The position numbers were made by a program, and so were the translations under genes. DNA of 64,000 bases, taken from positions 18,598-82,597 of the forward strand of contig JABILA010000006.1 of assembly GCA_018654745.1 (NCBI GenBank), given 5' to 3'. The notes below the pieces were generated by a model. That model was not told the DNA's origin, ran no database searches, and worked only from the letters and a program-made list of their open reading frames with translations. This document shows positions 1 through 64,000 of the stretch, piece by piece. Numbering within the stretch: the stretch's first letter is position 1; each line of letters begins with the position of its first letter. This DNA comes from Alphaproteobacteria bacterium. GTDB taxonomy: Bacteria > Pseudomonadota > Alphaproteobacteria > UBA2966.

Positions 1-207
1 GAACGTCAGCGTCGGGATGTCACAATCGATTTCATCCAGAGCCAGACGATCCAGAACAAAAAAAACATCGAGCAAATGACCCAGGAACAAAGACTGGAAC
101 ATATCGACGGCCTCAACAAGATGATTGCCGATCCAGCCCTGGCCGCGGCCTTCCTCAGTCGTAACAACATGTTTGACGCCTTGAAGCGGGCGGCAGAAAT
201 CACCTGA
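1..207 (+). CDS. C-terminal fragment of an unidentified protein; gene start lies upstream of the window
   Basis: Frame +1 is open from the window edge to TGA at 205-207 (...IDGLNKMIADPALAAAFLSRNNMFDALKRAAEIT*). The next gene starts 14 nt downstream on the same strand. No family recognised. Confidence 0.25.
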   Translation, partial: ERQRRDVTIDFIQSQTIQNKKNIEQMTQEQRLEHIDGLNKMIADPALAAAFLSRNNMFDALKRAAEIT

Positions 208-220
208 CACCGGATGCTAT

Positions 221-970
221 ATGACCGCACCACCTAATCCTCCGACATATGGCTGGCGCGCCAAGTTAGGGGTCATAGTGCCGCCCACAAATACGGTTAA
301 TGAAGCCGAGTGGAACCTGGCTGTACCCGATGGGGTAACGGTACACGCGGCCCGTATGACCCTGCACACTGACACCACTTCCGTGGAAGGTTTGAACGCG
401 TTACATCGCGATCTGGCCGAAGCCGTGCACAGCCTGAAACCGGCTGGTGTTGCAGCCATCGCCTATGGCTGTACGGCAGGATCCATGATCACACCGCGGC
501 ACGCCCTGGCCGAAAAAATGTCTGGCGAAGTTGATTTGCCTTGTGTGACAACGGCCGCCGCAATCGTCGATGCTCTGGAAGTCGTCAGGGCCAAAAAAAT
601 CGCTGTTGCCACACCTTACGACAAACGCCTTAACGATCACGAAGTTGAATTTCTGACCAGTCAAGGTCTAGAAGTACTGGCAATCGAGGGGTTGGGGTTG
701 GGCGCAAATGGTCCGGCGGAATATCCCTTGATTCACCGTGTCCCGAAATCACGTATCCTCGAACTCGCGAGATCGGTTGATCGATCCGGGGCAGACGCCC
801 TGGTCATTAGCTGTACAGATTTTCCAACTTTTGGACTGATTGAAGAACTGGAATCTGAATTGGGAAAACCTGTCATCACAAGTAATCAGGCGACCTTGTG
901 GGCGACGTTGCACGCGGCAGGGATCGGCGACAAGTTACCAGAGCTCGGGCAATTGTTTCGGGATTTCTGA
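221..970 (+). CDS. Asp/Glu/hydantoin racemase superfamily protein (maleate isomerase / arylmalonate decarboxylase-like)
   Basis: 249 aa. N-terminal 'LGVIVPPTNTVNEAEW' and overall size match the maleate cis-trans isomerase/AMDase fold. ATG at 221. Confidence 0.6.
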   Translation: MTAPPNPPTYGWRAKLGVIVPPTNTVNEAEWNLAVPDGVTVHAARMTLHTDTTSVEGLNALHRDLAEAVHSLKPAGVAAIAYGCTAGSMITPRHALAEKMSGEVDLPCVTTAAAIVDALEVVRAKKIAVATPYDKRLNDHEVEFLTSQGLEVLAIEGLGLGANGPAEYPLIHRVPKSRILELARSVDRSGADALVISCTDFPTFGLIEELESELGKPVITSNQATLWATLHAAGIGDKLPELGQLFRDF

Positions 971-1001
971 AACAGAACCGGACAACAAACAGGCGACATT
1001 C

Positions 1002-1850
1002 ATGACAACCACATTTCAATATCCGTCCCTTCGCGATCGTACCGTTATTGTCACCGGTGGCGGTCAGGGGCTGGGACGCGAGATGGCATTGGCCCTGATT
1101 GCACAGGGTGCAAATGTGGTCATCACAAGTGTATCTGACACCGCCAGCAGGGATCAAACGACGAGGGACGCACAGGCATTGGGTGCAGACAGCGGCGATG
1201 TTCTGGCCTTGAAAGCTGACGTTGCGAACTGGGCCGATTGCCAAAATGTCGTTGATCAGGCTCGACAGAAATTTGGGGCCATCCACGCGTTGATTAACAA
1301 TGCCGGTCGCGGCATGCGTCTGATTTCAGAAACTTTCAACTCTATCCCGACAAAGTTCTGGGAGGCAGATGTCGACGCCTGGCGGACAGTGATGGACATC
1401 AATATCAACGGCACATTCCTGATGTCGAAAGCTGTTATGCCTGAGTTTTTGAAACAGAATTCTGGACGCATCATCAATATTTCGACGAGTGATATCACGA
1501 TGGTACGTGGTGGCTATTCCCCCTATGGGCCTTCCAAGACGGCCATCGAGGCCTGCTCGGTTGCCTGGGCGCAGGAGTTGACCGACACCGACATCACCGT
1601 AAATGTCTTACTGCCAGGCGGTGCTTCCGACACCGCATTGCTGCCGGACAGCCCGGACAAAAAGGGGGCAGACGGTAACTTGTTGCCGCCGGCGATCATG
1701 CGGGAACCGGCTTTGTGGCTCTGTTCGGATCAGTCAAATGGCGTTTCAGGTCGACGCTTCATTGCCCGTAACTGGAACGCCGACCTGCCACCTGACGAGG
1801 CCGCAGCAGGTGCCATGGAGGCACAAGCTGCAAAGCCAAAAGTCATGTAA
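1002..1850 (+). CDS. short-chain dehydrogenase/reductase (SDR) family oxidoreductase
   Basis: The ORF track gives 840..1850, but the SDR fold begins at Met 1002 (MTTTFQYPSLRDRTVIVTGGGQGLGREMA = TGxxxGxG Rossmann motif). A YxxxK catalytic region is present (YSPYGPSK). Confidence 0.75.
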   Translation: MTTTFQYPSLRDRTVIVTGGGQGLGREMALALIAQGANVVITSVSDTASRDQTTRDAQALGADSGDVLALKADVANWADCQNVVDQARQKFGAIHALINNAGRGMRLISETFNSIPTKFWEADVDAWRTVMDININGTFLMSKAVMPEFLKQNSGRIINISTSDITMVRGGYSPYGPSKTAIEACSVAWAQELTDTDITVNVLLPGGASDTALLPDSPDKKGADGNLLPPAIMREPALWLCSDQSNGVSGRRFIARNWNADLPPDEAAAGAMEAQAAKPKVM

Positions 1851-2129
1851 GATACTGGAATATGTTATCCCTACTTAATGTTCACCCAGCGAAGCTGAAA
1901 GAAGTTATCTGCTCGCTGAACAAGATCAATATTGCTGCGCACACTCCATGAAAGTGCTTGTTGATGCAGCGGTATGAAAGGCAGCTCTGCCTTGAATATT
2001 GTGTGCACTTCGTCGATCATGGCCTGACGTTTGGGCTGATCAACTTCAACAGAGATCTGGTCCAGCGGTCCAGCCCAACAGATAAAGATTTGTATCGCGG
2101 GCCTTGTATTTGCAGCAAACCGCTGCGGG

Positions 2130-3209
2130 TTACAGTCCCTGCTGCATGGTCAGGCGGATAAACTCCGCCCGCTTGATCGGACCACCGGAATTCTGGTTAG
2201 GGAATTGTTTGTTCCAGGCATTCATCTTGACGGATAAATTGCACAAGGCAGAACCTATCTCGGTATGGTTTTCCTGAACGATACCCTGGAAACGCTTAAA
2301 GCGTTTAGCGTCAATGTTGTCCCACATTTTCGACGTTTGTGCTTCGAAATCATGGAAGCGGTCTGAAGCCCCGGTGTTCATGCTGGAAAACTTGTCATAG
2401 ACAGCATCGCAGGTTTTCATCAAGGTCTTGTCTTGCTTCAAGGTTCGATTTTCCATGATGTCATCGACGGAATAACAAAAGTCGGTGAAAGCAGACTGAA
2501 CGGATTCCCAGCATTCCCGGAAATAGGCGACAGACAAATAGATATCACCAAAATCTTCCAGGAAGACAGGCACTTCCTCGAGGCCAATACCAAGTTTGTC
2601 CGACATCATTTTCAGTTTGGCAATTGCCTGACGCTTGTCCGGGTGTCGAAAAAGCTCCACCACGTCACCATAATTTTTGACGCCTTCATTACCGTCGCCA
2701 AAAACTTCAAGAATAACGCGCTGGGTAAATGCTGACATATAGCGATGCAGTTGCACCTGCTTGGCCGCTGAAAGCCGCAGGCTTTCGTGATCATCGACAC
2801 GAATTCCAAGTTTACGCAATTCGATCCGCAGGCTGTACACATCATATGAATGAAGCTTGGCAAGCTTTGTCAGCATTTTGACATCGTCAGAGCCAATATT
2901 GGTATAGACCTGACCAATAGCGCTGACGGGCAGCTGACCACTGCCCATTTTGTCACCTTCAAACAGCTCGATGACGCTTTCAAGTTTGGCGTTCTTGATC
3001 ATACGCGTCCGCCCGAGACTTTTGCTCTCGAAGGGAATAACGCGAAGCGGCAGGGTATGAATGGAATCGCGATCGTGATCCGAATCCTGATCGGGTTCTT
3101 GAACCGCAGCGTTCTGCGCCGTGAAGTCTGCTTCTGCAGCGAGTGTCATGTTTGCCCCCGGGCTTTGACTCTCAATTGTTGCCGTCATCATAGTGATAAA
3201 CAGGAACAA
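2130..3209 (-). CDS. hypothetical protein (orphan, no recognisable family); acidic low-complexity N-terminus
   Basis: 359-aa ORF sitting downstream and co-directional with the response regulator and hybrid histidine kinase. Local GC is visibly lower (about 47%) than the flanking genes. No TM segment or signal peptide seen. Alternative starts at Met7/8 or Met21. Confidence 0.45.
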   Translation of the reverse strand: MFLFITMMTATIESQSPGANMTLAAEADFTAQNAAVQEPDQDSDHDRDSIHTLPLRVIPFESKSLGRTRMIKNAKLESVIELFEGDKMGSGQLPVSAIGQVYTNIGSDDVKMLTKLAKLHSYDVYSLRIELRKLGIRVDDHESLRLSAAKQVQLHRYMSAFTQRVILEVFGDGNEGVKNYGDVVELFRHPDKRQAIAKLKMMSDKLGIGLEEVPVFLEDFGDIYLSVAYFRECWESVQSAFTDFCYSVDDIMENRTLKQDKTLMKTCDAVYDKFSSMNTGASDRFHDFEAQTSKMWDNIDAKRFKRFQGIVQENHTEIGSALCNLSVKMNAWNKQFPNQNSGGPIKRAEFIRLTMQQGL

Positions 3210-3334
3210 GACCAGTAATTAACGAGACAATGAGTGGAACAAATAAATTAACTAAAGTTAACGCCAAATGTTTACTTGCGGACAACTTGAAAACATCCAG
3301 GTAACGGTTGAAATAGCGACATATTTTACATGGA

Positions 3335-4045
3335 TCAGGGGACGTAAGTGTATCCGGCACCACGAACCGTTTTGATGGCCTGTGGCTTGCCAGGGTCTCG
3401 TTCGACCTTGCGGCGCAGGCGGGCAATCCGGATATCAATAGATCGGTCAAAGGGGTCCCAGTTTTTGTTGTGGGCCAGTTCCATCAATTGATCGCGTGTG
3501 AGTACCCTGTTGGGTCGTTCAACAAAGGCTCGCATCAAGTCATATTCCATGGCCGTTATGGCAATTTCCTCGCCACTGGCATCAAACAGACTTCGGCCAT
3601 GAACATCAAAATGACAGGTACCGAACCGGACCCGCTGTTTGTCTTCGGCACTTTCCGAGGTTGCCGAGTTTGTTCTCATGCGTCTGAGAACTGATTTCAC
3701 CCGGGCATAAAGTTCCCGCATGTCGACCGGTTTGGCCAGATAGTCGTCGGCCCCGACTTCAAGACCCACAATCCGATCAATAACTTCCCCGGCAGCTGTC
3801 TGGAAAATGATGGCGACATCTGACGTTTCACGCAAATAGCGCGCCAGTGTCAAACCATCCTCCCCCGGCATGGCAATATCCAGAATGACCAGGTCTACAG
3901 GTTCCCCCAAAGACATGATTTCCTTCAACGCTTCGCCACCTGTTGCAGGCGTTACGCGAAAACCCTTGAGTTCAAGATATTCCTGCAGGGTATCTCGCAA
4001 ATCCTGCTCGTCATCGACGACGACTATGTGATCTTTCCTGGCCAT
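3335..4045 (-). CDS. OmpR/PhoB-family two-component response regulator (REC + winged-helix DNA-binding)
   Basis: N-terminal receiver (VVVDDEQDLRDTL...DLVILDIAMPGEDGL) and C-terminal winged helix (RLRRKVE...TVRGAGYTY). Confidence 0.85.
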   Translation of the reverse strand: MARKDHIVVVDDEQDLRDTLQEYLELKGFRVTPATGGEALKEIMSLGEPVDLVILDIAMPGEDGLTLARYLRETSDVAIIFQTAAGEVIDRIVGLEVGADDYLAKPVDMRELYARVKSVLRRMRTNSATSESAEDKQRVRFGTCHFDVHGRSLFDASGEEIAITAMEYDLMRAFVERPNRVLTRDQLMELAHNKNWDPFDRSIDIRIARLRRKVERDPGKPQAIKTVRGAGYTYVP

Positions 4046-4136
4046 TATGAATATCCTCGCGGCAGGAGCCCCTTTATCCGGCCATTATTAAAGTGTTTGA
4101 ATTCAGAAGCTGAACCCGGTCCCCCACATTCTTGCA

Positions 4137-4541
4137 TCAAGATGGCGCGCCATCAAACAAGTTGACTTCAAATGGCATTTTCACTTTCAGGAACCTTGAT
4201 TCGGGCAAGGGCCTGGCATTAGGTGACTTGTATTCACAGCGCCGATCCAGAGCCGGTTTTGGTCCACACGTCACAAATGTTGCATCCGTCCGCGACATGC
4301 CGATATCACTCAAGGTCCGGGGATCAAGATACTGGAACGATTGTCCGGCCTTGCGGGCCTGGTGGACGTCGTGGGCATCTTTCACTTTTCCCCAGATAAA
4401 ACGCGATGCTGTATCAACCGCATCCAGATAGAGATCAATATTGTTGCGCCGTCTCGCCCACGCCGCACCAACAACTGCACTATTCGTTCGACTGCGTGTC
4501 GATCCGATTTCAGCTTCCTTGCCATTTACATAAACAAACAT
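4137..4541 (-). CDS. hypothetical small protein with a weak DUF1127-like '...LSDIGMSRTD' motif
   Basis: 134-aa ORF between the histidine kinase and the response regulator on the same strand. The motif L-x-DIG-x-SR-x-D resembles the C-terminal signature of DUF1127 proteins, but here it is followed by about 55 more residues. Coding status uncertain. Confidence 0.25.
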   Translation of the reverse strand: MFVYVNGKEAEIGSTRSRTNSAVVGAAWARRRNNIDLYLDAVDTASRFIWGKVKDAHDVHQARKAGQSFQYLDPRTLSDIGMSRTDATFVTCGPKPALDRRCEYKSPNARPLPESRFLKVKMPFEVNLFDGAPS

Positions 4542-4696
4542 GACGTATTCCTTATCCCCTAGATCGTTTTCAATGACCCCTGAGTCATTGGTCGCAAAGT
4601 AAACATAGAGGGCGGGGATTTCAGGATGGTGTCGAAATCAGCTGTTTATTGTTTCAATTGTTTCAGTTTTACCAAAATCGCATCATTTCTGCTGCT

Positions 4697-7600
4697 TCAA
4701 GCCTGCGTTAACAGGGTTACCAGGTTTCGCACTTCTTTCGGCGTAATCGGTTTTTCGATATGTGGTCGCCCCGATTCTTTCAGAAATGAAGCAATATCAC
4801 TGCTGAGGGTATCCCCGGTTACAAAGGCGATCCGGTCGACAAGTTCCGGATGTTTGTCTCGCAAGGCACCCAACAACCACGGACCATCATAGTCCGGCAT
4901 CCGCAGATCACTCAGGATGACATCAAAATCCGTTAGCCCGACCGCATCAAGTGCGCGTTGGCCATTGTTCCTGATCAAGGTTTCATGACCGTCCAACTGC
5001 AATATTTCGGCGATCAGTTCGGCGACTTCAGGCTCGTCATCAACGATCAAAACGGCCAAGGTCTTTGGACCCTTGGCATTCTCCAGGGTCAGGTCCCCGC
5101 CTTCAGGGGCGGCAGTGCCGACGGGCAGCCGGATCGTAAAACTGGCTCCCCGACCTGGTTGGCTGAACAATTTGATCTTGCCGCCATTGGCTTCGATTAA
5201 CCTGTGACACAAGGCCAGACCTATGCCCGTGCCTTCACCGACTTCCTTGGTGGTAAAAAATGGCTCAAATATACGACGCCTGATTTCGTTCGGCACTCCG
5301 GGGCCATTGTCCTTCACCTTGATCACAACATGCTCGCTGCCGTCGCTGTAACCGCTGGTGATACGCACGCGACGACTACTGCCTTTCTGACGCAAGGCAT
5401 GCTCGGCATTCATAATCAAATTGGTCAGCACTTGCGTGATTTGATCCGGGTCAACATTCACGTTCGGCAGGGCCGTTGAGAGATTTGTCGAGACGTCGAT
5501 ATTGGCACCACGCAGGGAATAGCTGGTTAGCTCGAGCGCCAGATCAATCATGTTGTTGGCGTCCGCCTGCACCCGATCCCGGGTTTGTTGCCGGGCCATG
5601 GCCAGGAATGTTTTGACAATGCGGGCGCAGCGATCTGCGGCTTTGCCAATCCGCTCGGCCCGTGCTGCCACCTTTGGATCATCTGCAGTTTCCTGCAATA
5701 ACAAGGTCTGGCCCACGACAACCGAAAGGGGATTATTCAGCTCGTGTGAAACACTCGCCAGCAATTCACCCATTGCGACCATCTTTTCGCTGACATGCAT
5801 GACTTCGCGCTGGCGTGCCATTTCATCCTGCAAGGCCCGCATCTCCGTCAGATCAAATATGGTCGATACAATGAGTTTTTCTTCCTGATAGGACATCAAT
5901 CTGGCAGCGTAAGAAGACCAGAATGACGTTCCATCTGCTTTCATGAATTCGATCTCTCTGTCGTTTACTTCGCCATCATTCAGAAGTTCCTGCCAGATTT
6001 CCCTGCGCTCCTGAGGGTTGGCCCAATAGTCCGTCGCGACGATGCCCGGCCCCATATCTCCGCGCTGAAAGAGTTCTTTGGATTTTGGACTTTCATAAAG
6101 AACAACGGCATCCTCCCCCCGGCTCACTGTGATGGGAATCGGTGATGCTTCCAGAATTTGACGCACAGACTCTTCGCTGTCTCTCAGCGCATTTTCCATA
6201 GTCTTGCTTTTGGTGATGTCTGTCAGGGTTATGACAAACCCTTTTTGTCGGGTCGGATGACAGGAATACAGGAACCAGCGGTCATCGTTTTGCAATCGAA
6301 ATTCAAAGTCACGCACGGACTTTCGGTTGCCGTCCTTGTCAAAGTGCATGGCAAAAAATGATTCCAGCATTTCGCCGTGCGCATAATAGTCGCCCCGGTC
6401 TGATCCTTCCCTGATCAGATCTTCATAGCTGGCACCGGGCACAAGGTTTTCGCGACTGGTGGTATTGAAGTCCAGATACTGGCTATTGCAAGTGATCAGT
6501 TTGCCATTGTGATCAAAAAGAGCGAAGCCTTCTGACAAGGCTTCAATCGCATCTTCAAGAATATCATTGGCCTTCTTCAAGGACCCTTCCCGTTCCAATT
6601 GTTCGGAAAGATCCATGATGCTGGTGATATGCATATCGCGGCCATTGATATTGACCAGCTTCGAATTGCAGGTAATCCAGTAGGTCGATCCGTCTTCACG
6701 GCGGTAATGGATCGGATAATCTCTCAGTTCACCGCTTTCCCTCAGGGCCTCAATAAACGCAGGGCGATCATCAGGATTGGCATAAAGTTCCTGAACATGG
6801 AAAGCATCATCACTGTATTCATCACGGCCAAACATCCTGGATGCCGCGGGGCTTTCGTAAACAACCCTGCCGGTTTCAAAATCCACAAGGATGGCAGGCA
6901 GCGGATGGTTTTCGACCAGGGTTCGGAAATGAATTTCACTGTCTCTCAATTCTTCTTCGACATGTTTTTGCAGCGAAATATCCGTACTGACGGCCGATTG
7001 ACCACCGAGCGATGTGGCATCAAGGGTGATCAGTATCCATTCACCCGTCGTCATCCTGACTTCGACAGACTTGCCAGTGCTCTCCGTCATGACCTGCAAT
7101 ATTTTTTCAGCCATTTCTTCAGACTGAACAACCGGGCTACCTTCGAAGATTGCAAACTTCGGCATGATGGCGTCGACCAGATGTCGAAACGGTTGCCCCA
7201 GAAAATGGGCGCACTCATGTCCGGTAACTTCGGCCAGCGGATTGTTGATCGCAATAATGTTTCCGTCTTTCGATGTCAGAACGAAACCGCTGACCAGACT
7301 GTCGATTGCGTCCGTGTAGTCCTGATTCATATCCTCGAGCGCAAGAACGCTTTCGTCATATTTTTGCCGCAGGGTAATCTCGGCGCTGATATCAACCAGG
7401 CAGCCCTGAAAAAGCGTTGGCCCGCTGGCAGTGGTATTCATCGCAGTCAGTTGATCCCTGAACCAGATCCAGTCGCCTTTGCCATTCCGGAGGCGATATT
7501 CAACGCTGGTCGTTTCGTTCGTCGCAAGATCACGAACGGCCGCTTCATAGGCTGCCCGATCCAGACTATTGATCTGCTGGTTTAACCAGGAGGGATCGAC

Positions 7601-7831
7601 TTCGAAATTTTCGGGATCATAATCAAGTATTGCCCCGGCATTCGGACTGACAAATTGTACGTCGGCACTTTGGCTTATCAAAGACTGATAAATGATGACC
7701 GGTGTGGCCGCTAACAGCTGAAGCATATGGGGGCTCAATATGTCCTGATCCGGCATATTATCGTTCACGTCTGAAGAATTTGACGAAGTCATTTTCTGAT
7801 CCTCTGGCTGATCAACAACAACGTTTTCCAA
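4697..7831 (-). CDS. hybrid sensor histidine kinase: multiple PAS/PAC domains + HisKA + HATPase_c + C-terminal receiver; cytoplasmic (no TM)
   Basis: 1044 aa. Repeated PAS-like blocks are visible. HisKA H-box ([15 protein letters not shown]), ATPase G-boxes (DNGPGVP...GTGIGL) and a C-terminal REC ([13 protein letters not shown]...[12 protein letters not shown]). Confidence 0.85.
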
Positions 7832-8067
7832 TCAGGATCGTCGCCGGATCAAGGCCCCACAGTCATATGTATTGATCATAAATATACAGGCAATTTCGGT
7901 CTCGTGTCCCGGCGCATCTGCAAATGAAACAATTGAAACCATTTCGCATCGTAACGGTCGCAATACAGAAACACACCTTCCCTATCTTCCAATTATCCAC
8001 TGGGGACACCCTCTTGGGGACAGCATGAGATCAATCTTGAATTCGATCAAAACAGTACGAGGGAACA

Positions 8068-9000
8068 ATGAACTTTTTTGTAGCAGACCAGACAACCGAA
8101 CGATTTGCCCGATGCATTGCAGCATCACAGCGCGTGAACTGGGACATCCAGACCGATGTTATTCGCGGGCGTAAATTTGACATCGGACATAAATTTTTGC
8201 CCGACGGCCTTTCAAAAGTTGAAGACATGGTGTTTCTCACCGAAACTGAAAGACGTTATGTCAGTCAAATTCAGGGCCGCACCTATGCCAATGTTTTTGG
8301 CCTGGTCGAGCGCTTTATTAACGCCAAGATTCTCGAAGTAGGACAGGATCACGTGCTTGGTGATCAGGTAGCTATGGAAGCCGTTGTTCGCTTCAGCAAT
8401 GAAGAGTTGAAGCATCAGGAATTGTTCCGCCAAATTGATCGCATGTGCGAAGAGGTTATGCCTGCGGGTTACAGTTTTGCGCCTGATCCCAACGACGTTG
8501 CGAAAGCGGTTCTAAGTAAAGGCACCTGGGCTGTATTGGCCCTGACGCTGGATATTGAATTGTTTACCCAGACACACTACCGGGAAAGCATTGATCCAAA
8601 CGATACCTTGTCACCTTTGTTCAAGGACGTTTTTTTGTATCACTGGAAAGAAGAAAGTCAGCACGCGATCATCGACGAACTGGAGTGGGTTCGGCATGAC
8701 GCCAGCGTTTCAGCGGAAGAACGCGACACAGGTGTTACCGAGTTCATTGAACTTGTAGGCGCGGTAGACGGTATCCTCCAGGGTCAGGCTGCAGCTGACG
8801 CCGCATACTTCGCTGAGACTTGCGGTCGGCAGATGGCAGCAGAAGAAGTGGTCGCCGTGGAAAGCGGCATGTTGGCGGCGTATCGCTGGCAGTACATTTT
8901 CTCCGGTGCCCAGCACCCCCATTTTGGCAAAGTGCTTGGCGGTATGATTACAGCTGAACAAGGCGAGCGCATTCAAAGCGCGCTCGGCAGTATCGGTTAA
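8068..9000 (+). CDS. ferritin-like diiron oxygenase, AurF (p-aminobenzoate N-oxygenase)-like family
   Basis: 310 aa with two ExxH motifs (EELKH, EESQH) plus upstream carboxylates (TETERRY) in the arrangement typical of AurF/CmlI-type diiron proteins. RBS GAGGGA upstream of ATG 8068. Confidence 0.55.
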   Translation: MNFFVADQTTERFARCIAASQRVNWDIQTDVIRGRKFDIGHKFLPDGLSKVEDMVFLTETERRYVSQIQGRTYANVFGLVERFINAKILEVGQDHVLGDQVAMEAVVRFSNEELKHQELFRQIDRMCEEVMPAGYSFAPDPNDVAKAVLSKGTWAVLALTLDIELFTQTHYRESIDPNDTLSPLFKDVFLYHWKEESQHAIIDELEWVRHDASVSAEERDTGVTEFIELVGAVDGILQGQAAADAAYFAETCGRQMAAEEVVAVESGMLAAYRWQYIFSGAQHPHFGKVLGGMITAEQGERIQSALGSIG

Positions 9001-9083
9001 TCCGAAACACATCATGAAAGCCGGCCCGGCAATCAAACCGGGCTGGCGGCCATATCATCTACACATCAAAAGGAAACAAGAAC

Positions 9084-9656
9084 ATGTCCGCAATCGCATC
9101 TGCAGATTACCCGAATATCGTCAACGGTATCGACGTCGACGCCGTTCAGGCCCTGGCGCAACAAGTGTCAGACGACCCCGCCACGGGACAAACACACTGG
9201 CAGGTGACCAGCGCCTGGCAAGGTCAAACCCACAGCCAATCGAAAGTGTCCGCTTATTCTTTGGGCGGCGAAAAGATTGCCCGTGATTTTACAATCGACA
9301 TTGATGAACCCGAAGAACTCGGGGGCAGCAACCAGTTTGCCAATCCGCAGGAGTACCTCATTTCGGCACTCAACGCCTGCATGATTGTTGGCTACACTGC
9401 CCTTTGCGCCCTGAATGGCATTCGCATCGACAAACTGGAGATTACCACCGAGGGCGACATTGATCTTCGAGGCTTTCTTGGACTTGATGCCGATGTGTCA
9501 CCTGGCTACGACAGCCTGGAATACACCGTTACAATCAAGGGGGATGCCAGCGAGGAAAAGTTCAGGGAGATACATGAGATGGTGACGGCAACTTCACCGA
9601 ATTTCCACAACATCTCTACACCCGTTGCCCTTCAGCCGACATTTATTGTCGAATAG
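9084..9656 (+). CDS. OsmC/Ohr-family (peroxiredoxin-like) protein
   Basis: 190 aa. OsmC-like signature region (EYLISALNACMIVGYTALCALNGI). RBS AAGGAAA upstream. Confidence 0.75.
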   Translation: MSAIASADYPNIVNGIDVDAVQALAQQVSDDPATGQTHWQVTSAWQGQTHSQSKVSAYSLGGEKIARDFTIDIDEPEELGGSNQFANPQEYLISALNACMIVGYTALCALNGIRIDKLEITTEGDIDLRGFLGLDADVSPGYDSLEYTVTIKGDASEEKFREIHEMVTATSPNFHNISTPVALQPTFIVE

Positions 9657-9679
9657 GCAAACAACTCAAGATTAGAAGA

Positions 9680-9710
9680 ACGGCTGCTATTTTTTATGGT
9701 AGCCGTTTTT
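9680..9710. terminator. bidirectional Rho-independent terminator between the convergent OsmC-like and NDH-2 genes
   Basis: ACGGCTGC-TATTTTTTATG-GTAGCCGT hairpin followed by TTTTT, with an A/T run on the other strand. Confidence 0.5.
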
Positions 9711-9728
9711 CATTTTGAACGCCGGAAG

Positions 9729-10919
9729 TTATGTCGATTGTACCTGTGGATCAAAGGCGATGAAGTCATAGATCGCAGCCTCGCCAGCCTCGGGCGGCGG
9801 AGGGTAGATCAGTTTTTCATTGATGTTCCGCTTGAGTGTTTTTGCCTCTTCTCCGGTTTTGGAAACTTCACGCTCCCACCCCGTTGTGAAAACGGCACCC
9901 ATAGGGCCCAGGTCCATACAGGTCACATAACGTTCCTGCTGATATTTTCGCATGGCCTTATTCGTTAAATCCCGCACAGCATTATGCCCGGCGTGCTGAC
10001 CCAGCTTGAGCGCATGTTGGCAGGACATCATCGAGACGTGCTGATCATCCGTCATGGCCCTGGCGACATCCCCGGCAACGAACACAGAAGGGAAATCGTC
10101 GAGTTTCAGGAATTCGTTTACAGCAAGCCTTCCGGTTTCGTCCAACGGCGTATCAAAACATCTGGTCAGTGGACTGGCTTCAAGACCGGTTGCGAAGATC
10201 ACCGTGGACGTTTTGATAACTTCGCCGCTTTCCAATGTCAGGCCTTGCGCATCAAGGGACGTTACTGAAACGCCTGTTTTCACCTCAATCGAACAGCTTG
10301 CCAGGGTTGAATTAATTATTGGCCTGGCACTGTCACCCAATCCCTCTCCGACATCCGCTGCCTGGTCGAGCAGGACAATCCTTGCACTTTTCCCAAATTG
10401 GCCCCGTAGTTCTGTTGCTGTTTCAATACCTGTAAAACCGGCACCCACAACCACAAAGGTCGAAGAAGCTTCACAGCTATCCTTATCCAGATTGCCAAGA
10501 TGCTTATCAAGCCTGGCCGCCCCTTCATAACTGTCGTTGTCAAATCCGTATTGCAGAGCGCCTGGAATGGGCAATTTGCGCAATTGACTACCGGTGGCAA
10601 GGATGAGGCTGTCCCATGACAGGTTTTGGTCGCCGTCATTGTTTTGCAGGTTCAGCATCTTTGTGGATGGATCAATGTTTGAGACTTCGGCAACCCTGAA
10701 CCCGACATCGATGGCCGCCAATAGCGGCGACAGGGGAACCCGCATTTCTTCCTTTGCCCCTTGATAAAGTCGGGGACGAATGACCAAAGCCGGGTCTTTG
10801 CTGATCAAGGTTATTGCCATTTCTTGTGCCGATAGACCCTGGCGGTTGCGCTCGGCTGCAGCACTCATGGCCGCCCACACACCGGCGAACCCACCACCCA
10901 CAATCACGATATTTTTCAT
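9729..10919 (-). CDS. FAD/NAD(P)-binding oxidoreductase, type II NADH dehydrogenase (NDH-2)-like
   Basis: 396 aa. Two Rossmann dinucleotide motifs (IVIVGGGFAGVWAA and FVVVGAGFTGIE). Confidence 0.75.
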   Translation of the reverse strand: MKNIVIVGGGFAGVWAAMSAAAERNRQGLSAQEMAITLISKDPALVIRPRLYQGAKEEMRVPLSPLLAAIDVGFRVAEVSNIDPSTKMLNLQNNDGDQNLSWDSLILATGSQLRKLPIPGALQYGFDNDSYEGAARLDKHLGNLDKDSCEASSTFVVVGAGFTGIETATELRGQFGKSARIVLLDQAADVGEGLGDSARPIINSTLASCSIEVKTGVSVTSLDAQGLTLESGEVIKTSTVIFATGLEASPLTRCFDTPLDETGRLAVNEFLKLDDFPSVFVAGDVARAMTDDQHVSMMSCQHALKLGQHAGHNAVRDLTNKAMRKYQQERYVTCMDLGPMGAVFTTGWEREVSKTGEEAKTLKRNINEKLIYPPPPEAGEAAIYDFIAFDPQVQST

Positions 10920-10980
10920 TTCTTCTGCTCCGTCAATTAATCATTGCCAGCGATTACAACATTTGCAAAAATGAAAATCT

Positions 10981-11028
10981 ATATGCAATTTATGCAATTG
11001 GATTCGCAAATATGCAATTTACAAACAA
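10981..11028. promoter_or_regulatory. tripled ATGCAATT(T/G) direct repeats in the divergent NDH-2/LysR intergenic region (candidate LysR operator)
   Basis: ATATGCAATTT-ATGCAATTG-GATTCGCAAATATGCAATTT. The last copy overlaps the LysR start codon. Confidence 0.35.
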
Positions 11029-11935
11029 ATTGTCCTGGGACGACTACCGATATGTGTTGGCTATATTCAGAGCACAGGGGGTAACAGGTGCTGCGGCCGA
11101 TATGGGTGTGAACGTATCAACTGCTTTTCGGCGGTTGGACAAAATCGAAGCCATTGTAAGAACGATGCTGTTTGATCGCCAGCGCGGCGGGTACGTGCCG
11201 ACAGCGGCTGGACAGGAAGTTGTCCGGGCTGCAGAGATCATGGAGCAAGCGGCATTTTCTGCCGATCGCACTGTCAGCGGTCATGATCAGGACCTGACCG
11301 GTGAATTGCGTATTACAGCAACCGAAACCATGGCTGTTTGTTTTCTGACCCGGCACATGAAATCGTTTCGGCAAAAGCATCCTGGCCTGACGGTAAATAT
11401 CAGCAGCGAGAACCGGGTTCTCAGCCTGGCCGAGCGAGAAGCCGACATCGCCCTGAGGCCCAGACGCCCGACAGACGAAGCCCTGGTTGGCCGCAAGATC
11501 GCGAATTTACGCTGGGGGATATATGGACGCTCTGACCGGATAAAGGAAATTCCCGGAACAAAGAAACTGAAGGACCTGTCTGACCTTGCGGGGCAACAAT
11601 TCGTTGTCTGGGACGGTGGGGCGCTGGCGAAAGAAACTGAAGACTGGATGGTCGACAATATTCCGGACGTCGACCTGGTGCTTCGATCAAGCAGTCTGAT
11701 TACCAATGCCCAGGTCGCGGCAACAGGGGCTGCCCTGACATTGCTGCCTTGCATCGTTGGCACGATCTGGCAAGATCTTGAGCCTGTCATCAGTCCGTTA
11801 AAAGACAACGAGAAATCCGGCGAACTCTGGCTGGCCTTTCATGAAGACATGCGTCACAACGCCCGCGTCCGGGCACTTGTTGAACATATAGCCGAGGCAG
11901 CATCAGAAGACACCGCTTTGTTTGAGGGTCGCTGA
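11012..11935 (+). CDS. LysR-family transcriptional regulator
   Basis: Start moved to Met 11012 (ORF track 10814). N-terminal HTH (LSWDDYRYVLAIFRAQGVTGAAADMGVNVSTAFRRL) plus a LysR substrate-binding domain. Divergent from the NDH-2 gene. Confidence 0.8.
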   Translation: MQFTNKLSWDDYRYVLAIFRAQGVTGAAADMGVNVSTAFRRLDKIEAIVRTMLFDRQRGGYVPTAAGQEVVRAAEIMEQAAFSADRTVSGHDQDLTGELRITATETMAVCFLTRHMKSFRQKHPGLTVNISSENRVLSLAEREADIALRPRRPTDEALVGRKIANLRWGIYGRSDRIKEIPGTKKLKDLSDLAGQQFVVWDGGALAKETEDWMVDNIPDVDLVLRSSSLITNAQVAATGAALTLLPCIVGTIWQDLEPVISPLKDNEKSGELWLAFHEDMRHNARVRALVEHIAEAASEDTALFEGR

Positions 11936-12027
11936 CGACGATCTTTTTAAAGGCCACTGCATTCCATCTTGCTGCCGAATGCGCAAGGATAGTTTGATCG
12001 TCGTAGATACAGTTCGGGAAATGTCTC

Positions 12028-12792
12028 ATGAAAAAAGTTGTTGTCGTCACCGGCGCCGCGCGCGGTATTGGCCTCGCGACGTCTAAAAAATTCCTCGCCG
12101 AAGGCTGGCAGGTTATCATGATCGATATTGATGGCGCAGTCCAAACCACGGCCAGAAATTCACTCGACGCGGATGACCTTACACTGGCAATTGAATGTGA
12201 TGTCTCGGAACCAGAGCAGGTTACACTTGCTGTCGAAGAAGGCCTCGCCAGGTTTGGCCGGATCGATGCCCTGGTGAACAATGCCGGCATCGCCGTCTTC
12301 AAGCCTGTTGTTGAAACCAGTTTCGAAGAATGGTCGCGTGTTCTGGCCGTAAACCTGAACGGCCCTTTCATCTGTACCCAGGCTTGTGTTCCGGCGATGA
12401 TGGCCAATGGTGGCGGCAGCATTGTCAATATTACCTCTATCTCTGGCACCCGGGCATCGATGTTGCGCGTCGCCTATGGCACCAGCAAAGCCGCCTTGAT
12501 GCATTTGACGAAACAACAAGCGGCAGAACTTGGCAATCATGGCATCAGGGTCAACGCCGTCTCCCCCGGTCCGGTCGACACAGCCATGGCAAAGGAAGTC
12601 CATACTGCGGATATACGCGCTGATTATCATGACGCCATCCCTTTGAACCGTTACGGCACCGAAGAAGAACTGGCCGAAGCTGTGTATTTTCTGTCCAGTG
12701 ACAAGGCCAGCTATATCAATGGTCACACCCTGAATGTGGATGGTGGCTTTGCCGCCACCGGCATTGGACTTCCGAGTATTCGCACGACTTGA
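12028..12792 (+). CDS. SDR family oxidoreductase
   Basis: MKKVVVVTGAARGIGLA (TGxxxGxG), NNAG, YGTSKAAL (YxxxK). Confidence 0.8.
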   Translation: MKKVVVVTGAARGIGLATSKKFLAEGWQVIMIDIDGAVQTTARNSLDADDLTLAIECDVSEPEQVTLAVEEGLARFGRIDALVNNAGIAVFKPVVETSFEEWSRVLAVNLNGPFICTQACVPAMMANGGGSIVNITSISGTRASMLRVAYGTSKAALMHLTKQQAAELGNHGIRVNAVSPGPVDTAMAKEVHTADIRADYHDAIPLNRYGTEEELAEAVYFLSSDKASYINGHTLNVDGGFAATGIGLPSIRTT

Positions 12793-13069
12793 CGCAGTAT
12801 CGCCTGTCGCTTTGGCCGATCAGAAATCGCTGATCTGGCTGAGCAGTTTTGCATAGAAAATGTCAAAAATGGGCTGATAAGGCCCTCTGAAGTCATCAAA
12901 TCAACCTGAATCTGACTTTTTGACCCACGAATGATCATTTCGTGGGGGGCTGATTCCGTGAACAATTCAATATAGTTACCGCACTGCAGCGTAATATTAA
13001 GTAATATTATTCGCTTTATTAAATATTATTTATTGACACATTAGATTTTGCCAGCCTATCCTCCTGCCC

Positions 13070-13093
13070 GAAATCGATTTCAGGTCCTGAAAT
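13070..13093. promoter_or_regulatory. overlapping perfect palindromes GAAATCGATTTC / ATTTCAGGTCCTGAAAT upstream of the sugar ABC operon (candidate operator)
   Basis: The sequence is self-complementary. It lies about 190 nt upstream of the SBP start in a 490-nt AT-rich intergenic region that also contains a TTGACA hexamer at 13033-13038. Confidence 0.3.
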
Positions 13094-13284
13094 TTATTTC
13101 AGTCGGCAACGCAAAAATAACAGTCCCTGGTTCAGACCGCATTGCCGATCAAAACAAAGGAATTTTGAACCAGGGGGGGTTAAGCGAAATTTATCGAAGG
13201 GCGTGCCGGGCTGGCCAAGGGGAAGTTACCAATCAACCGGTTCTGCACGCAGCCAACAGGCAAATTTACAACAGGAGATTAATC

Positions 13285-14295
13285 ATGAGTATTAAAAAAG
13301 CACTTCTTGGCGCAACAGTCGCGCTGGTGGCTGGACTGGCCACACAATCTGCAACCGCTGGAACCAAATTCGCATGTGAGCCGGGCGAAACCTACATCAT
13401 GAACGTGATGGTTTCGAGCCACCCATACTGGGTGCCTGTCTATCAGGGCTACAAACAGGCAGCACAGGCCATGGGCTGTGAAGTCATTTTCTCAGGCACA
13501 CCTGACTATGACATCACCAAGCAAATCGCTTCTTTCGAACAGGATCTGGCCAAGAAGCCTGCCGGCATCCTGTTGCACCCGATGAATGCTGACCCGTTCA
13601 TTGAGCCGATTAACCGCGCCATCAAAAACGGCACTCAGGTCGTGACTTTTGCGGCAGATTCGCCCAAATCAAACCGGGTTTCCTACATCACTTCCGACAA
13701 CCTCGCCGAAGCCAAATATGCGGCCGACGAAATCGCCGGTCTGATGGGCAAAAAAGGTGAGTATGGTGTTCTGGAAAATCCAGGTCAGTCAAACCATGAC
13801 TTGCGCGTCACAGCCTTCATCGCCTACATGAAGAAAAACTACCCGGACATGAAACTGGTTGGCCGTCAGGCAACAAACCAGGATGCGTCCAAAGCTTATA
13901 CTGCAGTATCATCCATGATCCAGGCCAACCCGAAACTTGGCGCGCTGTGGATCCCTGAAGCTGGTTCTGCTGAAGGTGCTGTTGCAGCCGTTCTGGAAGC
14001 AAAAGCAAAAGTCATCATCATGCATGCTGACGTTACACCCGTAACGCTGGAGCACATCAAAGCCGGTAACATCCACAAGGCCTTGAACCCGAACCAGGGC
14101 ATGCAAGGTTACATGGGTTTCATGCTGACTTTCATGGCCACACGTTCCGGCCTGATCGACCCCTTCAACGACTACAAGCGTACAGGCTTCAACCCGATGG
14201 GCGTGCCTTTTGTTGACAACGGTTTCGCCGTCATCACCAAAGCCAATGCCGACGATTTTGAACTCGGTACATACATGAAGGGTCGCTCTCAGTAA
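13285..14295 (+). CDS. sugar ABC transporter periplasmic substrate-binding protein (periplasmic-binding-protein type I fold)
   Basis: Start moved to Met 13285, with AGGAGA RBS 7 nt upstream. Signal peptide (MSIKKALLGATVALVAGLATQSATA) followed by a ribose/galactose-type SBP body. Confidence 0.8.
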   Translation: MSIKKALLGATVALVAGLATQSATAGTKFACEPGETYIMNVMVSSHPYWVPVYQGYKQAAQAMGCEVIFSGTPDYDITKQIASFEQDLAKKPAGILLHPMNADPFIEPINRAIKNGTQVVTFAADSPKSNRVSYITSDNLAEAKYAADEIAGLMGKKGEYGVLENPGQSNHDLRVTAFIAYMKKNYPDMKLVGRQATNQDASKAYTAVSSMIQANPKLGALWIPEAGSAEGAVAAVLEAKAKVIIMHADVTPVTLEHIKAGNIHKALNPNQGMQGYMGFMLTFMATRSGLIDPFNDYKRTGFNPMGVPFVDNGFAVITKANADDFELGTYMKGRSQ

Positions 14296-14456
14296 GCGAC
14301 TTCTTTCGACCGGACTGCTGTCCGCCGGACTTGAACTTCCTCCCTGTAGTTCAATCTGGCGGGCAGCAACCCTCCCCCCTTTATCCATTTACATAGTTCG
14401 CGACTTCGGCAGCGATGTTGTCTCCGCGCGAACTTTGCAAATCGAAAGTCAGGGCC

Positions 14457-16016
14457 ATGTCACCGCAAACAGTGTTGAAAATTTCGAAAATCAGCAAATC
14501 GTTCGGCGCCACGCAGGCCCTGAACGCGGTTGATTTTGAACTCCGCACCGGCGAAATCCACGCCCTGGCCGGAGAGAATGGCGCTGGCAAATCGACGCTG
14601 ATGAACATCATTGACGGCATTCATCAACCGGACAGCGGCGACATCTATATCCACGGGAAAAAGGTCAATATCTCGTCGCCGGCAGAAGCCCAGCAAATGG
14701 GCATAGGGTTTGTTCATCAGGAAATCGCCCTGTGTCCCGATATCACCGTGGCAGAAAATATCTTCATGGCGCAAACCAACGCCAGCAAATCCATCCTGAT
14801 GAATTACAGTGATCTTCACACAAAGGCCCGTGAGGTCTTTGCACAATTAAGCCCCATTGATCCGGGAACACTGGTCAAGAATCTTTCAATTTCCAACCAG
14901 CAACTCGTTGAGATCGCCAAGGCCCTGACGCTTGATTGTCGCATCCTGATTCTGGATGAACCAACTGCGGCACTGACGGAGACCGAAGCGCAGGTTTTGT
15001 TCAGAATCATGAAAAACCTGACCGCCAATGGCATTTCGATCATTTACATCTCTCATCGCATGGTCGAAATTTTTGAAAACTGTGACCGTGTTTCTGTCTT
15101 CCGGGATGGCCAGCATATCGTCACCAATGACGTGGCCGACATCACGCCCGATGACGTCGTTAACAGTATGGTCGGACGTGTTATCGACAATCTTTATCCA
15201 CCCAAACAATCAGACGCTGAGGTGACTGGCGAGGTCATTCTGAAAGTTGACAATTTCTGTGAAGCCAGTCGTTTCAGGAACGTCTCCTTCAACGTCAATC
15301 GCGGTGAAATCCTGGGGATGGCCGGATTAATCGGGGCTGGCCGCAGTGAAATTGCCAAGGGGATCTGCGGTCTGGAAGGCGAAGCCGTCACCGGCGATTT
15401 ATCGCTGGAAGACCAACCCATGGAAATCAGGAACTATCAGGACAGCATTGCCAATGGCATGGTCTATCTATCCGAAGATCGCAAAGGCGATGGTGTTTTT
15501 CTTGATCTCTCAATCGCCGCCAATATCTCGGCTTTGTCAGTTGAGCAAGTTTCCACGAACCTGGGCATTGTCGATAATGCCCGGGAAGCCAGCCAGGCAC
15601 TGACACTCGGGGAACGACTGAACCTCAAATACGGACACATCAATCACCCGGTGTCTTCCTTAAGCGGCGGCAACCAACAAAAAGTCGCCATCGCCAAAAT
15701 GTTGTCGGTCAATCCGAAGGTGATCTTCCTGGATGAGCCGACCCGCGGCGTCGATGTTGGTGCCAAATCCGAAATTCACAAAATCCTGCGCGACCTGGCC
15801 CGCGATGGTGTGGGCATCATCGTTATTTCTTCAGAGCTGCCGGAACTGATCGGCCTGTGTGATCGCGTCATGGTCATCCGGGATGGGATCATCAGTGGTG
15901 AAGTCGACGGCGATCAGATGACGGAAGAAAACATCATGCATCTGGCATCAATCGCCCAGACAGAAGCGCTGGCGAGCACACGACCAGAGCAATATAAAAC
16001 GGGGACACCATTATGA
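14457..16016 (+). CDS. sugar ABC transporter ATP-binding protein with duplicated ATPase domains
   Basis: Two Walker A sites (GENGAGKST, plus a degenerate [10 protein letters not shown]) and signature LSGGNQQK. Typical of RbsA/MglA-type ATPases. Confidence 0.85.
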
Positions 16017-17050
16017 GTACTCTAGAAGCGACCCTCACTGCTGGTCCAGGACAACCAGGCCAATCAGGACAACCGGAGCACAGACAGGACGTCAGTGCCA
16101 TGGCCCGGTTAAAGCGCATTGCAAGCATGCGCGAAACCGGCCTGATCGTTATTATCGCAATCCTTTTCATCGTGATGTCTTTTGCTTCTCCCTATTTTCT
16201 GACATGGGTGAACATGCGAGCCATGACCATGGCTTTTGCGGTTGAAGGTATTGTCGTTGTCGGCATGACCATCTTGCTGATTTCGGGCGGCATTGATCTG
16301 TCCGTGGGGTCTGTAGTGACTTTTGCCATGGTCCTTGCTGGTTGGTTATTTCTGAACGGCGTCGATCCGTGGACGGCCTCGGCGATTACGATTGTCGCCT
16401 GTGCAGGTGTTGGTGGGGCCATGGGCTGGTGTGTGACCCGGATCGGGCTGCATCATTTTATTGTCTCATTGGCTTTCATGGTGATCGCCCGTGGTGCCTG
16501 TTTGCTGATTACCCAAGGTCGCCCGTTGGGCCTGTATACCTTGCCCGCGGAGTTCAAGTTTATTGGTCAGGGCGCCATCGGCCCTGTCCCCTTTGTCATA
16601 ATATTGTTTGTCGTGTTGGTTATCGTCTTCGACTTCATGCTGCGCCGAACAACAATTTTCCGGAAGGTATTCTACACAGGCAGCAACGAAAAAGCGGCAG
16701 CCTATTCCGGTATTCGAACCAAGAAGGTGGTCTTCCTGTCGACCGTTCTATGTTCGACCCTTTGTGGCATCGCAGGCGTAATCTATATGGCGCGCTTCGC
16801 GTCTGCACCGCCGCATTTTGGTCTTGGCATGGAATTGAACGTCATTGCGGCAGCGGTCATCGGGGGCGCCAGTCTGAACGGCGGCGTCGGCACAATCCTG
16901 GGTGCCATTCTCGGCGCTGTGTTGCTTTCGGTCGTGACCAGTTCGCTGGCCCTGCTGGATGTCTCGGTCTACTGGCAGGATATCATTCGCGGCTCAATTC
17001 TTCTGGCTGCGGTATCCTTTGACCACATGCTGAACAAGAAAAAAGCCTGA
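16013..17050 (+). CDS. sugar ABC transporter permease (RbsC/branched-chain type)
   Basis: ATGA overlap with the upstream ATPase gene. Multi-TM hydrophobic protein of 345 aa. Confidence 0.85.
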
Positions 17051-17070
17051 TCAGTAGCGACGACCAGATT

Positions 17071-18039
17071 ATGACTGATGTTCAAACATACGAATCGGCC
17101 CGACAGATTTACCGCGTCTTGATGATGCATTATGTCGAGCAAATGAAGCAGTCCGATATTGCTGTCGAAATGAAACTGTCGACGGCCAAGGTCAATCGCC
17201 TGATCAAGCAAGGCCGCGATCAGGGTATGCTTGAAATTTCGGTGAACACGCCGTGGCAGCCACAATTTGATCTGGAAAACCGCATCGCTGATGTCAGTGG
17301 CCTGGTTGACGCCGTCATCACGCCAACCCTGTCAGAGCAAACCGACATTGTTCTGAAGTCTGTTGGCCAGGCTGCCGCTTTGTACTTACTGGAAAACCTG
17401 AAGGACGGGGACACGATTTGTATCTCTGGTGGTCGCGGCGTCAGCGCTGTCATTGAGGCCCTGAGGCCGGAGAGGAAATACGACGTAACCGTTGTTCCGG
17501 CAACCGGAGGCGTGCAAGGCAAGCTTTATACAGACGTCAATTACGTTGCCGCACAGATGGCTGAAAAGCTGGGCGGTACGGCCTTCCAGATCCATGCGCC
17601 CTTGTTTGCAGAAACAGCCGAACAAAGAGACATGTTGCTTGCCATGAGCCAGGTGAAGGAAGTTCTTGATCGTGCCCGTGAAGCAACGATAGCCATCGTC
17701 GGTATTGGCTCCATCTTGCCAGAAAGTTCCAGTTTCTTTGATCTATATGAAGGCGCGGAGCAAGACCGGAAAAGCATCGTGGGCGGTGGCGCAGTTGCAG
17801 AAATGCTTGCCCATCTGGTCGACCGGCGCGGCAGTCCAGGTCCCTATGACCTGAATGACCGCATCATTGGGTTAACGCTGCCAGAAATGCACAAAATCCC
17901 ACTATCAATCGGCGTCGCCGCTGGTGCCGACAAGGCCGTACCAATCCACTGCGTTCTGCAAGGACAACATATCAAGGTGCTTGTTTCAGACGAAGCAACC
18001 GCCAACCTGGTTTTGAAAAAATATCATGAGGAAAAGTAG
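17071..18039 (+). CDS. SorC/DeoR-family sugar-binding transcriptional regulator
   Basis: N-terminal HTH (QSDIAVEMKLSTAKVNRLIKQGR) plus a C-terminal sugar-phosphate-binding domain. Sits in the same operon as the transporter and catabolic genes. Confidence 0.75.
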   Translation: MTDVQTYESARQIYRVLMMHYVEQMKQSDIAVEMKLSTAKVNRLIKQGRDQGMLEISVNTPWQPQFDLENRIADVSGLVDAVITPTLSEQTDIVLKSVGQAAALYLLENLKDGDTICISGGRGVSAVIEALRPERKYDVTVVPATGGVQGKLYTDVNYVAAQMAEKLGGTAFQIHAPLFAETAEQRDMLLAMSQVKEVLDRAREATIAIVGIGSILPESSSFFDLYEGAEQDRKSIVGGGAVAEMLAHLVDRRGSPGPYDLNDRIIGLTLPEMHKIPLSIGVAAGADKAVPIHCVLQGQHIKVLVSDEATANLVLKKYHEEK

Positions 18040-19056
18040 ATGACTGATACCGCCACTATGGAAAGACCATCTGTCACCACGCGCAAGCTTGGGCAAACAG
18101 ATATCGACGCATCTGTTGTCGGCCTGGGAACCTGGGCCATTGGCGGCTGGATGTGGGGTGGAACGGACGAGGACCTGTCCATCAAGGCGATCAAGGCAGC
18201 CCTTGATACCGGGGTATCCCTGATAGATACAGCCCCTGCGTACGGTATGGGCCGATCAGAAGAAATCGTCGGCAAAGCAATTGAAGGCCGTCGCGACGAA
18301 GTTGTCCTGGCAACCAAATGCGGTCTGGTCTGGCATACCCAACAAGGCAATCATTTTTTCGACAATGATGACAAGCCGGTCCATCGGCATCTCGGCGCTG
18401 ACTCCATTCGCTATGAGCTGGAACAAAGCCTGAAACGTCTACGTACTGATTACATCGACCTTTACATCACGCATTGGCAAGACCCGACAACACCTGTTGC
18501 CGAAACCATGGGTACGTTGATGGAACTGAAGGCAGAAGGAAAGATCAGGGCCATCGGCGTCAGCAACGTCAGCCCCGATGACCTGAAATCCTATGTGGCG
18601 GAAGGCCCTGTGGACGCCATTCAGGAGAAATACAGCATGCTGGACAGGGATATCGAGGATACCTTGCTTCCGCTGTGTGCAGAACATGGCATTTCAACGT
18701 TAAGCTACTCTTCTCTGGCCCTGGGGTTGTTGTCCGGCAAGATCGGGCCTGACCGTACATTTGACGGGGATGACCTTCGCATTGGCGACCCACGCTTCAG
18801 TCCGGCCAATCGAGAGAAAATTGCTTCGCTGTTTGACGAAATCCGGCCCATTGCAAAAAGTCTGGATGCAACCCTGGCGCAACTGGTAATTGCCTGGACA
18901 TTATCGCAACCCGGCATTACGTATTCTTTATGTGGTGCCCGCAATCCTGAGCAAGCATCGGAAAACGCTGTCGCCGGGTCCCTGGTGTTGTCTCCTGATC
19001 AAATTACCAAAACGGGTGCGGCTGTTGATCGATACCTCAAGGATATGGACGCCTAG
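18040..19056 (+). CDS. aldo/keto reductase
   Basis: 338 aa. AKR motifs (GLGTWAIGG...IDTAPAYG). Confidence 0.85.
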   Translation: MTDTATMERPSVTTRKLGQTDIDASVVGLGTWAIGGWMWGGTDEDLSIKAIKAALDTGVSLIDTAPAYGMGRSEEIVGKAIEGRRDEVVLATKCGLVWHTQQGNHFFDNDDKPVHRHLGADSIRYELEQSLKRLRTDYIDLYITHWQDPTTPVAETMGTLMELKAEGKIRAIGVSNVSPDDLKSYVAEGPVDAIQEKYSMLDRDIEDTLLPLCAEHGISTLSYSSLALGLLSGKIGPDRTFDGDDLRIGDPRFSPANREKIASLFDEIRPIAKSLDATLAQLVIAWTLSQPGITYSLCGARNPEQASENAVAGSLVLSPDQITKTGAAVDRYLKDMDA

Positions 19057-19082
19057 AGAAGATCCGGACCGAGGAAACAAAC

Positions 19083-20825
19083 GTGGCAAATCTGCAAAGG
19101 GCAAAACAACTCACGAACCTGAAGGGCAATACGAACCCTTCGGTTCTGATTGTTGGTGGCGGCATCAATGGCATCGGCCTCTATCGCGACCTGGCCCTGC
19201 AGGGTGTCGATGTGTTGCTGGTGGAGCAAAAGGATTTTTGCAGCGGCGCAAGTGCAGCCCTTTCGCGCATGGTTCACGGCGGCTTGCGTTATCTTGAGCA
19301 AGGCGAATTCAGGCTGGTGCGGGAATCTCTGGAGGAGCGAAATATCCTTCTACGCAATGCCCCGCACTATGTAAAACCCTTGCCGACAACCATTCCTGTA
19401 TTTGATTATGCTTCCGGCATCATGAACGCCCTGCTGCGTTTCCTCGGGCTTTCGGAAAAACCCGGCAGGCGGGGGGCCCTGGTCATCAAGCTTGGTCTGA
19501 CCTTGTATGACTTTTTTACCCGAACCCGACGCGAAACGCCGACCCATAACTTCCAGGGGCAAAAGGAAACTTTTCTGCGCTGGCCGGAATTGCATCCTGA
19601 CGTCAAATGCAGCGCAACCTATTTCGATGCCTGGGTGACCTATCCCGAACGTCTGGGCCTGGAGATGGTTATGGATGTTGCACAAACCGATACAGCGGCC
19701 ATGGCCGTCAATTACATGTCTGTCGCATCGTCAGATGGTAAGTCGGTCACCTTGCGCGATGAAGTATCCGGGGAAGAGATTTCGGTTGAGCCCGGCATTG
19801 TCGTGAACGCCACCGGGGCCTGGATTGATCTTACCAACGGTGCCCTTCAGGGTGGTGACAATGAACCCGCAAAGAAAATGGTAGGGGGCACCAAAGGCTC
19901 TCACCTGATCATCAGGAACGACACTTTATTAAAGGCCGTCGGTCAGCAAATGGTTTATTACGAAAACCAGGACGGCCGTATCTGCATACTATTTCCCTAT
20001 TTTGGCAATGTTCTGGTGGGATCAACAGACATCAGGATTGATGACCCCACAGATGTGCGCTGCGAAGAGGAAGAACGCGACTACATCCTGCAGTCCCTGG
20101 CGTTTGTTTTTCCAAAAATTGTCATTCAACCCGACGAAATTCTCTATACATTTTCCGGCGTTCGCCCTCTGGAATACAGTGACAGCTCTGTGACCGGTGG
20201 CATCTCGCGTGACCATTCCTGCCGGACCTTGCCTGATTCACCACAGCGTGATTTTCCTGTCCTGTGCATGATTGGTGGCAAGTGGACCACTTTTCGCGCC
20301 TTCGGTGAGCAGGTGGCAGATAAGATTCTAGACATCCTGAACAGCAAACGGAAAAGTCACACGAATAGTATTCCCATCGGCGGGGGCAAGGACTTTCCGC
20401 GCGACCATGGTGATTTTGAAAACTGGATTTCTGATCTGAGAGATCGATCAGGTATGGATGAGGCCAGGTTGCGCAGGTTAATCGACAGATATGGCAGCAA
20501 GGCAGAAAGCCTGATCGGCTATATGAAACAATCAACAGACAAGGCGCTGATCAGCGACCCTTCCTATAGCCAGCGTGAATTGCTGCATATTATCGAACAG
20601 GAAAACGTTACCTGCCTTGAGGATATATTGCTGCGGCGTACGTCCCTTGCCATTTCCGGAGGCCTTTCCACGGCCCTGATTGATGAAGTTCTGGCCATTA
20701 TGGCGAACGCACGCGGCTGGAACCAGACCCGGACCACATCGGCGCGTCAGGAATTTCTTGCACGGCTTTCAAAACAGCATGCCGTCACGCTTGAGGCCGC
20801 CGAACCACAACCCGTTAACGCATAA
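19083..20825 (+). CDS. FAD-dependent glycerol-3-phosphate dehydrogenase-like (GlpD/EryB-like) polyol-phosphate dehydrogenase
   Basis: 580 aa. N-terminal FAD motif (VLIVGGGINGIGLYRDLALQGVDVLLVEQ) and the GlpD C-terminal domain. Confidence 0.8.
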   Translation: MANLQRAKQLTNLKGNTNPSVLIVGGGINGIGLYRDLALQGVDVLLVEQKDFCSGASAALSRMVHGGLRYLEQGEFRLVRESLEERNILLRNAPHYVKPLPTTIPVFDYASGIMNALLRFLGLSEKPGRRGALVIKLGLTLYDFFTRTRRETPTHNFQGQKETFLRWPELHPDVKCSATYFDAWVTYPERLGLEMVMDVAQTDTAAMAVNYMSVASSDGKSVTLRDEVSGEEISVEPGIVVNATGAWIDLTNGALQGGDNEPAKKMVGGTKGSHLIIRNDTLLKAVGQQMVYYENQDGRICILFPYFGNVLVGSTDIRIDDPTDVRCEEEERDYILQSLAFVFPKIVIQPDEILYTFSGVRPLEYSDSSVTGGISRDHSCRTLPDSPQRDFPVLCMIGGKWTTFRAFGEQVADKILDILNSKRKSHTNSIPIGGGKDFPRDHGDFENWISDLRDRSGMDEARLRRLIDRYGSKAESLIGYMKQSTDKALISDPSYSQRELLHIIEQENVTCLEDILLRRTSLAISGGLSTALIDEVLAIMANARGWNQTRTTSARQEFLARLSKQHAVTLEAAEPQPVNA

Positions 20826-20834
20826 GGAAAGAAA

Positions 20835-21677
20835 ATGTATCTCGCAAAGAAGGTTCGGATGAACCGTTTGTTTGGCAAAGGAAAGTGTCTGGATGTCGCC
20901 ATAGATCATGGTGTCTGTAACGAACCATCATTTCTGGACGGACTGGAAGATATTGCCAAGGTTGTCGGGCAATTGGTTGAAGCCGGACCTGATGCTATCC
21001 AGATGAATTACGGCCAGTCAGATTTACTGCAAAACATTGATGGCAAGAAAAAACCAGCCCTTGTCATGCGCACAGACATGGGCAACCCCTACAACAAGGT
21101 TGCCCACCGCGTGATGTGGTCCCTGATGCAAAATGCGGAGGAGCCCATTTTGGCCGCCCTGCAAATGGATGCAGCTTGTGTCGTCATCAATCTGTTCATG
21201 GTGCCGGATGAACCCGATCTTTTCCGGCAATGCGTCAAGAATATTTCCACCATCCGCAATGAATGTGAAAAATACCACATGCCCTTGATGATCGAACCTC
21301 TGGTCATGCAGTCCAATTCGGAACGCGGCGGTTACATGGTGGACGGCAATACAGATGACATTGTGACATTGGTCCGCCTCGCCCGTGAAATGGGGGCCGA
21401 CATTGTCAAAGCCGACCCAACTAATGAAGCAGCAGATTTCCACAAGGTTGTCGAAGCCGCACGCTGTCCTGTCCTGGTACGGGGCGGCGGCAAGGAGGAT
21501 CTGAAAACCGTATTCAGGAAATCACATGCCCTGATGGAACAGGGGGCCATGGGCATGGTCTATGGTCGCAATATTTATCAGCATGATAATCCCTCTCGCG
21601 TTGTCAAATCCCTGATGGCCATGATCCATGACGGTGCCACAGGAGATGACGCCTGGGCCTTGTACGAAGCGTCCTGA
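20835..21677 (+). CDS. class I aldolase of the DhnA/LsrF/AroA' (DeoC/LacD) family
   Basis: N-terminus (RLFGKGKCLDVAIDHGVCNEP) matches the AroA'/LsrF pattern. Schiff-base Lys region GADIVKAD. 280 aa. Confidence 0.7.
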   Translation: MYLAKKVRMNRLFGKGKCLDVAIDHGVCNEPSFLDGLEDIAKVVGQLVEAGPDAIQMNYGQSDLLQNIDGKKKPALVMRTDMGNPYNKVAHRVMWSLMQNAEEPILAALQMDAACVVINLFMVPDEPDLFRQCVKNISTIRNECEKYHMPLMIEPLVMQSNSERGGYMVDGNTDDIVTLVRLAREMGADIVKADPTNEAADFHKVVEAARCPVLVRGGGKEDLKTVFRKSHALMEQGAMGMVYGRNIYQHDNPSRVVKSLMAMIHDGATGDDAWALYEAS

Positions 21678-21705
21678 CCACAGGCAGCAACGGAGACGTA
21701 TCAGG

Positions 21706-23211
21706 ATGGGATCATATTTACTGGGACTGGATGCCGGAAACACTGTCACCAAGGCAGTGTTGTTTGATACGGCTGGCAACCAGGTCGCCTCCCACGCTTG
21801 TCCTGGCACGTCTCAACATCCTGAACCTGGCCACGTTGAACGCTCCTTGCCCGATCTTTGGCAACAGGCCAGCGAGGCCATCAGGATTTGTATCGAACGG
21901 TCTGGAGTTGATCCGTCGCAAATCCTGGGCGTCGGCTGCAGCGGGCACGGTAACGGCCTCTATCTGCTGGACAAACAAAACCTGCCATTGCTGGGTATCC
22001 AGTCGCTCGACAGTCGTGCGGTCGAAACAGTTGATGAATTTGCAGCGGACGGGCGCGATGATCTGATTTATGACATCTGCCTGCAAAAACCGTGGCCCTC
22101 ACAGACGGCGACCCTTCTGGCCTGGCTAAAACGCCATGCCCCCGACATTTACGCCCAAACCGGGACAGCGTTTTTGTGCAAGGACTATCTGAGATTTTGT
22201 CTGACCGGGACAATCGGCAGTGACTATTCGGATATGAGTGGCTGCGGCCTGCTGCGCCTTCCGTCTCTGGAATATGATCAGGAATTGCTGACGCACTATG
22301 GTCTGGAGGATTGCCCGAACCTGCTGCCGCCCCTGTCTCAATCGACAGATATTATTGGCAAGGTCACGCCAGAAGCGGCCGAACAAACCGGCTTGCAGGC
22401 CGGCACGCCGATGGTCGCAGGTCTCTTTGATATTGTTGCAAGTGCGCTTGGTGCAGGCACCACACAACCTGGTCAGGCCTCCATCGTCGCAGGGACCTGG
22501 AGCATCAATCAGGTGGTTGTTGAACAACCCGTTTCCGATCCCTCAATCTTCATGGCCGCGGCAATTTCCCCTGACAGGTTTGTTGAAGCCGAAGCCAGTG
22601 CCACCTCTGCGACAAACCTTGCCTGGATGGTACGCGAATTTTTGACAGATAATGACATGCAGGCGGATGAGAGCACTGTACTGGCGCATTGCAATGAACT
22701 GGTTGCTGGCGTCGAGTTAGTTCCAGGTTTGCCGATCTTTCATCCCTTTATATATGGCTCTGGTAGCAATGGTTCAGCCCGGGCCGGTTTTTACGGTATC
22801 GGCGGCTGGCACACACGCGCGCACATGATCCACGCGATTTATGAAGGCGTGGTTTTTGGACATCTTCAGCACATAGCAAAGTTGAGAAACGCCGGTGTCG
22901 ACTTTAACAGCGCCACCTTGTCAGGTGGTGCATCACGCAGCCCGATCTGGCCGCAGATGTTTGCGGACATCCTGGATGTTGAAGTTACGGTTTCCGAGTG
23001 TACCGAGACAGGTGCCAAAGGCGCCGCCATTGCGGCAGGTGTCGGACTTTCCCTGTTCGCGGACCTGACTGCGGGTACTGCAGCTATGTCACAAGGCGAT
23101 CACAGCTATTATCCTGATCCTCTTAAACAGCAGATTTATTGGCAACGCTTTGAAATATTTGAAAAATTGTGTGCTTCCATGACCGCCATCTGGGAAAAAC
23201 TGGCGGAATAA
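21706..23211 (+). CDS. FGGY-family carbohydrate/polyol kinase
   Basis: Start moved to Met 21706 (GGAG RBS). N-terminal LGLDAGNTVTKAVLFD (FGGY N-domain) plus the C-domain. Confidence 0.8.
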   Translation: MGSYLLGLDAGNTVTKAVLFDTAGNQVASHACPGTSQHPEPGHVERSLPDLWQQASEAIRICIERSGVDPSQILGVGCSGHGNGLYLLDKQNLPLLGIQSLDSRAVETVDEFAADGRDDLIYDICLQKPWPSQTATLLAWLKRHAPDIYAQTGTAFLCKDYLRFCLTGTIGSDYSDMSGCGLLRLPSLEYDQELLTHYGLEDCPNLLPPLSQSTDIIGKVTPEAAEQTGLQAGTPMVAGLFDIVASALGAGTTQPGQASIVAGTWSINQVVVEQPVSDPSIFMAAAISPDRFVEAEASATSATNLAWMVREFLTDNDMQADESTVLAHCNELVAGVELVPGLPIFHPFIYGSGSNGSARAGFYGIGGWHTRAHMIHAIYEGVVFGHLQHIAKLRNAGVDFNSATLSGGASRSPIWPQMFADILDVEVTVSECTETGAKGAAIAAGVGLSLFADLTAGTAAMSQGDHSYYPDPLKQQIYWQRFEIFEKLCASMTAIWEKLAE

Positions 23212-23225
23212 ATCTAAACACAATA

Positions 23226-25160
23226 TCAGCTCTGTGCCGCCTTCTTCCTGTTCAGTTGATAGTTTTCGAATTTCGGTGACCGGGTCATCGACCAGTAATC
23301 AACCAACCGCCATGGCATGACCGAAAATACGCGCCCGGCTTTGTTCCGGTAATAGGTCGACATGCCGGGATGAGACCAGACCATTTGCTCATGTTCGGCA
23401 TCTACTTTGCGCACATAATCATCCAATGCTTCCGGTTTGACATCGATCGATGCCAGATCCTCGGTGACAATCTTCTCAAGGCAAACAGCAATATAATTGG
23501 CCTGACATTCAGCGGTGAAAATTGCGCTGCCCCCATGCCCCAATCCGGTATTTGGCCCTTGCATACAAAACAGATTGGGGAAGTCCGGGACCGTTATCCC
23601 GATATAGGCTGTGGGGTTCTCGTCGGCCCAGGCGTCCTCCAGTCGACGACCACCCAGTCCCGCAATATTCAAACGTGACGCCATTTCCGTGATCTTGAAC
23701 CCTGTCGAATAAATGACAACATCAGCCGGATGGTGCTGGTCATCACAGGTCTTTATCCCGGTTTGATCAAAATGCTCAATGCCCTCCGTAACCAGTTCGA
23801 CATTGTCTTTTCGCAGCGATTTATACCAGCTGTTATCCAGCAGGATGCGCTTGCCATAGGGTGGATAGGTCGGTGTACATTTTCCAATCAGGTCAGGACG
23901 GCCTTCCAGTTCCTGTTCGATATGGCGGGTCATCTCCTGACGATGGCGGTCGTTGGCCCTGTTCAGGGAACGTGCGGGATGCGGCCATGTCGGATCAATT
24001 CGAAGTGATGGTAACAGACCATCGCCATAGCGCCACAACATTGTAAATCGATACCAGGCGGCATAAAGCGGTACGTTCTTCAGCAGCCATTGTGCACCTT
24101 CGGGAAGGGCATCCTGATAACGGGGAATGGGGCGCACCCATTGGGCGCTGCGTTGATATACGGCAAGAGACGCGACATCGTTCGCAATCTCCGGCACGAT
24201 TTGCATGGCCGATGCGCCGGTCCCGATAATCGCGACATGTTTGCCTTTCAAGTCCGTTCCCGACGGCCATCGCGCCGTGTGAAAACTTGTGCCCTGAAAG
24301 TCATCGGCACCTTTCAACGATGGCATGGAAACCTGGCTAAGCTGTCCAATGGCGCTGACAACCGCCATGGCCTCAAGCCGCTCTTCGCCATCGTTCGTTG
24401 ACAATGTGACCTGCCAGCAAGACTTTTCCTGATCCCAGAAAGCCGCGGTTACCCGGGTCTCGAACCGTATCGCCTGGCGTAAATCCAGTTCTTCGGAAAT
24501 GCACTCAAGATAATCCTGAATCTCTGATCGCGGTGAAAAATTCCGGCTCCAGGAATATCGGTTGCCAAAAGAATATGAATAGGCGTGATTAGGCGTATCA
24601 ACAGCGCAACCAGGATATGTGTTTTCAAACCAGGTTCCGCCAACCTCAGTGTTTCGCTCGACGGTAATATAGTTGATGCCCATTTTTTGTAGCCGGTATC
24701 CAAGCGCCAGGCCACTTGCACCGGCACCGACAATAACGACTGGCCGGGTCTGTTTCTCATGTCCCGATGTGACCTCGACAGAATCTGTAGCCTCCGGCGT
24801 AAATCCCATTTGCTCGCGCATCATGGGGGCATATTCCGGTGGCACGGCTTCGCTGAGACAAGTACTCATCATCTCAACCATCAGATCATCACCAGGAACC
24901 TCAATCGCAGTAGCCTGATCAGCCCGTGACAATAGTTCAACCGCAGCAGCCCTGATCTCAGATTGAATATGTTCAGGAAAACCAGCCGCTTCATCTGCAA
25001 TCAAACTGACATCACGCGCAGGGCGAAAAGGCTCAGATAACCAACGACGATCACCTGATATCTGAAACAAGACCATCAGCAATACCCGTAAATCAGCAGA
25101 TTGAACTGCCGTTGCTAACGCAGCAGTATACCGCACTTTCTGATCGAGCATATTTGTCAC
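23226..25160 (-). CDS. Baeyer-Villiger (class B flavoprotein) monooxygenase with N-terminal extension (HAPMO-like)
   Basis: 644 aa. Rossmann VVIVGAGASGL, BVMO fingerprint FQGTSFHTARWP and a second GTGASA motif. About 140-aa N-terminal extension as in 4-hydroxyacetophenone monooxygenases. Confidence 0.8.
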   Translation of the reverse strand: MTNMLDQKVRYTAALATAVQSADLRVLLMVLFQISGDRRWLSEPFRPARDVSLIADEAAGFPEHIQSEIRAAAVELLSRADQATAIEVPGDDLMVEMMSTCLSEAVPPEYAPMMREQMGFTPEATDSVEVTSGHEKQTRPVVIVGAGASGLALGYRLQKMGINYITVERNTEVGGTWFENTYPGCAVDTPNHAYSYSFGNRYSWSRNFSPRSEIQDYLECISEELDLRQAIRFETRVTAAFWDQEKSCWQVTLSTNDGEERLEAMAVVSAIGQLSQVSMPSLKGADDFQGTSFHTARWPSGTDLKGKHVAIIGTGASAMQIVPEIANDVASLAVYQRSAQWVRPIPRYQDALPEGAQWLLKNVPLYAAWYRFTMLWRYGDGLLPSLRIDPTWPHPARSLNRANDRHRQEMTRHIEQELEGRPDLIGKCTPTYPPYGKRILLDNSWYKSLRKDNVELVTEGIEHFDQTGIKTCDDQHHPADVVIYSTGFKITEMASRLNIAGLGGRRLEDAWADENPTAYIGITVPDFPNLFCMQGPNTGLGHGGSAIFTAECQANYIAVCLEKIVTEDLASIDVKPEALDDYVRKVDAEHEQMVWSHPGMSTYYRNKAGRVFSVMPWRLVDYWSMTRSPKFENYQLNRKKAAQS

Positions 25161-25385
25161 AGTGGCATCATCCCCCTTTAATCGGCTCCTTCAATCCCGA
25201 AGCCCATCCGATGCCAACCAGCATGCCACAAGCACAACATGAAGCAAGATGACAAACATTTGTCGATGCACATACTTCAATAGACTGGATGCAATTGTCT
25301 TGATGCGACTGACTGGCCTGACTTATGCTGTCTCCACGCAGCAACCCGCTGTCCAGCCAATAAACGCATTCAAGGGAAATAGATT

Positions 25386-26087
25386 ATGTTTGAAGGTAAA
25401 CCTGTAAAGGAAGACGCCGCCCGTGTGTTTGAAGTAATCCGTAATGGTGGTGTTGCCATTTTCCCGGTCAGTGTTGGATATGCCATCGTTGGTCATGCAG
25501 ACGATGCTATTGAGCGTATGTACAAGGCGAAGGAGCGTTCCTTCGACAAACCCTGTGGGAACTTTGGCGATTGGGAACTGTTCAATGCAATTGTGGAAGT
25601 CTCCGACCAGGCCCGCGAAATAGTCCGCGTGATCACACAGGATCATGACCTGCCTTTTTCAATTGTTGGCCCCTTCATCGCCGACAACCCTGTTGCCAAA
25701 AGCCTGCCGCCTTTCTCCTTCAAGAATTCAACCAAGCTTGGCACCATGGACCTGTTGATGAATGCTGGCCCCCTTCATGACGAAATCGCCCGACTGGCGC
25801 GAGAAAATAATTTTGCAGTTGTCGGATCATCTGCAAATGTCTCTCTGACGGGCAGCAAGTTTGTCTTTGAGGATATCGAGGCCCAGGTGCGTGATGTTGC
25901 CGATATCACCATCGACTACGGCCTGGTGCCTTACCATAACGATCAAGGTCTGGGCAGCACGATCATTGATCTGGTGTCCTATGAAACAATTCGCGTCGGC
26001 TGTGTCTACGATCAGATTTGTGACATTATCAAGGATGGATTTGATGTTGACCTGAAAGCAATTACAGCTGCCAAAGCTGCTGGCTAG
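25386..26087 (+). CDS. YrdC/Sua5/TsaC-family (L-threonylcarbamoyladenylate synthase-like) domain protein
   Basis: 233 aa. YrdC-domain N-terminus (VIRNGGVAIFPVSVGYAIVGHADDAIERMYKAKERSFDKP). Confidence 0.65.
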   Translation: MFEGKPVKEDAARVFEVIRNGGVAIFPVSVGYAIVGHADDAIERMYKAKERSFDKPCGNFGDWELFNAIVEVSDQAREIVRVITQDHDLPFSIVGPFIADNPVAKSLPPFSFKNSTKLGTMDLLMNAGPLHDEIARLARENNFAVVGSSANVSLTGSKFVFEDIEAQVRDVADITIDYGLVPYHNDQGLGSTIIDLVSYETIRVGCVYDQICDIIKDGFDVDLKAITAAKAAG

Positions 26088-26194
26088 AGCGTTTCCGGGC
26101 TTAACGGAAACGCAGTTTTGCTTTTAACTCAAGGTGCGCTCCAAATTTTAATGCAGAAGCGATTCCGTTTAAGTCGGAATCGCCCTGGGTCCAG

Positions 26195-27214
26195 CTACAA
26201 GGTCTGGCGATACTTTTCTGCATCCCAGTTCACCAGCTGTTTTTCTTCCTCTTCCGTGAGGTAACGAACGGCTGCAGATGCGGGCACGCGACGCACGACC
26301 TCAGCCAGCGCTTTCAGCATTTCCACGCCGCCAGCGACAAGGGATTTGTGGTGCACAACGCCTACACCCTTCAGGGCGACAGCTTTGGGCCGCAGGGGAT
26401 CGCCCGACGGAGATTGGACAAACTCTGCAAGTTCACCAAGGGTTTGCGTACCTTCGATACCACTGCCCAGGAAAACAACATGATCAGGATAGAGCGAACC
26501 ACCGCAGGCCAGATCAAATCCACTGGCGACCAACCCGGACTGATGGATTATCTCTGCATCGGCCACAACAAAATCTGTCCCGGCGCAAGCATCCGACAAA
26601 ATCTGACGGGACGGTTCGATAATCGGGACTGCCTTTGTTTCAAGTCTGTCTTCAACATCCTGCATTAATTCCCGGGCTTCAACGGGGCTATCTCCACCAA
26701 CGACCAGTCCGTGGTTCTGGATCACCAGAACGTCGCATTGTTTTATCGCCAGTTGTTTGGCGACAAGCCGGGTAAGCGGCATACCTGGCTGGGAATAAGG
26801 GATAAATCCCCAGCGAATGCCATCAAGCTTCCTGGCCAAAATATCTGCGGTATTCTGTTGAACGGCGTGGACAATTGCGTTGATGGAATGAGTGTGAAAA
26901 ACCACTCGATGATGCATAAGGGAATGTAGCGTCGTTTCGATAGAGGGGCGTAACCCGACCGGGCCAATAGATAATGCGGCACCTTCAACGGGATCATCAC
27001 AATTGTCTTCGATGTTCCGGTTCACCCGGGCTGGATCAACAGCAACAAAAACATCATCTGTGTCTGCATGTTGCAACCATTTCCCCGACGCCTTAACCCA
27101 CATCAGGTTGCCGTCAATCTTGATAGACGTATTCCCGCCAGCGCCCTGGATCAGCAAAGGATCAGCCCCCAGGGCCTGTGACACACTTAAGAAATCTGGA
27201 GAAATATCAACCAT
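26195..27214 (-). CDS. class II aldolase/adducin-family protein (stand-alone YuxG N-domain-like)
   Basis: 339 aa. GAGGNTSIK and HTHS zinc-ligand region. Paralogous to the N-domain of the downstream aldolase-SDR fusion. Confidence 0.65.
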   Translation of the reverse strand: MVDISPDFLSVSQALGADPLLIQGAGGNTSIKIDGNLMWVKASGKWLQHADTDDVFVAVDPARVNRNIEDNCDDPVEGAALSIGPVGLRPSIETTLHSLMHHRVVFHTHSINAIVHAVQQNTADILARKLDGIRWGFIPYSQPGMPLTRLVAKQLAIKQCDVLVIQNHGLVVGGDSPVEARELMQDVEDRLETKAVPIIEPSRQILSDACAGTDFVVADAEIIHQSGLVASGFDLACGGSLYPDHVVFLGSGIEGTQTLGELAEFVQSPSGDPLRPKAVALKGVGVVHHKSLVAGGVEMLKALAEVVRRVPASAAVRYLTEEEEKQLVNWDAEKYRQTL

Positions 27215-27230
27215 TTACAGTTCTTTCAAA

Positions 27231-28079
27231 TTACAATGTGCGAGAGACCCAGGTTGGCGAAACACCACCTTCAAACAATTCCGATTGTGCAGTGGGCATG
27301 ATATCGACGCCGTCGAAAAGAGCCTGATGAATGCCGGTCAAAACAAGAAAGGTATCAAAGCCTGCATTATGGGCACCCACAACATCATGGTCGTAAGAAT
27401 CGCCCACAAACAAAGGCCTGATACACCCACAAGCCTTTAAACGCTCTTGCACGATGTCATAAACAAAAGGATAGGGTTTGCCGACCCAGATCACCTTGCC
27501 GCCTGCCTCTTCATATCCTTTTGCAATCATGCCTGTGCTGGCCACCAACTCTGCGCCACCCAGTGCAGCGAAATCGGGATTACTACACAGCAGTGGTTTA
27601 CCGGCAGAGATGAGATGCGGTAGCAAATCCGTCTGCCAGGTCCCGACAAGATTTGCTGGCATGCCGGACAAATAGACAAAATTACATGCATTGAGATCAC
27701 CCACGATCTGGAGTCCGTCAATCTCCGCCGACAGTTCATCAGAAGCTTCATTCGGGCTGGCGATGTGGTAACAGTTTGCACCCATGTCTTTTACGAGATC
27801 ACGCAAGTGGTGGGCTTTCGCGACTTCCCCTGATGTAACGACATCGTCTATCAAATCACCGTCAATGCCGAGAGACACAAGGCGATCAAGATTTGCGTTG
27901 GCACTTCGACCGCTGTTGCTGAGCACAAGGATCGACTTGCCTTGACTATGCAAATGTTGAAGAACATTTGTCACATTCGGGTACAGCGCGTTGCCATCGT
28001 GCAGAACACCAAATTGGTCAAATACAAAGCCATCATATTGTTCGGCAACCTGCAGCAAACCCTGAACGACGGCACTCAC
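27231..28079 (-). CDS. HAD-superfamily subfamily IIA hydrolase (sugar-phosphate phosphatase-like)
   Basis: 282 aa. DxD-type N-terminus (FVFDQFGVLHDG) and C-terminal GDSYDHDVVGAHNAG. Confidence 0.7.
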   Translation of the reverse strand: MSAVVQGLLQVAEQYDGFVFDQFGVLHDGNALYPNVTNVLQHLHSQGKSILVLSNSGRSANANLDRLVSLGIDGDLIDDVVTSGEVAKAHHLRDLVKDMGANCYHIASPNEASDELSAEIDGLQIVGDLNACNFVYLSGMPANLVGTWQTDLLPHLISAGKPLLCSNPDFAALGGAELVASTGMIAKGYEEAGGKVIWVGKPYPFVYDIVQERLKACGCIRPLFVGDSYDHDVVGAHNAGFDTFLVLTGIHQALFDGVDIMPTAQSELFEGGVSPTWVSRTL

Positions 28080-29353
28080 GACCCTACCGCACCGTGCAGG
28101 GCGATCAGAGCCGCACCAAACGCAGGTTCGGTTTCTGCTGCCGCGATTACTTTTGTCCCGAGAATTCGTTCTCGAACCTTAAGCCAGACCGGATTTTGAC
28201 TGCCCCCGCCCGAGGTTTTGATCAATGTCGGGTATGGCACACCATGGGCCTGCATCAGGTCAAATCCTCTTTTTTCGATGCGCGCAATCGATTCGAACAG
28301 ACCCGCCAGGAAAAGGGCAGGATCATCAGGTCGGGGCTCGGTTCGGCTTTCAAGACCAGCGTCTGATATGGGAAAGCGCTCACCCTTTGAGGCCAACGGG
28401 TAATAATCCAGACCCGTGGCAACATCGGGATCGATCTTCAGCGACAATGCGGACATCTCTTCCGGTGTGAAGTGTTTCAATAACGCACCGCCACCAGTGT
28501 TGCTGGCCCCGCCCGCAATCCAGTTTTCAAATAGCCGATGGCTGTAGATACCAAAGCTGGGCACATCAACCCTTTCGGGTGAAACCGATTTTATTACCAA
28601 AGTCGTTCCTAATGAGGTCACGGCCGTGCCAGGCGAAAGATTGTCCAGGCCACTGGCCGCGATAAAGGCAGCCGTGCCGTCCGTTGTGCCTGTAAATATT
28701 CGACAATCGTCGGAAAATCCAAATTCGTCAGACATCATTTCGGTCACTCTGCCAACAGAGGTCGCCGGAGGATAAACAACCGGCAAAGCATCCGATTGGA
28801 ACGGCAGCGCCGTGGGGTCAAACAGCCAGTCGGCTGTTGATGGATCATAACCCAGCTTCAAGGCATTATTCTGATCACTGAAATCAAAGCGGCCTGAAAG
28901 ATTTCCGGCGAGCCAGTCTGCCTGGTGGACGACATGAAAATCTGCTGGCTGATCCACTGACCACAAATCCAGCACACGACCGAGCGTTGGCGGAATTTCC
29001 TCGCCATCTACAAGCGAACGTCCCTCGAGTAAATCGATGGATTCTTTTGATGGCAGTTCGTTGTAGAACTTCGGTGCGGACAGGGGCACACCTGCGTCGT
29101 CACATAACAAGACCGTGCCGGATTGGCCGTCCACCGCGATCCCGTCGACCTGATCCAGGCTGATTTGCCCCGACAGGTTTTCAAGAATACTGTTTACCCC
29201 AGCCTTCCAGGCCTGAGGATCACGTGCTTCATCTGCATCGGAAAACCTGATGTCCGCATTGGCAACTGTATTGGCCTGTTGATCAATACAAATGCCACGC
29301 AAGCCCGACGTACCAGCATCCAGACCCAAATAGAGTTGTTTGGTTGAAATCAC
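28076..29353 (-). CDS. FGGY-family carbohydrate kinase (short form)
   Basis: 425 aa. LYLGLDAGTSGLRGICID N-terminus. 4-nt overlap with the HAD gene. Confidence 0.75.
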   Translation of the reverse strand: MISTKQLYLGLDAGTSGLRGICIDQQANTVANADIRFSDADEARDPQAWKAGVNSILENLSGQISLDQVDGIAVDGQSGTVLLCDDAGVPLSAPKFYNELPSKESIDLLEGRSLVDGEEIPPTLGRVLDLWSVDQPADFHVVHQADWLAGNLSGRFDFSDQNNALKLGYDPSTADWLFDPTALPFQSDALPVVYPPATSVGRVTEMMSDEFGFSDDCRIFTGTTDGTAAFIAASGLDNLSPGTAVTSLGTTLVIKSVSPERVDVPSFGIYSHRLFENWIAGGASNTGGGALLKHFTPEEMSALSLKIDPDVATGLDYYPLASKGERFPISDAGLESRTEPRPDDPALFLAGLFESIARIEKRGFDLMQAHGVPYPTLIKTSGGGSQNPVWLKVRERILGTKVIAAAETEPAFGAALIALHGAVGS

Positions 29354-29363
29354 TTAACCTCTC

Positions 29364-31319
29364 TCAGATTACCCGGTCGTTGCCACCGTCGACAGGTAGC
29401 TGTGCGCCGGTTGTTGCGGGCAAGGTGCCATCGATAAATGCACAAACGGCAAGCGCCACATCACGTGATTTTATTTCAGCTTTCAAGAGATTCCGCGTTT
29501 TATATTCATCGATTGTCAAACCATATCGTGCCGCCGATGTTGCGAGGGCTTCCGGTGTCCAGAGCCTGGTATCAAATACGGCGTCAGGATGCACGGCATT
29601 TACTGTCACGCCTTCCGGTGCCAGTTCCAGTGCGGCAACGCGCATGAGTTGGGTAAGGCCTGCTTTTGATACGGAATAAGCTGCGGCACCACCACCTGGT
29701 GCGGCCACATTACGTGAGCCAATGACAACAATCCCCGGATTGATGCCGTGACGAAGGAAGGGCACGGCCTGCTTGATCAACTTTCGATGAGAACTGAGGT
29801 TAACAGCCAGTATGGCATCCCAGTCCTCGTCCCCGAGAGTTTCGATCTTGGCCCCGGTTCGAAATATTCCGGCGTTCGACACGACAATATCCAACCCACC
29901 ATAATTGTCGACAACATACGCCAATGCATTTGCCACAGCGGCTTCATCCGTCAGATCGAGGACAAGACCTTCGTACCCTGGTTTGGACATTGTCTCCGAT
30001 ATGGAGGGATCAATGTCGAGGCCAATGACAACAGCCCCTTTTTCAAACAGAACCTCTGCACAAGCCTGACCAATGCCTGCTGCGGCCCCACTGACGACCG
30101 CGATTTTGCCTGTTAATTCAGAAGCAGGTTTCTGGCGTTTGAGCTTCGCTTGCTCCAGTTCCCAATATTCCAGATCCCGCAAGTCCTGTTCGCCAAGCCC
30201 CTGCCAATCACCGATCTGATCTGCATAATACATGGCCTCCAGCGTTGTGTCGGCAACATCGGCGGAGACAGAGGCTCGTTTAAGATTGGGGCCAAAACTG
30301 CGGCAGCGACCATCTTCAAACAACGCCCAATGAGGAAACGGTGCCAACATGGTTAAATCAGCATCTTCTGCCCGACCAAAATAGCCGACATATTCCGAAC
30401 GGAATGCCGCCAGTCCACTTTCCGGATCGTCGCCCAGCATCGCGGGGTAAGGCTTGTTGTGAATGACATGTTCCGGGGTCAGCGTACCTTTACGCAACAA
30501 TGCACCATATCTTTGTACATTGGATCCAGGGATGGACTTTGATTTTCGTGAAATCACCGCACCGCCAGCGAGATCGCTAACCCCTTTTCGGGCTGCAGCG
30601 ACACCGACCGGATCACCTGCGTCCGTTTGGGTGAATTCAGCCCTGCCGTAATTGTTACGCAACCAGGCTTCTGCTTCATCCACAACAAGGATCATTTTTT
30701 CATAAGACCTGAAGGCGTCATCATCGAATGTGAAGACACCGTGGTTTTCCGAAATGACAGCGTCATATGCTGACAGGTCCGTGTTGGCGATGACATCACG
30801 GAACTGGATCGCCAGATCGAAGCCCGGTTTGATATAGGGCAGAACCAGAACCCGGTCGCCGTATATCTCTGCGAAACGTTCCTTGCCGCCTGGTGTATTT
30901 GAAATCGTCAGAATGGCGTCTGCATGAGAGTGATCGACAAACTTGAACGGTATCAATGCATGCACAATTGCTTCGATGGACGCCGCTGCCGCTGATGCAT
31001 CCAGACGGGCACAGAGAACTTCATTGACCATGTCAGCGTCACTGAGGCTTTCCAGGCCAGCCAGTTTCAACACACGCCGCAGGTCCAGAGCGGTAAAGCC
31101 TTCCGGCCCCATAGACGCCAGATCAAAGCCGCTGGCCTTGACCCATATGATGTCCAGTTTTTCCCCGAACCTGTCGGTGTGTGTCGATTTGACGGAGGTA
31201 TTGCCGCCACCATGCAGCACCAGCGCCGTATCAGCACCGATCAGTCGTGATGAATAGGCCCGCAAATCCAGGTCAGTTTTTGCCTGTGCTGCGTCTGTGT
31301 TGTTCCAACGGGATTGCAT
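29364..31319 (-). CDS. bifunctional class II aldolase-like / short-chain dehydrogenase (RhaD-ADH / YuxG-type)
   Basis: 651 aa. N-terminal aldolase-like domain (VLHGGGNTSVK, DHSHA) fused to a C-terminal SDR (KIAVVSGAAAGIGQA; YSVSKAGL). Confidence 0.8.
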   Translation of the reverse strand: MQSRWNNTDAAQAKTDLDLRAYSSRLIGADTALVLHGGGNTSVKSTHTDRFGEKLDIIWVKASGFDLASMGPEGFTALDLRRVLKLAGLESLSDADMVNEVLCARLDASAAAASIEAIVHALIPFKFVDHSHADAILTISNTPGGKERFAEIYGDRVLVLPYIKPGFDLAIQFRDVIANTDLSAYDAVISENHGVFTFDDDAFRSYEKMILVVDEAEAWLRNNYGRAEFTQTDAGDPVGVAAARKGVSDLAGGAVISRKSKSIPGSNVQRYGALLRKGTLTPEHVIHNKPYPAMLGDDPESGLAAFRSEYVGYFGRAEDADLTMLAPFPHWALFEDGRCRSFGPNLKRASVSADVADTTLEAMYYADQIGDWQGLGEQDLRDLEYWELEQAKLKRQKPASELTGKIAVVSGAAAGIGQACAEVLFEKGAVVIGLDIDPSISETMSKPGYEGLVLDLTDEAAVANALAYVVDNYGGLDIVVSNAGIFRTGAKIETLGDEDWDAILAVNLSSHRKLIKQAVPFLRHGINPGIVVIGSRNVAAPGGGAAAYSVSKAGLTQLMRVAALELAPEGVTVNAVHPDAVFDTRLWTPEALATSAARYGLTIDEYKTRNLLKAEIKSRDVALAVCAFIDGTLPATTGAQLPVDGGNDRVI

Positions 31320-31326
31320 TGCTGGT

Positions 31327-32556
31327 TTACGCCTTGCTGCTATCGATCAATTTGACCAACTCGTCGATACAACGCTCAACAAACACCGGATCTTCGGCAC
31401 CGGCTTCAACCTCGATCAGAGGAATATTGTTGGGCAGCATCTCCCGCACGGCCTGATGAAAGGCCGCGTCGCTTTCGGCGTCATACAAGACCCCACCTTC
31501 AACGGAATAGCTGCTGATACCTTTTGTCGGCAAAACGAAAACGGTATTTGATTTGGCATCTTTCAAACGATCACGAATTTCTTCCATCATTCGGACCAGT
31601 TCCGGACCCGTTGTTCGCGGCACGAAAATCACCGGATTATGGTAGCTATATAGACGGTCCTTATAGGCGTCAGGCACCGTATTCGGCTCGTCTAACATAA
31701 TGCCGATGTGGTCCACACCACCTGGCACAACCACCTGCGGAATACCCAGTTTGCCCGCGACCGTCAGGCGATTCTCGTCAGCTGCACGGATACCGCCAAA
31801 CAGGGCATCTGTAATGTCACCCAGGGCATAGTCAAAGACGGCGGTGATGAAGCCTTCTTTCATCAATTGTTCCATGGCCCGGCCACCGGCCCCCACAGCG
31901 TGAAAGACAATGGCTTCATATCCGCGCTCGGCGAGCAATTCAATTGCGTGCATGGACCCCTGGGTCAAAACACCAAGGTTGGTGATGCCGACCACTGGCT
32001 TACTGGCGTCAAACTCGATCTTGATCGCCGCGTCGGCCATGCCAACAATTGCCCCCGCTGCATTTGAGAGTATTTTACGGAAAAACGGGTTCAGGCCGAG
32101 AATATCACTGACAGAGAACATCATCGTGATGTCCTTGATGCCGACATAACCCGAGGTGTCACCAGAGGCCATTGTCGATAACATCAACTTGGGGAAACCA
32201 TAAGGCAACGCCTGCATGACCTGGCAGCAATTGTTCGTTCCCTGAGTGCCACCCAGGCTAATTACACCATCAACCTTGTTGGCTGTAATCAGGTCCAGCA
32301 TGGTATCCGTTGCACCCCGTACCATGACATCGGAGGCTGTTTCCCGTGAAGGATTATCCCGCAAGACGGCAAGTTCCGTACCACCCTTACTGGCGATTTC
32401 AGCATTGCTTATGTCTGCAGGTGCGGCAGCATCTCCAACGACACCAATATCGATTAACAAGGCCTTGCCACCCATGCGAACGATTTCATCCCGCAGGTAA
32501 ATGCATTCCGCACCTTTGGTATCCAGCGTCGCCAATACTGCAATTGTTTTTGACAT
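31327..32556 (-). CDS. UPF0261-family protein (Tm-1 N-terminal domain-like, putative nucleotide-binding)
   Basis: Start moved to Met 32556 (GGGAG RBS), giving 410 aa. The MSKTIAVLATLDTKGAE N-terminus and glycine-rich loops are typical of UPF0261. Confidence 0.65.
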   Translation of the reverse strand: MSKTIAVLATLDTKGAECIYLRDEIVRMGGKALLIDIGVVGDAAAPADISNAEIASKGGTELAVLRDNPSRETASDVMVRGATDTMLDLITANKVDGVISLGGTQGTNNCCQVMQALPYGFPKLMLSTMASGDTSGYVGIKDITMMFSVSDILGLNPFFRKILSNAAGAIVGMADAAIKIEFDASKPVVGITNLGVLTQGSMHAIELLAERGYEAIVFHAVGAGGRAMEQLMKEGFITAVFDYALGDITDALFGGIRAADENRLTVAGKLGIPQVVVPGGVDHIGIMLDEPNTVPDAYKDRLYSYHNPVIFVPRTTGPELVRMMEEIRDRLKDAKSNTVFVLPTKGISSYSVEGGVLYDAESDAAFHQAVREMLPNNIPLIEVEAGAEDPVFVERCIDELVKLIDSSKA

Positions 32557-32584
32557 GATATTGCTCCCTTGCTGTTCAGAGGAC

Positions 32585-33445
32585 CTATTTGGAGAATTTG
32601 AGGGCTGTAAATTCGTTGGCGGCCTCTGTGACGGCGCGCTCAATCGGCAGGCGTTCTGTAGATGACCCGGTCCAGAAACCATGCCCCGACGTGTGATCCA
32701 GCATGTACTGGGCATCATCCGGTGTTTCCATCGCCGCACCGTGGCCAACCAGGATCACATCCGGGTCGATTTTACGAACTGCTGCGTAGACATCTTCAGA
32801 TTCAGCAGCTGTGTCTTCGATGGTCGAGCCATTGTCATAACCGGTCAGGCCACCCTTGGTGGTTCCGGCGTGATAACAAAAAATGTGAGGACGCGCGCCT
32901 TCGACGATGGCGAGGCTGTCTTCTTTGGTAAAGGCCAGACCGATGGATACCATGTCCATTTCTTCACGCGCCAGTTTCAGCATCTCGATTTCATTTTGCA
33001 GGGTGACGCCCGTGCTGGTCAGGACGTTGTAGATTTCGCTGTCCTTGTCGACGTAACTAATGGAAGGGCCAATGTTGGAAACCGAATTCACACCCATATC
33101 CTTGCATTCCTGCAGAACCATCCGCATGTCTTTCAAGGGATCATTTGCATTCAGACAAGCACAAACAAAGGCCTTGCCATCGAGCGCTGGCATAATGTCT
33201 TCTCGTGTATAGGTCAGGGTTTGTTTGTTGCTGTCCAGGATCGGCCACATCATCGACATTGTGCCCATGCCGTTTGCACGCAACCGCGCACCTGAAAAAG
33301 TATTGATGCAATCTGTTCCCGCGCGCTCCAGCAATTTGGCCACCAAACCGCTACCGGCACTGGAAATCATAATCGGCTCGTGACGATCAACCTTGCCTTT
33401 CAGGTTGGCAAGAATTTGTTCTGTCGAAATACGCTTGGTAATCAT
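32585..33445 (-). CDS. phosphoenolpyruvate-hydrolase-like TIM-barrel protein (Tm-1 C-terminal domain-like)
   Basis: 286 aa. Immediately upstream of the UPF0261 gene, the classic split version of the Tm-1 two-domain architecture. Confidence 0.6.
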   Translation of the reverse strand: MITKRISTEQILANLKGKVDRHEPIMISSAGSGLVAKLLERAGTDCINTFSGARLRANGMGTMSMMWPILDSNKQTLTYTREDIMPALDGKAFVCACLNANDPLKDMRMVLQECKDMGVNSVSNIGPSISYVDKDSEIYNVLTSTGVTLQNEIEMLKLAREEMDMVSIGLAFTKEDSLAIVEGARPHIFCYHAGTTKGGLTGYDNGSTIEDTAAESEDVYAAVRKIDPDVILVGHGAAMETPDDAQYMLDHTSGHGFWTGSSTERLPIERAVTEAANEFTALKFSK

Positions 33446-33460
33446 GGGTCTTCTCCTGAG

Positions 33461-34312
33461 TTAAGAATGAACCGAAGCGTCCGCCGACAGGCGATGCACT
33501 TCCAGAAACTGTTTGATATTTTGGGTGACCGCCGATTTGTGCGCTTCGGGCTCAAGATACTTTGGCGGGGCGTGAAAATAGGTGGCATTGGCCAGGGCAC
33601 CGCAAATCTCACGGGCGATCATGGCCGGATGCAACGGGTCGGCGTTGTTGCCAACCACAAGTGCCGGTACCGCGATGGTTTGCAAAACACCCAGACGCGA
33701 AACGGGCCGGTCGGCAACAAGGGTTGGCAAAACCATTGCTGCCGCCTCTGCCTGAGGTCGCTCCATCGCGCCCACCAAAGAAGAAGCACAGGATGGATTA
33801 TCGATTTCAGCAGACATATATACCGGATGGGATCGGAGTTTTTCGCGGGCAACGTCTGGACCTGATTGTGCGATCCAGTTGCCAATGTCCTCAATGACAC
33901 CAAGGTGGGGCCGACCAGGTTGATCCAGCCACGCCGGACGCACAAGAAACATGGCTTGAACCAGGTCAGGCCGCATGAGTGCGAGAGCCAGGGCAATCCC
34001 GGAGCCCATGGATATGCCCCCGGCAATGACTTTTTCGATACCAAGGTGATCCAGCAAAGCGGCGGCGATATCGGTGTAGACTTCAAAGCCCACCTGTTCG
34101 GACAAGGGCCGCGATGCAGACAATTCGCTGTCGCCGTGCCCGGGCATATCTACCGAAATCAACCGATACCCTTCCAGGGCATCCAGTGCAGCTGATGCCT
34201 GGCGGCGGTCGGCTGTCAGGCCATGCATAAACAGCACGTCAGGGCCATGACCAGTTACGTCATAGTTCACATCACTTTCGTTGTACCTGAAACTGGCCAC
34301 AAATTCCCCCAA
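33461..34312 (-). CDS. alpha/beta-fold hydrolase
   Basis: HGLTADRR... and nucleophile elbow GISMGSG. 283 aa. First gene of the seven-gene operon. Confidence 0.75.
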   Translation of the reverse strand: MGEFVASFRYNESDVNYDVTGHGPDVLFMHGLTADRRQASAALDALEGYRLISVDMPGHGDSELSASRPLSEQVGFEVYTDIAAALLDHLGIEKVIAGGISMGSGIALALALMRPDLVQAMFLVRPAWLDQPGRPHLGVIEDIGNWIAQSGPDVAREKLRSHPVYMSAEIDNPSCASSLVGAMERPQAEAAAMVLPTLVADRPVSRLGVLQTIAVPALVVGNNADPLHPAMIAREICGALANATYFHAPPKYLEPEAHKSAVTQNIKQFLEVHRLSADASVHS

Positions 34313-34433
34313 GGATGGTTTCCCAGAGTCCGGAGTTTAGGGGTAAACGATGTTTCAGGATTTTACGTGTCGCGGGAGTTTTATAACTATTCGCTCATTA
34401 CCGCCAAAATTTGAGCCTTGATTATGTCGATGA

Positions 34434-35141
34434 TCACTTTTGGCCCCAGGTTGCCCGATACCTTTTTGGCGATTGCTCAAAAAAACGACTGAACTGTCGG
34501 GTGAAGTAGCTCTGGTCGTTAAACCCGCAAGCAAGTGCAATTGTCACAATCGGCTCGTCCGTCGAAATCAACATTTTCGATGCGGCCTGCAAGCGAGTGC
34601 GCAAAACAAATTCCTGGGGGGATAGTCGAAATTGTGCCCGGAAGCGTTTTCTGAAATGACTATCCGACAGGCAGGCGATTTGCGCCAGTTCCCGAACATC
34701 AATCCTGTCGGCGACATGATCCTGAATATGATCAATAACGTCGCGGAATTGTTGATATTCATCTGGCAATTGTTCCGACCGTGAAAGCACGCGCGTGGTG
34801 CCCATCAATCCGGCAACATTCCCTTCCACCCCCGTCAATGGCAGTTTGTTGGTCGAAACCCAGATCAGGTGCCCGGTCTCGTCGACGATCAATTCGGTTC
34901 GATTGATGATACGGCGGTTGTTGTCGATGACGTTGCGGTCATCCTGATAAATCATCTCGGCGATACGGGGAGGATAGAAATCACCATCGGTCGCACCGTA
35001 GACTTCAGCCTGGTTGCGAAAATTCAACAGCCTTAAACAGGCCGTGTTACACATCACCCAACGGCAATTGCTGTCCTTGATATAGAAATAGATGTCGGGC
35101 AGCAGATCGAACATTTCTTCGACGTTGCCGCGATCGCGCAA
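34434..35141 (-). CDS. AraC-family transcriptional regulator with N-terminal PAS-like sensor
   Basis: C-terminal AraC HTH pair (LAQIACLSDSHFRKRFRAQF...GFNDQSYFTRQF) plus an N-terminal PAS-like region. Confidence 0.75.
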   Translation of the reverse strand: MRDRGNVEEMFDLLPDIYFYIKDSNCRWVMCNTACLRLLNFRNQAEVYGATDGDFYPPRIAEMIYQDDRNVIDNNRRIINRTELIVDETGHLIWVSTNKLPLTGVEGNVAGLMGTTRVLSRSEQLPDEYQQFRDVIDHIQDHVADRIDVRELAQIACLSDSHFRKRFRAQFRLSPQEFVLRTRLQAASKMLISTDEPIVTIALACGFNDQSYFTRQFSRFFEQSPKRYRATWGQK

Positions 35142-35342
35142 TCCGGACAGGAATCTGGTGACAAATTTTTCCAGGACAGAACCTTTTTGGAATGATTTGT
35201 TTATCTGGTCCGCAGTCTATCAGCGCAGCGAGCCGATGCAAAAGTCGATTGTAAGATATCATCACCCCACGGTTACATGTTATCTTCGGAACGTATCCAC
35301 AACAGCAATCGCCCCTAATTCACAACGGACTCCCGACAAGCG

Positions 35343-36410
35343 ATGAACGACCCGACAATCCGCCAGCGAAAACTGGATCATGTTGATCTGGCCATGAACG
35401 ACGCCGCGGTTTCTGGCGTTGATGCAGGCTGGTCTGATGTCACCCTGGTGCCGGTTGCCCTGCCCAATCTAAATCCAGGTGATGTGGATCCTGGTTGCAC
35501 CTTTCTGGGCAAATCACTGGGGGCACCTGTATTCATCGCCGGTATGACGGGCGGACATCCTGATCTTGAAAAAGTTAATCTGGCCCTGGCGATAGCGGCA
35601 CAGGATCATGGCGTTGCCATGGGCGTGGGAAGCCAACGCGCTGCACTTGTCGATGAAGAGCTGGTTCAATCCTTCGCTGTCGTCCGACAACAGGCCGCTG
35701 ATGTCTTTATTTGTGGGAACATTGGAATTTCACAAATTCTGGATGGTCAGGCAGGCAAGGATGTTCTGAACAAACTGGTTGATATGATCCGGGCTGATGC
35801 CCTTGCCGTACATATCAATGTCTTGCAGGAACTTGTGCAGCCGGAAGGAGAGATCAATCTCGGAAAGGCCTATGAAGGACTTGCAGAAATGGTTGCAACT
35901 TCGCCGGTTCCGGTGGTTGTCAAGGAAACGGGATGTGGCATCGACCGGGAAACGGCGAGCCGCTTGGCGGAAACAGGAATTGCTGCACTTGATGTCGGGG
36001 GCATGGGTGGCACCAGTTTCACGGCTATCGAAGGATTACGCGCCAGCTCGGCACAGGATCATGAGGGCGCGCGACGGGCCAGGACATTTGCCATCTGGGG
36101 CATTCCAACAGCTTGCAGCGTCCTCGAAGTCGCCAATGTCGGACTGCCTGTAATTGCCACGGGCGGCATCTCGGATGGCCTGCAGGCGGCGAAAGCATTA
36201 TCGCTCGGCGCTCAGCTCGCCGGTATAGGTCGAAAAATGCTGACTGCCGCCATCCAGGGCCCGGAGCAGGCAAGTGCTGAACTCGGTCGTATCATTGAGG
36301 AAATCAGAATTAGCCTGGCCCTTTCCGACTGCCGCAATTTGGATGAATTCAATTCCCGGACACCCGTCTTAACCGGCACCGTTGCACAATGGGATGCTCG
36401 CGCAAAATAA
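35343..36410 (+). CDS. fni: type 2 isopentenyl-diphosphate delta-isomerase (FMN-dependent, IDI-2/Fni)
   Basis: RKLDHV N-terminal motif, AGMTGG, VGSQ, VHINVLQELVQPEG, VVVKETGCG, DVGGMGGT, ATGGI. Collinear with the IDI-2 signature blocks. Confidence 0.8.
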   Translation: MNDPTIRQRKLDHVDLAMNDAAVSGVDAGWSDVTLVPVALPNLNPGDVDPGCTFLGKSLGAPVFIAGMTGGHPDLEKVNLALAIAAQDHGVAMGVGSQRAALVDEELVQSFAVVRQQAADVFICGNIGISQILDGQAGKDVLNKLVDMIRADALAVHINVLQELVQPEGEINLGKAYEGLAEMVATSPVPVVVKETGCGIDRETASRLAETGIAALDVGGMGGTSFTAIEGLRASSAQDHEGARRARTFAIWGIPTACSVLEVANVGLPVIATGGISDGLQAAKALSLGAQLAGIGRKMLTAAIQGPEQASAELGRIIEEIRISLALSDCRNLDEFNSRTPVLTGTVAQWDARAK

Positions 36411-36569
36411 CTTCTGCTGGCTGACATGGCTGAGAGGTTATTAAAATGATCTGGATCACAACCGGATTGAGGTAAACCGGCCATACGAGCAGCAAATCTT
36501 CACTTATGGACAAGAGAACCCGCCAATCTGATTGACTGATCAGTGGTTTCCGTCCTAAATATCCGCCAG

Positions 36570-36710
36570 CTTGAAGGTACCGTTTCCGAAGACATTGTCG
36601 CTCGGGGACGGATTAAACGGGAAGACAGGTTTTAATCCTGCACTGCCCACGCAACGGTGAACCTCCTGATCGGGGCAAGTCCGGAACCGGCCTCTGAGTG
36701 AAGACCTTTT
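36570..36710 (+). promoter_or_regulatory. cobalamin (AdoCbl) riboswitch aptamer upstream of cobU-cobT-cobS
   Basis: Contains ...AACGGGAAGACAGGTTTTAATCCTGCACTGCCCACGCAACGGTGAACC... (B12 box GCACTGCCCACGCAACGGTGA) followed by the AAGTCCGGAACCGGCC element. Confidence 0.75.
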
Positions 36711-36819
36711 TGATCGCGCGATGGGTGCGAACGGGGGATCACGCAGCCAGGGTTTTTCCACATCAGGTAAAATATCTGCTTCGTCATCTTGCCGCGTTCC
36801 CGGATGACAGACGCCCTGG

Positions 36820-37401
36820 ATGAGCAACGTGATGAACGCTTCGGCAAACAATGAACTGACTTTTATTTTCGGCGGCGCCCGTTCGGGCAAAAGCCGCTTT
36901 GCTGAATCGTTTGCGCTGTCACAGGCATCCGAAAAGAACCTTGAACCCATTTATGTGGCGACGGGTGAAATTCGGGATGAAGAAATGCGTCAGCGCATTG
37001 AGCATCATCAAAAAAGTCGCGACCCCCGCTGGCAAACACTTGAAGAACCCTTGCGATTGAGCGAATTGATCCTTCGTGAGAGTACGACGGAAAGAGTGTT
37101 GTTGATCGACTGTCTGACGCTTTGGCTGAGTAATCAGCAGGAACAACAGGCAAATATATCAACCGAAACGCTGTCCCTTTGTCAGGCCCTTCAACAGGCC
37201 AAAGGTCCCATCGTCCTGGTAAGCAACGAAGTTGGCCTGGGGATCGTCCCGGCCAACGAACTCGCGCGCCACTTCCGTGATGAGGCTGGTCGCCTGAACC
37301 AGGCAATCGCCGCTGTTTGTCAAAATGTCTATCTCGTCGCCGCGGGATTGACCCTCCCCCTCAAAACCAACAATGTCCCTTTGGGACCGGAGATCCCCTG
37401 A
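36820..37401 (+). CDS. cobU: adenosylcobinamide kinase / adenosylcobinamide-phosphate guanylyltransferase
   Basis: P-loop FIFGGARSGKS and the CobU/CobP fold. Alternative start at 36832. Confidence 0.85.
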   Translation: MSNVMNASANNELTFIFGGARSGKSRFAESFALSQASEKNLEPIYVATGEIRDEEMRQRIEHHQKSRDPRWQTLEEPLRLSELILRESTTERVLLIDCLTLWLSNQQEQQANISTETLSLCQALQQAKGPIVLVSNEVGLGIVPANELARHFRDEAGRLNQAIAAVCQNVYLVAAGLTLPLKTNNVPLGPEIP

Positions 37402-38424
37402 ATGTCAAAACTTTCTTTTATTTCTGCTGCAGATCTGGCCGCCGCCCTTGCTTCCATGCCCGAAGCAGATGATGCCGCAGCTTCACTGGCCCGCGCGCGC
37501 CAGGAACAACTGACCAAACCCGTCGGCTCGCTGGGCCGCCTGGAAGAACTCGCCATCTGGATGGCATCGTGGCAAGGACAGGAAAAGCCGCAACTGGAAA
37601 ACCCGGCCTGTCTGGTATTTGCCGGCAACCATGGTGTCGCCGCGCGCGGTGTTTCTGCTTATCCCCCGGAAGTGACCTTTCAAATGGTCATGAATTTCGA
37701 AGCCGGTGGTGCCGCCATCAACCAGTTGACCAATCTTGCTGATGCAACCTTGAAAGTGACAGCCCTGGATCTGGATACCCCGACCCAGGACTTCACCCAA
37801 ACCGCCGCCATGACTGAGGCCGAATGCTGTGCCGCATTGCAGGCAGGCGCCGACGCTGTGCCTGACAATGCAGACATGGTTCTGGTCGGTGAAATGGGTA
37901 TCGGCAATACCACGGCCGCAGCAGCCGTTTGCAACGCTGTTTTTGGTGGCGCTGCCACCGACTGGATTGGCCCTGGAACCGGTGTCGACGACAAAGGTAT
38001 GGCAATCAAAAAAGAAACTGTTACAACGGCCATTGCCTTGCACGGTGACAATCAAACCAGTGCCTTTGAATGTCTGCGCACAGTCGGTGGACGTGAACTG
38101 GCGGCTATTGCTGGTGCCGTCATCGAGGCACGCCATCGTGGTATTCCGGTTCTTTTGGATGGCTATATTTCAACGGCAGCGGCTTCGGCATTGACCCGCG
38201 ATAACCCTGCCGCCCTGGATCATGCAATTATTTCCCACGTGTCCATGGAACCCGGCCACAAGCGACTGGCTGAAAAACTCAATCAACGCCCTGTACTGGA
38301 TCTGGATTTGCGTCTTGGTGAAGCCAGTGGTGCAGCAATTGCCCTGCTGATCGTCCGGGCGGCACTTGCAACGCACAATGGCATGGCCACATTCGGGGAA
38401 GCCGGTGTCAGTACGGCATCATAA
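37402..38424 (+). CDS. cobT: nicotinate-nucleotide--dimethylbenzimidazole phosphoribosyltransferase
   Basis: 340 aa. PVGSLGRLEELAIW and GEMGIGNTT motifs of CobT. Confidence 0.9.
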   Translation: MSKLSFISAADLAAALASMPEADDAAASLARARQEQLTKPVGSLGRLEELAIWMASWQGQEKPQLENPACLVFAGNHGVAARGVSAYPPEVTFQMVMNFEAGGAAINQLTNLADATLKVTALDLDTPTQDFTQTAAMTEAECCAALQAGADAVPDNADMVLVGEMGIGNTTAAAAVCNAVFGGAATDWIGPGTGVDDKGMAIKKETVTTAIALHGDNQTSAFECLRTVGGRELAAIAGAVIEARHRGIPVLLDGYISTAAASALTRDNPAALDHAIISHVSMEPGHKRLAEKLNQRPVLDLDLRLGEASGAAIALLIVRAALATHNGMATFGEAGVSTAS

Positions 38425-39181
38425 CCACCTCCAGGATTTGGCAGCAGCCTTTGTCCTGCTGACCAGAATTCCGCTGCGCTGGGATCGGTTCTCCGATGGC
38501 TCACCCGATTTCAACCGGGCCGTCTGGGCTTTCCCTGTCGTCGGCGCGTTCGTCGCTATTGTAGCAGCGGTGACATTTGCCATGGCGACCAGCTTCGGGC
38601 TTCCCGGGCTGGTCGCTGGCGCATTGGCAATCGTGGCAATGGTTTTGTTAACAGGGGCCTTTCATGAAGATGGGCTCGCCGATGTTGCAGATGGTTTCGG
38701 TGGCGGTAAATCCTTGCCCCGGAAACTGGAGATCATGCGTGACAGCCGCGTCGGTGCTTATGGCGTCATCGCCATCGTCCTGGCCATGATCTTGCGCGTT
38801 AGCGGCTTGTCCGTGCTTGCGGCTGGCGATGCTGCCTCTGCCTTGATCGTCTCGGCCATGCTGTCGCGCCTGATGATGGTTTATATCATGCGCTATATGC
38901 CCCCGGCCCGTAAGGATGGCCTGGCACATGATACCGGCAAACCGGAAATGCCACAGTTGCTGACAGGCACAGTTCTGACATTTGTTGTCTGTCTTTTTCT
39001 GCTGGGGCCATCGACAACGGTTGCCTGCTTCATTGTCGCTTTCGTCGCCTGTGTTGCGATCGGCGGTTTGGCAATGCACCAGATCAACGGTTTTTCCGGC
39101 GATGTCCTGGGAGCATCCCAACAGATAACAGAGATCGCCGTACTGTTGTTCCTCGTTGGAAGCTGGGGAGCCGCTGCATGA
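38366..39181 (+). CDS. cobS: adenosylcobinamide-GDP ribazoletransferase (cobalamin synthase)
   Basis: Integral membrane protein. LTRIPLRW N-terminal motif, HEDGLAD, DSRVGAYG. True start uncertain (overlaps the cobT 3' end). Confidence 0.8.
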   Translation: MQRTMAWPHSGKPVSVRHHNHLQDLAAAFVLLTRIPLRWDRFSDGSPDFNRAVWAFPVVGAFVAIVAAVTFAMATSFGLPGLVAGALAIVAMVLLTGAFHEDGLADVADGFGGGKSLPRKLEIMRDSRVGAYGVIAIVLAMILRVSGLSVLAAGDAASALIVSAMLSRLMMVYIMRYMPPARKDGLAHDTGKPEMPQLLTGTVLTFVVCLFLLGPSTTVACFIVAFVACVAIGGLAMHQINGFSGDVLGASQQITEIAVLLFLVGSWGAAA

Positions 39182-39885
39182 GCAATTTCGAGAGCATTCA
39201 ACTGTCTGACGCAGGCCTGAATTTACAGGCGGCATTCAATATCGCCGATCTGCCAGATCATGTTACAAAAACCCTTGGCACCCATTGTGAAGATTTCGGG
39301 GCGTTCCATCAGCTTTTGCTTGTGGCTCACGGTGGGCGCGCCATGTGGGAGGCTGTCAGCAACACAGGCTTTACCACGGATAATCCCATAGACGAGCATG
39401 CCGTAAACGCTGTTGGGCAATATTTCGAAACAGAGCATCCCGACAGTAATTATGAAATTGTCTATCCCGGCAATTTCCCTATCGGCCTGCGAGATCTGGG
39501 TGATCTGGCTGGCTGGCATCACGACAGCCCTTTCCGCGTCGGCATTCACGCCGATTGGGGTACCTGGTTTGCCTATCGCGCGGTCATTCTGACTGACACC
39601 AATTTCACACCGACCGTCGCGACCCCAACGATCTCGCCTTGCGACGAATGTATCGACAAACCTTGTATTTCTATCTGTCCGGCTAAAGCGGTGGCAGAAG
39701 AAGCTCTTGATCTGGAGAGATGTCTGGATCATCGCCTGCTGGAGAAATCCAGTTGTGTTGATACGTGCCTGTCACGCCTCGCTTGTCCGGTTGGGGCTGA
39801 ACACCGCTATACGAAGGACCAGGTCAACTATCACTATGGTCGGTCCATGAAAGTTATTCGTGAGTTGCGACGACCCCGGTCCTGA
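39178..39885 (+). CDS. uncharacterised Cys-rich (putative Fe-S/metal-binding) protein co-transcribed with cobU-cobT-cobS
   Basis: 235 aa. ATGA overlap with the cobS stop. C-terminal cysteine clusters CDECIDKPCISICP and CLDHRLLEKSSCVDTCLSRLACP. No family recognised. Confidence 0.4.
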   Translation: MSNFESIQLSDAGLNLQAAFNIADLPDHVTKTLGTHCEDFGAFHQLLLVAHGGRAMWEAVSNTGFTTDNPIDEHAVNAVGQYFETEHPDSNYEIVYPGNFPIGLRDLGDLAGWHHDSPFRVGIHADWGTWFAYRAVILTDTNFTPTVATPTISPCDECIDKPCISICPAKAVAEEALDLERCLDHRLLEKSSCVDTCLSRLACPVGAEHRYTKDQVNYHYGRSMKVIRELRRPRS

Positions 39886-39911
39886 CGGAACCGCCGCGGG
39901 ATATCTAGTAT

Positions 39912-40535
39912 CTAAAAATCGAGACCGCGTGCAGCTTTGATGCCTGCATCAAACGGGTGTTTGACCTTTTTCATTTCAGTGACCAGGTCAGCGGCATCCA
40001 TCAATATCTCCGGTGCATCCCGTCCGGTGACAATGACATGTGTTCGCTTGCTGCGACTTTGCAATCCGGTAACGACCTCGGCAGCATCAAGGTATTCATG
40101 ACGCAACACGATATTCAACTCGTCCAGCATTACCAGATCGTAGTCCCCGCTTTGCATCATTTCCAATGAGACCTGCCAGGCCTTTTGTGCCGCCGCGATG
40201 TCACGCTCCCGGTCCTGGGTTTCCCAGGTAAAGCCCTCTCCCATAACTTCATATCGGACAAGGTCGCCCAGTTTTGCGAAAAATTGCTTTTCGCCGGTTT
40301 TCCAGTTTCCTTTGACATATTGAACAATACCAACCGTATGCCCCCAACCGATTGCCCGGATAACGGTACCAAAGGCGGCTGTTGATTTACCTTTGCCCTC
40401 ACCGGTATTCACCACCAGCAAACCATGATCCGTTTTGGATTTGGTTTTCATGGTGGCGCGGTGTTCTGCCTGGCGTTCTTTCATCGACTCTGTGTGAGTT
40501 TGGTTCACAGCGGTTTCGTTTTTACTTTCGGTCAT
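39912..40535 (-). CDS. cobO: cob(I)yrinic acid a,c-diamide adenosyltransferase (CobO/BtuR type)
   Basis: LVVNTGEGKGKSTAAFG P-loop. 207 aa. Last gene of the minus-strand cob/btu operon. Confidence 0.85.
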   Translation of the reverse strand: MTESKNETAVNQTHTESMKERQAEHRATMKTKSKTDHGLLVVNTGEGKGKSTAAFGTVIRAIGWGHTVGIVQYVKGNWKTGEKQFFAKLGDLVRYEVMGEGFTWETQDRERDIAAAQKAWQVSLEMMQSGDYDLVMLDELNIVLRHEYLDAAEVVTGLQSRSKRTHVIVTGRDAPEILMDAADLVTEMKKVKHPFDAGIKAARGLDF

Positions 40536-40553
40536 CTTTCGATCCTTTAGAAT

Positions 40554-41576
40554 TCAAGAACAAGTATCAAGGGCGGATTCAAGGCGCAAGAACTGATCGT
40601 TCGTCGCAGGCAATCCAAATCGCAAATATTGATCATCTTCAACAAATGACCGGACGTATATACCGTTGCGAGCCAGCGTCTCGGCAATTTCGGCTGCTTC
40701 CTCAGATCGGGTCAGACAAAATAGATCGGTCGATCCAGATATCTGTAACCCGGCCTGAGATAATATATCTCGCAAACGGTCGCCATCCTGTTTCAGTCGT
40801 TGGCGCGTCTGAACAATCCAGCTTTCATCTCGCAGCGCATGACCGGCAATCAGCAGGGCCGGGCCGTTTACCTGCCATGGCCCCAGCATATCACGCATTT
40901 CTTCCCGTAGAGCCCCGGCGGCCCGGAACATACCGATTCGCAAACCGGCAAGTCCGAAGAACTTTCCAAGAGAGCGCAGCAGGACAATATTTGAAGGCAA
41001 TGTTCGACCCGCAAGCGATTGTTCTGGCAAAACATCACAGAAGGCTTCATCAACGATCAGGAAACTGTCCTGATCACGTAAACGCGCTGCCAGTGCAATA
41101 AGGTCGTCCGGATCAAACAGGTGCCCGTCCGGGTTGTTGGGATTGGTTACGATCAAGACCTGTCGCGCTGGAAACGGCCGCTGGAAAAGCTCAGTTGCAT
41201 CTATGCGGGATACAGGTCTGCCGGCCTTTTGCCAGACCCTGACATGCTCACCATAGGTTGGGTCCGGCAAACAGACACCGTAATCGGGAAACAGGTTTGG
41301 CAACAGATTGATCACGGCCTGTGACCCTGCAGCCAGCGTCCATTCATCCGGGGTCCCGGTTTTCAGATAGCCGGTCCAGGCGTCGTGGCAAAAATTAAAT
41401 CCATTCTGATTCGGTAAATATGTCGTCGCTGCCATGATGTCATTCGGCGACACATTGTCTTGCCACGGCCAAGGCCGTGGGTTCAATCCGGTTGACAAAT
41501 CCAGCCAGGGTTTGGGCGCTTCAGGATATCGCACCTGTATTCGAGACAATTCACCGCCATGCCTGATTGCCGTCAT
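40554..41576 (-). CDS. cobC: L-threonine-O-3-phosphate decarboxylase (aminotransferase class I/II fold; CobC in P. denitrificans naming, CobD in Salmonella naming)
   Basis: Start set at Met 41576, which forms an ATGA overlap with the upstream gene stop (the ORF track extends to 41618). PLP-enzyme fold with LRSLGKFFGLAGLRIG (Lys). Confidence 0.8.
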   Translation of the reverse strand: MTAIRHGGELSRIQVRYPEAPKPWLDLSTGLNPRPWPWQDNVSPNDIMAATTYLPNQNGFNFCHDAWTGYLKTGTPDEWTLAAGSQAVINLLPNLFPDYGVCLPDPTYGEHVRVWQKAGRPVSRIDATELFQRPFPARQVLIVTNPNNPDGHLFDPDDLIALAARLRDQDSFLIVDEAFCDVLPEQSLAGRTLPSNIVLLRSLGKFFGLAGLRIGMFRAAGALREEMRDMLGPWQVNGPALLIAGHALRDESWIVQTRQRLKQDGDRLRDILSQAGLQISGSTDLFCLTRSEEAAEIAETLARNGIYVRSFVEDDQYLRFGLPATNDQFLRLESALDTCS

Positions 41577-42526
41577 GCGAAGCTCCAACCTGTCAGAGCC
41601 AAAACCATAATCAGCCATGCGGAAACGGTAATGCGGATGGCCCGCGATAAGGATTGATTATTTGTATCACCACCCGTCCCGAACCACGCCCCATCGACAA
41701 CCAGATTATCGGGGTAAGTGCGTGGCCCCCCAAGGCGCACATCAAGGGCTCCTGCCATGGCGGCTTCGGGCCAGCCCGCGTTGGGTGAAGCGTGTAACCT
41801 GGCTTGTTGCCAGGCCGTTGAAAGCGCCTGTCTGCCGCGCCCCGGAACAATCGCAGCACCCGCAAACAAAATTGCTGTCAGTCGTGCAGGCACCAGGTTC
41901 ATCACATCATCCAGACGTGCCGCAGCCCAGCCAAAGTACAAATAGCGATCGTTGCGATGACCGATCATGCTGTCGGCTGTATTGACCATTTTATAAACCA
42001 GAAGTCCGGGTAATCCGGCCACCAGAAACCAGAAAGCCGGTGCGGTCACGCCATCTGAAAAGTTCTCGGCCAGGCTTTCAATCGCGGCCCGGCTAATCGC
42101 GGCTTCATCCAGTTGATCCGTCTCACGCCCTATGATTTTGCCAACAGCGGTGCGCGCCGGGTCAAGGTCGGAAGTTTTTTCCAGGGCCACCCGCACCTCT
42201 TCGACATGGTCATAGAGACTGCGGGCAGCCATCAGTATGGCGACGATCACAACGAGGATCAGTGCGCCCGCTTCCAATTGCGACAAGGCAAGTTCAATTC
42301 CAAGGCCGATCAGGGTCATGACTAAAATGGCAGCAACAATAACGACGATACCACCCATTCGCCTGGCGTCAGGCTGCCAGTCGGTCCGGTTCAACCAGCG
42401 TTCCCCCGTCATCAGGAAACCAGACATCAGAACAACCGGGTGCGGCAGCTTCTGATAGATCCACTTTGGCTCCCCCGCCAGGGCATCCAGGCCAAGGGCC
42501 AGAGCCAAAATGAGACTTACGCTCAT
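41573..42526 (-). CDS. cobD: adenosylcobinamide-phosphate synthase (CobD/CbiB)
   Basis: Membrane protein of 317 aa. CbiB-type N-terminus (LILALALGLDALAGEP). Confidence 0.85.
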   Translation of the reverse strand: MSVSLILALALGLDALAGEPKWIYQKLPHPVVLMSGFLMTGERWLNRTDWQPDARRMGGIVVIVAAILVMTLIGLGIELALSQLEAGALILVVIVAILMAARSLYDHVEEVRVALEKTSDLDPARTAVGKIIGRETDQLDEAAISRAAIESLAENFSDGVTAPAFWFLVAGLPGLLVYKMVNTADSMIGHRNDRYLYFGWAAARLDDVMNLVPARLTAILFAGAAIVPGRGRQALSTAWQQARLHASPNAGWPEAAMAGALDVRLGGPRTYPDNLVVDGAWFGTGGDTNNQSLSRAIRITVSAWLIMVLALTGWSFA

Positions 42527-43989
42527 GACGACATGGCCTTGTACAACGCGTCGATATCAAGGTGCTGTTCCATGGCCTCAGCCAGCACATCCAGAGCCTC
42601 GTCTACGCGGTGCCCATATCTGGTTTGATGTTGTACGCCGCCGCGAAACGGGGCCAGATATCGCGCCCGAAACAGATCATCGCTGAACAATCCGTGCATA
42701 TATCCGCCTGCAACAGTGCCATCCGCCGAGCAAGCGCCGGGGCTGCGGCCATCGACTTGCAGGAAGGGCCGTTGATCGACATCGGGTCCAACCGTCAGCC
42801 CCACATGGATTTCGTATCCTGTGGCAGAACAATCAAAGGTCGGACAATGGGCGGTTGTCTGTTGAACTGTTTTCCCGGGCTTCATGGTTGTTGAGACATC
42901 GAGCAAACCAAGCCCATTGATTGACATCGGCGCGCCATCCACTCCATCCGGGTCGTCTATACGATGGCCCAGCATTTGATAGCCGCCACAAATGCCCAAT
43001 ACGTGACCGCCGCGTCGATTGTGGGCAAGCAAGTCAATGTCCCAGCCTTGTTCGCGCATGAAACCCATATCAGCAGTCGTCGATTTTGTGCCTGGGATCA
43101 TGACAATTCGCGCCTCGGCGGGTAGTGGCTGGCCGGGCGGAATAAAGCGGACGGTCACATCGGGTTCCGCTTGCAACGGGTCGACATCATCGAAGTTCGC
43201 GATCCGTGACAGCATGGGAACAGCAACAAGAATATCGTTTTGCCCGGTGGCCTGACTTTGTTCCAGAACAACCGCGTCTTCTGCTGGCAGTTCGCGGACG
43301 GCAGGGACATGAGGCAACACACCAAACGATGGCCACGCCGTTCGGTCTTCAATCGCCTTCAAACCTTCATCAAACAGGCTGAGGTCACCGCGAAATTTGT
43401 TGATCAAAAAACCGCAAATCAGTTTTTGTTCTTCCGGTGCCAGCAAGGATCCTGTGCCCACGAGCGAGGCAATCACACCGCCACGATCAATATCCCCGAT
43501 CAAAACAACTGGCGTATTGGTCGCGGTCGCAAACCCCATATTGGCAATATCCCCTGCCCTGAGGTTAATTTCCGCAGGACTTCCCGCCCCTTCGACCAGG
43601 ACAATATCTGCCCGGTTTTTTAGAATTTCAAAACTCTCGATGACAGTTTCTAGCAAAGCCTGACGATGGGAGCGATAATATTCCGCGCCGACAGTGTCGG
43701 TCACTTTGCCGCGCACAACGACTTGAGATCCGACATCTGATTGCGGCTTTAATAATACCGGGTTCATATGAACATCTGGCTCGACCTTGCAGGCAACGGC
43801 TTGCAAAGCCTGGGCGCGACCAATTTCGCCGCCGTCTGGCGTTACGGCAGCATTATTGGACATGTTCTGGGGCTTGAAAGGCAATACCTTATGGCTCCTG
43901 TTCAGAAATACCCTGCACAGCCCGGCCACAATCACGGATTTGCCGACATCCGACCCTGTACCCTGAAACATCAAGGTTCTGGCGGTCAT
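42523..43989 (-). CDS. cobQ: cobyric acid synthase
   Basis: 488 aa. N-terminal ATPase (FQGTGSDVGKS) plus a C-terminal glutamine amidotransferase (ICGGYQMLG). Confidence 0.9.
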   Translation of the reverse strand: MTARTLMFQGTGSDVGKSVIVAGLCRVFLNRSHKVLPFKPQNMSNNAAVTPDGGEIGRAQALQAVACKVEPDVHMNPVLLKPQSDVGSQVVVRGKVTDTVGAEYYRSHRQALLETVIESFEILKNRADIVLVEGAGSPAEINLRAGDIANMGFATATNTPVVLIGDIDRGGVIASLVGTGSLLAPEEQKLICGFLINKFRGDLSLFDEGLKAIEDRTAWPSFGVLPHVPAVRELPAEDAVVLEQSQATGQNDILVAVPMLSRIANFDDVDPLQAEPDVTVRFIPPGQPLPAEARIVMIPGTKSTTADMGFMREQGWDIDLLAHNRRGGHVLGICGGYQMLGHRIDDPDGVDGAPMSINGLGLLDVSTTMKPGKTVQQTTAHCPTFDCSATGYEIHVGLTVGPDVDQRPFLQVDGRSPGACSADGTVAGGYMHGLFSDDLFRARYLAPFRGGVQHQTRYGHRVDEALDVLAEAMEQHLDIDALYKAMSS

Positions 43990-44786
43990 GACGAGCCTGG
44001 CAGAACCGTCCTGTCTGATCGATCAATCAGGGTCAGGAAAGATGTTCCGTTATGTTCGGTCCTTGCCATGCGGACACCATAAGCCTGGTCCAGCCGCTGA
44101 TCGGTAAAGACTTCGTCCGGTGTGCCTTTGGCCAAAACATCGCCGTCATGCAAAAGGAATATCCTGTCGCAGTAACGTTGCGCCAGAGACAGATCGTGAA
44201 GCACAATTACGATGCCATGATCCTGTTGCGCCATCTCGGCAAGAATATCGAGAACCTGCAGCTGGTGGTATGGATCAAGTGCAGCAACCGGTTCATCCGC
44301 CAGTAAATAAGGTGCGCCAACCGCGATGGCCCGCGCCAGCAAGGCACGCGCTTTCTCACCACCCGACAATGTCGTCGCGATGCGGTGGCGAAGCCCGATC
44401 ATGTCGGTTACCTCAAGGGCGTGTTCAACCACATCCATATCAGCCTGTGTCGGTTTGCTCCAGGGGGCAAGGTGTGGTGTACGTCCGATCCCCACCAGTC
44501 TTTCCACCGGTAACATCCAGTGCATCTCGGCCCCTTGCGGCGCATAAGCGACTTTGCTGGCGATCTGGCGCGGCGTCATCTCTGACGTTGGCTGTCCATC
44601 GATGACAACATTTCCTGTCGGGCTTTTAATAATGCCGAGGACCGAACGCAACAAACTGCTTTTGCCCGACCCGTTCGCACCGACCAGGCCGACAAAGCTG
44701 CCGCGCTCGACCGAGAAGGATACATTTTCGAGCACCTTGTTATCGCCAAAGGTGACGCTGATATCGTTCGCTTCAAGCTTGCTCAC
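43986..44786 (-). CDS. btuD: ABC transporter ATP-binding protein, iron-siderophore/cobalamin (FecE/BtuD) type
   Basis: GTG start at 44786 with GGGAGA RBS and a GTGA overlap with the permease stop. The ORF-track N-terminal extension to 45050 overlaps the permease gene and is rejected. Walker A GANGSGKSS, signature LSGGE. Confidence 0.8.
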   Translation of the reverse strand: MSKLEANDISVTFGDNKVLENVSFSVERGSFVGLVGANGSGKSSLLRSVLGIIKSPTGNVVIDGQPTSEMTPRQIASKVAYAPQGAEMHWMLPVERLVGIGRTPHLAPWSKPTQADMDVVEHALEVTDMIGLRHRIATTLSGGEKARALLARAIAVGAPYLLADEPVAALDPYHQLQVLDILAEMAQQDHGIVIVLHDLSLAQRYCDRIFLLHDGDVLAKGTPDEVFTDQRLDQAYGVRMARTEHNGTSFLTLIDRSDRTVLPGSS

Positions 44787-45799
44787 CGGATTGTCTCCCG
44801 TGCGCGATATATGATGTAGAGAAATACTGGCGCGCCAATGAAAGCCGTCAAAACGCCCAACCGCAACTGGGTGTGTCCCAAGGGCAAGCGTGTGGCGATG
44901 TCTGCAAGGGTCAATAATATCGCACCACCGATGGCACTTGGCAGCAAAATGTTGCGGGGTTCCGATCCGAAAATCGCCCGCATGATATGGGGGACCACAA
45001 GTCCGATAAAGGCGATTGAGCCGCAGACAGCGACAGACGCGCCAACACACAAGGCTGTACCCAGAACAATCGTCCAGCGCATGCGGTTAATCTTGACGCC
45101 CAGCGAATGCGCCGCATCTTCCCCCAGGGCCAGGGCATTTAATCCTTGACCAACAGTTGCCAGTAACGCCCAGCCAACCAGCACAAATGGCAACATCATC
45201 ATCAAATCTTCGGTGGTCCGGTTCTCAAGTGAGCCCAACAGCCAGAACACCATGTCCCGCAGGGACATAGGGGTCGGCGCAAAATTCATCACCAGCGAGA
45301 TACAGCCCGTTGCAAGCGAACTTATGCCAATGCCCGAGAGGATCAGGGTCAGAACCCGGCCGTCCCTAGATGCCAGTGCAAACAGCATGACAATTGCAAT
45401 AAAGGAAGTTCCCATGGCCATAACCGGTATGGCGTAAATCCACATGGCGGAAAGACCAAGGTAAATAGCTGTTACAGCCCCGAGCCCGGCACTGGCCGAA
45501 ACGCCAATGATGCCAGGGTCCGCCAGAGGATTGCGCAACAAGCCTTGTAGTGCGGCACCGGACAATCCCAGGGATGCTCCGGCACACAGGCCAATCAGGA
45601 CGCGGGGTAGTCTGAGTTCCTGAACAATCGTCGTCAGGGCAATATCGGCACTGCCAAATAATCCGGCGATAACCTCACCGCTTTGCAACGGGGCCTGGCC
45701 AAAAAACAGTGAACCAAACGCACAGGCCAGAAGCAACATGAAAGCTGCAGGCAATCGAAAATGTAGCCACACCGGGTTTGTCGCCTGGGCCTGGATCAC
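44783..45799 (-). CDS. btuC: FecCD-family ABC permease (BtuC-like)
   Basis: 338-aa multi-TM protein with the FecCD family pattern. Confidence 0.85.
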   Translation of the reverse strand: MIQAQATNPVWLHFRLPAAFMLLLACAFGSLFFGQAPLQSGEVIAGLFGSADIALTTIVQELRLPRVLIGLCAGASLGLSGAALQGLLRNPLADPGIIGVSASAGLGAVTAIYLGLSAMWIYAIPVMAMGTSFIAIVMLFALASRDGRVLTLILSGIGISSLATGCISLVMNFAPTPMSLRDMVFWLLGSLENRTTEDLMMMLPFVLVGWALLATVGQGLNALALGEDAAHSLGVKINRMRWTIVLGTALCVGASVAVCGSIAFIGLVVPHIMRAIFGSEPRNILLPSAIGGAILLTLADIATRLPLGHTQLRLGVLTAFIGAPVFLYIIYRARETIR

Positions 45800-46677
45800 G
45801 AGGACTTCCCCCTGGATTGTTGCGCGGCTTTGATCGCGTTGAGCTTGTCGACAACAAATTCTGCCGCGTCAACAAACGTAAAGGCCCGGCACGCCAACAA
45901 TCGACCCGGCACGAATATAGTCGGAATGTCCTTGAACATGCGTTTGACCACGGGATGGCGAAGCAGGCCCCAGTCAGAATGATGCACCGCTTTGCTGTCA
46001 AAAAAAGCGCCGATGATTACATCAGGCGGATCGACGATTAATGCTTCCAGTGGCAGGGTCCGCCAACCTTTCAGTCCCATGTCCGCAACCGCATTTCGCA
46101 TACCGGCCAGTCTGATAACTTCATCACCAAATGTCCCGGCGGCAGCCGTTGTGCCTCCCGCGGATAAATATATGGCGCGAAGTTTGCCCGTGCTGGACTG
46201 CTGTAGTTTTTGCAATCTGGCTTTGTAGACCTTGATGAATTCCTCACCAGCCTTTTCCCGCCCAAAGACCTTGGAAAACATCGCTACATTCTGGAAAACA
46301 TCATCGGTCTTCAGACCGGTTCTGGCTGAAACAACCTTTATGCCTGCCTGCTTCAGGTACGATCGCATACTGGCATTACCGCCCCAGTAGCGGATGACGA
46401 CATCAGGCTGCACATAAAGAAATTCTTCAATGCTGCCGGTTGTTCTTGGCAGCCCTTTGGCCCTGGATTTGTAGAAGGAATAATCCTGAATGGCCCGGTG
46501 CGACAGTGACGCAATTTGACTTCTGTCCGCCAGAGCCAATGCATATTGGTCCGAACAGTGATCCAGCGAGGAAATCCGTGGTAGCGCGTCCTGTGCCCGT
46601 GCAGGTTCCGCAACTAGTACAAAGGCGGTTGCCATCAATGCCGCCATCTGAATTCCCAAAGAGAAATCTATTTTCAC
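45796..46677 (-). CDS. btuF: periplasmic substrate-binding protein of the cobalamin/iron-siderophore ABC type (BtuF-like)
   Basis: Signal peptide plus a class III SBP body. Lies between cobB and btuC in a riboswitch-controlled operon. Confidence 0.75.
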   Translation of the reverse strand: MKIDFSLGIQMAALMATAFVLVAEPARAQDALPRISSLDHCSDQYALALADRSQIASLSHRAIQDYSFYKSRAKGLPRTTGSIEEFLYVQPDVVIRYWGGNASMRSYLKQAGIKVVSARTGLKTDDVFQNVAMFSKVFGREKAGEEFIKVYKARLQKLQQSSTGKLRAIYLSAGGTTAAAGTFGDEVIRLAGMRNAVADMGLKGWRTLPLEALIVDPPDVIIGAFFDSKAVHHSDWGLLRHPVVKRMFKDIPTIFVPGRLLACRAFTFVDAAEFVVDKLNAIKAAQQSRGKSS

Positions 46678-48020
46678 CCAAGTACTCCGTTGTTCTTGCC
46701 GCTTTTGAATATATCAGCAATCGCTGCAGGACAGGAGGGGAAATAGAAATGCACGTAACTGGCAACAAGGTTACCTACTGAATAGATCGCTTCACCTGGT
46801 TTGTTCAGTCGAACGGAAGTGGCACGTGCAACTGATTCAAGCGGTGTTTCCAGGGAGGAATAATGAAAGGTATGTCCGCGCAAAACACCGCTGGACATCG
46901 CCAGAGACTGTGCGCCAATTGCCGACAGTTTCGAATTGAGCTTGCCATGCCCAGGCAAAAGGCCTGCCATCTCCGCTTTTTTTCCGTCGACGCCTTCCAG
47001 AATATCCAGCAAATACAACAGGCCACCACATTCAGCCAAAATCGGGGTACCGGCTTCGTGTGCTGCCTTCATCGCAATTTTCATGGCAAGGTTTTGAGCC
47101 AGCTGATCCAGATGTAATTCCGGGTATCCACCAGGCAACCAGATCGCATCGCATTCCGGCAGCGTAATATCATTCAATGGTGAAAAGAATTTAACCTCCG
47201 CGCCCATGGCTTTGAGGCAACGAATGTTCGCAGCATAGGCAAATGAAAAGGCAGCATCATTTGCACAGGCAATGGTCATGCCCTCCAGATGTTGATCTAC
47301 AACATTCGGCTCACCGGAAACAAATTCGATTTCCTGCGGCAATTCGGCAAGCCGGGTCCCTTCGATCTGTTCAGCCAGGCGATCCAGCCGAACGTCCAGG
47401 TCTGAAATCTCGGCAGCCTGGAACAGACCAAGATGGCGGTCAGGCAGAACGGCTTCATTATCTCGCAGCATATGACCAAGATAGGGCACACCATCCGTTA
47501 GTGTTTCCGAAAGCATATCTGCATGCCCTGGACTGCCAACCTTGTTCGCCATAACACCGGCAAATGCCAATTCAGGATCATAGGTCGTAAATCCATGCAC
47601 AATCGCGCCAAAGCTTTGTGCCATGCCGCTGGCATCAACGGTCAACAAAACAGGCAGACCAAATTTCTTTGCAAGATCAGCACTGCTGGGGCTGCCGTCA
47701 TAAAGACCCATCACGCCTTCCACCAGGATCAGATCTGACTGGCTTGCAGCATCAGCCAATAGGGTCTGACAGGTCTCTTCGCCAACCATCCACAGATCAA
47801 GTTGCTCAACTCCGGCGCCACTTGCTTTTTCGAGGATCGTGGGATCGATAAAATCCGGCCCTGTCTTGAAGACCCGGACCCGCCGCCCCTGGTTGCGGTG
47901 GTATCGGGCCAGGGCAGCGGTGACCGTCGTTTTCCCCTGATTGGATGCAGGTGCCGCAACCATCATCGCCGGGCAACTTGCCCGGCGATCCGTTGAAGCT
48001 TCTTGAGCAGTCACTGACAT
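46674..48020 (-). CDS. cobB: cobyrinic/hydrogenobyrinic acid a,c-diamide synthase (CobB/CbiA)
   Basis: 448 aa. N-terminal ATPase (APASNQGKTTVTAAL) plus a C-terminal GATase domain. Confidence 0.85.
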   Translation of the reverse strand: MSVTAQEASTDRRASCPAMMVAAPASNQGKTTVTAALARYHRNQGRRVRVFKTGPDFIDPTILEKASGAGVEQLDLWMVGEETCQTLLADAASQSDLILVEGVMGLYDGSPSSADLAKKFGLPVLLTVDASGMAQSFGAIVHGFTTYDPELAFAGVMANKVGSPGHADMLSETLTDGVPYLGHMLRDNEAVLPDRHLGLFQAAEISDLDVRLDRLAEQIEGTRLAELPQEIEFVSGEPNVVDQHLEGMTIACANDAAFSFAYAANIRCLKAMGAEVKFFSPLNDITLPECDAIWLPGGYPELHLDQLAQNLAMKIAMKAAHEAGTPILAECGGLLYLLDILEGVDGKKAEMAGLLPGHGKLNSKLSAIGAQSLAMSSGVLRGHTFHYSSLETPLESVARATSVRLNKPGEAIYSVGNLVASYVHFYFPSCPAAIADIFKSGKNNGVLG

Positions 48021-48022
48021 CG

Positions 48023-49882
48023 TTAGTCCGCGTCTGGAACGTAGCGCAATCTGAGGAAATAATTGCGCTCGTCCTGGTTAAAGAATGAGGCCGTTTGATA
48101 GTCTTCGTCGAAGATATTGTTGGCACTCAATTCGACACTCCAATTGGGCTTGATCGCATAGGCACCGCGAAGATCAACCGTTTTGTAAGCGTCCAGCTTC
48201 CGGCTGTTGCTGGCGTTATCATACGCCACACCTGCATAACGCAATGTTGCACCGGCCTTGAAGTCATCAATTTGTCGACTGACCGTCACATTCGTTTGCC
48301 ATTTGGGCCGTCGTGTCAGCTGGTTATCTCGATTGGATCCGTCTGCGCGATTTTTGGCATCAATATAATTGGCGTTGCCATTTATATCCCACTTGGCCCA
48401 TGTCATGCGACCTTCAGCTTCGACGCCCCGAATGCGGGCTGAATTGATGTTGCCGGCCAATGATGTGTCTGAATCAAACGCGATCAGGTCTTTGACGTTT
48501 GTCTGGTAGGCGTAAACCGCCCAGGTACCAAGGCTTTGTGTACCGCGTACACCAACTTCATAGGACCTGGATTCTTCCGGCCTGTTTGAGGTCGAGCCGA
48601 AACCCGGAAAATACAATTCATTGAACGTTGGTGCATTATAGGCTGTGCCATAGCTCGCCAACACTTCCAGATCAGGCCGTATGTTATAGCCCCAGGCAAG
48701 ACTTCCTGTGTAATGATTGCCAAATTGCTCGTTATCGTCACCGCGCAAACTGAGCTGCGTATTGTGATCGCCAAATTCACCTATGTACTGACCAAATGCA
48801 CCATAGTTGTACCGCTCGGTCTCTGCATAGGACGTGGTGCTGTCGACTTTATCGTTCAGATAGTCCACGCCAACAACAACCGTATCCGTGTCGGAGACGC
48901 TGACGTTGTTTTGCCAACTGACATTGTCCCGCACGGTATTAAACTTTGAGGAAAAGGCACCGTTAAAATAGTTACTGCCCAAATCCCAGCTGCGCGCAGC
49001 TGTAACCTTGATGTCCCAGATGTCGTTGATACCTTTATCGGCATTTACACCCAGCAGGCGCTGTTTGTCCTTCGAGGAATTCTGTGAACTGCCATCAAAT
49101 TCCGTTGTATCGTTGGCAACCTGAGCCAGCAGTTCCAGCTCAAAATCATTTTCGAATTCATGCGATACGCTGCCCGAAAACGATCGTTGTTTATAGCCAT
49201 CCTTGTCCGTTTCGATAACACGACATCCGCTGGCAGGTTTGGTCTGACCATCGCCACAACTGTTGAACCCGTCCGAACGACGAAAGCCAACATTGGCGGC
49301 GAATTGGGTCTTGCCGGAACTGCCGGTTATGCCTGTATTGGCTTCTACAGTGTTGTGACTGCCATAACCGATGGAGCCGGAATGTCTGGTTTTTTTGCTG
49401 CCCTTGCGGGTGAATATCTGAACAACACCGCCAATGGCACTTGATCCATAAAGATGCGACCGCGGGCCCCGAACGATCTCGATACGTTCAATCTGGTCAA
49501 CCGGGATGTGCTGAAGTGAAACCTGACCGGACGTTGCCGATCCGACACGAGCGCCATCAATAAGGACCAGAACGTGATTGTTTTCAGAACCACGCAGGGA
49601 AATTGTTGTGGATTTACCAAGGCCACCACTGTTGACCATCGATATACCTGGTAAATCCCGTACCAGATCCTGAATATCCTTGGGCTGCTTTTCTTCGATC
49701 GCTTCACGGGTGATGACGGTCACCGGTGACAAACTTTCATCAACGGTTTGGGCGATCCTGGAACCGGTTACAATGATTTCCTTGTTCGCGGAAATGTCTG
49801 CCGCCTGGGCAGCTAATGGCAGGACCATGGAACCGGCAACAATTACCAGTTTCCAGCCCAGGCCTTGGGTCGAAATCTTCAT
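48023..49882 (-). CDS. btuB: TonB-dependent outer-membrane receptor, vitamin B12/corrinoid type (BtuB-like)
   Basis: Signal peptide, TonB box (EIIVTGSR), plug domain and a C-terminal aromatic residue (F) after the 22-strand barrel region. Directly downstream of a B12 riboswitch. Confidence 0.85.
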   Translation of the reverse strand: MKISTQGLGWKLVIVAGSMVLPLAAQAADISANKEIIVTGSRIAQTVDESLSPVTVITREAIEEKQPKDIQDLVRDLPGISMVNSGGLGKSTTISLRGSENNHVLVLIDGARVGSATSGQVSLQHIPVDQIERIEIVRGPRSHLYGSSAIGGVVQIFTRKGSKKTRHSGSIGYGSHNTVEANTGITGSSGKTQFAANVGFRRSDGFNSCGDGQTKPASGCRVIETDKDGYKQRSFSGSVSHEFENDFELELLAQVANDTTEFDGSSQNSSKDKQRLLGVNADKGINDIWDIKVTAARSWDLGSNYFNGAFSSKFNTVRDNVSWQNNVSVSDTDTVVVGVDYLNDKVDSTTSYAETERYNYGAFGQYIGEFGDHNTQLSLRGDDNEQFGNHYTGSLAWGYNIRPDLEVLASYGTAYNAPTFNELYFPGFGSTSNRPEESRSYEVGVRGTQSLGTWAVYAYQTNVKDLIAFDSDTSLAGNINSARIRGVEAEGRMTWAKWDINGNANYIDAKNRADGSNRDNQLTRRPKWQTNVTVSRQIDDFKAGATLRYAGVAYDNASNSRKLDAYKTVDLRGAYAIKPNWSVELSANNIFDEDYQTASFFNQDERNYFLRLRYVPDAD

Positions 49883-50004
49883 GAAGATACTCCGTTCGTT
49901 CGCCTTGAATGGCGTTAATTACGAACGGCGATGTCAGGGGTGTCAGGGATGCGGTCAAAAAACCATATCATTCCTGCCGAGCCGCCCCACGCAGCGCCGC
50001 AATG

Positions 50005-50235
50005 AAATACGTTTGGCCGGTCTCCGGACTTGCGAGGTAACCAGAACACTTGCTCTGATAATTGAACCGCACCTTCCCATGACAAATATTCAGTCACAGT
50101 GGTCGTCTTGCGGCCCATACAATCGCTTACCGTTGCGGGGGCAGTGCTGGAATTGCGGACCGTATCAAGTGGTCAACTCACCAGCTTCCCGTTTATCGCC
50201 GTACTTACGAAAGCATCGACGATCACCAAAAGTAG
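50005..50235 (-). promoter_or_regulatory. cobalamin riboswitch (minus strand) controlling the btuB...cobO operon
   Basis: Minus-strand sequence ...AACGGGAAGCTGGTGAGTTGACCACTTGATACGGTCCGCAATTCCAGCACTGCCCCCGCAACGGTAAGC...AGTCCGGAGACCGGCC. Near-consensus B12 box. Confidence 0.8.
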
Positions 50236-50237
50236 AG

Positions 50238-50272
50238 GCAGTATTTAGAGAACTTGCCCTGATATTGTCAAG
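50238..50272 (-). promoter_or_regulatory. candidate sigma70 promoter for the minus-strand riboswitch/btuB operon
   Basis: Minus strand TTGACA-18 nt-TAAATA, immediately upstream of the riboswitch aptamer. Confidence 0.3.
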
Positions 50273-50317
50273 CGCCATCACAACTGCCCTGGAATGAAAC
50301 CAATTGACGAAAATATC

Positions 50318-50485
50318 CTTTGGCACTAGAACCGATGAGTTCATTGGTGCTGGCATATCGGCTGAGCAAGACGATGCCAGATAATCGGGAAGCGGGTTCA
50401 AGTCCCGCGCTACCCACGTAACGGTGAGGAATTTGTGCCACGAGGCACAGTTTCACAGTCCGGAACCGGCCATTGAAATTTGATC
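50318..50485 (+). promoter_or_regulatory. cobalamin riboswitch (plus strand) controlling the cobN-like/exbB-like/DUF2149 operon
   Basis: ...AATCGGGAAGCGGGTTCAAGTCCCGCGCTACCCACGTAACGGTGAGG...AGTCCGGAACCGGCC. Variant B12 box. Divergent from the minus-strand riboswitch. Confidence 0.7.
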
Positions 50486-50641
50486 TCAAACAAGGTGCGT
50501 TGGGCGCCAGAGGATTCTGATGAATTGTTTTTCTGACTGCTATTCCGCATCAACGCCAAAGCTGGCGTTACGGATTTGTGCGTCAATCAAGCTGCATCTG
50601 TCGTCTGACTGCTTGTCCACTTCAATGGAAGTAACACAGCA

Positions 50642-53600
50642 ATGTCAAAAACGGGATGGCTTGCAGGCCTGATCTCAATATTTCTGATCACTGCGACAGC
50701 CAATGCAAAAGAACGCATATTTGGCGTCGTCTCTGATCGTTCTGCAGCCGAACTTGCTTCGGGTGCCGCACTATTTCTGACGCAACAGCCGAATTTTTCA
50801 ATCGCCCTGAGAACACCAACACAATTTTCGGGCATGAGCGATGCCGACATTGTAAAAGAGATTAAATCTGCTGATGCCGTCTTCAGTGGCGCTGTTTTTG
50901 GCGATCAGGTCAGCCGACTTATGCGCCTTGTCAAACAGGCTGGCAAACAAAGACCCTTTCTCGGCATCAATTCAGATCATCGCCTTGTTCGCCTCTCCCA
51001 GGATCAAAAAGGGATGCTGTTTTCTGGTGTCTCCAGCAGTGATATCCGCGAACTGGCCAAGGGGCCGAGGGAGGCCGAAAGTTATCTGGCATGGCATGAA
51101 CGCCGCCGCACAGCCAATCCCCGTCAGGCAACATGGATTGACGCAAAATCCTATTGGCAGGCAAGGGGTCGCAACAACCTGGCGTCATTTTTTGCTGTCA
51201 TTGCGCGTGCCATCAAACCAGGTGTTGCCCCTGGAAAGCTTGTTCCCCGGGCCGATGTCAGAACCTGGTTTGATGGCCGTATGGTCGAAAATCCGGGGAA
51301 GCTATTGCCTGTGAAGAAGCCATGGATTGCGATCATTGACCACGATACCGGGGATCGCAGCGGCGATATCGACACAACGGAACAGCTTTGCAAAAAGGCA
51401 AATGATGCAGCATTGAATTGCGTTGCCTTTTTTGCCCGTTGGGGTGCGGCAAGTGGTGAAGCCTTGCTGATGATTGAAAAATTGGCAAAAACCAGCCCCC
51501 TGCAAGGCGTTGTGTCCTTGCAGGACTTTGTCATTGGCGGTGGCGACGCGCGTGCAACTGCACTTGAGACAATCGAACGTCTGGATGTGCCTGTGATCAA
51601 GGGAATTCGGCTTACCGAGGCGACCGAAGATGCATGGGCTTTTTCTACGGATGGCCTGCCCTGGAAGTCCGTTCACTACAGGGTATCAATGCCCGAACTT
51701 CAGGGCGTTAGCCAACCCATCGTCATGGCAGCGGCAACTCCGGTTAATATTGATCCTGTTACCGGCGTTCGTCTTGTCTCGACGATGCCGATTGATGAGC
51801 AGATTTCTTTGGCAATAGACAGATTGGCCGCCTGGCAGCGATTGGGGGCAACGCCGAACAAGGACAAGAAGGTCGCCATTGTTTATTACAATCACCCTCC
51901 GGGTCGCCACAACATTGGTGCCGACAATCTGGATGTACCGGCGTCCCTGTTCGAGATTCTGAACCGCCTCAAAGCTGCCGGATACAATACCGGCCTCTTG
52001 CCAAAATCATCAAAGGACTTGCTCGATCTTATCCAGGACCGGGGTGTGAACCTGCCTGAGGATCGTGCCGCGATTGCGGATATGTCGAACAGGGTCGTGC
52101 GCGTATCTACTCCTGAATATCGCTCCTGGTTTGAGAAATTACCAAAAATATTACAGGCAGAAATGGCGGGTGGACCGTTGTCATTTCTGGCGGCACGCGT
52201 CAGTGACGCGCTTGAAAAACAACAATTGCAGGCTGCCCGTAAACTGATAGATCGAATAACTGCCGATGTCAGACATGTGCTGGATGGTGCAGATCACCCG
52301 GCGAAAAAGCGCGCCATCAATCTGCTGGAACAATTGAATACGGCATACGACGTCTGGCATGAAAACCCGGCTCTGCCTTCTGCGAAGCAGAAAGCCATGA
52401 AATTAACCCGGGCGCTCATCAAGACAGGTATCGAAGGCCTGCGCGGCTGGGGAGAAGCCCCGGGTGAGATCATGACCTACAAGGGTGACATCCTTTTGCC
52501 GGGAATCACATTTGGCAATGTGTTCATTGGCCCCCAACCCCCACGTGGTTGGGAGCTTAACGAGGAATTGCTTCACGCCAACATGAGCTTTCCGCCGCCG
52601 CACCAATATATGGCCTTCTATTTCTGGCTGAAATATGCCCACAAGGCGGACGCCATTGTTCATCTTGGTCGACATTCGACCTATGAATTTTTACCACGGA
52701 GAAGCGTTGGCGTGGGACCTGCGGACTATTCCTGGCACATCGCCTCAACCATTCCCGGAATTTATCCCTACATCGTCGACGGTGTCGGTGAGGGTATTCA
52801 GGCCAAAAGACGCGGCCTGGAAGTCATGATCGACCACCTGACGCCGCCCCTGAGCGCAACGCCCTTGTACGACGAATTGCTTGAGTTGCGCCAACTAATT
52901 GAAACCTATGAGGCCGCCAATGGGGAAGGTCAGTCCTCCGTTCGAACCAGATCCCTGGACGCGATGCGTTTGAAGATCGATGCCCTCAATTTGAAGGAGG
53001 AACTTTCAGCTTCCATGGATGCTGAACTGAAAATTCGGGGCATAACCTTTGATCAGGCGGATGGGGAGTTTCTGGTGCATGAGGTCGGGCACTATTTGAC
53101 CAAACTGCAAGAAGATTTTATGCCGCTGGGTCTTCACGTATTTGGCCGCGACTGGAGCGACAAGGCAGTCAACGTCATGTTGGACTCCATGCTGCAGGGT
53201 GATCAGAAGAAATCTGGCGAATCCGATCTCTGGAGAGCCAACCTAAAAAAATCTCCTGCTGCGGAAATCAAATCCCTGCTGCAAGCGCTGGAGGGAAAAT
53301 TTGTATCACCCGGCAAGGGAAATGATCCCATTCGAACTCCGGAGTCCTTGCCCACCGGTCGCAATTTCTTTGCCCTTGATGGCTCGGTACTACCAACCCG
53401 TCTGGGTCATGCTCTTGGCGTCGAACTGGCAACCAAATCCGATACAGGTTCGCGTAATACCGAAGATGGTCGGGAAGCGATAATTTTGTGGGCATCCGAT
53501 ACGGTCCGGGACGAAGGCGCCATGATTGCCTTTGGCTTACAATTGCTGGGCGTTGAGCCCCAATGGAACAGTCGCGGTATCGTCCGGGGTGTAAAACGCA

Positions 53601-55003
53601 TGGCGCTGAAAGACGAACAAGTTCGTAAAGATACAGTTTTCATAACATCCGGGTTGTTTCGTGATCTTTACGGTCAGCAACTGGCGCTGTTGGATAATGC
53701 TGTATTGCTGGCCCTCGATGGTGCGTCGCAAACAATCCGGAATACTTACCCGAAACTCGGACCCGCCCTTGATGCAGCCCTGGATCCCCTGGGCACATCG
53801 GTTTCAAACGGCGGTGAAAATCTCACACAGAACGAAGTTGCAGCCCACTGGGTTAAGGATGCACTTGCCGAATTGCAAGCCGGCGTTGATGCAGCGAAGG
53901 CTGGCAGGCAAGCAGGCATGCGTATCTTCGGAACCGCCCCTGGCAGCTATGGCGCAGGTGTGAACCGGTTGGTTGAACGCTCCGGTGCCTGGGAAGACCG
54001 CAAGGAACTGGGTGCCGCCTATATCAAGCGCATGGGACATGCCTATGGTATGAATCGACAAGGTGTTGCGTCGCAGGAAACCTTCAAACGAAATCTGGCG
54101 CGAGTGGAAAATACCTACCTGGGACGCGGCAGTAATCTCTATGGTTTCATCGATAACAATGACGCCTTCGACTATCTAGGCGGCCTCAGTCTCGCCGTTG
54201 AAACCCTGACCGGATCAGCGCCCAATAATCGCGTCATTCATCATGCAGACCCAAACAACGCGTCCATGGAACCTTTGACGTCGGCCTTGTTGGCTGAATT
54301 GCGCGGTCGGTTCCTGAATCCGGAGTGGCTAAAGCCCCTGATGAAACACGACTATGCCGGGGCCCGAACCATGGGATCGGAATTTATGGAATATCTGTGG
54401 GGCTGGCAGGTGACCAATCCCGACATCATCACCAGTCGGGTCTGGGACGATGTCAAAGATGTCTATCTGGATGACAAATACGGCCTTGGCCTGGACGAGT
54501 TTCTAGAGTCAGGACAGAACATTCACGTCAAAACCAACATGATGGCAATTATGTTGGTATCGGCACAAAAAGGATTCTGGACACCGGACGAAAAGACACT
54601 TGATGATTTGTCAAAAGAGTTCGTCGAAAAGATTTTGGAAAACGGTTTACCCGGAAGTGGTCACACCACACCGGATCATCCCATGTTCAAATGGATCACC
54701 CCCCGCCTTGATGTAGCGACGGCAAAAGCATTGGAAGAACTATTGGATTCTGCCCGTTTACCAATGCCGGAAGTGACGCCAACGATTACCACTGTTCAGG
54801 AAGTTGAAGTTACAGAAATCGAACCCCAACCTCGCGAGCCTGAAGAACCCAAATCCCGCAACCCCGAACAAGGTGACCCCGAAGAAGTGCTGGAGGCTGA
54901 CATCCCCGACTATGGCATCTGGCTACTGCTCCTGATGTCGGGCGTTCTTGTTTTTGGCGTCGTCAATGGCCGCCGTTCTATTCGCCGTGGAGGCATCAAA
55001 TGA
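50642..55003 (+). CDS. CobN/Mg-chelatase-like large protein with N-terminal signal peptide and C-terminal membrane anchor (HmuS-like periplasmic (de)chelatase candidate)
   Basis: 1453 aa. Signal peptide MSKTGWLAGLISIFLITATANA. CobN-family blocks (e.g. PTGRNFFALDGSVLPTRLGHALG...LQLLGVEPQWN). C-terminal TM helix (GIWLLLLMSGVLVFGVV). Preceded by a B12 riboswitch. Confidence 0.8.
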   Translation: MSKTGWLAGLISIFLITATANAKERIFGVVSDRSAAELASGAALFLTQQPNFSIALRTPTQFSGMSDADIVKEIKSADAVFSGAVFGDQVSRLMRLVKQAGKQRPFLGINSDHRLVRLSQDQKGMLFSGVSSSDIRELAKGPREAESYLAWHERRRTANPRQATWIDAKSYWQARGRNNLASFFAVIARAIKPGVAPGKLVPRADVRTWFDGRMVENPGKLLPVKKPWIAIIDHDTGDRSGDIDTTEQLCKKANDAALNCVAFFARWGAASGEALLMIEKLAKTSPLQGVVSLQDFVIGGGDARATALETIERLDVPVIKGIRLTEATEDAWAFSTDGLPWKSVHYRVSMPELQGVSQPIVMAAATPVNIDPVTGVRLVSTMPIDEQISLAIDRLAAWQRLGATPNKDKKVAIVYYNHPPGRHNIGADNLDVPASLFEILNRLKAAGYNTGLLPKSSKDLLDLIQDRGVNLPEDRAAIADMSNRVVRVSTPEYRSWFEKLPKILQAEMAGGPLSFLAARVSDALEKQQLQAARKLIDRITADVRHVLDGADHPAKKRAINLLEQLNTAYDVWHENPALPSAKQKAMKLTRALIKTGIEGLRGWGEAPGEIMTYKGDILLPGITFGNVFIGPQPPRGWELNEELLHANMSFPPPHQYMAFYFWLKYAHKADAIVHLGRHSTYEFLPRRSVGVGPADYSWHIASTIPGIYPYIVDGVGEGIQAKRRGLEVMIDHLTPPLSATPLYDELLELRQLIETYEAANGEGQSSVRTRSLDAMRLKIDALNLKEELSASMDAELKIRGITFDQADGEFLVHEVGHYLTKLQEDFMPLGLHVFGRDWSDKAVNVMLDSMLQGDQKKSGESDLWRANLKKSPAAEIKSLLQALEGKFVSPGKGNDPIRTPESLPTGRNFFALDGSVLPTRLGHALGVELATKSDTGSRNTEDGREAIILWASDTVRDEGAMIAFGLQLLGVEPQWNSRGIVRGVKRMALKDEQVRKDTVFITSGLFRDLYGQQLALLDNAVLLALDGASQTIRNTYPKLGPALDAALDPLGTSVSNGGENLTQNEVAAHWVKDALAELQAGVDAAKAGRQAGMRIFGTAPGSYGAGVNRLVERSGAWEDRKELGAAYIKRMGHAYGMNRQGVASQETFKRNLARVENTYLGRGSNLYGFIDNNDAFDYLGGLSLAVETLTGSAPNNRVIHHADPNNASMEPLTSALLAELRGRFLNPEWLKPLMKHDYAGARTMGSEFMEYLWGWQVTNPDIITSRVWDDVKDVYLDDKYGLGLDEFLESGQNIHVKTNMMAIMLVSAQKGFWTPDEKTLDDLSKEFVEKILENGLPGSGHTTPDHPMFKWITPRLDVATAKALEELLDSARLPMPEVTPTITTVQEVEVTEIEPQPREPEEPKSRNPEQGDPEEVLEADIPDYGIWLLLLMSGVLVFGVVNGRRSIRRGGIK

Positions 55004-55458
55004 GCATTTACACATCTGCCATGTTCCTGACAGGCGCGACACACAGTTTTGTCGGCTGGTTGCTTTATCCCGTCATTGCCGCCCTGATCGTGCTGGTCAC
55101 AATGTCCCTGTTTGAAATCGGCACATCAATCGGTGAACGTTTCTGGGGCCTGAAAGAGATGCGCAAGCAAAGCCTGGATCTTGTCCAGGCACATGGCCGT
55201 CGCCGCATTGAACGAGCCGATCTTCTGGCCCGCATCGCACCAATGTTGGGCTTGATGGGAACCTTGATTCCATTGGGACCGGGGTTAGCCGGTCTCGGCC
55301 AGGGTGATCTTGGTGCCCTGACGGATGCGATCATGATCGCCTTCGACACTACTGTTCTTGGTCTGTTGGCGGGTGCCATCGGATTTGCCATTGGTCGCTT
55401 GCGGCGACGTTGGTACGACGAGTTGATGGACCTGATGGAAAACGGAGAAACACTATGA
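55000..55458 (+). CDS. MotA/TolQ/ExbB-family proton-channel protein (short form)
   Basis: ATGA overlap with the cobN-like stop. 152 aa with three TM segments and the MotA/ExbB C-terminal pattern (LGLMGTLIPLGPGLAGLG). Confidence 0.7.
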   Translation: MSIYTSAMFLTGATHSFVGWLLYPVIAALIVLVTMSLFEIGTSIGERFWGLKEMRKQSLDLVQAHGRRRIERADLLARIAPMLGLMGTLIPLGPGLAGLGQGDLGALTDAIMIAFDTTVLGLLAGAIGFAIGRLRRRWYDELMDLMENGETL

Positions 55459-55754
55459 CCGCGCGGAAGTGGCGATCCAGCCGGTTCACCGCACAGGATG
55501 ACGAACCCCTTGGTCCCCTCGCCAACCTTGTTGATATCATGCTGGTGTTCGCCTGCGGATTAATCGCGGCATTGTTTGCGCTCAGTCCTGATCTGGCGAA
55601 AAACCTGTCGCAAAAATCTGTAACAATCAGCGAAGGTCGCGAATTACCCGAGTTGCCTGAAGGATATGGCAAGGGTGGCGCAGGCCTGACACCGCTGGGA
55701 CAGGTCTATCGCGATCCAAAAACCGGCAAGCTTATTTTGATCGGACAGGAATAG
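55455..55754 (+). CDS. small DUF2149-like membrane protein (ExbD-like partner)
   Basis: Start moved to Met 55455 (ATGA overlap, GGAGAAA RBS). About 99 aa with a single TM segment (LANLVDIMLVFACGLIAALFAL). This family typically accompanies CobN-like + MotA/ExbB genes. Confidence 0.5.
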   Translation: MTARKWRSSRFTAQDDEPLGPLANLVDIMLVFACGLIAALFALSPDLAKNLSQKSVTISEGRELPELPEGYGKGGAGLTPLGQVYRDPKTGKLILIGQE

Positions 55755-56430
55755 CCGAAGATTGATTTTGGTTCTGGTTTGGGTTTTGGTTCAGGTACTG
55801 GACACTCCAGGTTATGCTTTGATTGTCGCTTGAATTTTCGGAAGAGACATAGCGCGTCGTCCGGGTCAGGGACAATGGATCGATCTGAAGGCGCAATGCC
55901 TGTTCGGGCGTAAGGTCAAGTGCAAGCGCGACGGCGGCCCGAATAACACCGGCGTGGGCAACGACCACAATATTTTCAACGCCCGAAAAGTCTTCGTGGT
56001 CGCAAAGAGCGATTATTTCCTTCTGGACGCGGGATGCCATCGTGGCAAAACTCTCACCGTCTGGCGGCGCGGTATTGCCCGGATCTCGCCAAAATTCGGC
56101 GGCATCCCTGATGGCTGGTGTGTCGTAAGACTGTTCTTCCCAGGCGCCAAAATCCTGCTCCACAAATGCCGGGTTGATGTCTGGCACGACATCCGGATTG
56201 TGCGAAACCTGTAACAATGCCTCTGCTGTCTGTCGGCACCGGGACATGGGAGATACAATCCAGCTTGCCTTCTCAGGGAGTGACAGGGCAAAACCCTTGA
56301 GACATTCCTGGTCAGGCAATATGGCAGGCACATCCGTGGACCCAATCATGCAACCAGACCGGCCTGTGGGGGCATGTCGTATCCACCACCAGTTTAGATT
56401 TTGATTCGTCTGACTGTCAGCGCCGCTCAC
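55732..56430 (-). CDS. histidine phosphatase (phosphoglycerate-mutase-like) family protein; possible alpha-ribazole-5'-phosphate phosphatase
   Basis: RHAPTG (RHG-type) catalytic motif near the N-terminus. GTG start at 56430 forms a GTGA overlap with the upstream methyltransferase stop. NQ-rich C-terminal tail encoded by a hexanucleotide repeat. Adjacent to the cob region. Confidence 0.5.
   Translation of the reverse strand: MSGADSQTNQNLNWWWIRHAPTGRSGCMIGSTDVPAILPDQECLKGFALSLPEKASWIVSPMSRCRQTAEALLQVSHNPDVVPDINPAFVEQDFGAWEEQSYDTPAIRDAAEFWRDPGNTAPPDGESFATMASRVQKEIIALCDHEDFSGVENIVVVAHAGVIRAAVALALDLTPEQALRLQIDPLSLTRTTRYVSSENSSDNQSITWSVQYLNQNPNQNQNQSSAIPVRSK
55766..55796. repeat. tandem hexanucleotide repeat (GTTYNG)x5
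   Basis: GTTTTG GTTCTG GTTTGG GTTTTG GTTCAG. Encodes NQNPNQNQNQ at the C-terminus of the minus-strand phosphatase ORF, at the convergent junction with the DUF2149 gene. Confidence 0.5.
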
Positions 56431-57284
56431 GGGGCGTTCTGCGTCGACTTGCGTGCCAGAAACCTGCCGCCGCCAAGGTGGCCTTTTTCGATTTGATCGA
56501 CATAAAGCGTGTAGACACGATCCCATCGTCGAAAGGCCTCGATGCCCAAAAGATCAATCGTTTGGGCTTCAAGACCGCGATACATCTCCAGACGCTGGCG
56601 TAATATGACACCCCATCGAGCACCCAGGTCTTCTATGTCCTCAACCACACATCCAGATGCTTCCAGCAGCTCCCGATACCCTGCCAGGGTCCCTAACTCG
56701 CTATAGCCAAGACCTTGCTCCAGGACTTCCCGGTGATCAGCACGTAACCCTGTGCACTCAAGAATGTCTGTGAAGGCAAGATAGCCACCCACTTTGGTCA
56801 CACGGACACATTCTGCTATCAATCGCTTTTTATCAGGAATATGGCACCAGGCTTCCTGGCCGATAACCACATCAAATTTCTGATCCGGAAACGGATTTTC
56901 GAGAGCATTGGCGACCTGGAAATCGACCTGGCCTGACATTTTTGTCATTTCCGTCAGCCGCTTTGCACCCTCAACCCGGCTTTGCGTCAAATCAATTCCC
57001 GTGACTGTGCAGCCGTAATTATGGGCAAGATATCGTGCCGGTCCCCCCATTCCGGAAGCAACATCAAGGACATGACTATCGGTCTTTATGCCCGCAGATT
57101 GTGCCAACTTGTCGATGGCTTCAACGCCATCGTAATGGTCCATATCGTAATTCTGGAGAATATCTTCGTTCAAGGTCGACAGGTCGATATCATCCAGTTT
57201 CAACTTGTCGACAATTTGCTGCTCATTGATCGGATGCGCGTCATAGATATCCACGACGCTGCGGGCATGCGCTTCAATGCTCAT
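56427..57284 (-). CDS. class I SAM-dependent methyltransferase, phosphoethanolamine/sarcosine N-methyltransferase-like
   Basis: SAM motif I (VLDVASGMGGPARYL), post-I acidic residue (GIDL) and motif II/III (FDVVIGQEAWCHIPDKKRL...VGGYLAFTD), closely resembling PEAMT-type domains. Confidence 0.7.
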   Translation of the reverse strand: MSIEAHARSVVDIYDAHPINEQQIVDKLKLDDIDLSTLNEDILQNYDMDHYDGVEAIDKLAQSAGIKTDSHVLDVASGMGGPARYLAHNYGCTVTGIDLTQSRVEGAKRLTEMTKMSGQVDFQVANALENPFPDQKFDVVIGQEAWCHIPDKKRLIAECVRVTKVGGYLAFTDILECTGLRADHREVLEQGLGYSELGTLAGYRELLEASGCVVEDIEDLGARWGVILRQRLEMYRGLEAQTIDLLGIEAFRRWDRVYTLYVDQIEKGHLGGGRFLARKSTQNAP

Positions 57285-57501
57285 AGGTGCTCCTGAAAAT
57301 CCCGAAGATAATGTTCAAACGTGCTCAATACATAATCGATCGCTGGATGCGACAGCATGAATTGAGATGACCATAATCATATCCGTGTTCGACGGAAAAA
57401 CGAAGCCACGCTTTTTTCAGGGAAACAGAATTACGTTCTGGAAGCAGGGCTTGGCTATCTCTACTATGACAATTAATCGCCAAACCCTGCTGATCAGAGC
57501 C

Positions 57502-58590
57502 TTAGTCCAGAGTGATGTTATATTTGTCCAGCATCTCCAGAATTTCAGGGTCATCGTAATAGACCCTCAGTTTTCCTTTTTCGACACAAATTTCATCGTC
57601 GATATAGATCGTTGGCCGTTGAATCCACTGGTCAAGGTGGATGCCCGGATTGACCGTTCGGTTCCTGTCGACGCTCATGCCCACTGCTGTGTGCAAGGCT
57701 CCTGCGTGACGATGCGCTTCCATATGCGTGCCGTCTTCCAGGAAGATGCGGGTCTTGGGGTTCAGCCCGATCATGAATTCACCAATGTGAAGCGCGTCCG
57801 GACCGAACTTGTCTGGCAACTTGCGGAAGAAATCTACAACTTCGTCATCACCTTCCATATCAACAACACGACCGCCTTTGATCACGAACTTCAGCGGCGT
57901 CTTCAAACGGCCTTTGAAAGTGTGGGCAGCGTCATAATACATGACACCTTCGGCGGTCCATTCAGGCCAGACACCAACGACGCCAAAGCCGCCGGCGAAA
58001 TTGCCAAACTTGTTCATCCATGAATCCGCACCCTGCGCGAATGATCCAAGCGGTGCTGCTGTACCATGCCAGCCAACAACATTTTCATCAGGATTATTTA
58101 TTTCGCCGGTGACATTTGTGCCCTTGTCACAAGTGATTGTGATGCGTTTGCCGCCGCACCATTGGGCCGCAACTTTCTGCGTCACCTTGAAGATAATTTC
58201 TGCCGGGAACCGGGCACCTTCGGACTCAAGGGCATCCGTCGTGGTAGAGGCATACATGCCCAAATACCGGGCACCGGCCGCATTGGCAGCAAACCGCGAA
58301 TCCGTATGGCTGATGGTATAATTAAGCGGCGCAAAAATGACATCGGCCTTCAGCATCGCAGCCGCAACGGACGCCGGTGGCTCCTGGTTCGGCAGGGTCT
58401 GCATAGGAATGATAACCGTCGTTACATTTGCACCGACCTGAGCACAAACTGTTGCAACAGCCTCAGCATTCGTAAAGTCGCAGGAAGTATCCGTGATAAT
58501 CAGAACTTCTTCGCCTCGTTTCACGTCGACCCAGTTGATACAGGCATTGTGGGCACCTTCGATTATCCGGGTTAATTTCAGGGGGTTCAT
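57502..58590 (-). CDS. aminopeptidase T (M29)-like / NicX (2,5-dihydroxypyridine dioxygenase)-like family protein
   Basis: Start at Met 58590 (AAGGAG RBS), giving 362 aa. Family-like N-terminus and His-rich C-terminal region (EAHRHAGALHTAVG). Family assignment is tentative. Confidence 0.5.
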   Translation of the reverse strand: MNPLKLTRIIEGAHNACINWVDVKRGEEVLIITDTSCDFTNAEAVATVCAQVGANVTTVIIPMQTLPNQEPPASVAAAMLKADVIFAPLNYTISHTDSRFAANAAGARYLGMYASTTTDALESEGARFPAEIIFKVTQKVAAQWCGGKRITITCDKGTNVTGEINNPDENVVGWHGTAAPLGSFAQGADSWMNKFGNFAGGFGVVGVWPEWTAEGVMYYDAAHTFKGRLKTPLKFVIKGGRVVDMEGDDEVVDFFRKLPDKFGPDALHIGEFMIGLNPKTRIFLEDGTHMEAHRHAGALHTAVGMSVDRNRTVNPGIHLDQWIQRPTIYIDDEICVEKGKLRVYYDDPEILEMLDKYNITLD

Positions 58591-58960
58591 TAATAGCTCC
58601 TTGTCTGGATTTAGGGGCGAAGAGGACTTTAATCTTGCCAAAATGGCAAAAGAGCCTCTTAATGGTAGGACCTTTTAAAGATTAGCCCATTAAAGCCAGG
58701 TCGAATTGGAGAGTCAAACGAAAAACTGCTGCCTTCAGAATGTTCAATGCTTTTGAAGTGATGCCACAGGTCAGTTTCAATGGATTTGACCCAGGCACTT
58801 TACCTTTTACCTGTTCGTATCTATTCCAGATACAAATTGGCTGATGCATAATCGATTTCATCTGAATTGAACGACGCAGTTAATATGTTACTTCTCAAGG
58901 GCTTGCCGCCAATCCGTGTTTCTGCATCAGCCTGAAGCACAAAAACAAGAGACACTGAAA

Positions 58961-59692
58961 ATGTTTGAACCTCTGGAACGTCGCAAAAAAGCCTACGAAG
59001 AAGTGGCTGACAAAATTCGCGACCGAATACTGCAAAAAGAGGTTAAATTGAATGATCGGCTGCCATCCGAACGGGAAATGGCTGAACAGTTTGTAGTCAG
59101 CCGTGTGGTTGTTCGCGAAGCCATACGATCACTGGAACTGACCGGGTTTGTCATCGTCAAAAAGGGCGTCAAAGGCGGGGCTTTTGTCGCTCAGGAATAT
59201 GACCGACCCCTGATCAGTTCCATACGACATATGGTCAGCGCAGGCGAAGTACAACTGGACGACCTGTTTGCTGTACGCCTTCTGGTCGAACCCTTTGCAG
59301 CAGAGCATGTCGCCAGAAATGGATCGGATGAAGATGTTTCGAAACTCGGGGAAATACTTGAACTGGCCGAGGATGCCTCAAACAAGGGAGAGCTGGTACG
59401 GCCCTTGAATTTTCGTTTTCACCGACAGATCGTTCAGCTATCCGGAAACGCCATTCTCAGTGCGGTTGGTGAAACAACGCTGACGTTGCTAACCGACTTC
59501 CTTCAGGATCTTCCATCCTCGGAAGTCTCGCCACAGCACCTTTCTTTTCACAGTGATATACTGGCAGCGATCCGGGAAAAGGATGAAAAAACCAGCGGCG
59601 AGCTGATCCGCGCTGACATAGATATGCTCTGGCAAAGTGTGCGGTCCCTGATCAAATCTGACCAGTTACTTGCAACGGCCTCGCGGAGGTAA
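58961..59692 (+). CDS. GntR-family (FadR/FCD subfamily) transcriptional regulator
   Basis: N-terminal wHTH (DRLPSEREMAEQFVVSRVVVREAIRSLE) plus an all-helical FCD domain. Divergent from the NicX-like operon. Alternative upstream start at 58916. Confidence 0.75.
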   Translation: MFEPLERRKKAYEEVADKIRDRILQKEVKLNDRLPSEREMAEQFVVSRVVVREAIRSLELTGFVIVKKGVKGGAFVAQEYDRPLISSIRHMVSAGEVQLDDLFAVRLLVEPFAAEHVARNGSDEDVSKLGEILELAEDASNKGELVRPLNFRFHRQIVQLSGNAILSAVGETTLTLLTDFLQDLPSSEVSPQHLSFHSDILAAIREKDEKTSGELIRADIDMLWQSVRSLIKSDQLLATASRR

Positions 59693-59760
59693 AACTCATG
59701 CTGGCGCACTTTGTTGCCGCCAAATACCAGGTCCGTGCAGAGCGCCGTTTTCCCGATCAA

Positions 59761-60189
59761 TCAATCACGAACAACCAGAACCGAGCAATTTGCATGGCGG
59801 ACAACCCGCGCCGCATTGGGACCCAGCAAATAGTCTTCCATGCTTGGGCGATGAGATCCCATAACGACAAGGTCAACGGACACTTCTTCGGCAACCCGGA
59901 GAATTTCTTCATAGGGTGTCCCGGTTCCAACGATGTGCTGGACCGGTATGCTGTCGGGAATATTGTCGGATGTCCAGGCATGCAGCTTTTCGATGGCCAG
60001 GTCCTGGGCTTGCTTCTTGTGATCTTTCGGAAAGAAACTTCCAACAATGCTCATGCCAAAATCTGGAACCACGACCATGGCGTGGATAGTGGAGCCAAAT
60101 GCCTGGGCATATTCGACAGCGGTGGGCAAGGATTTTTGCCAGGTGCTGTCATGTTCCAGATCAACGGCCAGAAGGATGTGTTTATACAT
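59761..60189 (-). CDS. universal stress protein (UspA family)
   Basis: 142 aa. MYKHILLAVDL... and C-terminal GSHRPS...LGPNAARVVRHANCSVLVVR. Confidence 0.8.
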   Translation of the reverse strand: MYKHILLAVDLEHDSTWQKSLPTAVEYAQAFGSTIHAMVVVPDFGMSIVGSFFPKDHKKQAQDLAIEKLHAWTSDNIPDSIPVQHIVGTGTPYEEILRVAEEVSVDLVVMGSHRPSMEDYLLGPNAARVVRHANCSVLVVRD

Positions 60190-60204
60190 GTGTCTGATCT
60201 CCGT

Positions 60205-63033
60205 TCAGGTTGCCGGTGCCGTTGCGGTATCGACCGGGATGACCCTGCGTCGGCGCTGCATGACAATGATAAAGCCCAGCAACAACAAGGCTGGAATGAA
60301 GATGAGTTGCTTGGGTGGCTGTACCGCTGGGGCCATGACTGTCAGGATTTTCTGCTCAAAGTCCAGTCCGGCTTTTTGGGCCGGGCTGTCGAAAGCAGCA
60401 TTGTCGATGACAACGGCACCGTCTTCAACCAGCAATTCCAGACCATAAGCCTCGAGACGTTCCTGGCCGGTTGCTTCTTGCCCAACGGTCATCAGGGCCG
60501 TGAAGACAATAGGATCACCCACATCATTTTCGCCCTGAACAATCAGGCGAATTTCTGATCCCGGCGTCGCTTTGCCCACGACTTCAGAAATAGCCGCCGG
60601 TTTTTCTTCCGTGAATGGCGCCACGATCATATCCATCCAGAAACCGGGTCTGAATAAACTGAAGGCGACCAACACCAGGGCAACAGATTCCCATAATTTT
60701 GATCGAGCCAGAAAATACCCCTGGGTCCCGGCCGTGAACAAGAGTATCGCGGCCGTCGCGACAATGAAGACAATAACGCCTTGAACGATCGTCACATCAA
60801 TCAACAAAAGTTCCGTGTTGAAGATGAACAAAAACGGCAACAAGGCCGTGCGCAAGCTGTAGACAAAGGCCACGACGCCGGTCCTGATCGGATCGCCACC
60901 GGAGACAGCTGCTGCCGCGAAGGAGGCAAGACCCACCGGCGGCGTCACATCAGCCATGATGCCGAAATAGAAGACGAACAAGTGCACAGCGATCAGAGGA
61001 ACGATCAATCCGTTTTGCTGCCCCAGGCTGACAATCACAGGTGCCAACAAGGACGACACAACGATATAGTTTGCTGTTGTTGGCAGTCCCATGCCGAGGA
61101 TCAAACTGAGGATGGCCGTAAATATCAGGATCAGCAATATCTGGCCCTGAGCCAGAAATTCAACCAGTTCAGCCAGCACAAGTCCGACACCGGTTTGCGA
61201 AACGGTGCCAACGATGACACCGGCAGCAGCTGTCGCAATACCAATGCCGATCATATTGCGGGCACCTGCAATCAAGCCATCAATCAGTTCGGAAAATCCT
61301 TGTTTGATCCGGCCATCCAGCGCTTCCTTGCGGAACATGGCAAATATTGTGCGCTGGGTCAGCAAGATGAAAATCATCAAGGCCACCGCCCAGAAAGCTG
61401 ACAGCTCCGGCGACAGACGCTCAACCATAAGACACCAGATCAGCACTCCAACAGGTAGCAAGAAATGCAATCCAGCCATAACGGTCGGGCCGGGTTCCGG
61501 CAAGGCCACAATCGGCGCATTGGGATCGTCAACGACCAGGTCCGGATAGGCGGCGCACTTTGAAATCAGCGCCACATAAACCGCCAGTATTACCGCACCC
61601 GCAATCCACGGTGTTAATTGGGCACCGGCCAATTCGCGGACAGTATTGATTACATAAAATGTTCCAAAGGCACCGATCACGATATTGCAAAGAATGATGC
61701 CGCCCGTGGAGATCATCTTCTCGCGCGTACCTGCCTCCGCCTTGGAGGCAATCGTTTTCAGCACACCGAATTGCAGCAAGACCAGGGCTGCAATAACAAA
61801 GACCCGGTTAAGATTGCTTTCCAGCAGATTGAAAGCCTCGGATAAATAGTAAAGCCCACCGCCCATGGCGATGATCCCCGCAAGGGTAATGCCCAGGGAC
61901 ATCAAGGCCAGTTTTGCCGGTTTGGGCTCCGTCGCCCGTGGCAGGCCCTGCATGTTCATCTTCATGGCTTCAAGGTGTACAATATAGACCAGAGCGATGT
62001 AGGAAATGATCGCCGGGACAAAGGCATGTTTGACGACTTCGAAGTAACTGATGTCGACATATTCAACCATCAAAAATGCAGCAGCGCCCATCACTGGTGG
62101 CATAATCTGTCCGTTGACGGAGGAGGCAACTTCCACTGCACCACTTTTTTCAGCTGAGAACCCAACCCGCTTCATCATCGGAATTGTAAATGTTCCGGTG
62201 GTCACAACATTTGCAATGGATGATCCGGAAATCAGACCTGTCATTCCAGAGGCAACCACCGCTGCCTTGGCCGGACCACCGCGCATGTGGCCCATAAGTG
62301 AAAATGCGACCTTGATGAAATAGTTGCCAGCACCGGCTTTGTCGAGCAAGGCACCAAAGAGCACAAACAGGAAGACGAGCCCGGTTGAAACACCGAGTGC
62401 AATTCCGAATACACCTTCAGATGACAACCACTGATGGTCTGCGACAGCACCAAAACTGGCACCTTTCCAGGCAAGAATGCCTGGCGCGTAAGGGCCAAGA
62501 AATGTATAGCCGAGGAAGAATATTGCGACCACCATCAAGGGTGGACCCAGGGCCCTACGTGTCGCCTCCATCAGCACCACAATGCCTGCACAGGCGACAA
62601 AAATATCAAGCGTATTTGGATTTCCGGGCCTGTCCGAGAGGCGCGTGCCCAACAGATTGTCGATGAAGACGCTGTCGAAGACGAACAGATACATCGTCAC
62701 GCAAATACCGGCGATTGCCAGTAGCCAGTCCACCAGCGGAATTCGATTGCGCGGTGAGTTCTTGAAAGCCGGATAGGCCAGGAAAGCCAAAAGAAATGAG
62801 AACGCCAGGTGAACCGGGCGGGCTTCCTTGCCGGAAAACACGCCAAAATGAAACATGAAGGGCAGCGGTGAGGCGATCCAGATTTGCCACAGAGACCAGA
62901 TCAATGCGGTTGCCGCGAGAAACTTTACAATATTCGGATTGTCAGGTACCCGCCCACCAGTATCGGTCGAGGCAACCAGATCCTCCAGTTCTTCCGAACT
63001 GAGCGGTCCGCTTGATTGTTCCGTATTACTCAT
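60205..63033 (-). CDS. TAXI-type TRAP transporter fused permease (DctQ/DctM fusion)
   Basis: 942-aa polytopic membrane protein with the characteristic TRAP fused-permease N-terminus. Immediately downstream of a TAXI solute receptor gene. Confidence 0.8.
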   Translation of the reverse strand: MSNTEQSSGPLSSEELEDLVASTDTGGRVPDNPNIVKFLAATALIWSLWQIWIASPLPFMFHFGVFSGKEARPVHLAFSFLLAFLAYPAFKNSPRNRIPLVDWLLAIAGICVTMYLFVFDSVFIDNLLGTRLSDRPGNPNTLDIFVACAGIVVLMEATRRALGPPLMVVAIFFLGYTFLGPYAPGILAWKGASFGAVADHQWLSSEGVFGIALGVSTGLVFLFVLFGALLDKAGAGNYFIKVAFSLMGHMRGGPAKAAVVASGMTGLISGSSIANVVTTGTFTIPMMKRVGFSAEKSGAVEVASSVNGQIMPPVMGAAAFLMVEYVDISYFEVVKHAFVPAIISYIALVYIVHLEAMKMNMQGLPRATEPKPAKLALMSLGITLAGIIAMGGGLYYLSEAFNLLESNLNRVFVIAALVLLQFGVLKTIASKAEAGTREKMISTGGIILCNIVIGAFGTFYVINTVRELAGAQLTPWIAGAVILAVYVALISKCAAYPDLVVDDPNAPIVALPEPGPTVMAGLHFLLPVGVLIWCLMVERLSPELSAFWAVALMIFILLTQRTIFAMFRKEALDGRIKQGFSELIDGLIAGARNMIGIGIATAAAGVIVGTVSQTGVGLVLAELVEFLAQGQILLILIFTAILSLILGMGLPTTANYIVVSSLLAPVIVSLGQQNGLIVPLIAVHLFVFYFGIMADVTPPVGLASFAAAAVSGGDPIRTGVVAFVYSLRTALLPFLFIFNTELLLIDVTIVQGVIVFIVATAAILLFTAGTQGYFLARSKLWESVALVLVAFSLFRPGFWMDMIVAPFTEEKPAAISEVVGKATPGSEIRLIVQGENDVGDPIVFTALMTVGQEATGQERLEAYGLELLVEDGAVVIDNAAFDSPAQKAGLDFEQKILTVMAPAVQPPKQLIFIPALLLLGFIIVMQRRRRVIPVDTATAPAT

Positions 63034-63116
63034 GAGCCTTATTCCCCCGGTCTCAAATTATCGTTTATGTCATCAAGAAAAACGGGGTGGCATTAACGCC
63101 ACCCCGTATAAAGAAC

Positions 63117-64000
63117 CTACATCCAGCCCTTTTCCTTATAGTAACGCAACGCACCTTCATGAAGAGGTGCAGACAAGTTGTTTACAATCATCTTCTTTGG
63201 ATCAAGGTGAGCAAATGCCGGATGCATCTTGCGGAAACGTTTGATGTTTTCGAACACGGCCTTAACGATCTGATAAACCGTATCAGCGTCAGTGGCTGTT
63301 GAAGATACAAACGTGGCACCAACACCAAAGGTGGTGACATCTTTGTCTGTTCCCTTGTACATACCACCCGGAATTGTCGCCATGGCATAGTAGCCATTAT
63401 CAGCGGCAAGTTTCTGGATGACCGCGTTGTCGACATTGACGATCACTGCGTCACAGGATGTTGTGGCTTCCTTGATGGAACCGTTCGGGTGGCCCACTGT
63501 GAAAACCATCGCATCGATCTTGTTGTCACACAAGGCAGCTGACTGCTCGGATGATTTCAGTTCTGACGCGAGGGCAAAGTCGGACATTTTCCAGCCCATC
63601 TTTTCCATCACAACTTCCATGGTGCCACGCTGGCCAGAACCCGGGTTACCGATGTTGACGCGTTTACCTTTCAGGTCATCAAAGTTCTTGATTCCGCTAC
63701 CGGCGCGGGCAACAACTGTGAAGGGTTCAGGGTGGACCGAAAATACAGCCCGCAAGCCTTTGAAGGCACCGTCCGGAAACTGCTTGGGTGCCGTACCATT
63801 GTAACCGTGATACTGCCAATCAGACTGGGCGACACCCATATCAAGGTTTTTAGCCCGGATGCCATTGATGTTCTTGGTGGAGCCACCGGTCGTGTGGGTA
63901 CATTTGATGTCGTGCTTCTTGGTGCCCCGGTTTACAAGTTTGCAGATCGCGCCGCCCACTTGATAATAAACACCTGTCTGACCACCGGTACCAATCGTAA
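63117..64000 (-). CDS. TAXI-family TRAP transporter solute-binding protein (5' end beyond the window)
   Basis: The minus-strand reading frame continues open to the window edge (…TIGTGGQTGVYYQVGGAICK…), a typical TAXI N-terminal block. The ORF-track Met at 63959 is internal. Confidence 0.75.
   Translation of the reverse strand, partial: TIGTGGQTGVYYQVGGAICKLVNRGTKKHDIKCTHTTGGSTKNINGIRAKNLDMGVAQSDWQYHGYNGTAPKQFPDGAFKGLRAVFSVHPEPFTVVARAGSGIKNFDDLKGKRVNIGNPGSGQRGTMEVVMEKMGWKMSDFALASELKSSEQSAALCDNKIDAMVFTVGHPNGSIKEATTSCDAVIVNVDNAVIQKLAADNGYYAMATIPGGMYKGTDKDVTTFGVGATFVSSTATDADTVYQIVKAVFENIKRFRKMHPAFAHLDPKKMIVNNLSAPLHEGALRYYKEKGWM

What the first reader, a model, noticed from the sequence alone, without database searches (positions are those of the whole stretch)
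39178..39885. Uncharacterised Cys-rich protein fused into the cobU-cobT-cobS riboswitch operon
This 235-aa ORF overlaps the cobS stop codon (ATGA), so it is almost certainly co-transcribed and co-regulated with the nucleotide-loop assembly genes. It has no recognisable family. It carries two clusters of cysteines (CDECIDKPCISICP; C-x11-CVDTC-x5-CP) reminiscent of Fe-S or metal-binding sites, and a conserved-looking HADWGTWFAYRAV segment. It could be a redox or metal-handling accessory for lower-ligand activation or attachment, or for corrinoid remodelling.
Basis: partly seen in the sequence, partly recalled or inferred. Interest (0 to 1): 0.6.

Follow-up and report, generated by a model that had tools for sequence, protein, structure and literature searches.

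The report
Bacterial CblC-like iron-sulfur B12-processing protein
The last gene of this vitamin-B12-repressed operon encodes an uncharacterised bacterial relative of the human B12-processing enzyme CblC (MMACHC) that carries its own two-cluster iron-sulfur module, so it may be how many bacteria strip and reduce salvaged B12, a step usually treated as having no CblC-type enzyme in bacteria.

Summary

Linkage to cob genes is not universal: about 12 of 80 genome loci. Where present it occurs in six different cob/btu arrangements, most often next to cobO. A large sister subfamily sits next to the corrinoid methyltransferase genes mtgB/mtgC.

Best reading (about 0.5): a corrinoid-processing reductase that binds free corrinoid, removes the upper ligand, reduces the cobalt through its Fe-S clusters, and passes the product to CobO or to corrinoid proteins. 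No biochemistry exists. I class it as a new variant of a known kind, interest about 0.7.

The parts
36558..36709 (+). Cobalamin riboswitch aptamer heading the cobU-cobT-cobS-X operon
   Evidence: Rfam RF00174, 56.8 bits (gathering score 31.5), E 2e-11. Riboswitches in the equivalent position occur in L001 and L088.
36820..37401 (+). cobU (adenosylcobinamide kinase / guanylyltransferase)
   Evidence: Pfam CobU 3.1e-59; NCBIfam NF004469 207.5 bits, above the 161-bit cut-off.
37402..38424 (+). cobT (nicotinate-nucleotide:DMB phosphoribosyltransferase)
   Evidence: Pfam DBI_PRT 1.5e-111; TIGR03160 375.9 bits, above the 319.3-bit cut-off.
38366..39181 (+). cobS (adenosylcobinamide-GDP ribazoletransferase). 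The true start is probably the GTG at 38405, as in the 258-aa orthologues.
   Evidence: Pfam CobS 7.6e-51; TIGR00317 132.7 bits, above the 110-bit cut-off. Orthologue gene calls are 258 aa. The stop codon overlaps the start of X.
39178..39885 (+). X: the 235-aa CblC-like iron-sulfur protein, the finding itself
39178..39627 (+). Residues 1-150: CblC/MMACHC-like (nitroreductase-fold) putative corrinoid-binding module
   Evidence: hhalign of family alignment A3 against MMACHC alignment A4: 95.8% probability, E 7e-9, X 66-151 aligned to MMACHC 74-178. Collinear over X 2-228 with greedy settings.
39505..39579 (+). Residues 110-134: LAGWHH...WGTWFAYR block shared with MMACHC (VAG...W...GGWFAIR)
   Evidence: X W113, G128, W130, F131, A132 and R134 align with MMACHC W140, G155, W157, F158, A159 and R161. 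These positions are invariant within family alignment A1 and in the vertebrate MMACHC alignment; G128, W130 and R134 remain invariant across both subfamilies. G155, W157 and R161 are human cblC disease positions (PMC9464900).
39640..39681 (+). Residues 155-168: first cysteine motif, C-x2-C-x4-C-x3-C-P
   Evidence: C155, C158, C163, C167 and P168 are invariant in both subfamilies. They align with the E. coli QueG cluster motif. Weak Fer4_11, LdpA and DmsB-type hits.
39721..39789 (+). Residues 182-204: second cysteine motif, C-x10-C-x3-C-x5-C-P
   Evidence: C182, C193, C197 and C203 are invariant in both subfamilies, as is R200. C182 aligns with the first Cys of QueG's second motif.
39799..39882 (+). 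Residues 208-235: C-terminal helix with an RYxxxQxxY motif resembling MMACHC 213-223
   Evidence: Helix 213-231 in the model. Local hhalign of the C-terminal segments gives E 1e-4 over 14 columns, which is weak. Y211 is invariant and R210 and Q215 nearly so.
39912..40535 (-). cobO/btuR (ATP:cob(I)alamin adenosyltransferase), convergent with X and 26 nt away. It is the proposed recipient of the reduced corrinoid.
   Evidence: Pfam CobA_CobO_BtuR 6.4e-64; NF004637 255 bits, above the 185-bit cut-off. cobO is adjacent to X in L008, L040, L011, L074 and L088 and in the P0001 and P0002 contexts.
40554..49882 (-). Rest of the convergent salvage and late-synthesis operon: cobD (threonine-phosphate decarboxylase), cbiB, cobQ, btuD, btuC, btuF, cobB, btuB
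   Evidence: Pfam and NCBIfam hits. The orthologous cluster has the same gene order.
49998..50245 (-). Cobalamin riboswitch heading the btuB...cobO operon
   Evidence: RF00174, 97.8 bits.

Best explanation
X is a bacterial counterpart of the eukaryotic B12-processing enzyme CblC/MMACHC in which the helical cap is replaced by a two-[4Fe-4S] ferredoxin module, the same wiring QueG and reductive dehalogenases use to reach Co(I).

Proposed mechanism. Every step is inferred; only the fold, sequence and gene context are shown.
1. Free corrinoid, either imported by BtuBFCD or made by the late pathway, binds base-off in the CblC-like pocket.
2. A low-potential donor such as ferredoxin or flavodoxin feeds electrons through the two clusters to the cobalt.
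3. The upper ligand (cyanide, water, possibly an alkyl group, perhaps with glutathione held by the conserved Arg134) is removed reductively, and the cobalt is taken to Co(II) or Co(I).
4. The reduced corrinoid passes to the adenosyltransferase CobO. In the Rhizobiaceae/Paracoccus subfamily it passes to the corrinoid protein MtgC.

In this window X would fill the only missing step of an otherwise complete late pathway (CobB, CobN-like, CobO, CobQ, CobD, CbiB, CobU, CobT, CobS, probable CobC). That step is the corrin reduction normally assigned to the unrelated flavoprotein CobR.
For: Fold:
- The model of the sister subfamily (pLDDT 83.1) gives MMACHC 14.2, CeCblC 12.6 and QueG 9.3, with nitroreductases below 5.

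Sequence:
- Profile-profile against MMACHC: 95.8-96.1% probability, E 3e-9 to 7e-9.
- Residues invariant in the MMACHC alignment and in the X family coincide: P70/D72 = P78/D80, P97 = P109, A111 (and G112 in subfamily A) = A124/G125, G128/W130/R134 = G155/W157/R161. R161, G155 and W157 are human disease positions (PMC9464900).
- Eight Cys are invariant down to about 25% identity and align with QueG's cluster ligands.

Regulation:
- A B12 riboswitch lies upstream in the window, L001 and L088, and in a different operon architecture in L039. This fits a protein that supplies B12, not one that uses it.

Context, six distinct cob/btu arrangements across Alpha-, Beta- and Gammaproteobacteria:
- cobU-T-S-X
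- cobQ-X-cobO
- cbiB-cobD-X
- X convergent with cobO
- cobU-btuF-X
- Methylibium ...cobS-cobC-2H-X

Sister subfamily (hhalign 99.5%, E 5.7e-23): it lies directly after mtgB and divergent from the B12-binding mtgC in Sinorhizobium, Rhizobium, Shinella and Paracoccus.

Pathway hole: no CobR-type flavin reductase appears among the window ORFs scanned, nor in the Pfam- or RefSeq-annotated X-containing cob clusters.

Against: - There is no biochemical or genetic evidence at all. Corrinoid binding, Fe-S binding and activity are all inferred.
- About 68 of 80 genome loci have no cob or btu gene within 10 kb, and seven stand-alone loci tested have no riboswitch. There the neighbours are uninformative: dacB, DUF1456, DEAD helicase. 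Two single cases are RNA-modification genes, TrmK and a pseudouridine synthase.
- The MMACHC loop carrying Tyr129 to Gln131, where Gln131 hydrogen-bonds cobalamin, is missing from X.
- X scores below every curated threshold: PF16690 13.4 bits against 27, TIGR00276 23.8 against 200, Fer4_11 14.7 against 26.2.
- The second Cys motif has unusual spacing.
- In vitro, corrin reduction can be achieved without a dedicated reductase, using FldA/MSR or free reduced flavin with the adenosyltransferase (PMC4083273), so the pathway hole is a soft one.
- The cob-linked arrangements may not all be independent events.
Confidence: 0.5

Rival explanations
1. X is a cofactor-type 'class III' cobalamin/[4Fe-4S] reductase like QueG or RdhA. 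Cobalamin stays bound as a prosthetic group, and Co(I) attacks some unidentified small molecule or RNA nucleoside. Proximity to cob genes would then reflect only the enzyme's need for B12.
For: - The architecture, a corrinoid-binding module followed by two cluster motifs, is that of the QueG/RdhA catalytic core (PMC4646009).
- hhalign to E. coli QueG gives 89% probability, E 2.2e-6. The best NCBIfam hit is QueG. JGI names some members epoxyqueuosine reductase.
- Most copies stand alone like housekeeping enzymes.
- One copy overlaps trmK, and one partner is a pseudouridine synthase.
Against: - Repression by a B12 riboswitch, seen in four loci and two architectures, is the opposite of what a B12-dependent enzyme needs (the logic of known riboswitch regulons is my own knowledge).
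- There is no HEAT or other substrate-binding domain: the protein ends about 30 residues after the last Cys.
- QueG's Asp134 position falls on a variable residue, and the Tyr105-His106 'DYH' motif has no counterpart.
- X scores 23.8 bits against the 200-bit QueG cut-off.
- The sister subfamily's fixed position beside mtgB/mtgC points to handling corrinoid as cargo.
Confidence: 0.17
2. The N-terminal nitroreductase-like module binds a flavin, not a corrinoid. X would be a flavin/Fe-S electron carrier that indirectly supports B12 enzymes, for example by supplying electrons to CobO (as FldA does) or reduced flavin to a DMB synthase, or by reactivating corrinoid methyltransferases (a RamA/DUF1638-type role).
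For: - The fold belongs to the nitroreductase superfamily, whose members mostly bind FMN.
- MMACHC itself uses a flavin as the reducing agent for decyanation (PMC6072759) and changes its oligomeric state in the presence of FMN (PMC9464900).
- X is next to cobO, or to the corrinoid methyltransferase reactivation genes.
Against: - The sequence blocks conserved with MMACHC include positions where human mutations impair cobalamin handling.
- No flavin-family Pfam hit was found.
Confidence: 0.13
3. X is a nucleotide-loop enzyme, such as a non-orthologous alpha-ribazole-phosphate phosphatase or a lower-ligand activation or remodelling factor.
For: X is translationally coupled to cobS in the window and in close orthologues, and it follows cobS and cobC in Methylibium.
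Against: - A histidine-phosphatase gene whose best match is alpha-ribazole phosphatase is present in the window, in the P0002 context and in Methylibium.
- In other lineages X is linked to cobQ/cobO, cbiB/cobD or btuF instead of cobT/cobS.
- The fold and the Fe-S module have no similarity to phosphatases or phosphoribosyltransferases.
Confidence: 0.04

Closest known systems
CblC / MMACHC (cyanocobalamin reductase / alkylcobalamin dealkylase; Pfam PF16690; PDB 3SOM, 3SC0, 9MRS, 5UJC)
   Same: - Collinear profile-profile alignment at 96% probability.
- Shared conserved residues: P-x-D, P109, the (V/L)-A-G turn, W140, G155, W157, F158, A159 and R161. The C-terminal RYxxxQxxY helix is probably shared too.
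- About the same size, around 235 aa of ordered core.
- Genomic placement fits the same job of preparing incoming B12 for the adenosyltransferase and the methyltransferase.
   Different: - Scores 13.4 bits against PF16690's 27-bit threshold.
- MMACHC's helical cap (about residues 180-208) is replaced by an eight-Cys, two-cluster module.
- The 14-residue MMACHC loop with Tyr129 to Gln131 is absent.
- Arg230 has no counterpart.
- The electron source would be Fe-S clusters, not a bound flavin.
- It is bacterial, encoded in or near cob or mtg operons, and no CblD partner is evident.
QueG, epoxyqueuosine reductase (TIGR00276; PDB 5D08, 5D6S, 5T8Y)
   Same: - Same domain order: a corrinoid-binding nitroreductase-like module followed by two [4Fe-4S] motifs.
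   Different: - No C-terminal HEAT-like tRNA-binding domain, and no Cbl-insert or Fd-insert.
- The catalytic Asp134, His106 and Tyr105 are not conserved.
- 23.8 bits against a 200-bit cut-off.
- First Cys motif is CX2CX4CX3CP and second is CX10CX3CX5CP, where QueG has CX2CX2CX3CP and C...CX2CX3CP.
- Repressed by B12 in cob operons.
Reductive dehalogenases (PceA 4UQU/4UR3; NpRdhA 4RAS/6ZXU)
   Different: - Half the size or less.
- No substrate-channel inserts, and no NpRdhA-type reductase domain.
- No RR-type twin-arginine motif is visible at the N-terminus (read from the sequence; no predictor was run).
- No rdhB-like neighbour was seen.
CobR and PduS corrin reductases, and BtuM decyanase (functional analogues only)
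   Same: They cover the same proposed pathway position. CobR and PduS reduce Co(II) to Co(I) ahead of the adenosyltransferase (PMC4083273, PMC2982820). BtuM decyanates CNCbl and cobinamide (PMC6072759).
   Different: There is no detectable homology. CobR is an HpaC-like flavoprotein, PduS is a flavin/Fe-S protein of a different fold, and BtuM is a membrane S-component that uses a cysteine ligand. None has a CblC-like module.

Membership tests
CblC / MMACHC (PF16690) | Scores above Pfam's gathering threshold for PF16690 | tested here: not met
   13.4 bits, E 0.059, against a 27-bit cut-off; only residues 119-145 matched. Vertebrate MMACHC proteins all carry PF16690.
CblC / MMACHC (PF16690) | CblC-type nitroreductase-like fold as the closest structural neighbour | tested here: met
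   [not shown]
CblC / MMACHC (PF16690) | Conserved core residues around the cobalamin pocket, including Gly155, Trp157 and Arg161 | tested here: met
   hhalign A3 against A4: 95.8% probability, E 7e-9. X G128, W130 and R134 align with G155, W157 and R161, invariant on both sides. Disease relevance from PMC9464900.
CblC / MMACHC (PF16690) | Loop with Tyr129/Tyr130/Gln131 (Gln131 hydrogen-bonds cobalamin) | tested here: not met
   MMACHC residues 126-139 form an insertion with no counterpart in X.
CblC / MMACHC (PF16690) | Arg161-Arg206-Arg230 glutathione-binding triad | tested here: inconclusive
   R134 = R161 is robust. R200 = R206 appears only in the low-confidence part of the greedy alignment, although R200 is invariant. 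R230 falls in a gap.
CblC / MMACHC (PF16690) | C-terminal helical cap, no metal cluster; flavin- and GSH-dependent chemistry | tested here: not met
   In X an eight-Cys ferredoxin-like module occupies the cap position.
CblC / MMACHC (PF16690) | Base-off cobalamin binding with decyanase and dealkylase activity | not testable with these tools
   Needs purified protein and spectroscopy.
QueG epoxyqueuosine reductase (TIGR00276) | Scores above the NCBIfam equivalog cut-off | tested here: not met
   23.8 bits against 200; residues 122-196 only.
QueG epoxyqueuosine reductase (TIGR00276) | Corrinoid-binding module followed by a two-[4Fe-4S] module | tested here: met
   [not shown]
QueG epoxyqueuosine reductase (TIGR00276) | C-terminal HEAT-like tRNA-binding domain (Bs 257-385) | tested here: not met
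   X ends at residue 235, about 30 residues after the last Cys, with a single helix. Domain definition from PMC5175355.
QueG epoxyqueuosine reductase (TIGR00276) | Catalytic Asp134 and Tyr105-His106 (B. subtilis numbering) | tested here: not met
   Mapping through the E. coli/B. subtilis alignment and hhalign puts Asp134 at X position 98, which is variable (G/S/A/P/T/H/D/Q). No DYH motif is present. Caveat: that stretch lies just outside the confidently aligned region.
Reductive dehalogenase RdhA | Large catalytic subunit (400-700 aa) with substrate-channel inserts, a TAT signal with an RdhB anchor, or a fused reductase | tested here: not met
   [not shown]
Bacterial 2x[4Fe-4S] ferredoxin domain (Fer4 clan) | Two CX2CX2CX3CP-type motifs scoring above a Fer4 family threshold | tested here: inconclusive
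   Fer4_11 14.7 bits against 26.2, and LdpA_Fe-S-bd 16.6 against 27.6. The motifs are CX2CX4CX3CP (DmsB/HybA-like) and the atypical CX10CX3CX5CP. All eight Cys are invariant. Cluster geometry was not checked because no coordinates were available.
CobR corrin reductase (flavin reductase, PF01613) | HpaC-like flavin reductase fold | tested here: not met
   No such Pfam hit and a different fold. Any relationship would be functional analogy only.
B12-riboswitch-controlled cob regulon | Cobalamin riboswitch upstream, on the same strand, of the transcription unit containing the gene | tested here: met
   Window 36558-36709; L001, L088 and L039. Not met for seven stand-alone loci, nor for L008, L074 and L011 within the sequence held; in L085 none was found, but the locus begins only about 280 nt before the first operon gene.

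The most novel reading that the evidence does not exclude
This family is the bacterial equivalent, and possibly the evolutionary precursor, of eukaryotic CblC. It would be a self-wired Fe-S corrinoid processing enzyme that removes upper ligands (cyanide, methyl, adenosyl, water) and makes Co(II) or Co(I) corrinoid for hand-off to CobO and to corrinoid methyltransferases. That would fill the 'missing corrin reductase/decyanase' step in many Proteobacteria. It would also be the structural link between the cargo-handling CblC and the cofactor-using class III enzymes QueG and RdhA.
Probability: 0.4. Interest if true: 0.85.

Novelty: new variant of a known kind. Interest (0 to 1): 0.72.

Why it matters
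**Open question addressed.** How bacteria convert salvaged cyano-, hydroxo- or methyl-corrinoids into a form the adenosyltransferase can use is largely unassigned. The papers held name only BtuM as a bacterial decyanase and only Brucella CobR as a dedicated biosynthetic corrin reductase, and one states outright that bacteria lack CblC homologues.

**What this would add.** A widespread CblC-like protein with its own electron wire, encoded inside B12-repressed salvage operons and beside the MtgBCD betaine demethylase / methionine synthase system, is a concrete and testable candidate for that step. The family has 1,571 cluster representatives (50% identity) in the exhaustive search, and the sister-subfamily query found 3,177 clusters (90% identity).

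**Wider relevance.**
- It would change pathway reconstructions that predict who can use which environmental B12 forms, including in marine bacteria.
- It offers a missing part for engineered B12 production.
- It gives an evolutionary bridge between the human disease protein MMACHC and the cobalamin/Fe-S reductases QueG and RdhA.

Tried and rejected
1. **Standard domain searches.** Pfam, NCBIfam and PDB sequence searches of the single protein gave only sub-threshold ferredoxin, QueG and MMACHC hints. They served as leads, not assignments.
2. **Replacement for the CobC phosphatase.** Rejected. A His_Phos_1 gene is present in the window, in the P0002 context and in Methylibium.
3. **True QueG.** Rejected on score, the missing HEAT domain and the missing catalytic residues.
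4. **Universal cob linkage.** Rejected. Only about 12 of 80 genome loci are linked.
5. **Conserved non-cob neighbour that would reveal function.** Clustering and Pfam annotation of operonic partners gave only lineage-specific synteny: dacB in Rhodocyclales, DUF1456 in Zetaproteobacteria, DEAD helicase in Undibacterium. These were judged uninformative.
6. **Riboswitches on stand-alone copies.** None found in seven loci.
7. **Literature.**
   - 'cblX' returned only the human disorder.
   - Searches for bacterial CblC-like or QueG-like proteins, and for a CblC/QueG/RdhA superfamily survey, found no description of this family.
   - The mlp gene-cluster preprint does not mention it.
   - The MtgBCD and split-MetH papers name RamA-like and DUF1638 proteins but not this gene.
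8. **AlphaFold-database fold search.** The library was not available.
9. **Single-sequence hhalign against human MMACHC.** This gave only a 29-column match at 61% probability. Building alignments on both sides was needed to reach 96%.
Full report
**1. The observation**

The 235-aa ORF at 39178-39885 (+) exists. Its ATG overlaps the cobS stop codon as ATGA. Upstream on the same strand lie cobU, cobT and cobS, all with strong Pfam and NCBIfam matches. A cobalamin riboswitch sits at 36558-36709 (RF00174, 56.8 bits). No convincing terminator separates cobS from the ORF.

The quoted motifs are correct except that the second cysteine motif is C-x10-C-x3-C-x5-CP, not x11.

ORF length alone is weak evidence here, because spurious antisense ORFs of up to 217 aa occur nearby. 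The gene is real on other grounds:
- 508 homologues in the word-indexed search.
- 1,571 cluster representatives at E <= 1e-3 in the exhaustive profile search, 996 of them at E <= 1e-10, almost all 220-270 aa and aligned end to end.
- dN/dS = 0.145 against the syntenic 88%-identical orthologue.

**2. What the protein is**

Curated libraries give only sub-threshold hints: Fer4_11, MMACHC residues 119-145, and QueG residues 122-196.

*Structure.* An AlphaFold2 model built on 30 homologues is confident (pLDDT 91.3, pTM 0.87).

| Search | Best matches | Next group |
|---|---|---|
| Foldseek, PDB | QueG, MMACHC/CblC, reductive dehalogenases fill the top ranks | - |

*Sequence.* I checked my recalled human MMACHC sequence against PDB 3SOM and it was identical. 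I then aligned 18 vertebrate MMACHC proteins and compared that profile with a 24-sequence alignment spanning both bacterial subfamilies. The result was 95.8% probability, E 7e-9, over 86 columns. With greedy settings the alignment is collinear over X 2-228 and MMACHC 9-235 (96.1%).

Conserved residues coincide on the two sides:

| X | MMACHC |
|---|---|
| P70, D72 | P78, D80 |
| P97 | P109 |
| L-A-G 110-112 | V-A-G 123-125 |
| W113 | W140 |
| G128, W130, F131, A132, R134 | G155, W157, F158, A159, R161 |

Arg161, Gly155 and Trp157 are sites of human cblC disease mutations, and Arg161 anchors glutathione (PMC9464900).

*Differences from MMACHC.*
- The Tyr129-Gln131 loop is absent.
- The helical cap is replaced by C155-x2-C158-x4-C163-x3-C167-P and C182-x10-C193-x3-C197-x5-C203-P.
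- All eight cysteines are invariant across both subfamilies, which are only about 25% identical.
- The first five cysteines align with the cluster ligands of E. coli QueG.

*Not a QueG.* X scores 23.8 bits against a 200-bit cut-off. It has no HEAT-like tRNA-binding domain. The catalytic Asp134 position maps to a variable residue, and there is no Tyr105-His106 motif.

In short, X has a CblC-like core with the Fe-S wiring of class III cobalamin enzymes and no substrate-recognition domain.

**3. Genomic context**

*The window.* X is the last gene of the riboswitch-controlled cobU-cobT-cobS-X unit. It is convergent with cobO, 26 nt away. cobO ends a second riboswitch-controlled operon: btuB-cobB-btuFCD-cobQ-cbiB-cobD-cobO. 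A third riboswitch heads a CobN-like gene, and a probable CobC phosphatase lies nearby. Every late step from hydrogenobyrinic acid to AdoCbl is therefore represented except corrin reduction. No CobR-type flavin reductase, BluB, QueG or B12-dependent enzyme appears among the window ORFs scanned.

*Orthologues.* Those at 88%, 61% and 54% identity keep the arrangement, as does L001.

*Across 80 reference-genome loci.* Only about 12 have cob or btu genes within 10 kb. Those 12, plus a plasmid hit, show six different arrangements:
- cobU-T-S-X
- cobQ-X-cobO (Hahellaceae, Oleiphilaceae)
- cbiB-cobD-X (Kangiellaceae, with a riboswitch upstream in L039)
- X convergent with cobO (Kordiimonadaceae)
- cobU-btuF-X (a Burkholderiales MAG)
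- The Methylibium petroleiphilum megaplasmid, where X ends a 15-gene btuB...cobS-cobC operon. That copy is frameshifted.

*The remaining loci.* These are Rhodocyclales, Oxalobacteraceae and Zetaproteobacteria. X stands alone there with lineage-specific, uninformative neighbours (dacB, DUF1456, DEAD helicase). One locus has trmK. Seven loci tested have no riboswitch.

*The sister subfamily.* A tblastn search of plasmid and chromid records found it (99.5% hhalign probability to the family). It comprises 3,177 clusters, named only 'ferredoxin' or '4Fe-4S dicluster domain-containing protein'. In Sinorhizobium, Rhizobium, Shinella and Paracoccus it lies immediately downstream of the MttB-family glycine betaine methyltransferase gene mtgB and divergent from the corrinoid protein gene mtgC. 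The same cluster holds DUF1638, MTHFR, the pterin-binding methyltransferase and, in Paracoccus, a RamA-like activase. The papers describing that system do not mention this gene (PMC12478193, PMC5764234).

The only functionally coherent associations of the family are therefore with corrinoid supply and with a corrinoid-dependent methyltransferase.

**4. Mechanism proposed**

Shown:
- The fold and the homology to CblC.
- Eight invariant Cys arranged as in QueG/RdhA.
- B12-repressed expression in cob operons.
- Frequent adjacency to cobO.
- Adjacency of the sister subfamily to mtgB/mtgC.

Inferred:
- X binds free corrinoid base-off, as every structurally characterised member of this fold group does (PMC4646009).
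- The two clusters relay low-potential electrons to the cobalt, removing the upper ligand and giving Co(II) or Co(I).
- The product goes to CobO or MtgC.
- The conserved Arg134, and possibly Arg200, may hold a thiol co-substrate as Arg161 and Arg206 do in MMACHC. This last point is speculative.

I put this reading at about 0.5.

**5. Rivals**

| Rival | Confidence | Main argument against |
|---|---|---|
| Cofactor-type class III reductase on an unknown substrate | about 0.17 | Riboswitch repression, no substrate domain, closer to CblC than to QueG |
| Flavin-binding electron carrier | about 0.13 | Large structural gap to flavin nitroreductases |

**6. Comparison with what is known, and novelty**

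The papers held say that bacteria have no CblC homologues (PMC5070874). They name BtuM as the bacterial decyanase (PMC12713380, PMC6072759). They identify CobR only in Brucella, and note that in vitro the reduction can be achieved with FldA/MSR or free reduced flavin (PMC4083273). No paper found describes a fourth member of the CblC/QueG/RdhA fold group.

X fails the curated thresholds of all three families, and a defining feature of each is absent. I therefore do not file it as a member of any of them. It is a new family-level variant of the corrinoid-binding nitroreductase-like fold.

**7. Limits**

- There are no experimental data.
- Whole-genome co-occurrence with cobO, BtuM, CobR and QueG/QueH could not be computed.
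- The different cob-linked arrangements may share ancestry.
- The paper library does not cover subscription journals.

**Verdict.** Novelty: a new variant of a known kind. Interest 0.72.

Noticed in passing
window 49998-50245 (-) and 50328-50488 (+): Two more cobalamin riboswitches sit back to back (97.8 and 62.3 bits). One heads the btuB-cobB-btuFCD-cobQ-cbiB-cobD-cobO operon and the other a CobN-like gene, so three riboswitches control one 20-kb B12 island.
   Followed up: partly
window 50642-55458 (+): A riboswitch-controlled 1453-aa CobN/Mg-chelatase-like protein scores well below every NCBIfam CobN/BchH equivalog cut-off (593.8 bits against 1619). It is followed by a 152-aa MotA/ExbB-like ORF that overlaps it by 4 nt. 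No CobS/CobT-type chelatase partners appear in the window. Its role in a mainly salvage-type cluster is unclear.
   Followed up: no
window 55732-56526 (-): A histidine-phosphatase-family protein has alpha-ribazole phosphatase (TIGR03162) as its best NCBIfam match, but at 96.9 bits against a 162.9-bit cut-off. It is probably CobC, but this is unconfirmed.
   Followed up: partly
L085 (Methylibium petroleiphilum PM1 plasmid NC_008826.1) 13249-14700: The plasmid copy of the CblC-like gene is frameshifted after about residue 183, and RefSeq calls a 207-aa hypothetical protein. A '2'-5' RNA ligase family' (2H phosphoesterase) gene sits inside the cob operon between the cobC-like phosphatase and X. 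It has no NCBIfam hit.
   Followed up: partly
L086 8635-9339; L087 8956-9663; L092 8001-8702; L093 8001-8696: A large sister subfamily (3,177 clusters, annotated only as 'ferredoxin') is fixed immediately downstream of mtgB in the glycine betaine demethylase / split methionine synthase cluster of Rhizobiaceae and Paracoccus. In the three Rhizobiaceae loci (not Paracoccus) a NAGPA phosphodiester-glycosidase gene follows it. The papers describing that system do not mention it.
   Followed up: partly
L006, L012, L018, L028, L056, L060, L063, L068, L072 and other Rhodocyclales loci: A PBP4/DacB-type D-Ala-D-Ala carboxypeptidase gene (Peptidase_S13) lies directly upstream of the CblC-like gene on the same strand in 20 loci, overlapping it by 7 nt in most of them. 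This is an odd but lineage-restricted operon pairing.
   Followed up: partly
L090 8291-9699: In one metagenomic contig a TrmK tRNA methyltransferase gene overlaps the CblC-like gene by 4 nt. In Zetaproteobacteria (L081, L003, L025) the gene overlaps a DUF1456 gene, which in L081 is followed by the DbpA RNA helicase gene. These are the only hints of an RNA-related role.
   Followed up: no
window 57502-58641 (-) and 59698-60558 (+): ORFs of 379 aa and 286 aa have no Pfam or NCBIfam match. Both overlap other ORFs (57367-58023 and 58066-58575 on the + strand; the DctM-fusion gene at 60205-63033 on the - strand) and may be spurious.
   Followed up: no
window 34434-36410: An AraC/PAS regulator (34434-35141, - strand) and an FMN-dependent dehydrogenase-family gene (35343-36410, + strand) lie just upstream of the riboswitch. 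They are conserved in that position in the 88% orthologous contigs (L083 and a 41-kb JGI contig), but not in the P0002 or P0007 contexts.
   Followed up: no
window 43986-45050 (-): The mechanically listed btuD ORF is over-extended by about 88 codons into btuC. Orthologue gene calls (266 aa) imply a start near 44786, overlapping the btuC stop by 4 nt.
   Followed up: partly

What the first reader, a model, noticed from the sequence alone, without database searches (positions are those of the whole stretch)
50005..50485. Back-to-back divergent cobalamin riboswitches sharing one about 480-bp control region
Two cobalamin aptamers lie head-to-head on opposite strands. The minus-strand copy carries a near-consensus B12 box (GCACTGCCCCCGCAACGGTAAGC) and governs a 9-gene translationally coupled operon (btuB-cobB-btuF-btuC-btuD-cobQ-cobD-cobC-cobO). 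The plus-strand copy carries a variant box (GCGCTACCCACGTAACGGTGA) and governs the CobN-like operon. A third riboswitch (36570-36710) governs cobU-cobT-cobS. The window therefore contains a compact B12-responsive regulon covering uptake, late amidation, nucleotide-loop assembly and the unusual chelatase-like system. The divergent arrangement implies tight co-repression of both operons by AdoCbl.
Basis: seen in the sequence. Interest (0 to 1): 0.6.

Follow-up and report, generated by a model that had tools for sequence, protein, structure and literature searches.

The report
Two back-to-back vitamin B12 riboswitches
Two genuine vitamin-B12-sensing RNA switches sit back to back and each controls its own B12-related operon, but this is an ordinary kind of regulation, and the head-to-head layout most likely arose when a gene cassette carrying its own switch was inserted next to an existing one.

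Summary
Rfam RF00174 finds cobalamin riboswitch aptamers at 49998-50245 (-, 97.8 bits), 50328-50488 (+, 62.3 bits) and 36558-36709 (+, 56.8 bits); the family threshold is 31.5 bits.

Each aptamer has its own promoter of one shared type (TTGAC-N17/18-CTARAW). That motif occurs only at these three places in the window. The two divergent -35 boxes lie 32 bp apart, and the predicted starts are near 50236 (-) and 50337 (+).

Each aptamer is followed by a short hairpin (P13) whose loop complements that aptamer's own C-rich loop L5, with a compensatory C-G to A-U change between copies. Neither leader has an intrinsic terminator, so translational OFF switches are most likely.

The pair is not a conserved unit. 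Relatives have cobC-like gene, riboswitch, btuB operon, all in one direction. Here a cobN-like/exbB-like/DUF2149-like cassette with its own promoter and riboswitch lies inverted between them.

The two aptamers also differ. The btuB copy is class Cbl-I. The cobN-like and cobU copies keep the P2 arm but lack the long P6 extension, so equal AdoCbl co-repression is unproven.

Verdict: an ordinary new member of a known kind.

The parts
49998..50245 (-). Cobalamin riboswitch aptamer of class Cbl-I (P2 arm, long P6 extension with the GCCACUG-type motif, and an extra hairpin inserted in L4 at 50158-50174). It leads the btuB operon.
   Evidence: RF00174, 97.8 bits. Orthologous aptamers of 243-251 nt lie upstream of btuB in L065 and L066. 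The P2, P4 and L4-insert helices show compensatory changes.
50328..50488 (+). Cobalamin riboswitch aptamer with a P2 arm but a truncated P6 extension (a 19-nt hairpin replaces 59 model positions). L5 is CCCAC. The B12 box has a 1-nt deletion. It leads the cobN-like operon.
   Evidence: RF00174, 62.3 bits. The only population variant is one A>G change at 50430, in the short P6 hairpin.
50243..50271 (-). Predicted promoter of the btuB transcript: -35 TTGACA (50271->50266), 17-nt spacer, -10 CTAAAT (50248->50243). Predicted start near 50236, about 4 nt before P1.
   Evidence: TTGAC-N18-CTAAAT occurs only twice in the 64 kb window (0.01 expected), both times just upstream of a riboswitch. CTTGACA is invariant at the same position in L065 and L066. 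The standard sigma-70 scan missed it.
50304..50331 (+). Predicted promoter of the cobN-like transcript: -35 TTGACG (50304-50309), 16-nt spacer, -10 CTAGAA (50326-50331). Predicted start near 50337, about 4 nt before P1.
   Evidence: It is the only additional match in the window to the relaxed pattern TTGACN{17,18}CTARAW (3 found, 0.16 expected). That pattern was chosen post hoc.
49981..49995 (-). P13/L13 hairpin of the btuB riboswitch: GCUGC-GUGGG-GCGGC. Its G-rich loop complements L5 CCCCC (50141->50137).
   Evidence: Read directly from the sequence. RNAalifold pairs the L5 core with this segment. It lies inside a block that is invariant in L065 and L066.
50494..50508 (+). P13/L13 hairpin of the cobN-like riboswitch: GGUGC-GUUGG-GCGCC. 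The loop bases UGG plus the closing G complement L5 CCCA (50413-50416). The hairpin ends 1 nt before the SD of the upstream ORF.
   Evidence: Predicted hairpin. The L5 C->A change is matched by an L13 G->U change relative to the btuB copy.
49892..49928 (-). Hairpin at the btuB ribosome-binding site: CCGUUCGU...ACGAACGG. It pairs the first two G of the SD GGAG (49893->49890). The start codon is ATG at 49882.
   Evidence: Fold of 49870-49935: -17.6 kcal/mol, z = -2.05. Stems are invariant and loops variable in L065 and L066.
50520..50672 (+). Candidate 50-codon upstream ORF. Its SD is GAGGA at 50510-50514 and its ATG is at 50520. It reads through the cobN RBS hairpin and stops 28 nt past the cobN-like ATG. 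It contains an in-frame direct repeat (50532-50553 and 50604-50625).
   Evidence: ORF list, repeat search, position next to P13. No peptide conserved with it was found in 21 relatives whose leaders were read, so it is an inference only.
50606..50647 (+). Hairpin that buries the weak cobN-like SD (GGAAG, 50627-50631) and the ATG (50642).
   Evidence: Fold of 50600-50655: -14.8 kcal/mol, z = -2.1. Unpaired probabilities in the stem are near 0.
39912..49882 (-). Nine-gene operon: btuB, cobB, btuF, btuC, btuD, cobQ, cbiB, threonine-phosphate decarboxylase, cobO.
   Evidence: Pfam and NCBIfam. Junctions of -4 to +18 nt. The same order is found in L065, L066 and the contig carrying P0138.
50642..55754 (+). 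Three-gene operon: a periplasmic CobN-like protein (1453 aa, signal peptide plus C-terminal TM helix), an ExbB/MotA-like protein and a DUF2149-like protein.
   Evidence: Pfam and NCBIfam, PDB sequence search, 71% identity of the third gene to the L062 DUF2149-like protein. The same trio occurs in L062 and L063.
36532..36730 (+). Third control unit: promoter TTGACT-17-CTAAAT (36532-36560), aptamer 36558-36709 (P2 arm, 9-nt stub in place of the P6 extension, L5 CCCAC at 36646-36650) and P13 UCGCGC-GAUGG-GUGCGA (36714-36730). It precedes cobU-cobT-cobS-ORF235 (36820-39885).
   Evidence: RF00174, 56.8 bits; promoter motif; sequence; genes.

Best explanation
The region holds two independent, cis-acting cobalamin riboswitches that are transcribed away from each other. 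Each has its own sigma-70-type promoter. The -35 boxes are 32 bp apart and the predicted starts are about 100 bp apart.

Each RNA senses a corrinoid with its aptamer. Ligand binding is expected to lock the C-rich loop L5 onto the G-rich loop of a small hairpin (P13) that lies just 3' of the aptamer. This in turn keeps the downstream ribosome-binding site closed. Translation of the first ORF falls, and the tightly packed downstream genes follow through translational coupling and polarity.

- For btuB, the closed element is a conserved hairpin that pairs half of the SD.
- For the cobN-like operon, P13 abuts the SD of a 50-codon upstream ORF. Translation of that ORF would be needed to open the hairpin that buries the cobN-like SD and ATG.

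The back-to-back layout is a historical by-product. A cobN-like/exbB-like/DUF2149-like cassette that carried its own promoter and riboswitch was inserted, inverted, between a cobC-like phosphatase gene and the resident btuB promoter.

Shown: the aptamers, the gene content, the shared promoter motif, L5-L13 complementarity with a compensatory change, conservation of the btuB leader, and synteny in relatives. Inferred: the transcription starts, the translational mechanism, the role of the upstream ORF, and the identity of the ligand.
For: - Three RF00174 matches at 2-3 times the gathering score.
- Operon content and junctions.
- The promoter motif TTGAC-N18-CTAAAT is found only upstream of two riboswitches (0.01 expected). 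The relaxed form is found only upstream of all three (0.16 expected).
- The -35 CTTGACA is invariant in the btuB leaders of L065 and L066, although BtuB itself is only 56% identical.
- The L5/L13 pairs are CCCCC/GUGGG-G, CCCAC/GUUGG-G and CCCAC/GAUGG-G in the three copies. The C-G pair of the first is replaced by A-U in the other two.
- Relatives also have G-rich hairpin loops in the same place.
- The L5-L13 kissing loop is common to all cobalamin riboswitch classes (PMC7367189).
- Neither leader has an intrinsic terminator on the relevant strand.
- The RBS hairpins fold with z about -2, and the btuB hairpin has invariant stems and variable loops.
- Synteny: His_Phos_1, riboswitch and btuB operon are co-directional in three relatives. 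The window's His_Phos_1 is 52% identical and its cobB 65% identical to those of L066, whereas cobB is only 36% identical to the one linked to cobN-like in L063.
- 41 of 52 cobN-like homologue loci carry a same-strand riboswitch-like match upstream. A back-to-back pair occurs only in the window's own population.
Against: - No experiment or transcript data were available. The transcription starts and the promoters are consensus-based, and the relaxed motif was defined post hoc.
- The standard sigma-70 scan did not report these promoters, because their -10 boxes are non-canonical.
- Thermodynamic models of the ligand-bound and ligand-free states do not show the btuB RBS hairpin opening. The link between P13 and that RBS, about 75 nt downstream, is therefore unresolved.
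- Hairpin z-scores are modest.
- The upstream ORF has no comparative support, and the closest cobN-like relatives lack a comparable leader.
- GC content shows no sign of a recent insertion.
- Rho-dependent termination cannot be excluded.
Confidence: 0.8

Rival explanations
1. The two aptamers form one shared control region, and the divergent arrangement itself is a selected feature that enforces tight, equal co-repression of both operons by adenosylcobalamin.
For: Both leaders carry RF00174 aptamers. The two -35 boxes are only 32 bp apart, so the RNA polymerase footprints could overlap. The two operons are functionally related.
Against: The pairing is absent from 58 other loci and from the closest btuB-operon relatives. 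Each unit has a complete promoter, aptamer, P13 and RBS of its own. The aptamers differ in the P6 extension, which in Cbl-I forms the adenosyl pocket (PMC7367189). Riboswitches act after initiation and in cis, so proximity adds nothing to co-regulation.
Confidence: 0.12
2. The two switches are tuned to different corrinoid forms. The Cbl-I copy is AdoCbl-specific. The copies with a truncated P6 (cobN-like and cobU) respond more broadly, for example to OHCbl, MeCbl or incomplete corrinoids. The uptake/amidation operon and the periplasmic chelatase-like system would then be regulated differentially.
For: The plus and cobU copies keep P2 but lack P7-P11. The B. subtilis yvrC riboswitch has the same architecture and binds AdoCbl, OHCbl and MeCbl in vitro (PMC7367189). 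The two M. tuberculosis B12 riboswitches show different isoform preferences (PMC11260477).
Against: Architecture alone does not predict selectivity reliably. The yvrC riboswitch responds to AdoCbl in vivo. No binding data exist for these RNAs.
Confidence: 0.3
3. Control is mainly transcriptional. Ligand binding causes premature termination, Rho-dependent or otherwise, rather than a block of translation initiation.
For: The leaders are long (115 and 153 nt after the aptamers). Both M. tuberculosis B12 leaders show premature termination in addition to translational control (PMC11260477, outline). A translation block usually exposes Rho loading sites.
Against: Neither leader has an intrinsic-terminator-like site on the correct strand. 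SD-containing hairpins are present at all three first ORFs. From general knowledge, proteobacterial B12 riboswitches typically use RBS sequestration.
Confidence: 0.2
4. The plus-strand aptamer is a decaying, non-functional relic that was carried in with the cassette.
For: Its score is lower (62 bits). It has a variant L5 (CCCAC), a 1-nt deletion in the B12 box and no P6 extension.
Against: Its score is about twice the gathering threshold. P1, P2 and P3-P6 are intact. Its L13 carries the base that compensates for the L5 variant. The independent cobU copy has the same variant features. Short forms also precede cobN-like genes in Cellvibrionaceae loci L008 and L042. The sequence is identical across six metagenome assemblies except for one G-U-compatible SNP.
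Confidence: 0.04

Closest known systems
E. coli / Salmonella btuB adenosylcobalamin riboswitch (Cbl-I, Rfam RF00174)
   Same: It lies in the leader of the TonB-dependent B12 receptor gene. It has the full Cbl-I architecture (P2 arm, P6 extension, B12 box). It has an L5-L13 kissing-loop partner and an RBS hairpin, and it has no intrinsic terminator. AdoCbl represses translation in E. coli (PMC3050690).
   Different: Here it heads a nine-gene uptake and late-biosynthesis operon rather than btuB-murI. It has an extra covarying hairpin in L4. Its promoter sits back to back with that of a second riboswitch. There are no experimental data.
B. subtilis yvrC 'atypical' cobalamin riboswitch (PMC7367189)
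   Same: It combines a P2 arm with only a small hairpin in place of the P7-P11 extension. The plus-strand and cobU copies have this combination.
   Different: The host is a Firmicute, and the platform is said in that paper to comprise P13-P14 stem-loops. Ligand promiscuity has been shown only for yvrC. Sequence-level relatedness was not tested here.
M. tuberculosis ppe2 B12 riboswitch with a translated upstream ORF (PMC11260477)
   Same: The riboswitch controls a short translated leader ORF, and translation of that ORF is required for expression of the downstream gene. In the window, P13 abuts the SD of a 50-codon upstream ORF that runs through the cobN-like RBS hairpin.
   Different: In M. 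tuberculosis this was demonstrated and works by termination-reinitiation. Here the upstream ORF is only predicted, overlaps the cobN-like start by 31 nt and has no comparative support.
B12-element-regulated CobN-like 'BtuS' genes and the Bacteroides HmuS heme de-chelatase (PMC6460266, PMC12583661)
   Same: The regulated gene encodes a protein of more than 1400 aa from the class-I chelatase superfamily. It has terminal membrane or signal segments and ExbB-type partners, like HmuS. 41 of 52 homologue loci are preceded by a cobalamin riboswitch-like element.
   Different: The window protein is equally distant from HmuS (342 bits), CobN (322 bits) and ChlH (321 bits). It falls below every NCBIfam CobN/BchH cut-off. 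Its substrate and direction of reaction are unknown.

Membership tests
Cobalamin riboswitch (Rfam RF00174) | Covariance-model score at or above the gathering threshold over the full model | tested here: met
   97.8, 62.3 and 56.8 bits against a threshold of 31.5 bits, model positions 1-189 in all three.
Cobalamin riboswitch (Rfam RF00174) | Conserved core: P1, the P3-P6 four-way junction, the GGGAA junction, a C-rich L5 and a 3' B12 box | tested here: met
   The cmscan alignments show all helices with few non-canonical pairs. There are 26 invariant columns shared with nine riboswitches from other genomes.
Cobalamin riboswitch (Rfam RF00174) | An L5-L13 kissing loop linking the aptamer to the expression platform | tested here: met
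   A hairpin lies 3-6 nt after each aptamer, and its loop complements that copy's L5. The C-G pair of the btuB copy is replaced by A-U in the other two. This rests on complementarity only; formation was not shown.
Cobalamin riboswitch (Rfam RF00174) | Position in the 5' leader of B12 transport, biosynthesis or B12-independent isozyme genes | tested here: met
   The three aptamers lie upstream of btuB, cobN-like and cobU.
Cobalamin riboswitch (Rfam RF00174) | Direct binding of a corrinoid and ligand-dependent change in gene expression | not testable with these tools
   This needs in-line probing or ITC, and reporter assays.
Class Cbl-I (AdoCbl-selective) | A P2 loop-stem-loop arm together with a long P6 extension (P7-P11) that folds back onto the core | tested here: met
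   This applies to the minus-strand (btuB) copy only. It has a 6-bp P2 and a complete extension with the CCACUG...GGGAAGG motifs. The class definition is from PMC7367189.
Class Cbl-I (AdoCbl-selective) | The same feature, tested for the plus-strand (cobN-like) and cobU copies | tested here: not met
   P2 is present, but 59 and 62 model positions of the extension are replaced by 19 and 9 nt.
Class Cbl-IIa/IIb | No P2 arm (only a short J1/3) together with a short P6 | tested here: not met
   All three copies have a P2 hairpin of at least 6 bp. After clan competition, RF00174 rather than RF01689 or RF01482 was the best match.
yvrC-like hybrid architecture | A P2 arm together with a small hairpin extension of P6 | tested here: met
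   Met structurally by the plus-strand and cobU copies. Promiscuous ligand binding is not testable here.
Cobaltochelatase CobN / Mg-chelatase H (the regulated gene) | A score above the NCBIfam equivalog cut-off | tested here: not met
   The best match is 594 bits against a cut-off of 1619 bits, and all nine models are below their cut-offs. Only the Pfam superfamily domain PF02514 is met.

The most novel reading that the evidence does not exclude
The two head-to-head switches may not be redundant AdoCbl sensors. The Cbl-I copy on the uptake/amidation operon and the P6-truncated, P2-bearing copies on the periplasmic CobN-like (HmuS-architecture) system and on cobUTS could read different corrinoid species. 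The cobN-like copy could act through a riboswitch-gated upstream ORF that must be translated to unmask the cobN-like start. This would give an uncultured marine alphaproteobacterium a two-channel corrinoid-sensing circuit built by cassette capture.
Probability: 0.2. Interest if true: 0.5.

Novelty: new member of a known kind. Interest (0 to 1): 0.25.

Why it matters
The finding mainly serves as clean annotation. It defines three riboswitch-led transcription units, with promoters, kissing-loop partners and RBS elements, in a B12 salvage island of an uncultured alphaproteobacterial MAG. It also shows that a striking-looking 'divergent riboswitch pair' can arise simply by cassette insertion.

The side issues have more value:
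- A naturally co-resident pair of Cbl-I and P6-truncated aptamers could be compared directly for ligand selectivity.
- There is a possible second example of riboswitch-upstream-ORF coupling.
- It adds evidence that a widespread periplasmic CobN/HmuS-like system with ExbB-like and DUF2149-like partners belongs to the B12 regulon.

Tried and rejected
- **Standard promoter and terminator scan.** It found nothing relevant. The promoters emerged only from comparing the three leaders.
- **Whole-leader MFE folds.** These were uninformative, with z-scores from -2.07 to +0.6.
- **Custom covariance model.** I used an nhmmer profile instead, which uses sequence only. Weak hits are therefore unconfirmed.
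- **Kissing-loop assignment.** I first took the GGUG...CC hairpin to be L5 and looked for kissing partners of its loop, without a consistent result. Re-reading the Rfam structure line showed that this hairpin is P4/L4 and that the C-rich loop is L5. The L13 partners were then clear.
- **Other long-range complementarities.** The P2 3' strand against the btuB sequestor (I3) and the promoter region against 50572-50587 (I2) are at the level expected by chance and were dropped.
- **Ligand-bound versus ligand-free constrained folds.** They did not reveal an anti-sequestor.
- **Search for a conserved upstream ORF peptide in 21 relatives.** None was found that matches the window's upstream ORF. L008 and L042 share 'MKRRA.SWAVS', but this overlaps their P13 and may simply reflect RNA conservation.
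- **Population variants.** They are too few for covariation analysis.
- **Literature search for described divergent riboswitch pairs.** It found nothing usable, so how often such pairs occur in genomes in general remains unmeasured.
- **GC profile.** It gave no signal of insertion.
Full report
**1. Observation**

An Rfam 15 scan of the whole window at gathering thresholds returns exactly three matches, all to RF00174.

| Position | Strand | Bits | E-value |
|---|---|---|---|
| 49998-50245 | - | 97.8 | 3.6e-23 |
| 50328-50488 | + | 62.3 | 5e-13 |
| 36558-36709 | + | 56.8 | 2e-11 |

The family threshold is 31.5 bits, and each match covers model positions 1-189. The two divergent aptamers face away from each other with 82 bp between their 5' ends. 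The whole btuB/cobN-like intergenic region is 759 bp (49883-50641).

**2. Genes**

Pfam and NCBIfam confirm the operon content.

- After choosing the starts GTG 44786 for btuD and ATG 41576 for the decarboxylase, the junctions are +2, -4, -4, -4, -4, -4, -4 and +18 nt. 'Translationally coupled' is therefore a fair description.
- Plus strand: a 1453-aa CobN/Mg-chelatase-superfamily protein with a signal peptide and a C-terminal membrane helix. A MotA/ExbB-like protein follows, overlapping by 4 nt. A 99-aa protein then follows, again overlapping by 4 nt. It is 71% identical to a protein of locus L062 that has a faint DUF2149 hit.
- The third riboswitch precedes cobU, cobT, cobS and a 235-aa ORF.
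- No corrin-ring synthesis genes lie elsewhere in the parts of the window I scanned.

The window is identical to contigs of an uncultured MAG (GCA_018672995.1) that NCBI labels 'Alphaproteobacteria bacterium'.

**3. Promoters**

The generic sigma-70 scan found nothing useful. Comparing the three leaders did.

- TTGACA-N17-CTAAAT lies just upstream of the btuB aptamer (50271->50243).
- TTGACT-N17-CTAAAT lies just upstream of the cobU aptamer (36532-36560).
- The spaced motif TTGAC-N18-CTAAAT occurs nowhere else in the 64 kb window on either strand (2 found, 0.01 expected).
- A relaxed form, chosen post hoc, adds only TTGACG-N16-CTAGAA at 50304-50331, just upstream of the cobN-like aptamer (3 found, 0.16 expected).
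- In the btuB leaders of two relatives whose BtuB is only 56% identical, CTTGACA is invariant at the same distance from P1.

I therefore place the starts near 50236 (-), 50337 (+) and 36567 (+), each about 4 nt before P1. The two divergent -35 boxes are separated by 32 bp, so each unit has its own promoter. These are predictions, not mapped starts.

**4. Aptamer types**

All three copies have a P2 arm.

- The btuB copy has the complete P6 extension and is a textbook Cbl-I aptamer. It also has an extra hairpin inserted in L4 (50158-50174). The stem of that hairpin changes by compensatory substitutions in L065 and L066.
- In the cobN-like and cobU copies, 59 and 62 model positions of the extension are replaced by 19 and 9 nt. 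Both also share L5 = CCCAC and a one-base deletion in the B12 box.

According to PMC7367189:
- Cbl-I is defined by P2 plus a long P6 extension that builds the adenosyl pocket.
- Cbl-II lacks P2.
- The B. subtilis yvrC RNA combines P2 with a small P6 hairpin and binds AdoCbl, OHCbl and MeCbl in vitro.

The two short copies have that third architecture. The divergent pair is therefore made of two different aptamer types, and AdoCbl-specific co-repression is an assumption rather than a conclusion.

**5. Expression platforms**

Neither leader has an intrinsic-terminator-like site on the relevant strand. Right after each aptamer sits a GC-rich hairpin with a five-base loop of the form G-N-N-G-G.

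| Copy | P13 hairpin | Position | L5 |
|---|---|---|---|
| btuB | GCUGC-GUGGG-GCGGC | 49995->49981 | CCCCC |
| cobN-like | GGUGC-GUUGG-GCGCC | 50494-50508 | CCCAC |
| cobU | UCGCGC-GAUGG-GUGCGA | 36714-36730 | CCCAC |

The loop, together with the closing G, complements the L5 of the same copy. The fourth L5 base (C, A, A) is matched by the third L13 base (G, U, U), which is a compensatory exchange. RNAalifold on three btuB leaders independently pairs the L5 core with this downstream segment. Relatives also carry hairpins with G-rich loops in the same place. This is the L5-L13 kissing loop that is common to all cobalamin riboswitch classes.

btuB leader:
- The platform is strikingly conserved in L065 and L066. 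A block of about 24 nt directly after the aptamer is invariant, as is CCCUGACACCCCU.
- An RBS hairpin (49928->49892) has invariant stems and variable loops. It pairs the first half of the SD GGAG.
- I could not resolve how P13 communicates with this hairpin.

cobN-like leader:
- P13 ends one base before a good SD (GAGGA, 50510-50514) and the ATG (50520) of a 50-codon ORF.
- That ORF reads through a hairpin (50606-50647; the 56-nt segment 50600-50655 that contains it folds at -14.8 kcal/mol). The hairpin buries the weak cobN-like SD and ATG.
- This resembles the riboswitch-gated upstream ORF that is required for PPE2 expression in M. tuberculosis (PMC11260477).
- The window's upstream ORF has no comparative support. 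I give this sub-model about one chance in three.

**6. Why the aptamers are back to back**

- A profile search over 64 fetched loci (0.93 Mb) finds a same-strand riboswitch-like match upstream in 41 of 52 cobN-like homologue loci: 25 within 1 kb and 16 behind a preceding co-directional gene. Rfam confirmed all nine loci selected for having a B12-box match directly upstream. B12 control of this gene family is therefore general.
- A back-to-back pair occurs only in the window's own population, that is, in six near-identical assemblies.
- The closest btuB-operon relatives have BtuB at 72%, 56% and 56% identity. All have a cobC-like histidine phosphatase gene, then the riboswitch, then the btuB operon, in one direction and with no cobN-like gene nearby.
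- The window's phosphatase gene (55732-56526, minus strand) is orthologous to that of L066 (52%).
- The window's cobB is 65% identical to the L066 cobB at the same operon position. It is only 36% identical to the cobB that precedes cobN-like in L063.
- The cobN-like protein has no relative closer than 58%. Its best named matches are mostly Gammaproteobacteria and Nitrospirales.

The simplest account is that a cassette of about 5.5 kb (about 50272-55754) was inserted in inverse orientation between the phosphatase gene and the btuB promoter. The cassette carried a promoter, a short-type riboswitch, cobN-like, exbB-like and DUF2149-like. Its far end now overlaps the phosphatase stop by 23 nt. GC content does not betray the event, so it is not recent or the donor was similar in composition.

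**7. Verdict**

The interpretation that the arrangement implies tight AdoCbl co-repression from a shared control region is not supported. There are two autonomous cis-acting units of different aptamer architecture, placed side by side by an insertion.

These are standard RF00174 members that any Rfam-based pipeline would annotate, so this is a new member of a known kind and of modest interest. The more interesting open points are the possible difference in selectivity between co-resident Cbl-I and P6-truncated aptamers, the candidate upstream-ORF relay, and the uncharacterised periplasmic CobN/HmuS-like system that the second switch controls.

Noticed in passing
window 50642-55754 (+); loci L001-L055, L062, L063: The 'CobN-like' protein has HmuS-like architecture: 1453 aa, an N-terminal signal peptide and a C-terminal TM helix. 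It is followed by ExbB/MotA-like and DUF2149-like genes. By sequence it is equally distant from HmuS heme de-chelatase (9d26, 342 bits), CobN (9uk9, 322 bits) and ChlH (4zhj, 321 bits), and it is below all NCBIfam CobN/BchH cut-offs. The trio recurs in L062 and L063. 41 of 52 homologue loci have a cobalamin-riboswitch-like element upstream. Its function is unknown; a periplasmic, possibly PMF-linked, cobalt or corrinoid (de)chelatase is one possibility.
   Followed up: partly
window 39178-39885 (+): A 235-aa ORF overlaps the cobS stop by 4 nt. It has no Pfam family and only weak NCBIfam similarity to QueG and to 4Fe-4S subunits (E about 2e-5). Unannotated ORFs of 233-238 aa occupy the equivalent position, next to cobO or cobS, in L065 and in the contig carrying P0138. 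It may be an uncharacterised member of the nucleotide-loop operon.
   Followed up: partly
window 50532-50553 and 50604-50625 (+): A 22-nt direct repeat (82% identical, 72 nt apart) lies in the cobN-like leader. It is in frame in the candidate upstream ORF (SDCYSAS and SDCLSTS). The second copy forms the 5' strand of the hairpin that buries the cobN-like SD and ATG. It is unclear whether the repeat matters at the RNA or the peptide level.
   Followed up: partly
window 50002->49979 and 49945->49933 (-); L065 and L066 btuB leaders: Blocks of the btuB expression platform (UUGCGGCGCUGCGUGGGGCGGCU and CCCUGACACCCCU) are invariant between genomes whose BtuB proteins are only 56% identical. They are therefore far better conserved than the coding sequence. 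The second block contains an L5-like CCCC that could compete for L13.
   Followed up: partly
window 50158-50174 (-); also L008 and L042 riboswitches: An extra hairpin is inserted in loop L4 of the Cbl-I aptamer. Its stem covaries in L065 and L066. Similar L4 insertions occur in short-type riboswitches upstream of cobN-like genes in Cellvibrionaceae.
   Followed up: partly
window 55732-55754: The convergent DUF2149-like gene (+) and the cobC-like histidine phosphatase gene (-) overlap by 23 nt at their 3' ends. This marks the probable distal boundary of the inserted cassette. The phosphatase ORF also overlaps an upstream SAM-methyltransferase ORF (56427-57284).
   Followed up: no
L063 2354-2552, 11106-11269, 15102-15321: A relative whose CobN-like protein is 56% identical carries TBDT-cobB-cobN-like-exbB-like-small ORF as one co-directional operon behind a single riboswitch. 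It has further riboswitches before a second TBDT/PepSY gene pair and before cobO. The module is evidently shuffled between B12 loci.
   Followed up: partly
L008 5392-5530 and L042 5649-5711: In two Cellvibrionaceae loci, the P13 region downstream of the riboswitch encodes a shared peptide start, MKRRA(L/S)SWAVS. The leaders before the cobN-like gene are 340-600 nt long. This may be an upstream ORF or simply conserved RNA.
   Followed up: no

What the first reader, a model, noticed from the sequence alone, without database searches (positions are those of the whole stretch)
50642..55754. B12-riboswitch-controlled operon encoding a secreted, membrane-anchored CobN-like chelatase with MotA/ExbB-like and DUF2149-like partners
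This CobN-family protein (1453 aa) is not the cytoplasmic cobaltochelatase large subunit. It carries an N-terminal signal peptide and a C-terminal TM anchor, and no ChlI/ChlD (CobS/CobT AAA+) partner is present. It is translationally coupled (ATGA overlaps) to a short MotA/TolQ/ExbB-like proton-channel protein and a about 99-aa single-TM DUF2149-like protein. The architecture (TonB-dependent receptor nearby, CobN-like, ExbB-like) parallels the HmuR/S/T/U heme system of Porphyromonas, where the CobN-like protein is thought to act as a periplasmic dechelatase. Here it sits behind a cobalamin riboswitch and opposite btuB, which suggests an energised periplasmic corrinoid or metalloporphyrin processing step (metal removal, insertion or remodelling) during salvage. 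This class is genomically recurrent but biochemically uncharacterised.
Basis: partly seen in the sequence, partly recalled or inferred. Interest (0 to 1): 0.78.

Follow-up and report, generated by a model that had tools for sequence, protein, structure and literature searches.

The report
B12-controlled exported chelatase with proton motor
A vitamin-B12-sensing RNA switch controls a three-gene unit encoding a CobN-type chelatase exported outside the inner membrane and its own small proton-driven motor; hundreds of bacterial species have this unit, its chemistry is untested, and it most likely handles B12-like molecules during scavenging.

Summary
ORF 50642-55003 is a 1453-aa CobN/Mg-chelatase-fold protein with a signal peptide and a C-terminal membrane helix. 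It is joined by ATGA overlaps to a 152-aa MotA/ExbB protein and a 99-aa DUF2149 protein. It lies behind a cobalamin riboswitch and opposite a riboswitch-controlled btuB-cobB-btuFCD-cobQ-cbiB-cobD-cobO operon.

It is not cytoplasmic CobN: it misses every NCBIfam CobN/BchH cutoff and forms its own clade (200/200 bootstraps). The clade occurs in at least 546 species genomes. In 80 fetched loci the ExbB-like gene is present in 80 and DUF2149 in 78. A riboswitch precedes the gene or its operon in 67. A TonB-dependent receptor is nearby in only 36, and no AAA+ chelatase subunit, HmuT or HmuY is found.

It belongs to the exported BtuS/HmuS branch. It lacks HmuS's Met-rich insertion and carries CobN's Asp where the porphyrin enzymes carry His.

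Best reading: a proton-motor-driven periplasmic enzyme acting on the metal centre of a corrinoid during salvage, more likely inserting cobalt than removing it. The family was named in 2003 and riboswitch-linked hmu-like operons were noted in 2023, so this is a new member of a known but biochemically untested kind.

The parts
50328..50488 (+). Cobalamin riboswitch aptamer controlling the three-gene module
   Evidence: Rfam RF00174, 62.3 bits against a gathering score of 31.5, E 5e-13, full model 1-189. It ends 154 nt before the ATG. In related loci an equivalent element lies a median of 160 nt upstream in 51 of 80, and heads a longer operon in 16 of 80.
50642..55003 (+). Exported, C-terminally anchored class I chelatase-fold protein (CobN/ChlH/HmuS superfamily, BtuS/HmuS branch), 1453 aa
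   Evidence: Pfam CobN-Mg_chel 788.9 bits. Below all NCBIfam CobN/BchH cutoffs. PDB phmmer scores: HmuS 341.6, CobN 321.6, ChlH 321.4 bits. Own clade in 200 of 200 bootstraps.
50642..50707 (+). Signal peptide, residues 1-22, MSKTGWLAGLISIFLITATANA, with predicted cleavage after A-N-A
   Evidence: Read directly from the translation. A hydrophobic N-terminal stretch is found in 109 of 120 homologues; the eight weakest are mostly mis-called starts.
51389..51421 (+). The protein's only two cysteines (C250, C260), a probable periplasmic disulfide
   Evidence: Invariant in alignment A1. The pattern is found in 114 of 120 homologues. It is absent from cytoplasmic CobN, BchH and the HmuS-like protein.
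52661..52792 (+). Core catalytic motifs shared by the superfamily: H674-L-G-R-H678-S-T and G-V-G-E717-G-I-Q-A-K-R-R
   Evidence: Both His and the Glu align with the same residues in HmuS, CobN and BchH. H674/H678 lie in the HFGTHG motif that holds HmuS His-538, which is reported conserved across the superfamily. The CobN preprint names H554, E593 and D1100 as putatively critical residues of the site holding two Co2+ ions; equating E717 with E593 is my inference from motif conservation.
54152..54172 (+). Clade signature D1171-N-N-D1174-A-F-D1177 at the second metal-ligand site
   Evidence: The motif DNNDxFD occurs in 119 of 120 homologues. D1174 aligns with His in HmuS (H1209), an HmuS-like protein, ChlH and BchH. 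It aligns with Asp in five CobN sequences.
54683..54913 (+). Variable acidic, Pro/Glu-rich linker (about residues 1348-1424) between the last chelatase domain and the membrane helix
   Evidence: Read from the translation. The C-terminal tails of the homologues are poorly conserved and acidic.
54914..54970 (+). C-terminal transmembrane helix (residues 1425-1443) ending in G1439-x3-G1443-R-R, followed by a basic cytoplasmic tail
   Evidence: G1439 and G1443 are invariant in A1. The helix is present in 119 of 120 homologues. It is lost together with the motor genes on a Marinobacter plasmid.
55000..55458 (+). Minimal ExbB/TolQ/MotA-type proton-channel subunit, 152 aa, three predicted membrane helices
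   Evidence: Pfam MotA_ExbB, 39.3 bits against a cutoff of 22.9. ATGA overlap with the upstream gene. Present in 80 of 80 loci. The motifs PMLGLMGTLIPLGPGL and AFDTTVLGLL are conserved.
55455..55754 (+). DUF2149 protein, 99 aa: one membrane helix with an invariant Asp27, then a conserved C-terminal beta-hairpin. A probable minimal ExbD/TolR-type partner.
   Evidence: Pfam DUF2149, 34.9 bits against a cutoff of 27.1. ATGA overlap. Present in 78 of 80 loci. Invariant D27 in 'PLANLxDxMLVF'. The AF2 model shows helix 22-43 and strands 83-86 and 93-96, at pLDDT 66.6.
49998..50245 (-). Divergent cobalamin riboswitch controlling the btuB operon
   Evidence: Rfam RF00174, 97.8 bits, E 3.6e-23.
48023..49882 (-). 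BtuB-like TonB-dependent corrinoid receptor
   Evidence: Pfam Plug and TonB_dep_Rec_b-barrel. Best NCBIfam match is TIGR01779 (TonB-B12), 563.6 bits against a cutoff of 599.7.
39912..48020 (-). Rest of the btuB operon: cobB (46674-48020), btuF-like (45796-46677), btuC (44783-45799), btuD (43986-44786), cobQ (42523-43989), cbiB (41573-42526), cobD threonine-phosphate decarboxylase (40554-41618), cobO (39912-40535)
   Evidence: Pfam. NCBIfam: CobB, CobQ and CobD pass their cutoffs. Gene calls on identical contigs.
55732..56526 (-). Convergent alpha-ribazole-phosphatase-like (CobC) gene whose 3' end overlaps the DUF2149 gene by 23 nt
   Evidence: Pfam His_Phos_1. Best NCBIfam match is TIGR03162 (ribazole_cobC), 96.9 bits, below its cutoff of 162.9. 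Called as 205 or 232 aa on identical contigs.
36558..39181 (+). Third cobalamin riboswitch (36558-36709) followed by cobU, cobT and cobS. This marks the left edge of the B12 locus.
   Evidence: Rfam 56.8 bits. Pfam CobU, DBI_PRT and CobS.

Best explanation
What it is: a cobalamin-riboswitch-controlled three-gene module. It encodes an exported class I chelatase-fold enzyme of the BtuS/HmuS branch of the CobN/ChlH superfamily. The enzyme is tethered to the inner membrane by a C-terminal helix. The other two genes encode a dedicated, minimal ExbB-like/ExbD-like (DUF2149) proton-channel pair.

Proposed working:
1. When adenosylcobalamin is scarce, the riboswitch allows expression.
2. The enzyme is exported by the Sec pathway and sits in the periplasm, held by an acidic linker and a GxxxG-containing helix next to the ExbB-like/DUF2149 complex.
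3. Proton flow through that complex (invariant Asp in the DUF2149 helix, conserved Thr motifs in the ExbB-like helices) supplies the mechanical work. In the ATP-containing cytoplasm, AAA+ CobS/CobT or ChlI/ChlD supply that work to CobN/ChlH.
4. The enzyme acts on the metal centre of a corrinoid that has entered through BtuB.
5. The product is imported by BtuFCD and finished by the CobB, CobO, CobQ, CbiB/CobD and CobU/T/S enzymes encoded alongside.

I favour cobalt insertion (or re-insertion) into a metal-free or incomplete corrinoid over cobalt removal.

Shown: gene content, export signals, family placement, conservation of the module, riboswitch control, and association with late and salvage B12 genes.
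Inferred: coupling of the motor to the enzyme, the corrinoid substrate, and the direction of the reaction.
For: Module and family:
- Pfam, NCBIfam and PDB searches and an NJ tree place the protein in its own clade. Support for a sister relation to an HmuS-like protein is moderate (139 of 200 bootstraps).
- At least 546 species genomes carry a relative that contains the clade-specific peptides.

The motor belongs to the enzyme, not to a receptor:
- The ExbB-like gene is in 80 of 80 loci and DUF2149 in 78 of 80. In most loci both lie directly downstream on the same strand.
- A TonB-dependent receptor lies within 10 kb in only 36 of 80 loci.
- No ChlI/ChlD-type AAA+ gene is present in any locus.
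- Proton-path residues are conserved.
- The anchor helix has an invariant G-x3-G and is present in 119 of 120 homologues.
- The one natural variant without the helix (Marinobacter plasmid) has also lost both motor genes while keeping the signal peptide.
- In CobSTN the motor adaptor CobT grips the C-terminal domain VI of CobN. That is the end from which the tether emerges here.

Corrinoid substrate:
- A riboswitch precedes the gene or its operon in 67 of 80 loci. Rfam confirmed the strong hits among the 12 loci it was run on.
- Late-pathway or salvage genes lie in the flanks of 38 of 80 loci, against essentially no ring-synthesis genes and no HoxN transporter.
- In 9-10 loci the operon continues with an exported CbiZ (adenosylcobinamide amidohydrolase) and an exported C-N hydrolase. 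The cytoplasmic CobD and CbiB genes are often adjacent.
- The second metal-ligand position carries Asp as in five CobN sequences, not the His of four porphyrin enzymes.

Insertion rather than removal:
- The gene repeatedly sits in operons with cobB and cobO/cobQ, where cobN would be expected. With a chelatase, those loci would encode every step from hydrogenobyrinate to cobalamin.
- Expression is repressed by B12.
- Azotobacter vinelandii carries the module (L060). A. vinelandii DJ is reported to lack the whole corrin-ring limb, including cobalt insertion (PMC4465626). Harvesting cobalt for de novo synthesis is therefore not a general explanation.
Against: - There is no biochemical data for this clade.
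- The only characterised enzyme with this architecture, HmuS, removes metal rather than inserting it.
- Canonical CobN uses the a,c-diamide made by cytoplasmic CobB. A periplasmic enzyme acting before import would have to accept a different substrate.
- Environmental metal-free corrinoids are thought to be rare (my knowledge, not tested here).
- Similarity of DUF2149 to ExbD could not be shown by sequence. hhalign gave probability 2% and E 0.024, although the Asp residues aligned. The AF2 model was low-confidence.
- The HmuS literature assigns HmuU/HmuV to powering the outer-membrane receptor.
- The two closest relatives (Binatia, L001 and L002) have no detectable riboswitch and no B12 genes nearby.
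- The A. vinelandii argument mixes two strains.
- The His/Asp signature rests on nine reference sequences.
Confidence: 0.45

Rival explanations
1. Cobalt-releasing de-chelatase. Like HmuS with heme, the enzyme strips the metal from an imported cobalt chelate, such as unusable or degraded corrinoids. This would feed Co2+ to cytoplasmic B12 synthesis when B12 is low. The exported CbiZ and amidase would act as a disassembly line ahead of it.
For: - The closest characterised relative with the same architecture and partners is a de-chelatase.
- The Zur-regulated Pseudomonas aeruginosa PA1922-1925 cluster suggests that metal-starvation control is a theme of the class.
- B12 riboswitches commonly control cobalt uptake genes.
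- Exported CbiZ and C-N hydrolase could reverse CbiB and CobQ.
- PepSY_TM proteins, which resemble periplasmic reductases, follow riboswitch-controlled receptors in five loci.
- Many carriers are Pseudomonas or Azotobacter, genera known to make B12.
Against: - The module sits with late-pathway and salvage genes, not with ring synthesis or cobalt transporters: CobH 0, CobI 0 and HoxN 0 of 80 loci.
- CobD and CbiB in the same operons imply that the corrin is rebuilt, not discarded.
- The module is present in A. vinelandii, whose strain DJ lacks the ring limb and cobalt insertion.
- Removing cobalt from a corrin has no chemical or enzymatic precedent (my knowledge).
- The HmuS axial His is replaced by the CobN-type Asp.
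Confidence: 0.2
2. The ExbB-like/DUF2149 pair is an extra Ton-type energiser for BtuB, working with a TonB encoded elsewhere. The CobN-like protein works independently of it.
For: This is the role the HmuS literature assigns to HmuU/HmuV. PA1924 was likewise proposed to serve the PA1922 receptor. In this window btuB lies directly opposite.
Against: - 44 of 80 loci have no receptor within 10 kb, yet all keep the pair next to the CobN-like gene.
- No tonB is part of the module.
- DUF2149 lacks the globular periplasmic domain of ExbD.
- The anchor helix and the pair are lost together on the Marinobacter plasmid, although that operon retains its receptor.
Confidence: 0.15
3. A corrinoid handler that does not change the metal. 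The protein binds the corrinoid and uses motor energy to displace axial ligands (base-on to base-off) or to hand it to the exported CbiZ and to BtuF. This would assist remodelling of unusable cobamides.
For: It shares operons with exported CbiZ and C-N hydrolase and with CbiB/CobD. In HmuS and CobN the head/neck interface is proposed to bind or deliver tetrapyrroles.
Against: The catalytic His/Glu/Asp constellation is strictly conserved across the clade, which argues for chemistry at the metal site. Most loci lack CbiZ.
Confidence: 0.15
4. An ordinary cytoplasmic CobN with a mis-called start, or an orthologue of the heme de-chelatase HmuS.
For: Public annotation names these proteins 'cobaltochelatase subunit CobN'. 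HmuS gives the best PDB score.
Against: - The scores are far below every CobN equivalog cutoff.
- The signal peptide, the Cys pair and the anchor helix are conserved.
- There is no AAA+ partner.
- Against HmuS: only about 25% identity to an HmuS-like protein, no Met-rich insertion, no HmuY or HmuT, Asp instead of His-1209, and B12 rather than iron control.
Confidence: 0.03

Closest known systems
HmuS-HmuU-HmuV of the Bacteroidota hmuYRSTUV heme-utilisation operon (B. thetaiotaomicron HmuS, PDB 9D26)
   Same: It has the same three-part core. The first part is an exported CobN-fold protein of about 1450 aa with an N-terminal signal or helix and a C-terminal helix. It is followed by a MotA/ExbB protein and a DUF2149 protein. 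HmuS gives the best PDB score and an HmuS-like protein is the moderately supported sister group. The His and Glu core motifs are shared.
   Different: Identity to an HmuS-like protein is only about 25%. There is no HmuY hemophore and no HmuT. The roughly 200-aa Met-rich insertion is absent: 94 residues here against 291 in HmuS. HmuS His-1209 is Asp here. Control is by a cobalamin riboswitch and the neighbours are B12 genes rather than iron- or heme-related. The N-terminal 280 residues, which hold the HmuS heme ligands Met-79 and His-254, do not align.
BtuS family (Rodionov et al. 2003), including B. fragilis BtuS1
   Same: [quoted passage not shown] It is distinct from CobN and ChlH and was predicted to serve metalloporphyrin salvage. 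In B. fragilis an hmu-like operon is preceded by a cobalamin riboswitch. The window protein fits this description.
   Different: I could not read the 2003 paper, so its exact criteria are untested. The Bacteroides proteins studied experimentally were examined only for heme iron. The largely proteobacterial clade found here has no experimental data.
CobNST aerobic cobaltochelatase
   Same: The catalytic fold is the same. The His, Glu and Asp site residues are conserved, including the CobN-type Asp at the position that is His in the porphyrin enzymes. Like cobN, the gene sits in operons beside cobB, cobO and cobQ and is controlled by B12.
   Different: CobN is cytoplasmic, has no signal peptide or anchor, and needs the AAA+ CobS hexamer and the CobT adaptor. 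This protein is exported, has no AAA+ partner, scores far below the CobN model cutoffs, and forms a separate clade.
Pseudomonas aeruginosa PA1922-PA1925 (Zur-regulated receptor, CobN-like protein, 'ExbD' and a hypothetical protein)
   Same: The literature describes a CobN-like gene with an ExbB/D-type gene and a small hypothetical protein, induced by starvation for a metal.
   Different: That cluster is controlled by zinc (Zur), not by B12, and always includes a receptor. I did not retrieve its sequences, so its relation to this clade is untested.
ExbB-ExbD-TonB and TolQ-TolR-TolA proton-driven motors
   Same: The ExbB-like protein passes the Pfam MotA_ExbB cutoff and keeps the conserved Thr-containing helix motifs. 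DUF2149 has a single helix with an invariant Asp that aligns with ExbD Asp25 and TolR Asp23. A third protein is anchored by a single helix and extends into the periplasm.
   Different: Both subunits are minimal: 152 aa against 244 aa for E. coli ExbB, and 99 aa with no globular periplasmic domain. The third component is anchored by its C-terminus, not its N-terminus, and is an enzyme rather than TonB or TolA. Homology of DUF2149 to ExbD was not statistically supported here.

Membership tests
Canonical cobaltochelatase large subunit CobN | Scores above the curated NCBIfam CobN equivalog cutoffs | tested here: not met
   Best hit is NF004645 at 593.8 bits against a cutoff of 1619. TIGR02257 gives 470.8 against 822. 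All nine CobN/BchH models fall below their cutoffs.
Canonical cobaltochelatase large subunit CobN | Cytoplasmic, soluble, without signal peptide or membrane helix | tested here: not met
   A signal peptide, a C-terminal helix and a conserved Cys pair are present. The fetched Ralstonia, Alloyangia and Halobaculum CobN lack them.
Canonical cobaltochelatase large subunit CobN | Works with AAA+ CobS/CobT (or ChlI/ChlD) subunits, usually encoded nearby | tested here: not met
   None was found among the window ORFs scanned. A search with the Ralstonia ChlID protein found none in 80 loci. Genome-wide absence could not be tested.
Canonical cobaltochelatase large subunit CobN | Conserved metal-site residues (His, Glu, Asp) | tested here: met
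   H674/H678, E717 and D1171/D1174 align with the CobN residues.
HmuS heme de-chelatase | Exported, membrane-anchored CobN-fold protein followed by ExbB-like (HmuU) and DUF2149 (HmuV) proteins | tested here: met
HmuS heme de-chelatase | Part of a complete hmuYRSTUV operon with the HmuY hemophore and HmuT | tested here: not met
   No HmuY or HmuT homologue was found in 80 loci. No Pfam family consistent with either was found among the window ORFs scanned.
HmuS heme de-chelatase | Methionine-rich insertion that doubles the length of domain IV | tested here: not met
   The window has 94 residues (5 Met) where HmuS has about 291.
HmuS heme de-chelatase | His-538, His-1209 and Glu-1212 at the central cleft | tested here: not met
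   The His-538 equivalent is present. His-1209 is Asp1174 and Glu-1212 is Asp1177. Both are invariant in the clade.
HmuS heme de-chelatase | Head/neck heme ligands Met-79 and His-254 | tested here: inconclusive
   The phmmer alignment begins only at HmuS residue 283, so the N-terminal domains do not align by sequence. No structural comparison was made.
BtuS family (Rodionov 2003) | CobN-related protein distinct from CobN and ChlH, associated with B12-type receptors or B12 regulatory elements | tested here: met
   It forms a separate clade, is under riboswitch control, and has btuB opposite. The criteria are taken second-hand from PMC6460266; the original paper was not available.
Cobalamin riboswitch (RF00174) | Reaches the Rfam gathering score over the full model | tested here: met
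   62.3 bits against 31.5, model positions 1-189.
ExbB/ExbD-type proton motor | ExbB/TolQ/MotA-family subunit | tested here: met
   Pfam PF01618, 39.3 bits against a cutoff of 22.9. Conserved helix motifs.
ExbB/ExbD-type proton motor | ExbD/TolR-family subunit with an essential Asp in its membrane helix | tested here: inconclusive
   An invariant Asp27 is present and aligns with the ExbD/TolR Asp. However, hhalign gives probability 2% and E 0.024. Pfam reports only DUF2149. The AF2 model is low-confidence. The literature states that HmuV resembles ExbD.
ExbB/ExbD-type proton motor | TonB/TolA-type N-terminally anchored partner | tested here: not met
   No such gene is in the module. The only anchored partner is the C-terminally anchored CobN-like protein. 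A tonB gene elsewhere in the genome cannot be excluded.

The most novel reading that the evidence does not exclude
This would be a third way of powering a class I chelatase. A periplasmic cobalt chelatase would be driven by a dedicated ExbB/ExbD-like proton motor instead of an AAA+ ATPase. That would let bacteria lacking the corrin-ring pathway metalate imported metal-free corrinoids (hydrogenobyrinate type) outside the cytoplasm and complete them to B12. It would also reassign HmuU/HmuV and their relatives from 'receptor energisers' to 'enzyme motors'.
Probability: 0.25. Interest if true: 0.85.

Novelty: new member of a known kind. Interest (0 to 1): 0.6.

Why it matters
B12 is made by few microbes and scavenged by most, and the known salvage routes start from cobalt-containing corrinoids. 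A widespread, B12-regulated, exported chelatase-fold enzyme with its own proton motor points to an unrecognised periplasmic step in corrinoid salvage. The module is in at least 546 species genomes, including Pseudomonas, Azotobacter, Vibrio, many marine Gammaproteobacteria, Nitrospirota and Nitrospinota.

If that step inserts cobalt, metal-free corrinoids would become a shared resource in cobalt-poor waters. If it removes cobalt, it would be the first corrin de-metalation known.

Either way, the comparative data argue that the ExbB-like/DUF2149 pair serves the enzyme rather than an outer-membrane receptor. That makes a testable prediction for the medically relevant HmuS heme system as well. 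It would also extend the range of outputs of ExbB/TolQ/MotA-type motors to driving an enzyme.

Tried and rejected
1. DUF2149 against ExbD.
- Profile-profile comparison with the genuine E. coli sequences aligned the helix Asp residues, but at probability 2%. I therefore do not claim homology from my own tests.
2. Structure of DUF2149.
- With database homologues the model had pLDDT 66.6. That is too low for a meaningful fold search, so none was run.
3. The full protein exceeds the 1200-aa limit for structure prediction, so no model of it was made.
4. The first tree script timed out. It was redone with faster distances. The result is an NJ tree with only six outgroup sequences, not a maximum-likelihood tree.
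5. A regular expression for the N-terminal motif failed on most loci. It was replaced by tblastn anchoring.
6. Weak nhmmer riboswitch hits (E above 1e-3 in L038, L047 and L068) were not confirmed by Rfam and are counted as absent.
7. P0024 looked like a natural variant without the anchor helix, but it is a frameshift-split gene with the motor genes present.
8. The Rodionov 2003 paper could not be retrieved.
9. A literature search for B12 auxotrophy of Colwellia relatives found nothing.
11. Rejected readings: cytoplasmic CobN with a wrong start, and an HmuS orthologue (see the rival explanations).

Full report
**Observation**

The window holds three co-directional ORFs at 50642-55754.
- The first (1453 aa) matches Pfam CobN-Mg_chel at 788.9 bits.
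- The second (152 aa) matches MotA_ExbB at 39.3 bits against a cutoff of 22.9.
- The third matches DUF2149 at 34.9 bits against a cutoff of 27.1. From its ATG at 55455 it is 99 aa.

Both junctions are ATGA overlaps.

The large protein starts with MSKTGWLAGLISIFLITATANA|KE, a textbook Sec signal. It ends with a hydrophobic helix followed by RRSIRRGGIK. Rfam places a full-length cobalamin riboswitch at 50328-50488 (+), 154 nt before the ATG. A second, divergent riboswitch at 49998-50245 (-) lies in front of a TonB-dependent receptor. That receptor's best NCBIfam match is the B12 receptor model.

The receptor heads an operon with cobB, btuF-like, btuC, btuD, cobQ, cbiB, cobD and cobO. A third riboswitch at 36558-36709 precedes cobU-cobT-cobS. 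A CobC-like phosphatase gene converges on the DUF2149 gene. The other large ORFs scanned are unrelated and include no AAA+ chelatase subunit, CobW or TonB.

**Family placement**

The protein falls far below the curated cutoffs of all nine NCBIfam CobN/BchH models. Against solved structures it is about equally distant from the heme de-chelatase HmuS (341.6 bits), CobN (321.6) and ChlH (321.4).

A database search returned more than 1000 relatives. The best 120 are all 1390-1530 aa and 49-58% identical (apart from the window's own sequence), from Gammaproteobacteria, Nitrospirota, Nitrospinota and others. A scan of one genome per species with two clade-specific peptides (YYNHPPGR, PQPPRGWE) found at least 546 genomes. 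I kept 80 loci.

I built a neighbour-joining tree on 1085 columns. It included:
- a bona fide hmu-operon protein (Aureibacter);
- a cobN next to chlID (Ralstonia);
- a cobW-cobN-cobG cluster (Alloyangia);
- an archaeal cobN;
- a bchH.

The tree gives the B12 clade 200 of 200 bootstraps, canonical CobN 200 of 200, and a sister relation of the B12 clade to the HmuS-like protein 139 of 200. Identity to all outgroups is 25-28%.

The protein is therefore not a cytoplasmic CobN. It belongs with the exported BtuS/HmuS type, a 'third kind' of CobN relative named by Rodionov in 2003 (as cited).

**Export is a clade property**

A hydrophobic N-terminal stretch is present in 109 of 120 homologues; the eight weakest are mostly mis-called starts. 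A C-terminal helix is present in 119 of 120. The single exception is a frameshift-split gene.

The helix ends in an invariant G-x3-G followed by basic residues. The window protein has only two cysteines in 1453 residues. Both are invariant in the clade and absent from cytoplasmic CobN, BchH and the HmuS-like protein, as expected for a periplasmic disulfide.

**The module is conserved**

In the 80 loci an ExbB-like gene is present in 80 and DUF2149 in 78. In most loci both lie directly downstream on the same strand. The two loci lacking DUF2149 are contig ends, and one locus has the pair elsewhere.

A TonB-dependent receptor lies within 10 kb in only 36 of 80 loci. No ChlI/ChlD-type AAA+ protein, HmuT or HmuY occurs in any of them.

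The ExbB-like protein keeps the motifs PMLGLMGTLIPLGPGL and AFDTTVLGLL. DUF2149 keeps an invariant Asp in its single helix ('PLANLxDxMLVF') and a conserved C-terminal hairpin.

My own tests could not establish DUF2149-ExbD homology (hhalign probability 2%; AF2 pLDDT 66.6). Published modelling of HmuU/HmuV does describe them as ExbB- and ExbD-like.

A Marinobacter plasmid carries a clade member (48% identity) inside a receptor-btuFCD-cobB-X-cobO-cobQ-bluB operon. It keeps the signal peptide but lacks the anchor helix and both motor genes. This is a single natural case in which anchor and motor disappear together.

**Regulation and neighbours**

I built a profile from 14 Rfam-confirmed cobalamin riboswitches.
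- It finds one on the same strand within 600 nt upstream of the gene in 51 of 80 loci (median 160 nt).
- It finds one heading a longer operon that contains the gene in 16 more.
- Of the 13 without a hit, six have short upstream flanks, and two are the Binatia genomes that are the window's closest relatives.

Rfam, run on 12 of the loci, confirmed the strong hits there and rejected three weak ones, which I count as absent.

Late-pathway or salvage genes (cobB/cbiA, cobO, cobQ, cbiB, cobD, cobU/T/S, btuFC) lie in the flanks of 38 of 80 loci. Ring-synthesis genes are essentially absent (CobH 0, CobI 0), and so is a HoxN-type cobalt transporter (0). In several phyla the gene sits between or beside cobB and cobO/cobQ in one operon with btuB.

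In 9-10 loci the operon continues with a CbiZ-domain protein and a C-N hydrolase. Both carry signal peptides or lipoboxes. cobD and cbiB are often adjacent. This points to corrinoid processing in the periplasm.

**Active site**

The two His of the 'HxGxHG/S' motif and the Glu of 'G-E-G-x-x-A-K-R-R' are conserved in every group. The His motif is the one holding HmuS His-538, reported conserved across the superfamily. The CobN preprint names H554, E593 and D1100 as putatively critical residues of the site where two Co2+ ions are seen.

At the second ligand position the groups differ:
- The porphyrin enzymes have His: B. thetaiotaomicron HmuS H1209, the Aureibacter protein, Synechocystis ChlH and Thiodictyon BchH.
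- Five CobN sequences have Asp.
- The B12 clade has Asp. The motif DNNDxFD occurs in 119 of 120 homologues.

The clade also lacks the Met-rich insertion of HmuS: 94 residues here against about 291. The site therefore looks catalytically competent and more CobN-like than HmuS-like, although this rests on nine reference sequences.

**Mechanism**

Shown:
- an exported, membrane-tethered chelatase-fold enzyme with an intact metal site;
- obligate linkage to an ExbB-like/DUF2149 pair irrespective of any receptor;
- absence of AAA+ partners in the module;
- B12-repressible expression;
- association with corrinoid transport, late synthesis and, in some lineages, exported corrinoid hydrolases.

Inferred:
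- The pair is the enzyme's motor. It replaces the AAA+ CobS/CobT or ChlI/ChlD machines, which cannot work in the ATP-free periplasm.
- In CobSTN the adaptor CobT grips the C-terminal domain VI of CobN. In the exported enzyme the tether to the membrane leaves from that same end, so a pull on the tether would act on the same handle.
- The substrate is most probably a corrinoid.

For the direction of the reaction I lean to cobalt insertion (or re-insertion), for three reasons.
- The gene occupies the cobN position in operons that would then encode every step from hydrogenobyrinate to cobalamin.
- Co-operonic cobD and cbiB imply that the corrin is rebuilt.
- A. vinelandii has the module (L060), while strain DJ is reported to lack the whole ring limb, including cobalt insertion.

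The main counter-argument is that the only characterised relative, HmuS, removes metal.

**Comparison with what is known, and novelty**

The closest system is HmuS/HmuU/HmuV. The family name BtuS dates from 2003. Meslé et al. (2023) already noted hmu-like operons behind cobalamin riboswitches and the ExbB/ExbD likeness of HmuU/HmuV. A Zur-regulated counterpart exists in P. aeruginosa.

The window therefore holds a new member of a known, bioinformatically described kind whose B12-regulated branch has never been tested.

Three results from this analysis were not stated in the papers I could read:
- The motor genes track the enzyme rather than a receptor.
- The anchor helix is conserved and is lost together with the motor.
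- The metal-site residue follows the macrocycle type.

Together these make a specific, testable claim: a proton-driven class I chelatase.

**Limits**

- There is no biochemistry for this clade.
- The tree is distance-based with few outgroups.
- Riboswitch counts rest partly on an nhmmer profile.
- The 80 loci are the closest relatives, so the statistics describe this clade only.

Noticed in passing
L017 15172-17342; L020 12072-14296; L023 6795-8953; L029 13292-15391; L049 6158-8448; L052 15239-17473; L057 15166-17315; L059 15199-17339; L068 14983-17285: In Cellvibrionales, Arenicella and related genomes the riboswitch-controlled operon continues after DUF2149 with two more genes. One is a roughly 430-aa CbiZ-domain protein (adenosylcobinamide amidohydrolase, PF01955) carrying a signal peptide and an unassigned C-terminal extension. 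The other is a roughly 300-aa C-N hydrolase (PF00795) carrying a signal peptide or lipobox. To my knowledge an exported CbiZ has not been described. Together they suggest disassembly or remodelling of corrinoids in the periplasm.
   Followed up: partly
L089 6992-11194 (Marinobacter sp. M3C plasmid NZ_CP092285.1): This is a member of the same clade (48% identity) with a signal peptide but no C-terminal membrane helix and no ExbB-like or DUF2149 genes. It lies between cobyrinate a,c-diamide synthase and cobO in a receptor-btuFCD-cobB-X-cobO-cobQ-bluB operon. It is either a motor-independent soluble periplasmic form or a decaying gene.
   Followed up: partly
L003 7881-9329; L004 17435-18880; L006 8323-9405; L073 8293-9861; L078 5140-6807: PepSY-associated transmembrane proteins (PF03929) lie next to BtuB-like receptors close to the module; in four of the five loci the receptor is preceded by a cobalamin riboswitch. 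From my knowledge this family includes periplasm-facing siderophore reductases. That hints at redox chemistry on imported cobalt complexes.
   Followed up: no
L001 and L002 (Candidatus Binatia MAGs), whole loci: These are the closest relatives of the window protein (58-59% identity). They keep the three-gene module, but no cobalamin riboswitch was detected (nhmmer for both; Rfam run on L001 only) and there are no B12 genes within 10 kb. B12 control is therefore not universal in the clade.
   Followed up: partly
window 39178-39885 (+): A 235-aa ORF directly after cobS, inside the B12 locus. It has no Pfam or NCBIfam match and no homologue in the 80 loci. It may be spurious or lineage-specific.
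   Followed up: partly
window 55732-57284 (-): A CobC-like histidine phosphatase gene overlaps the 3' end of the DUF2149 gene by 23 nt in convergent orientation. Upstream of it lies a class I SAM methyltransferase of unknown role, with weak matches that include a corrinoid-protein-associated methyltransferase model.
   Followed up: no
L030 19944-21191; L041 3938-4963; L075 3241-4440 and 7971-9023: CobW-like COG0523 GTPase genes lie within 10 kb of the module in three loci. It is unclear whether they relate to cobalt or to zinc.
   Followed up: no
window 50489-50641: The 154-nt spacer between the riboswitch aptamer and the start codon contains no consensus intrinsic terminator. The expression platform (sequestration of the ribosome-binding site, or Rho-dependent termination) was not worked out.
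   Followed up: no
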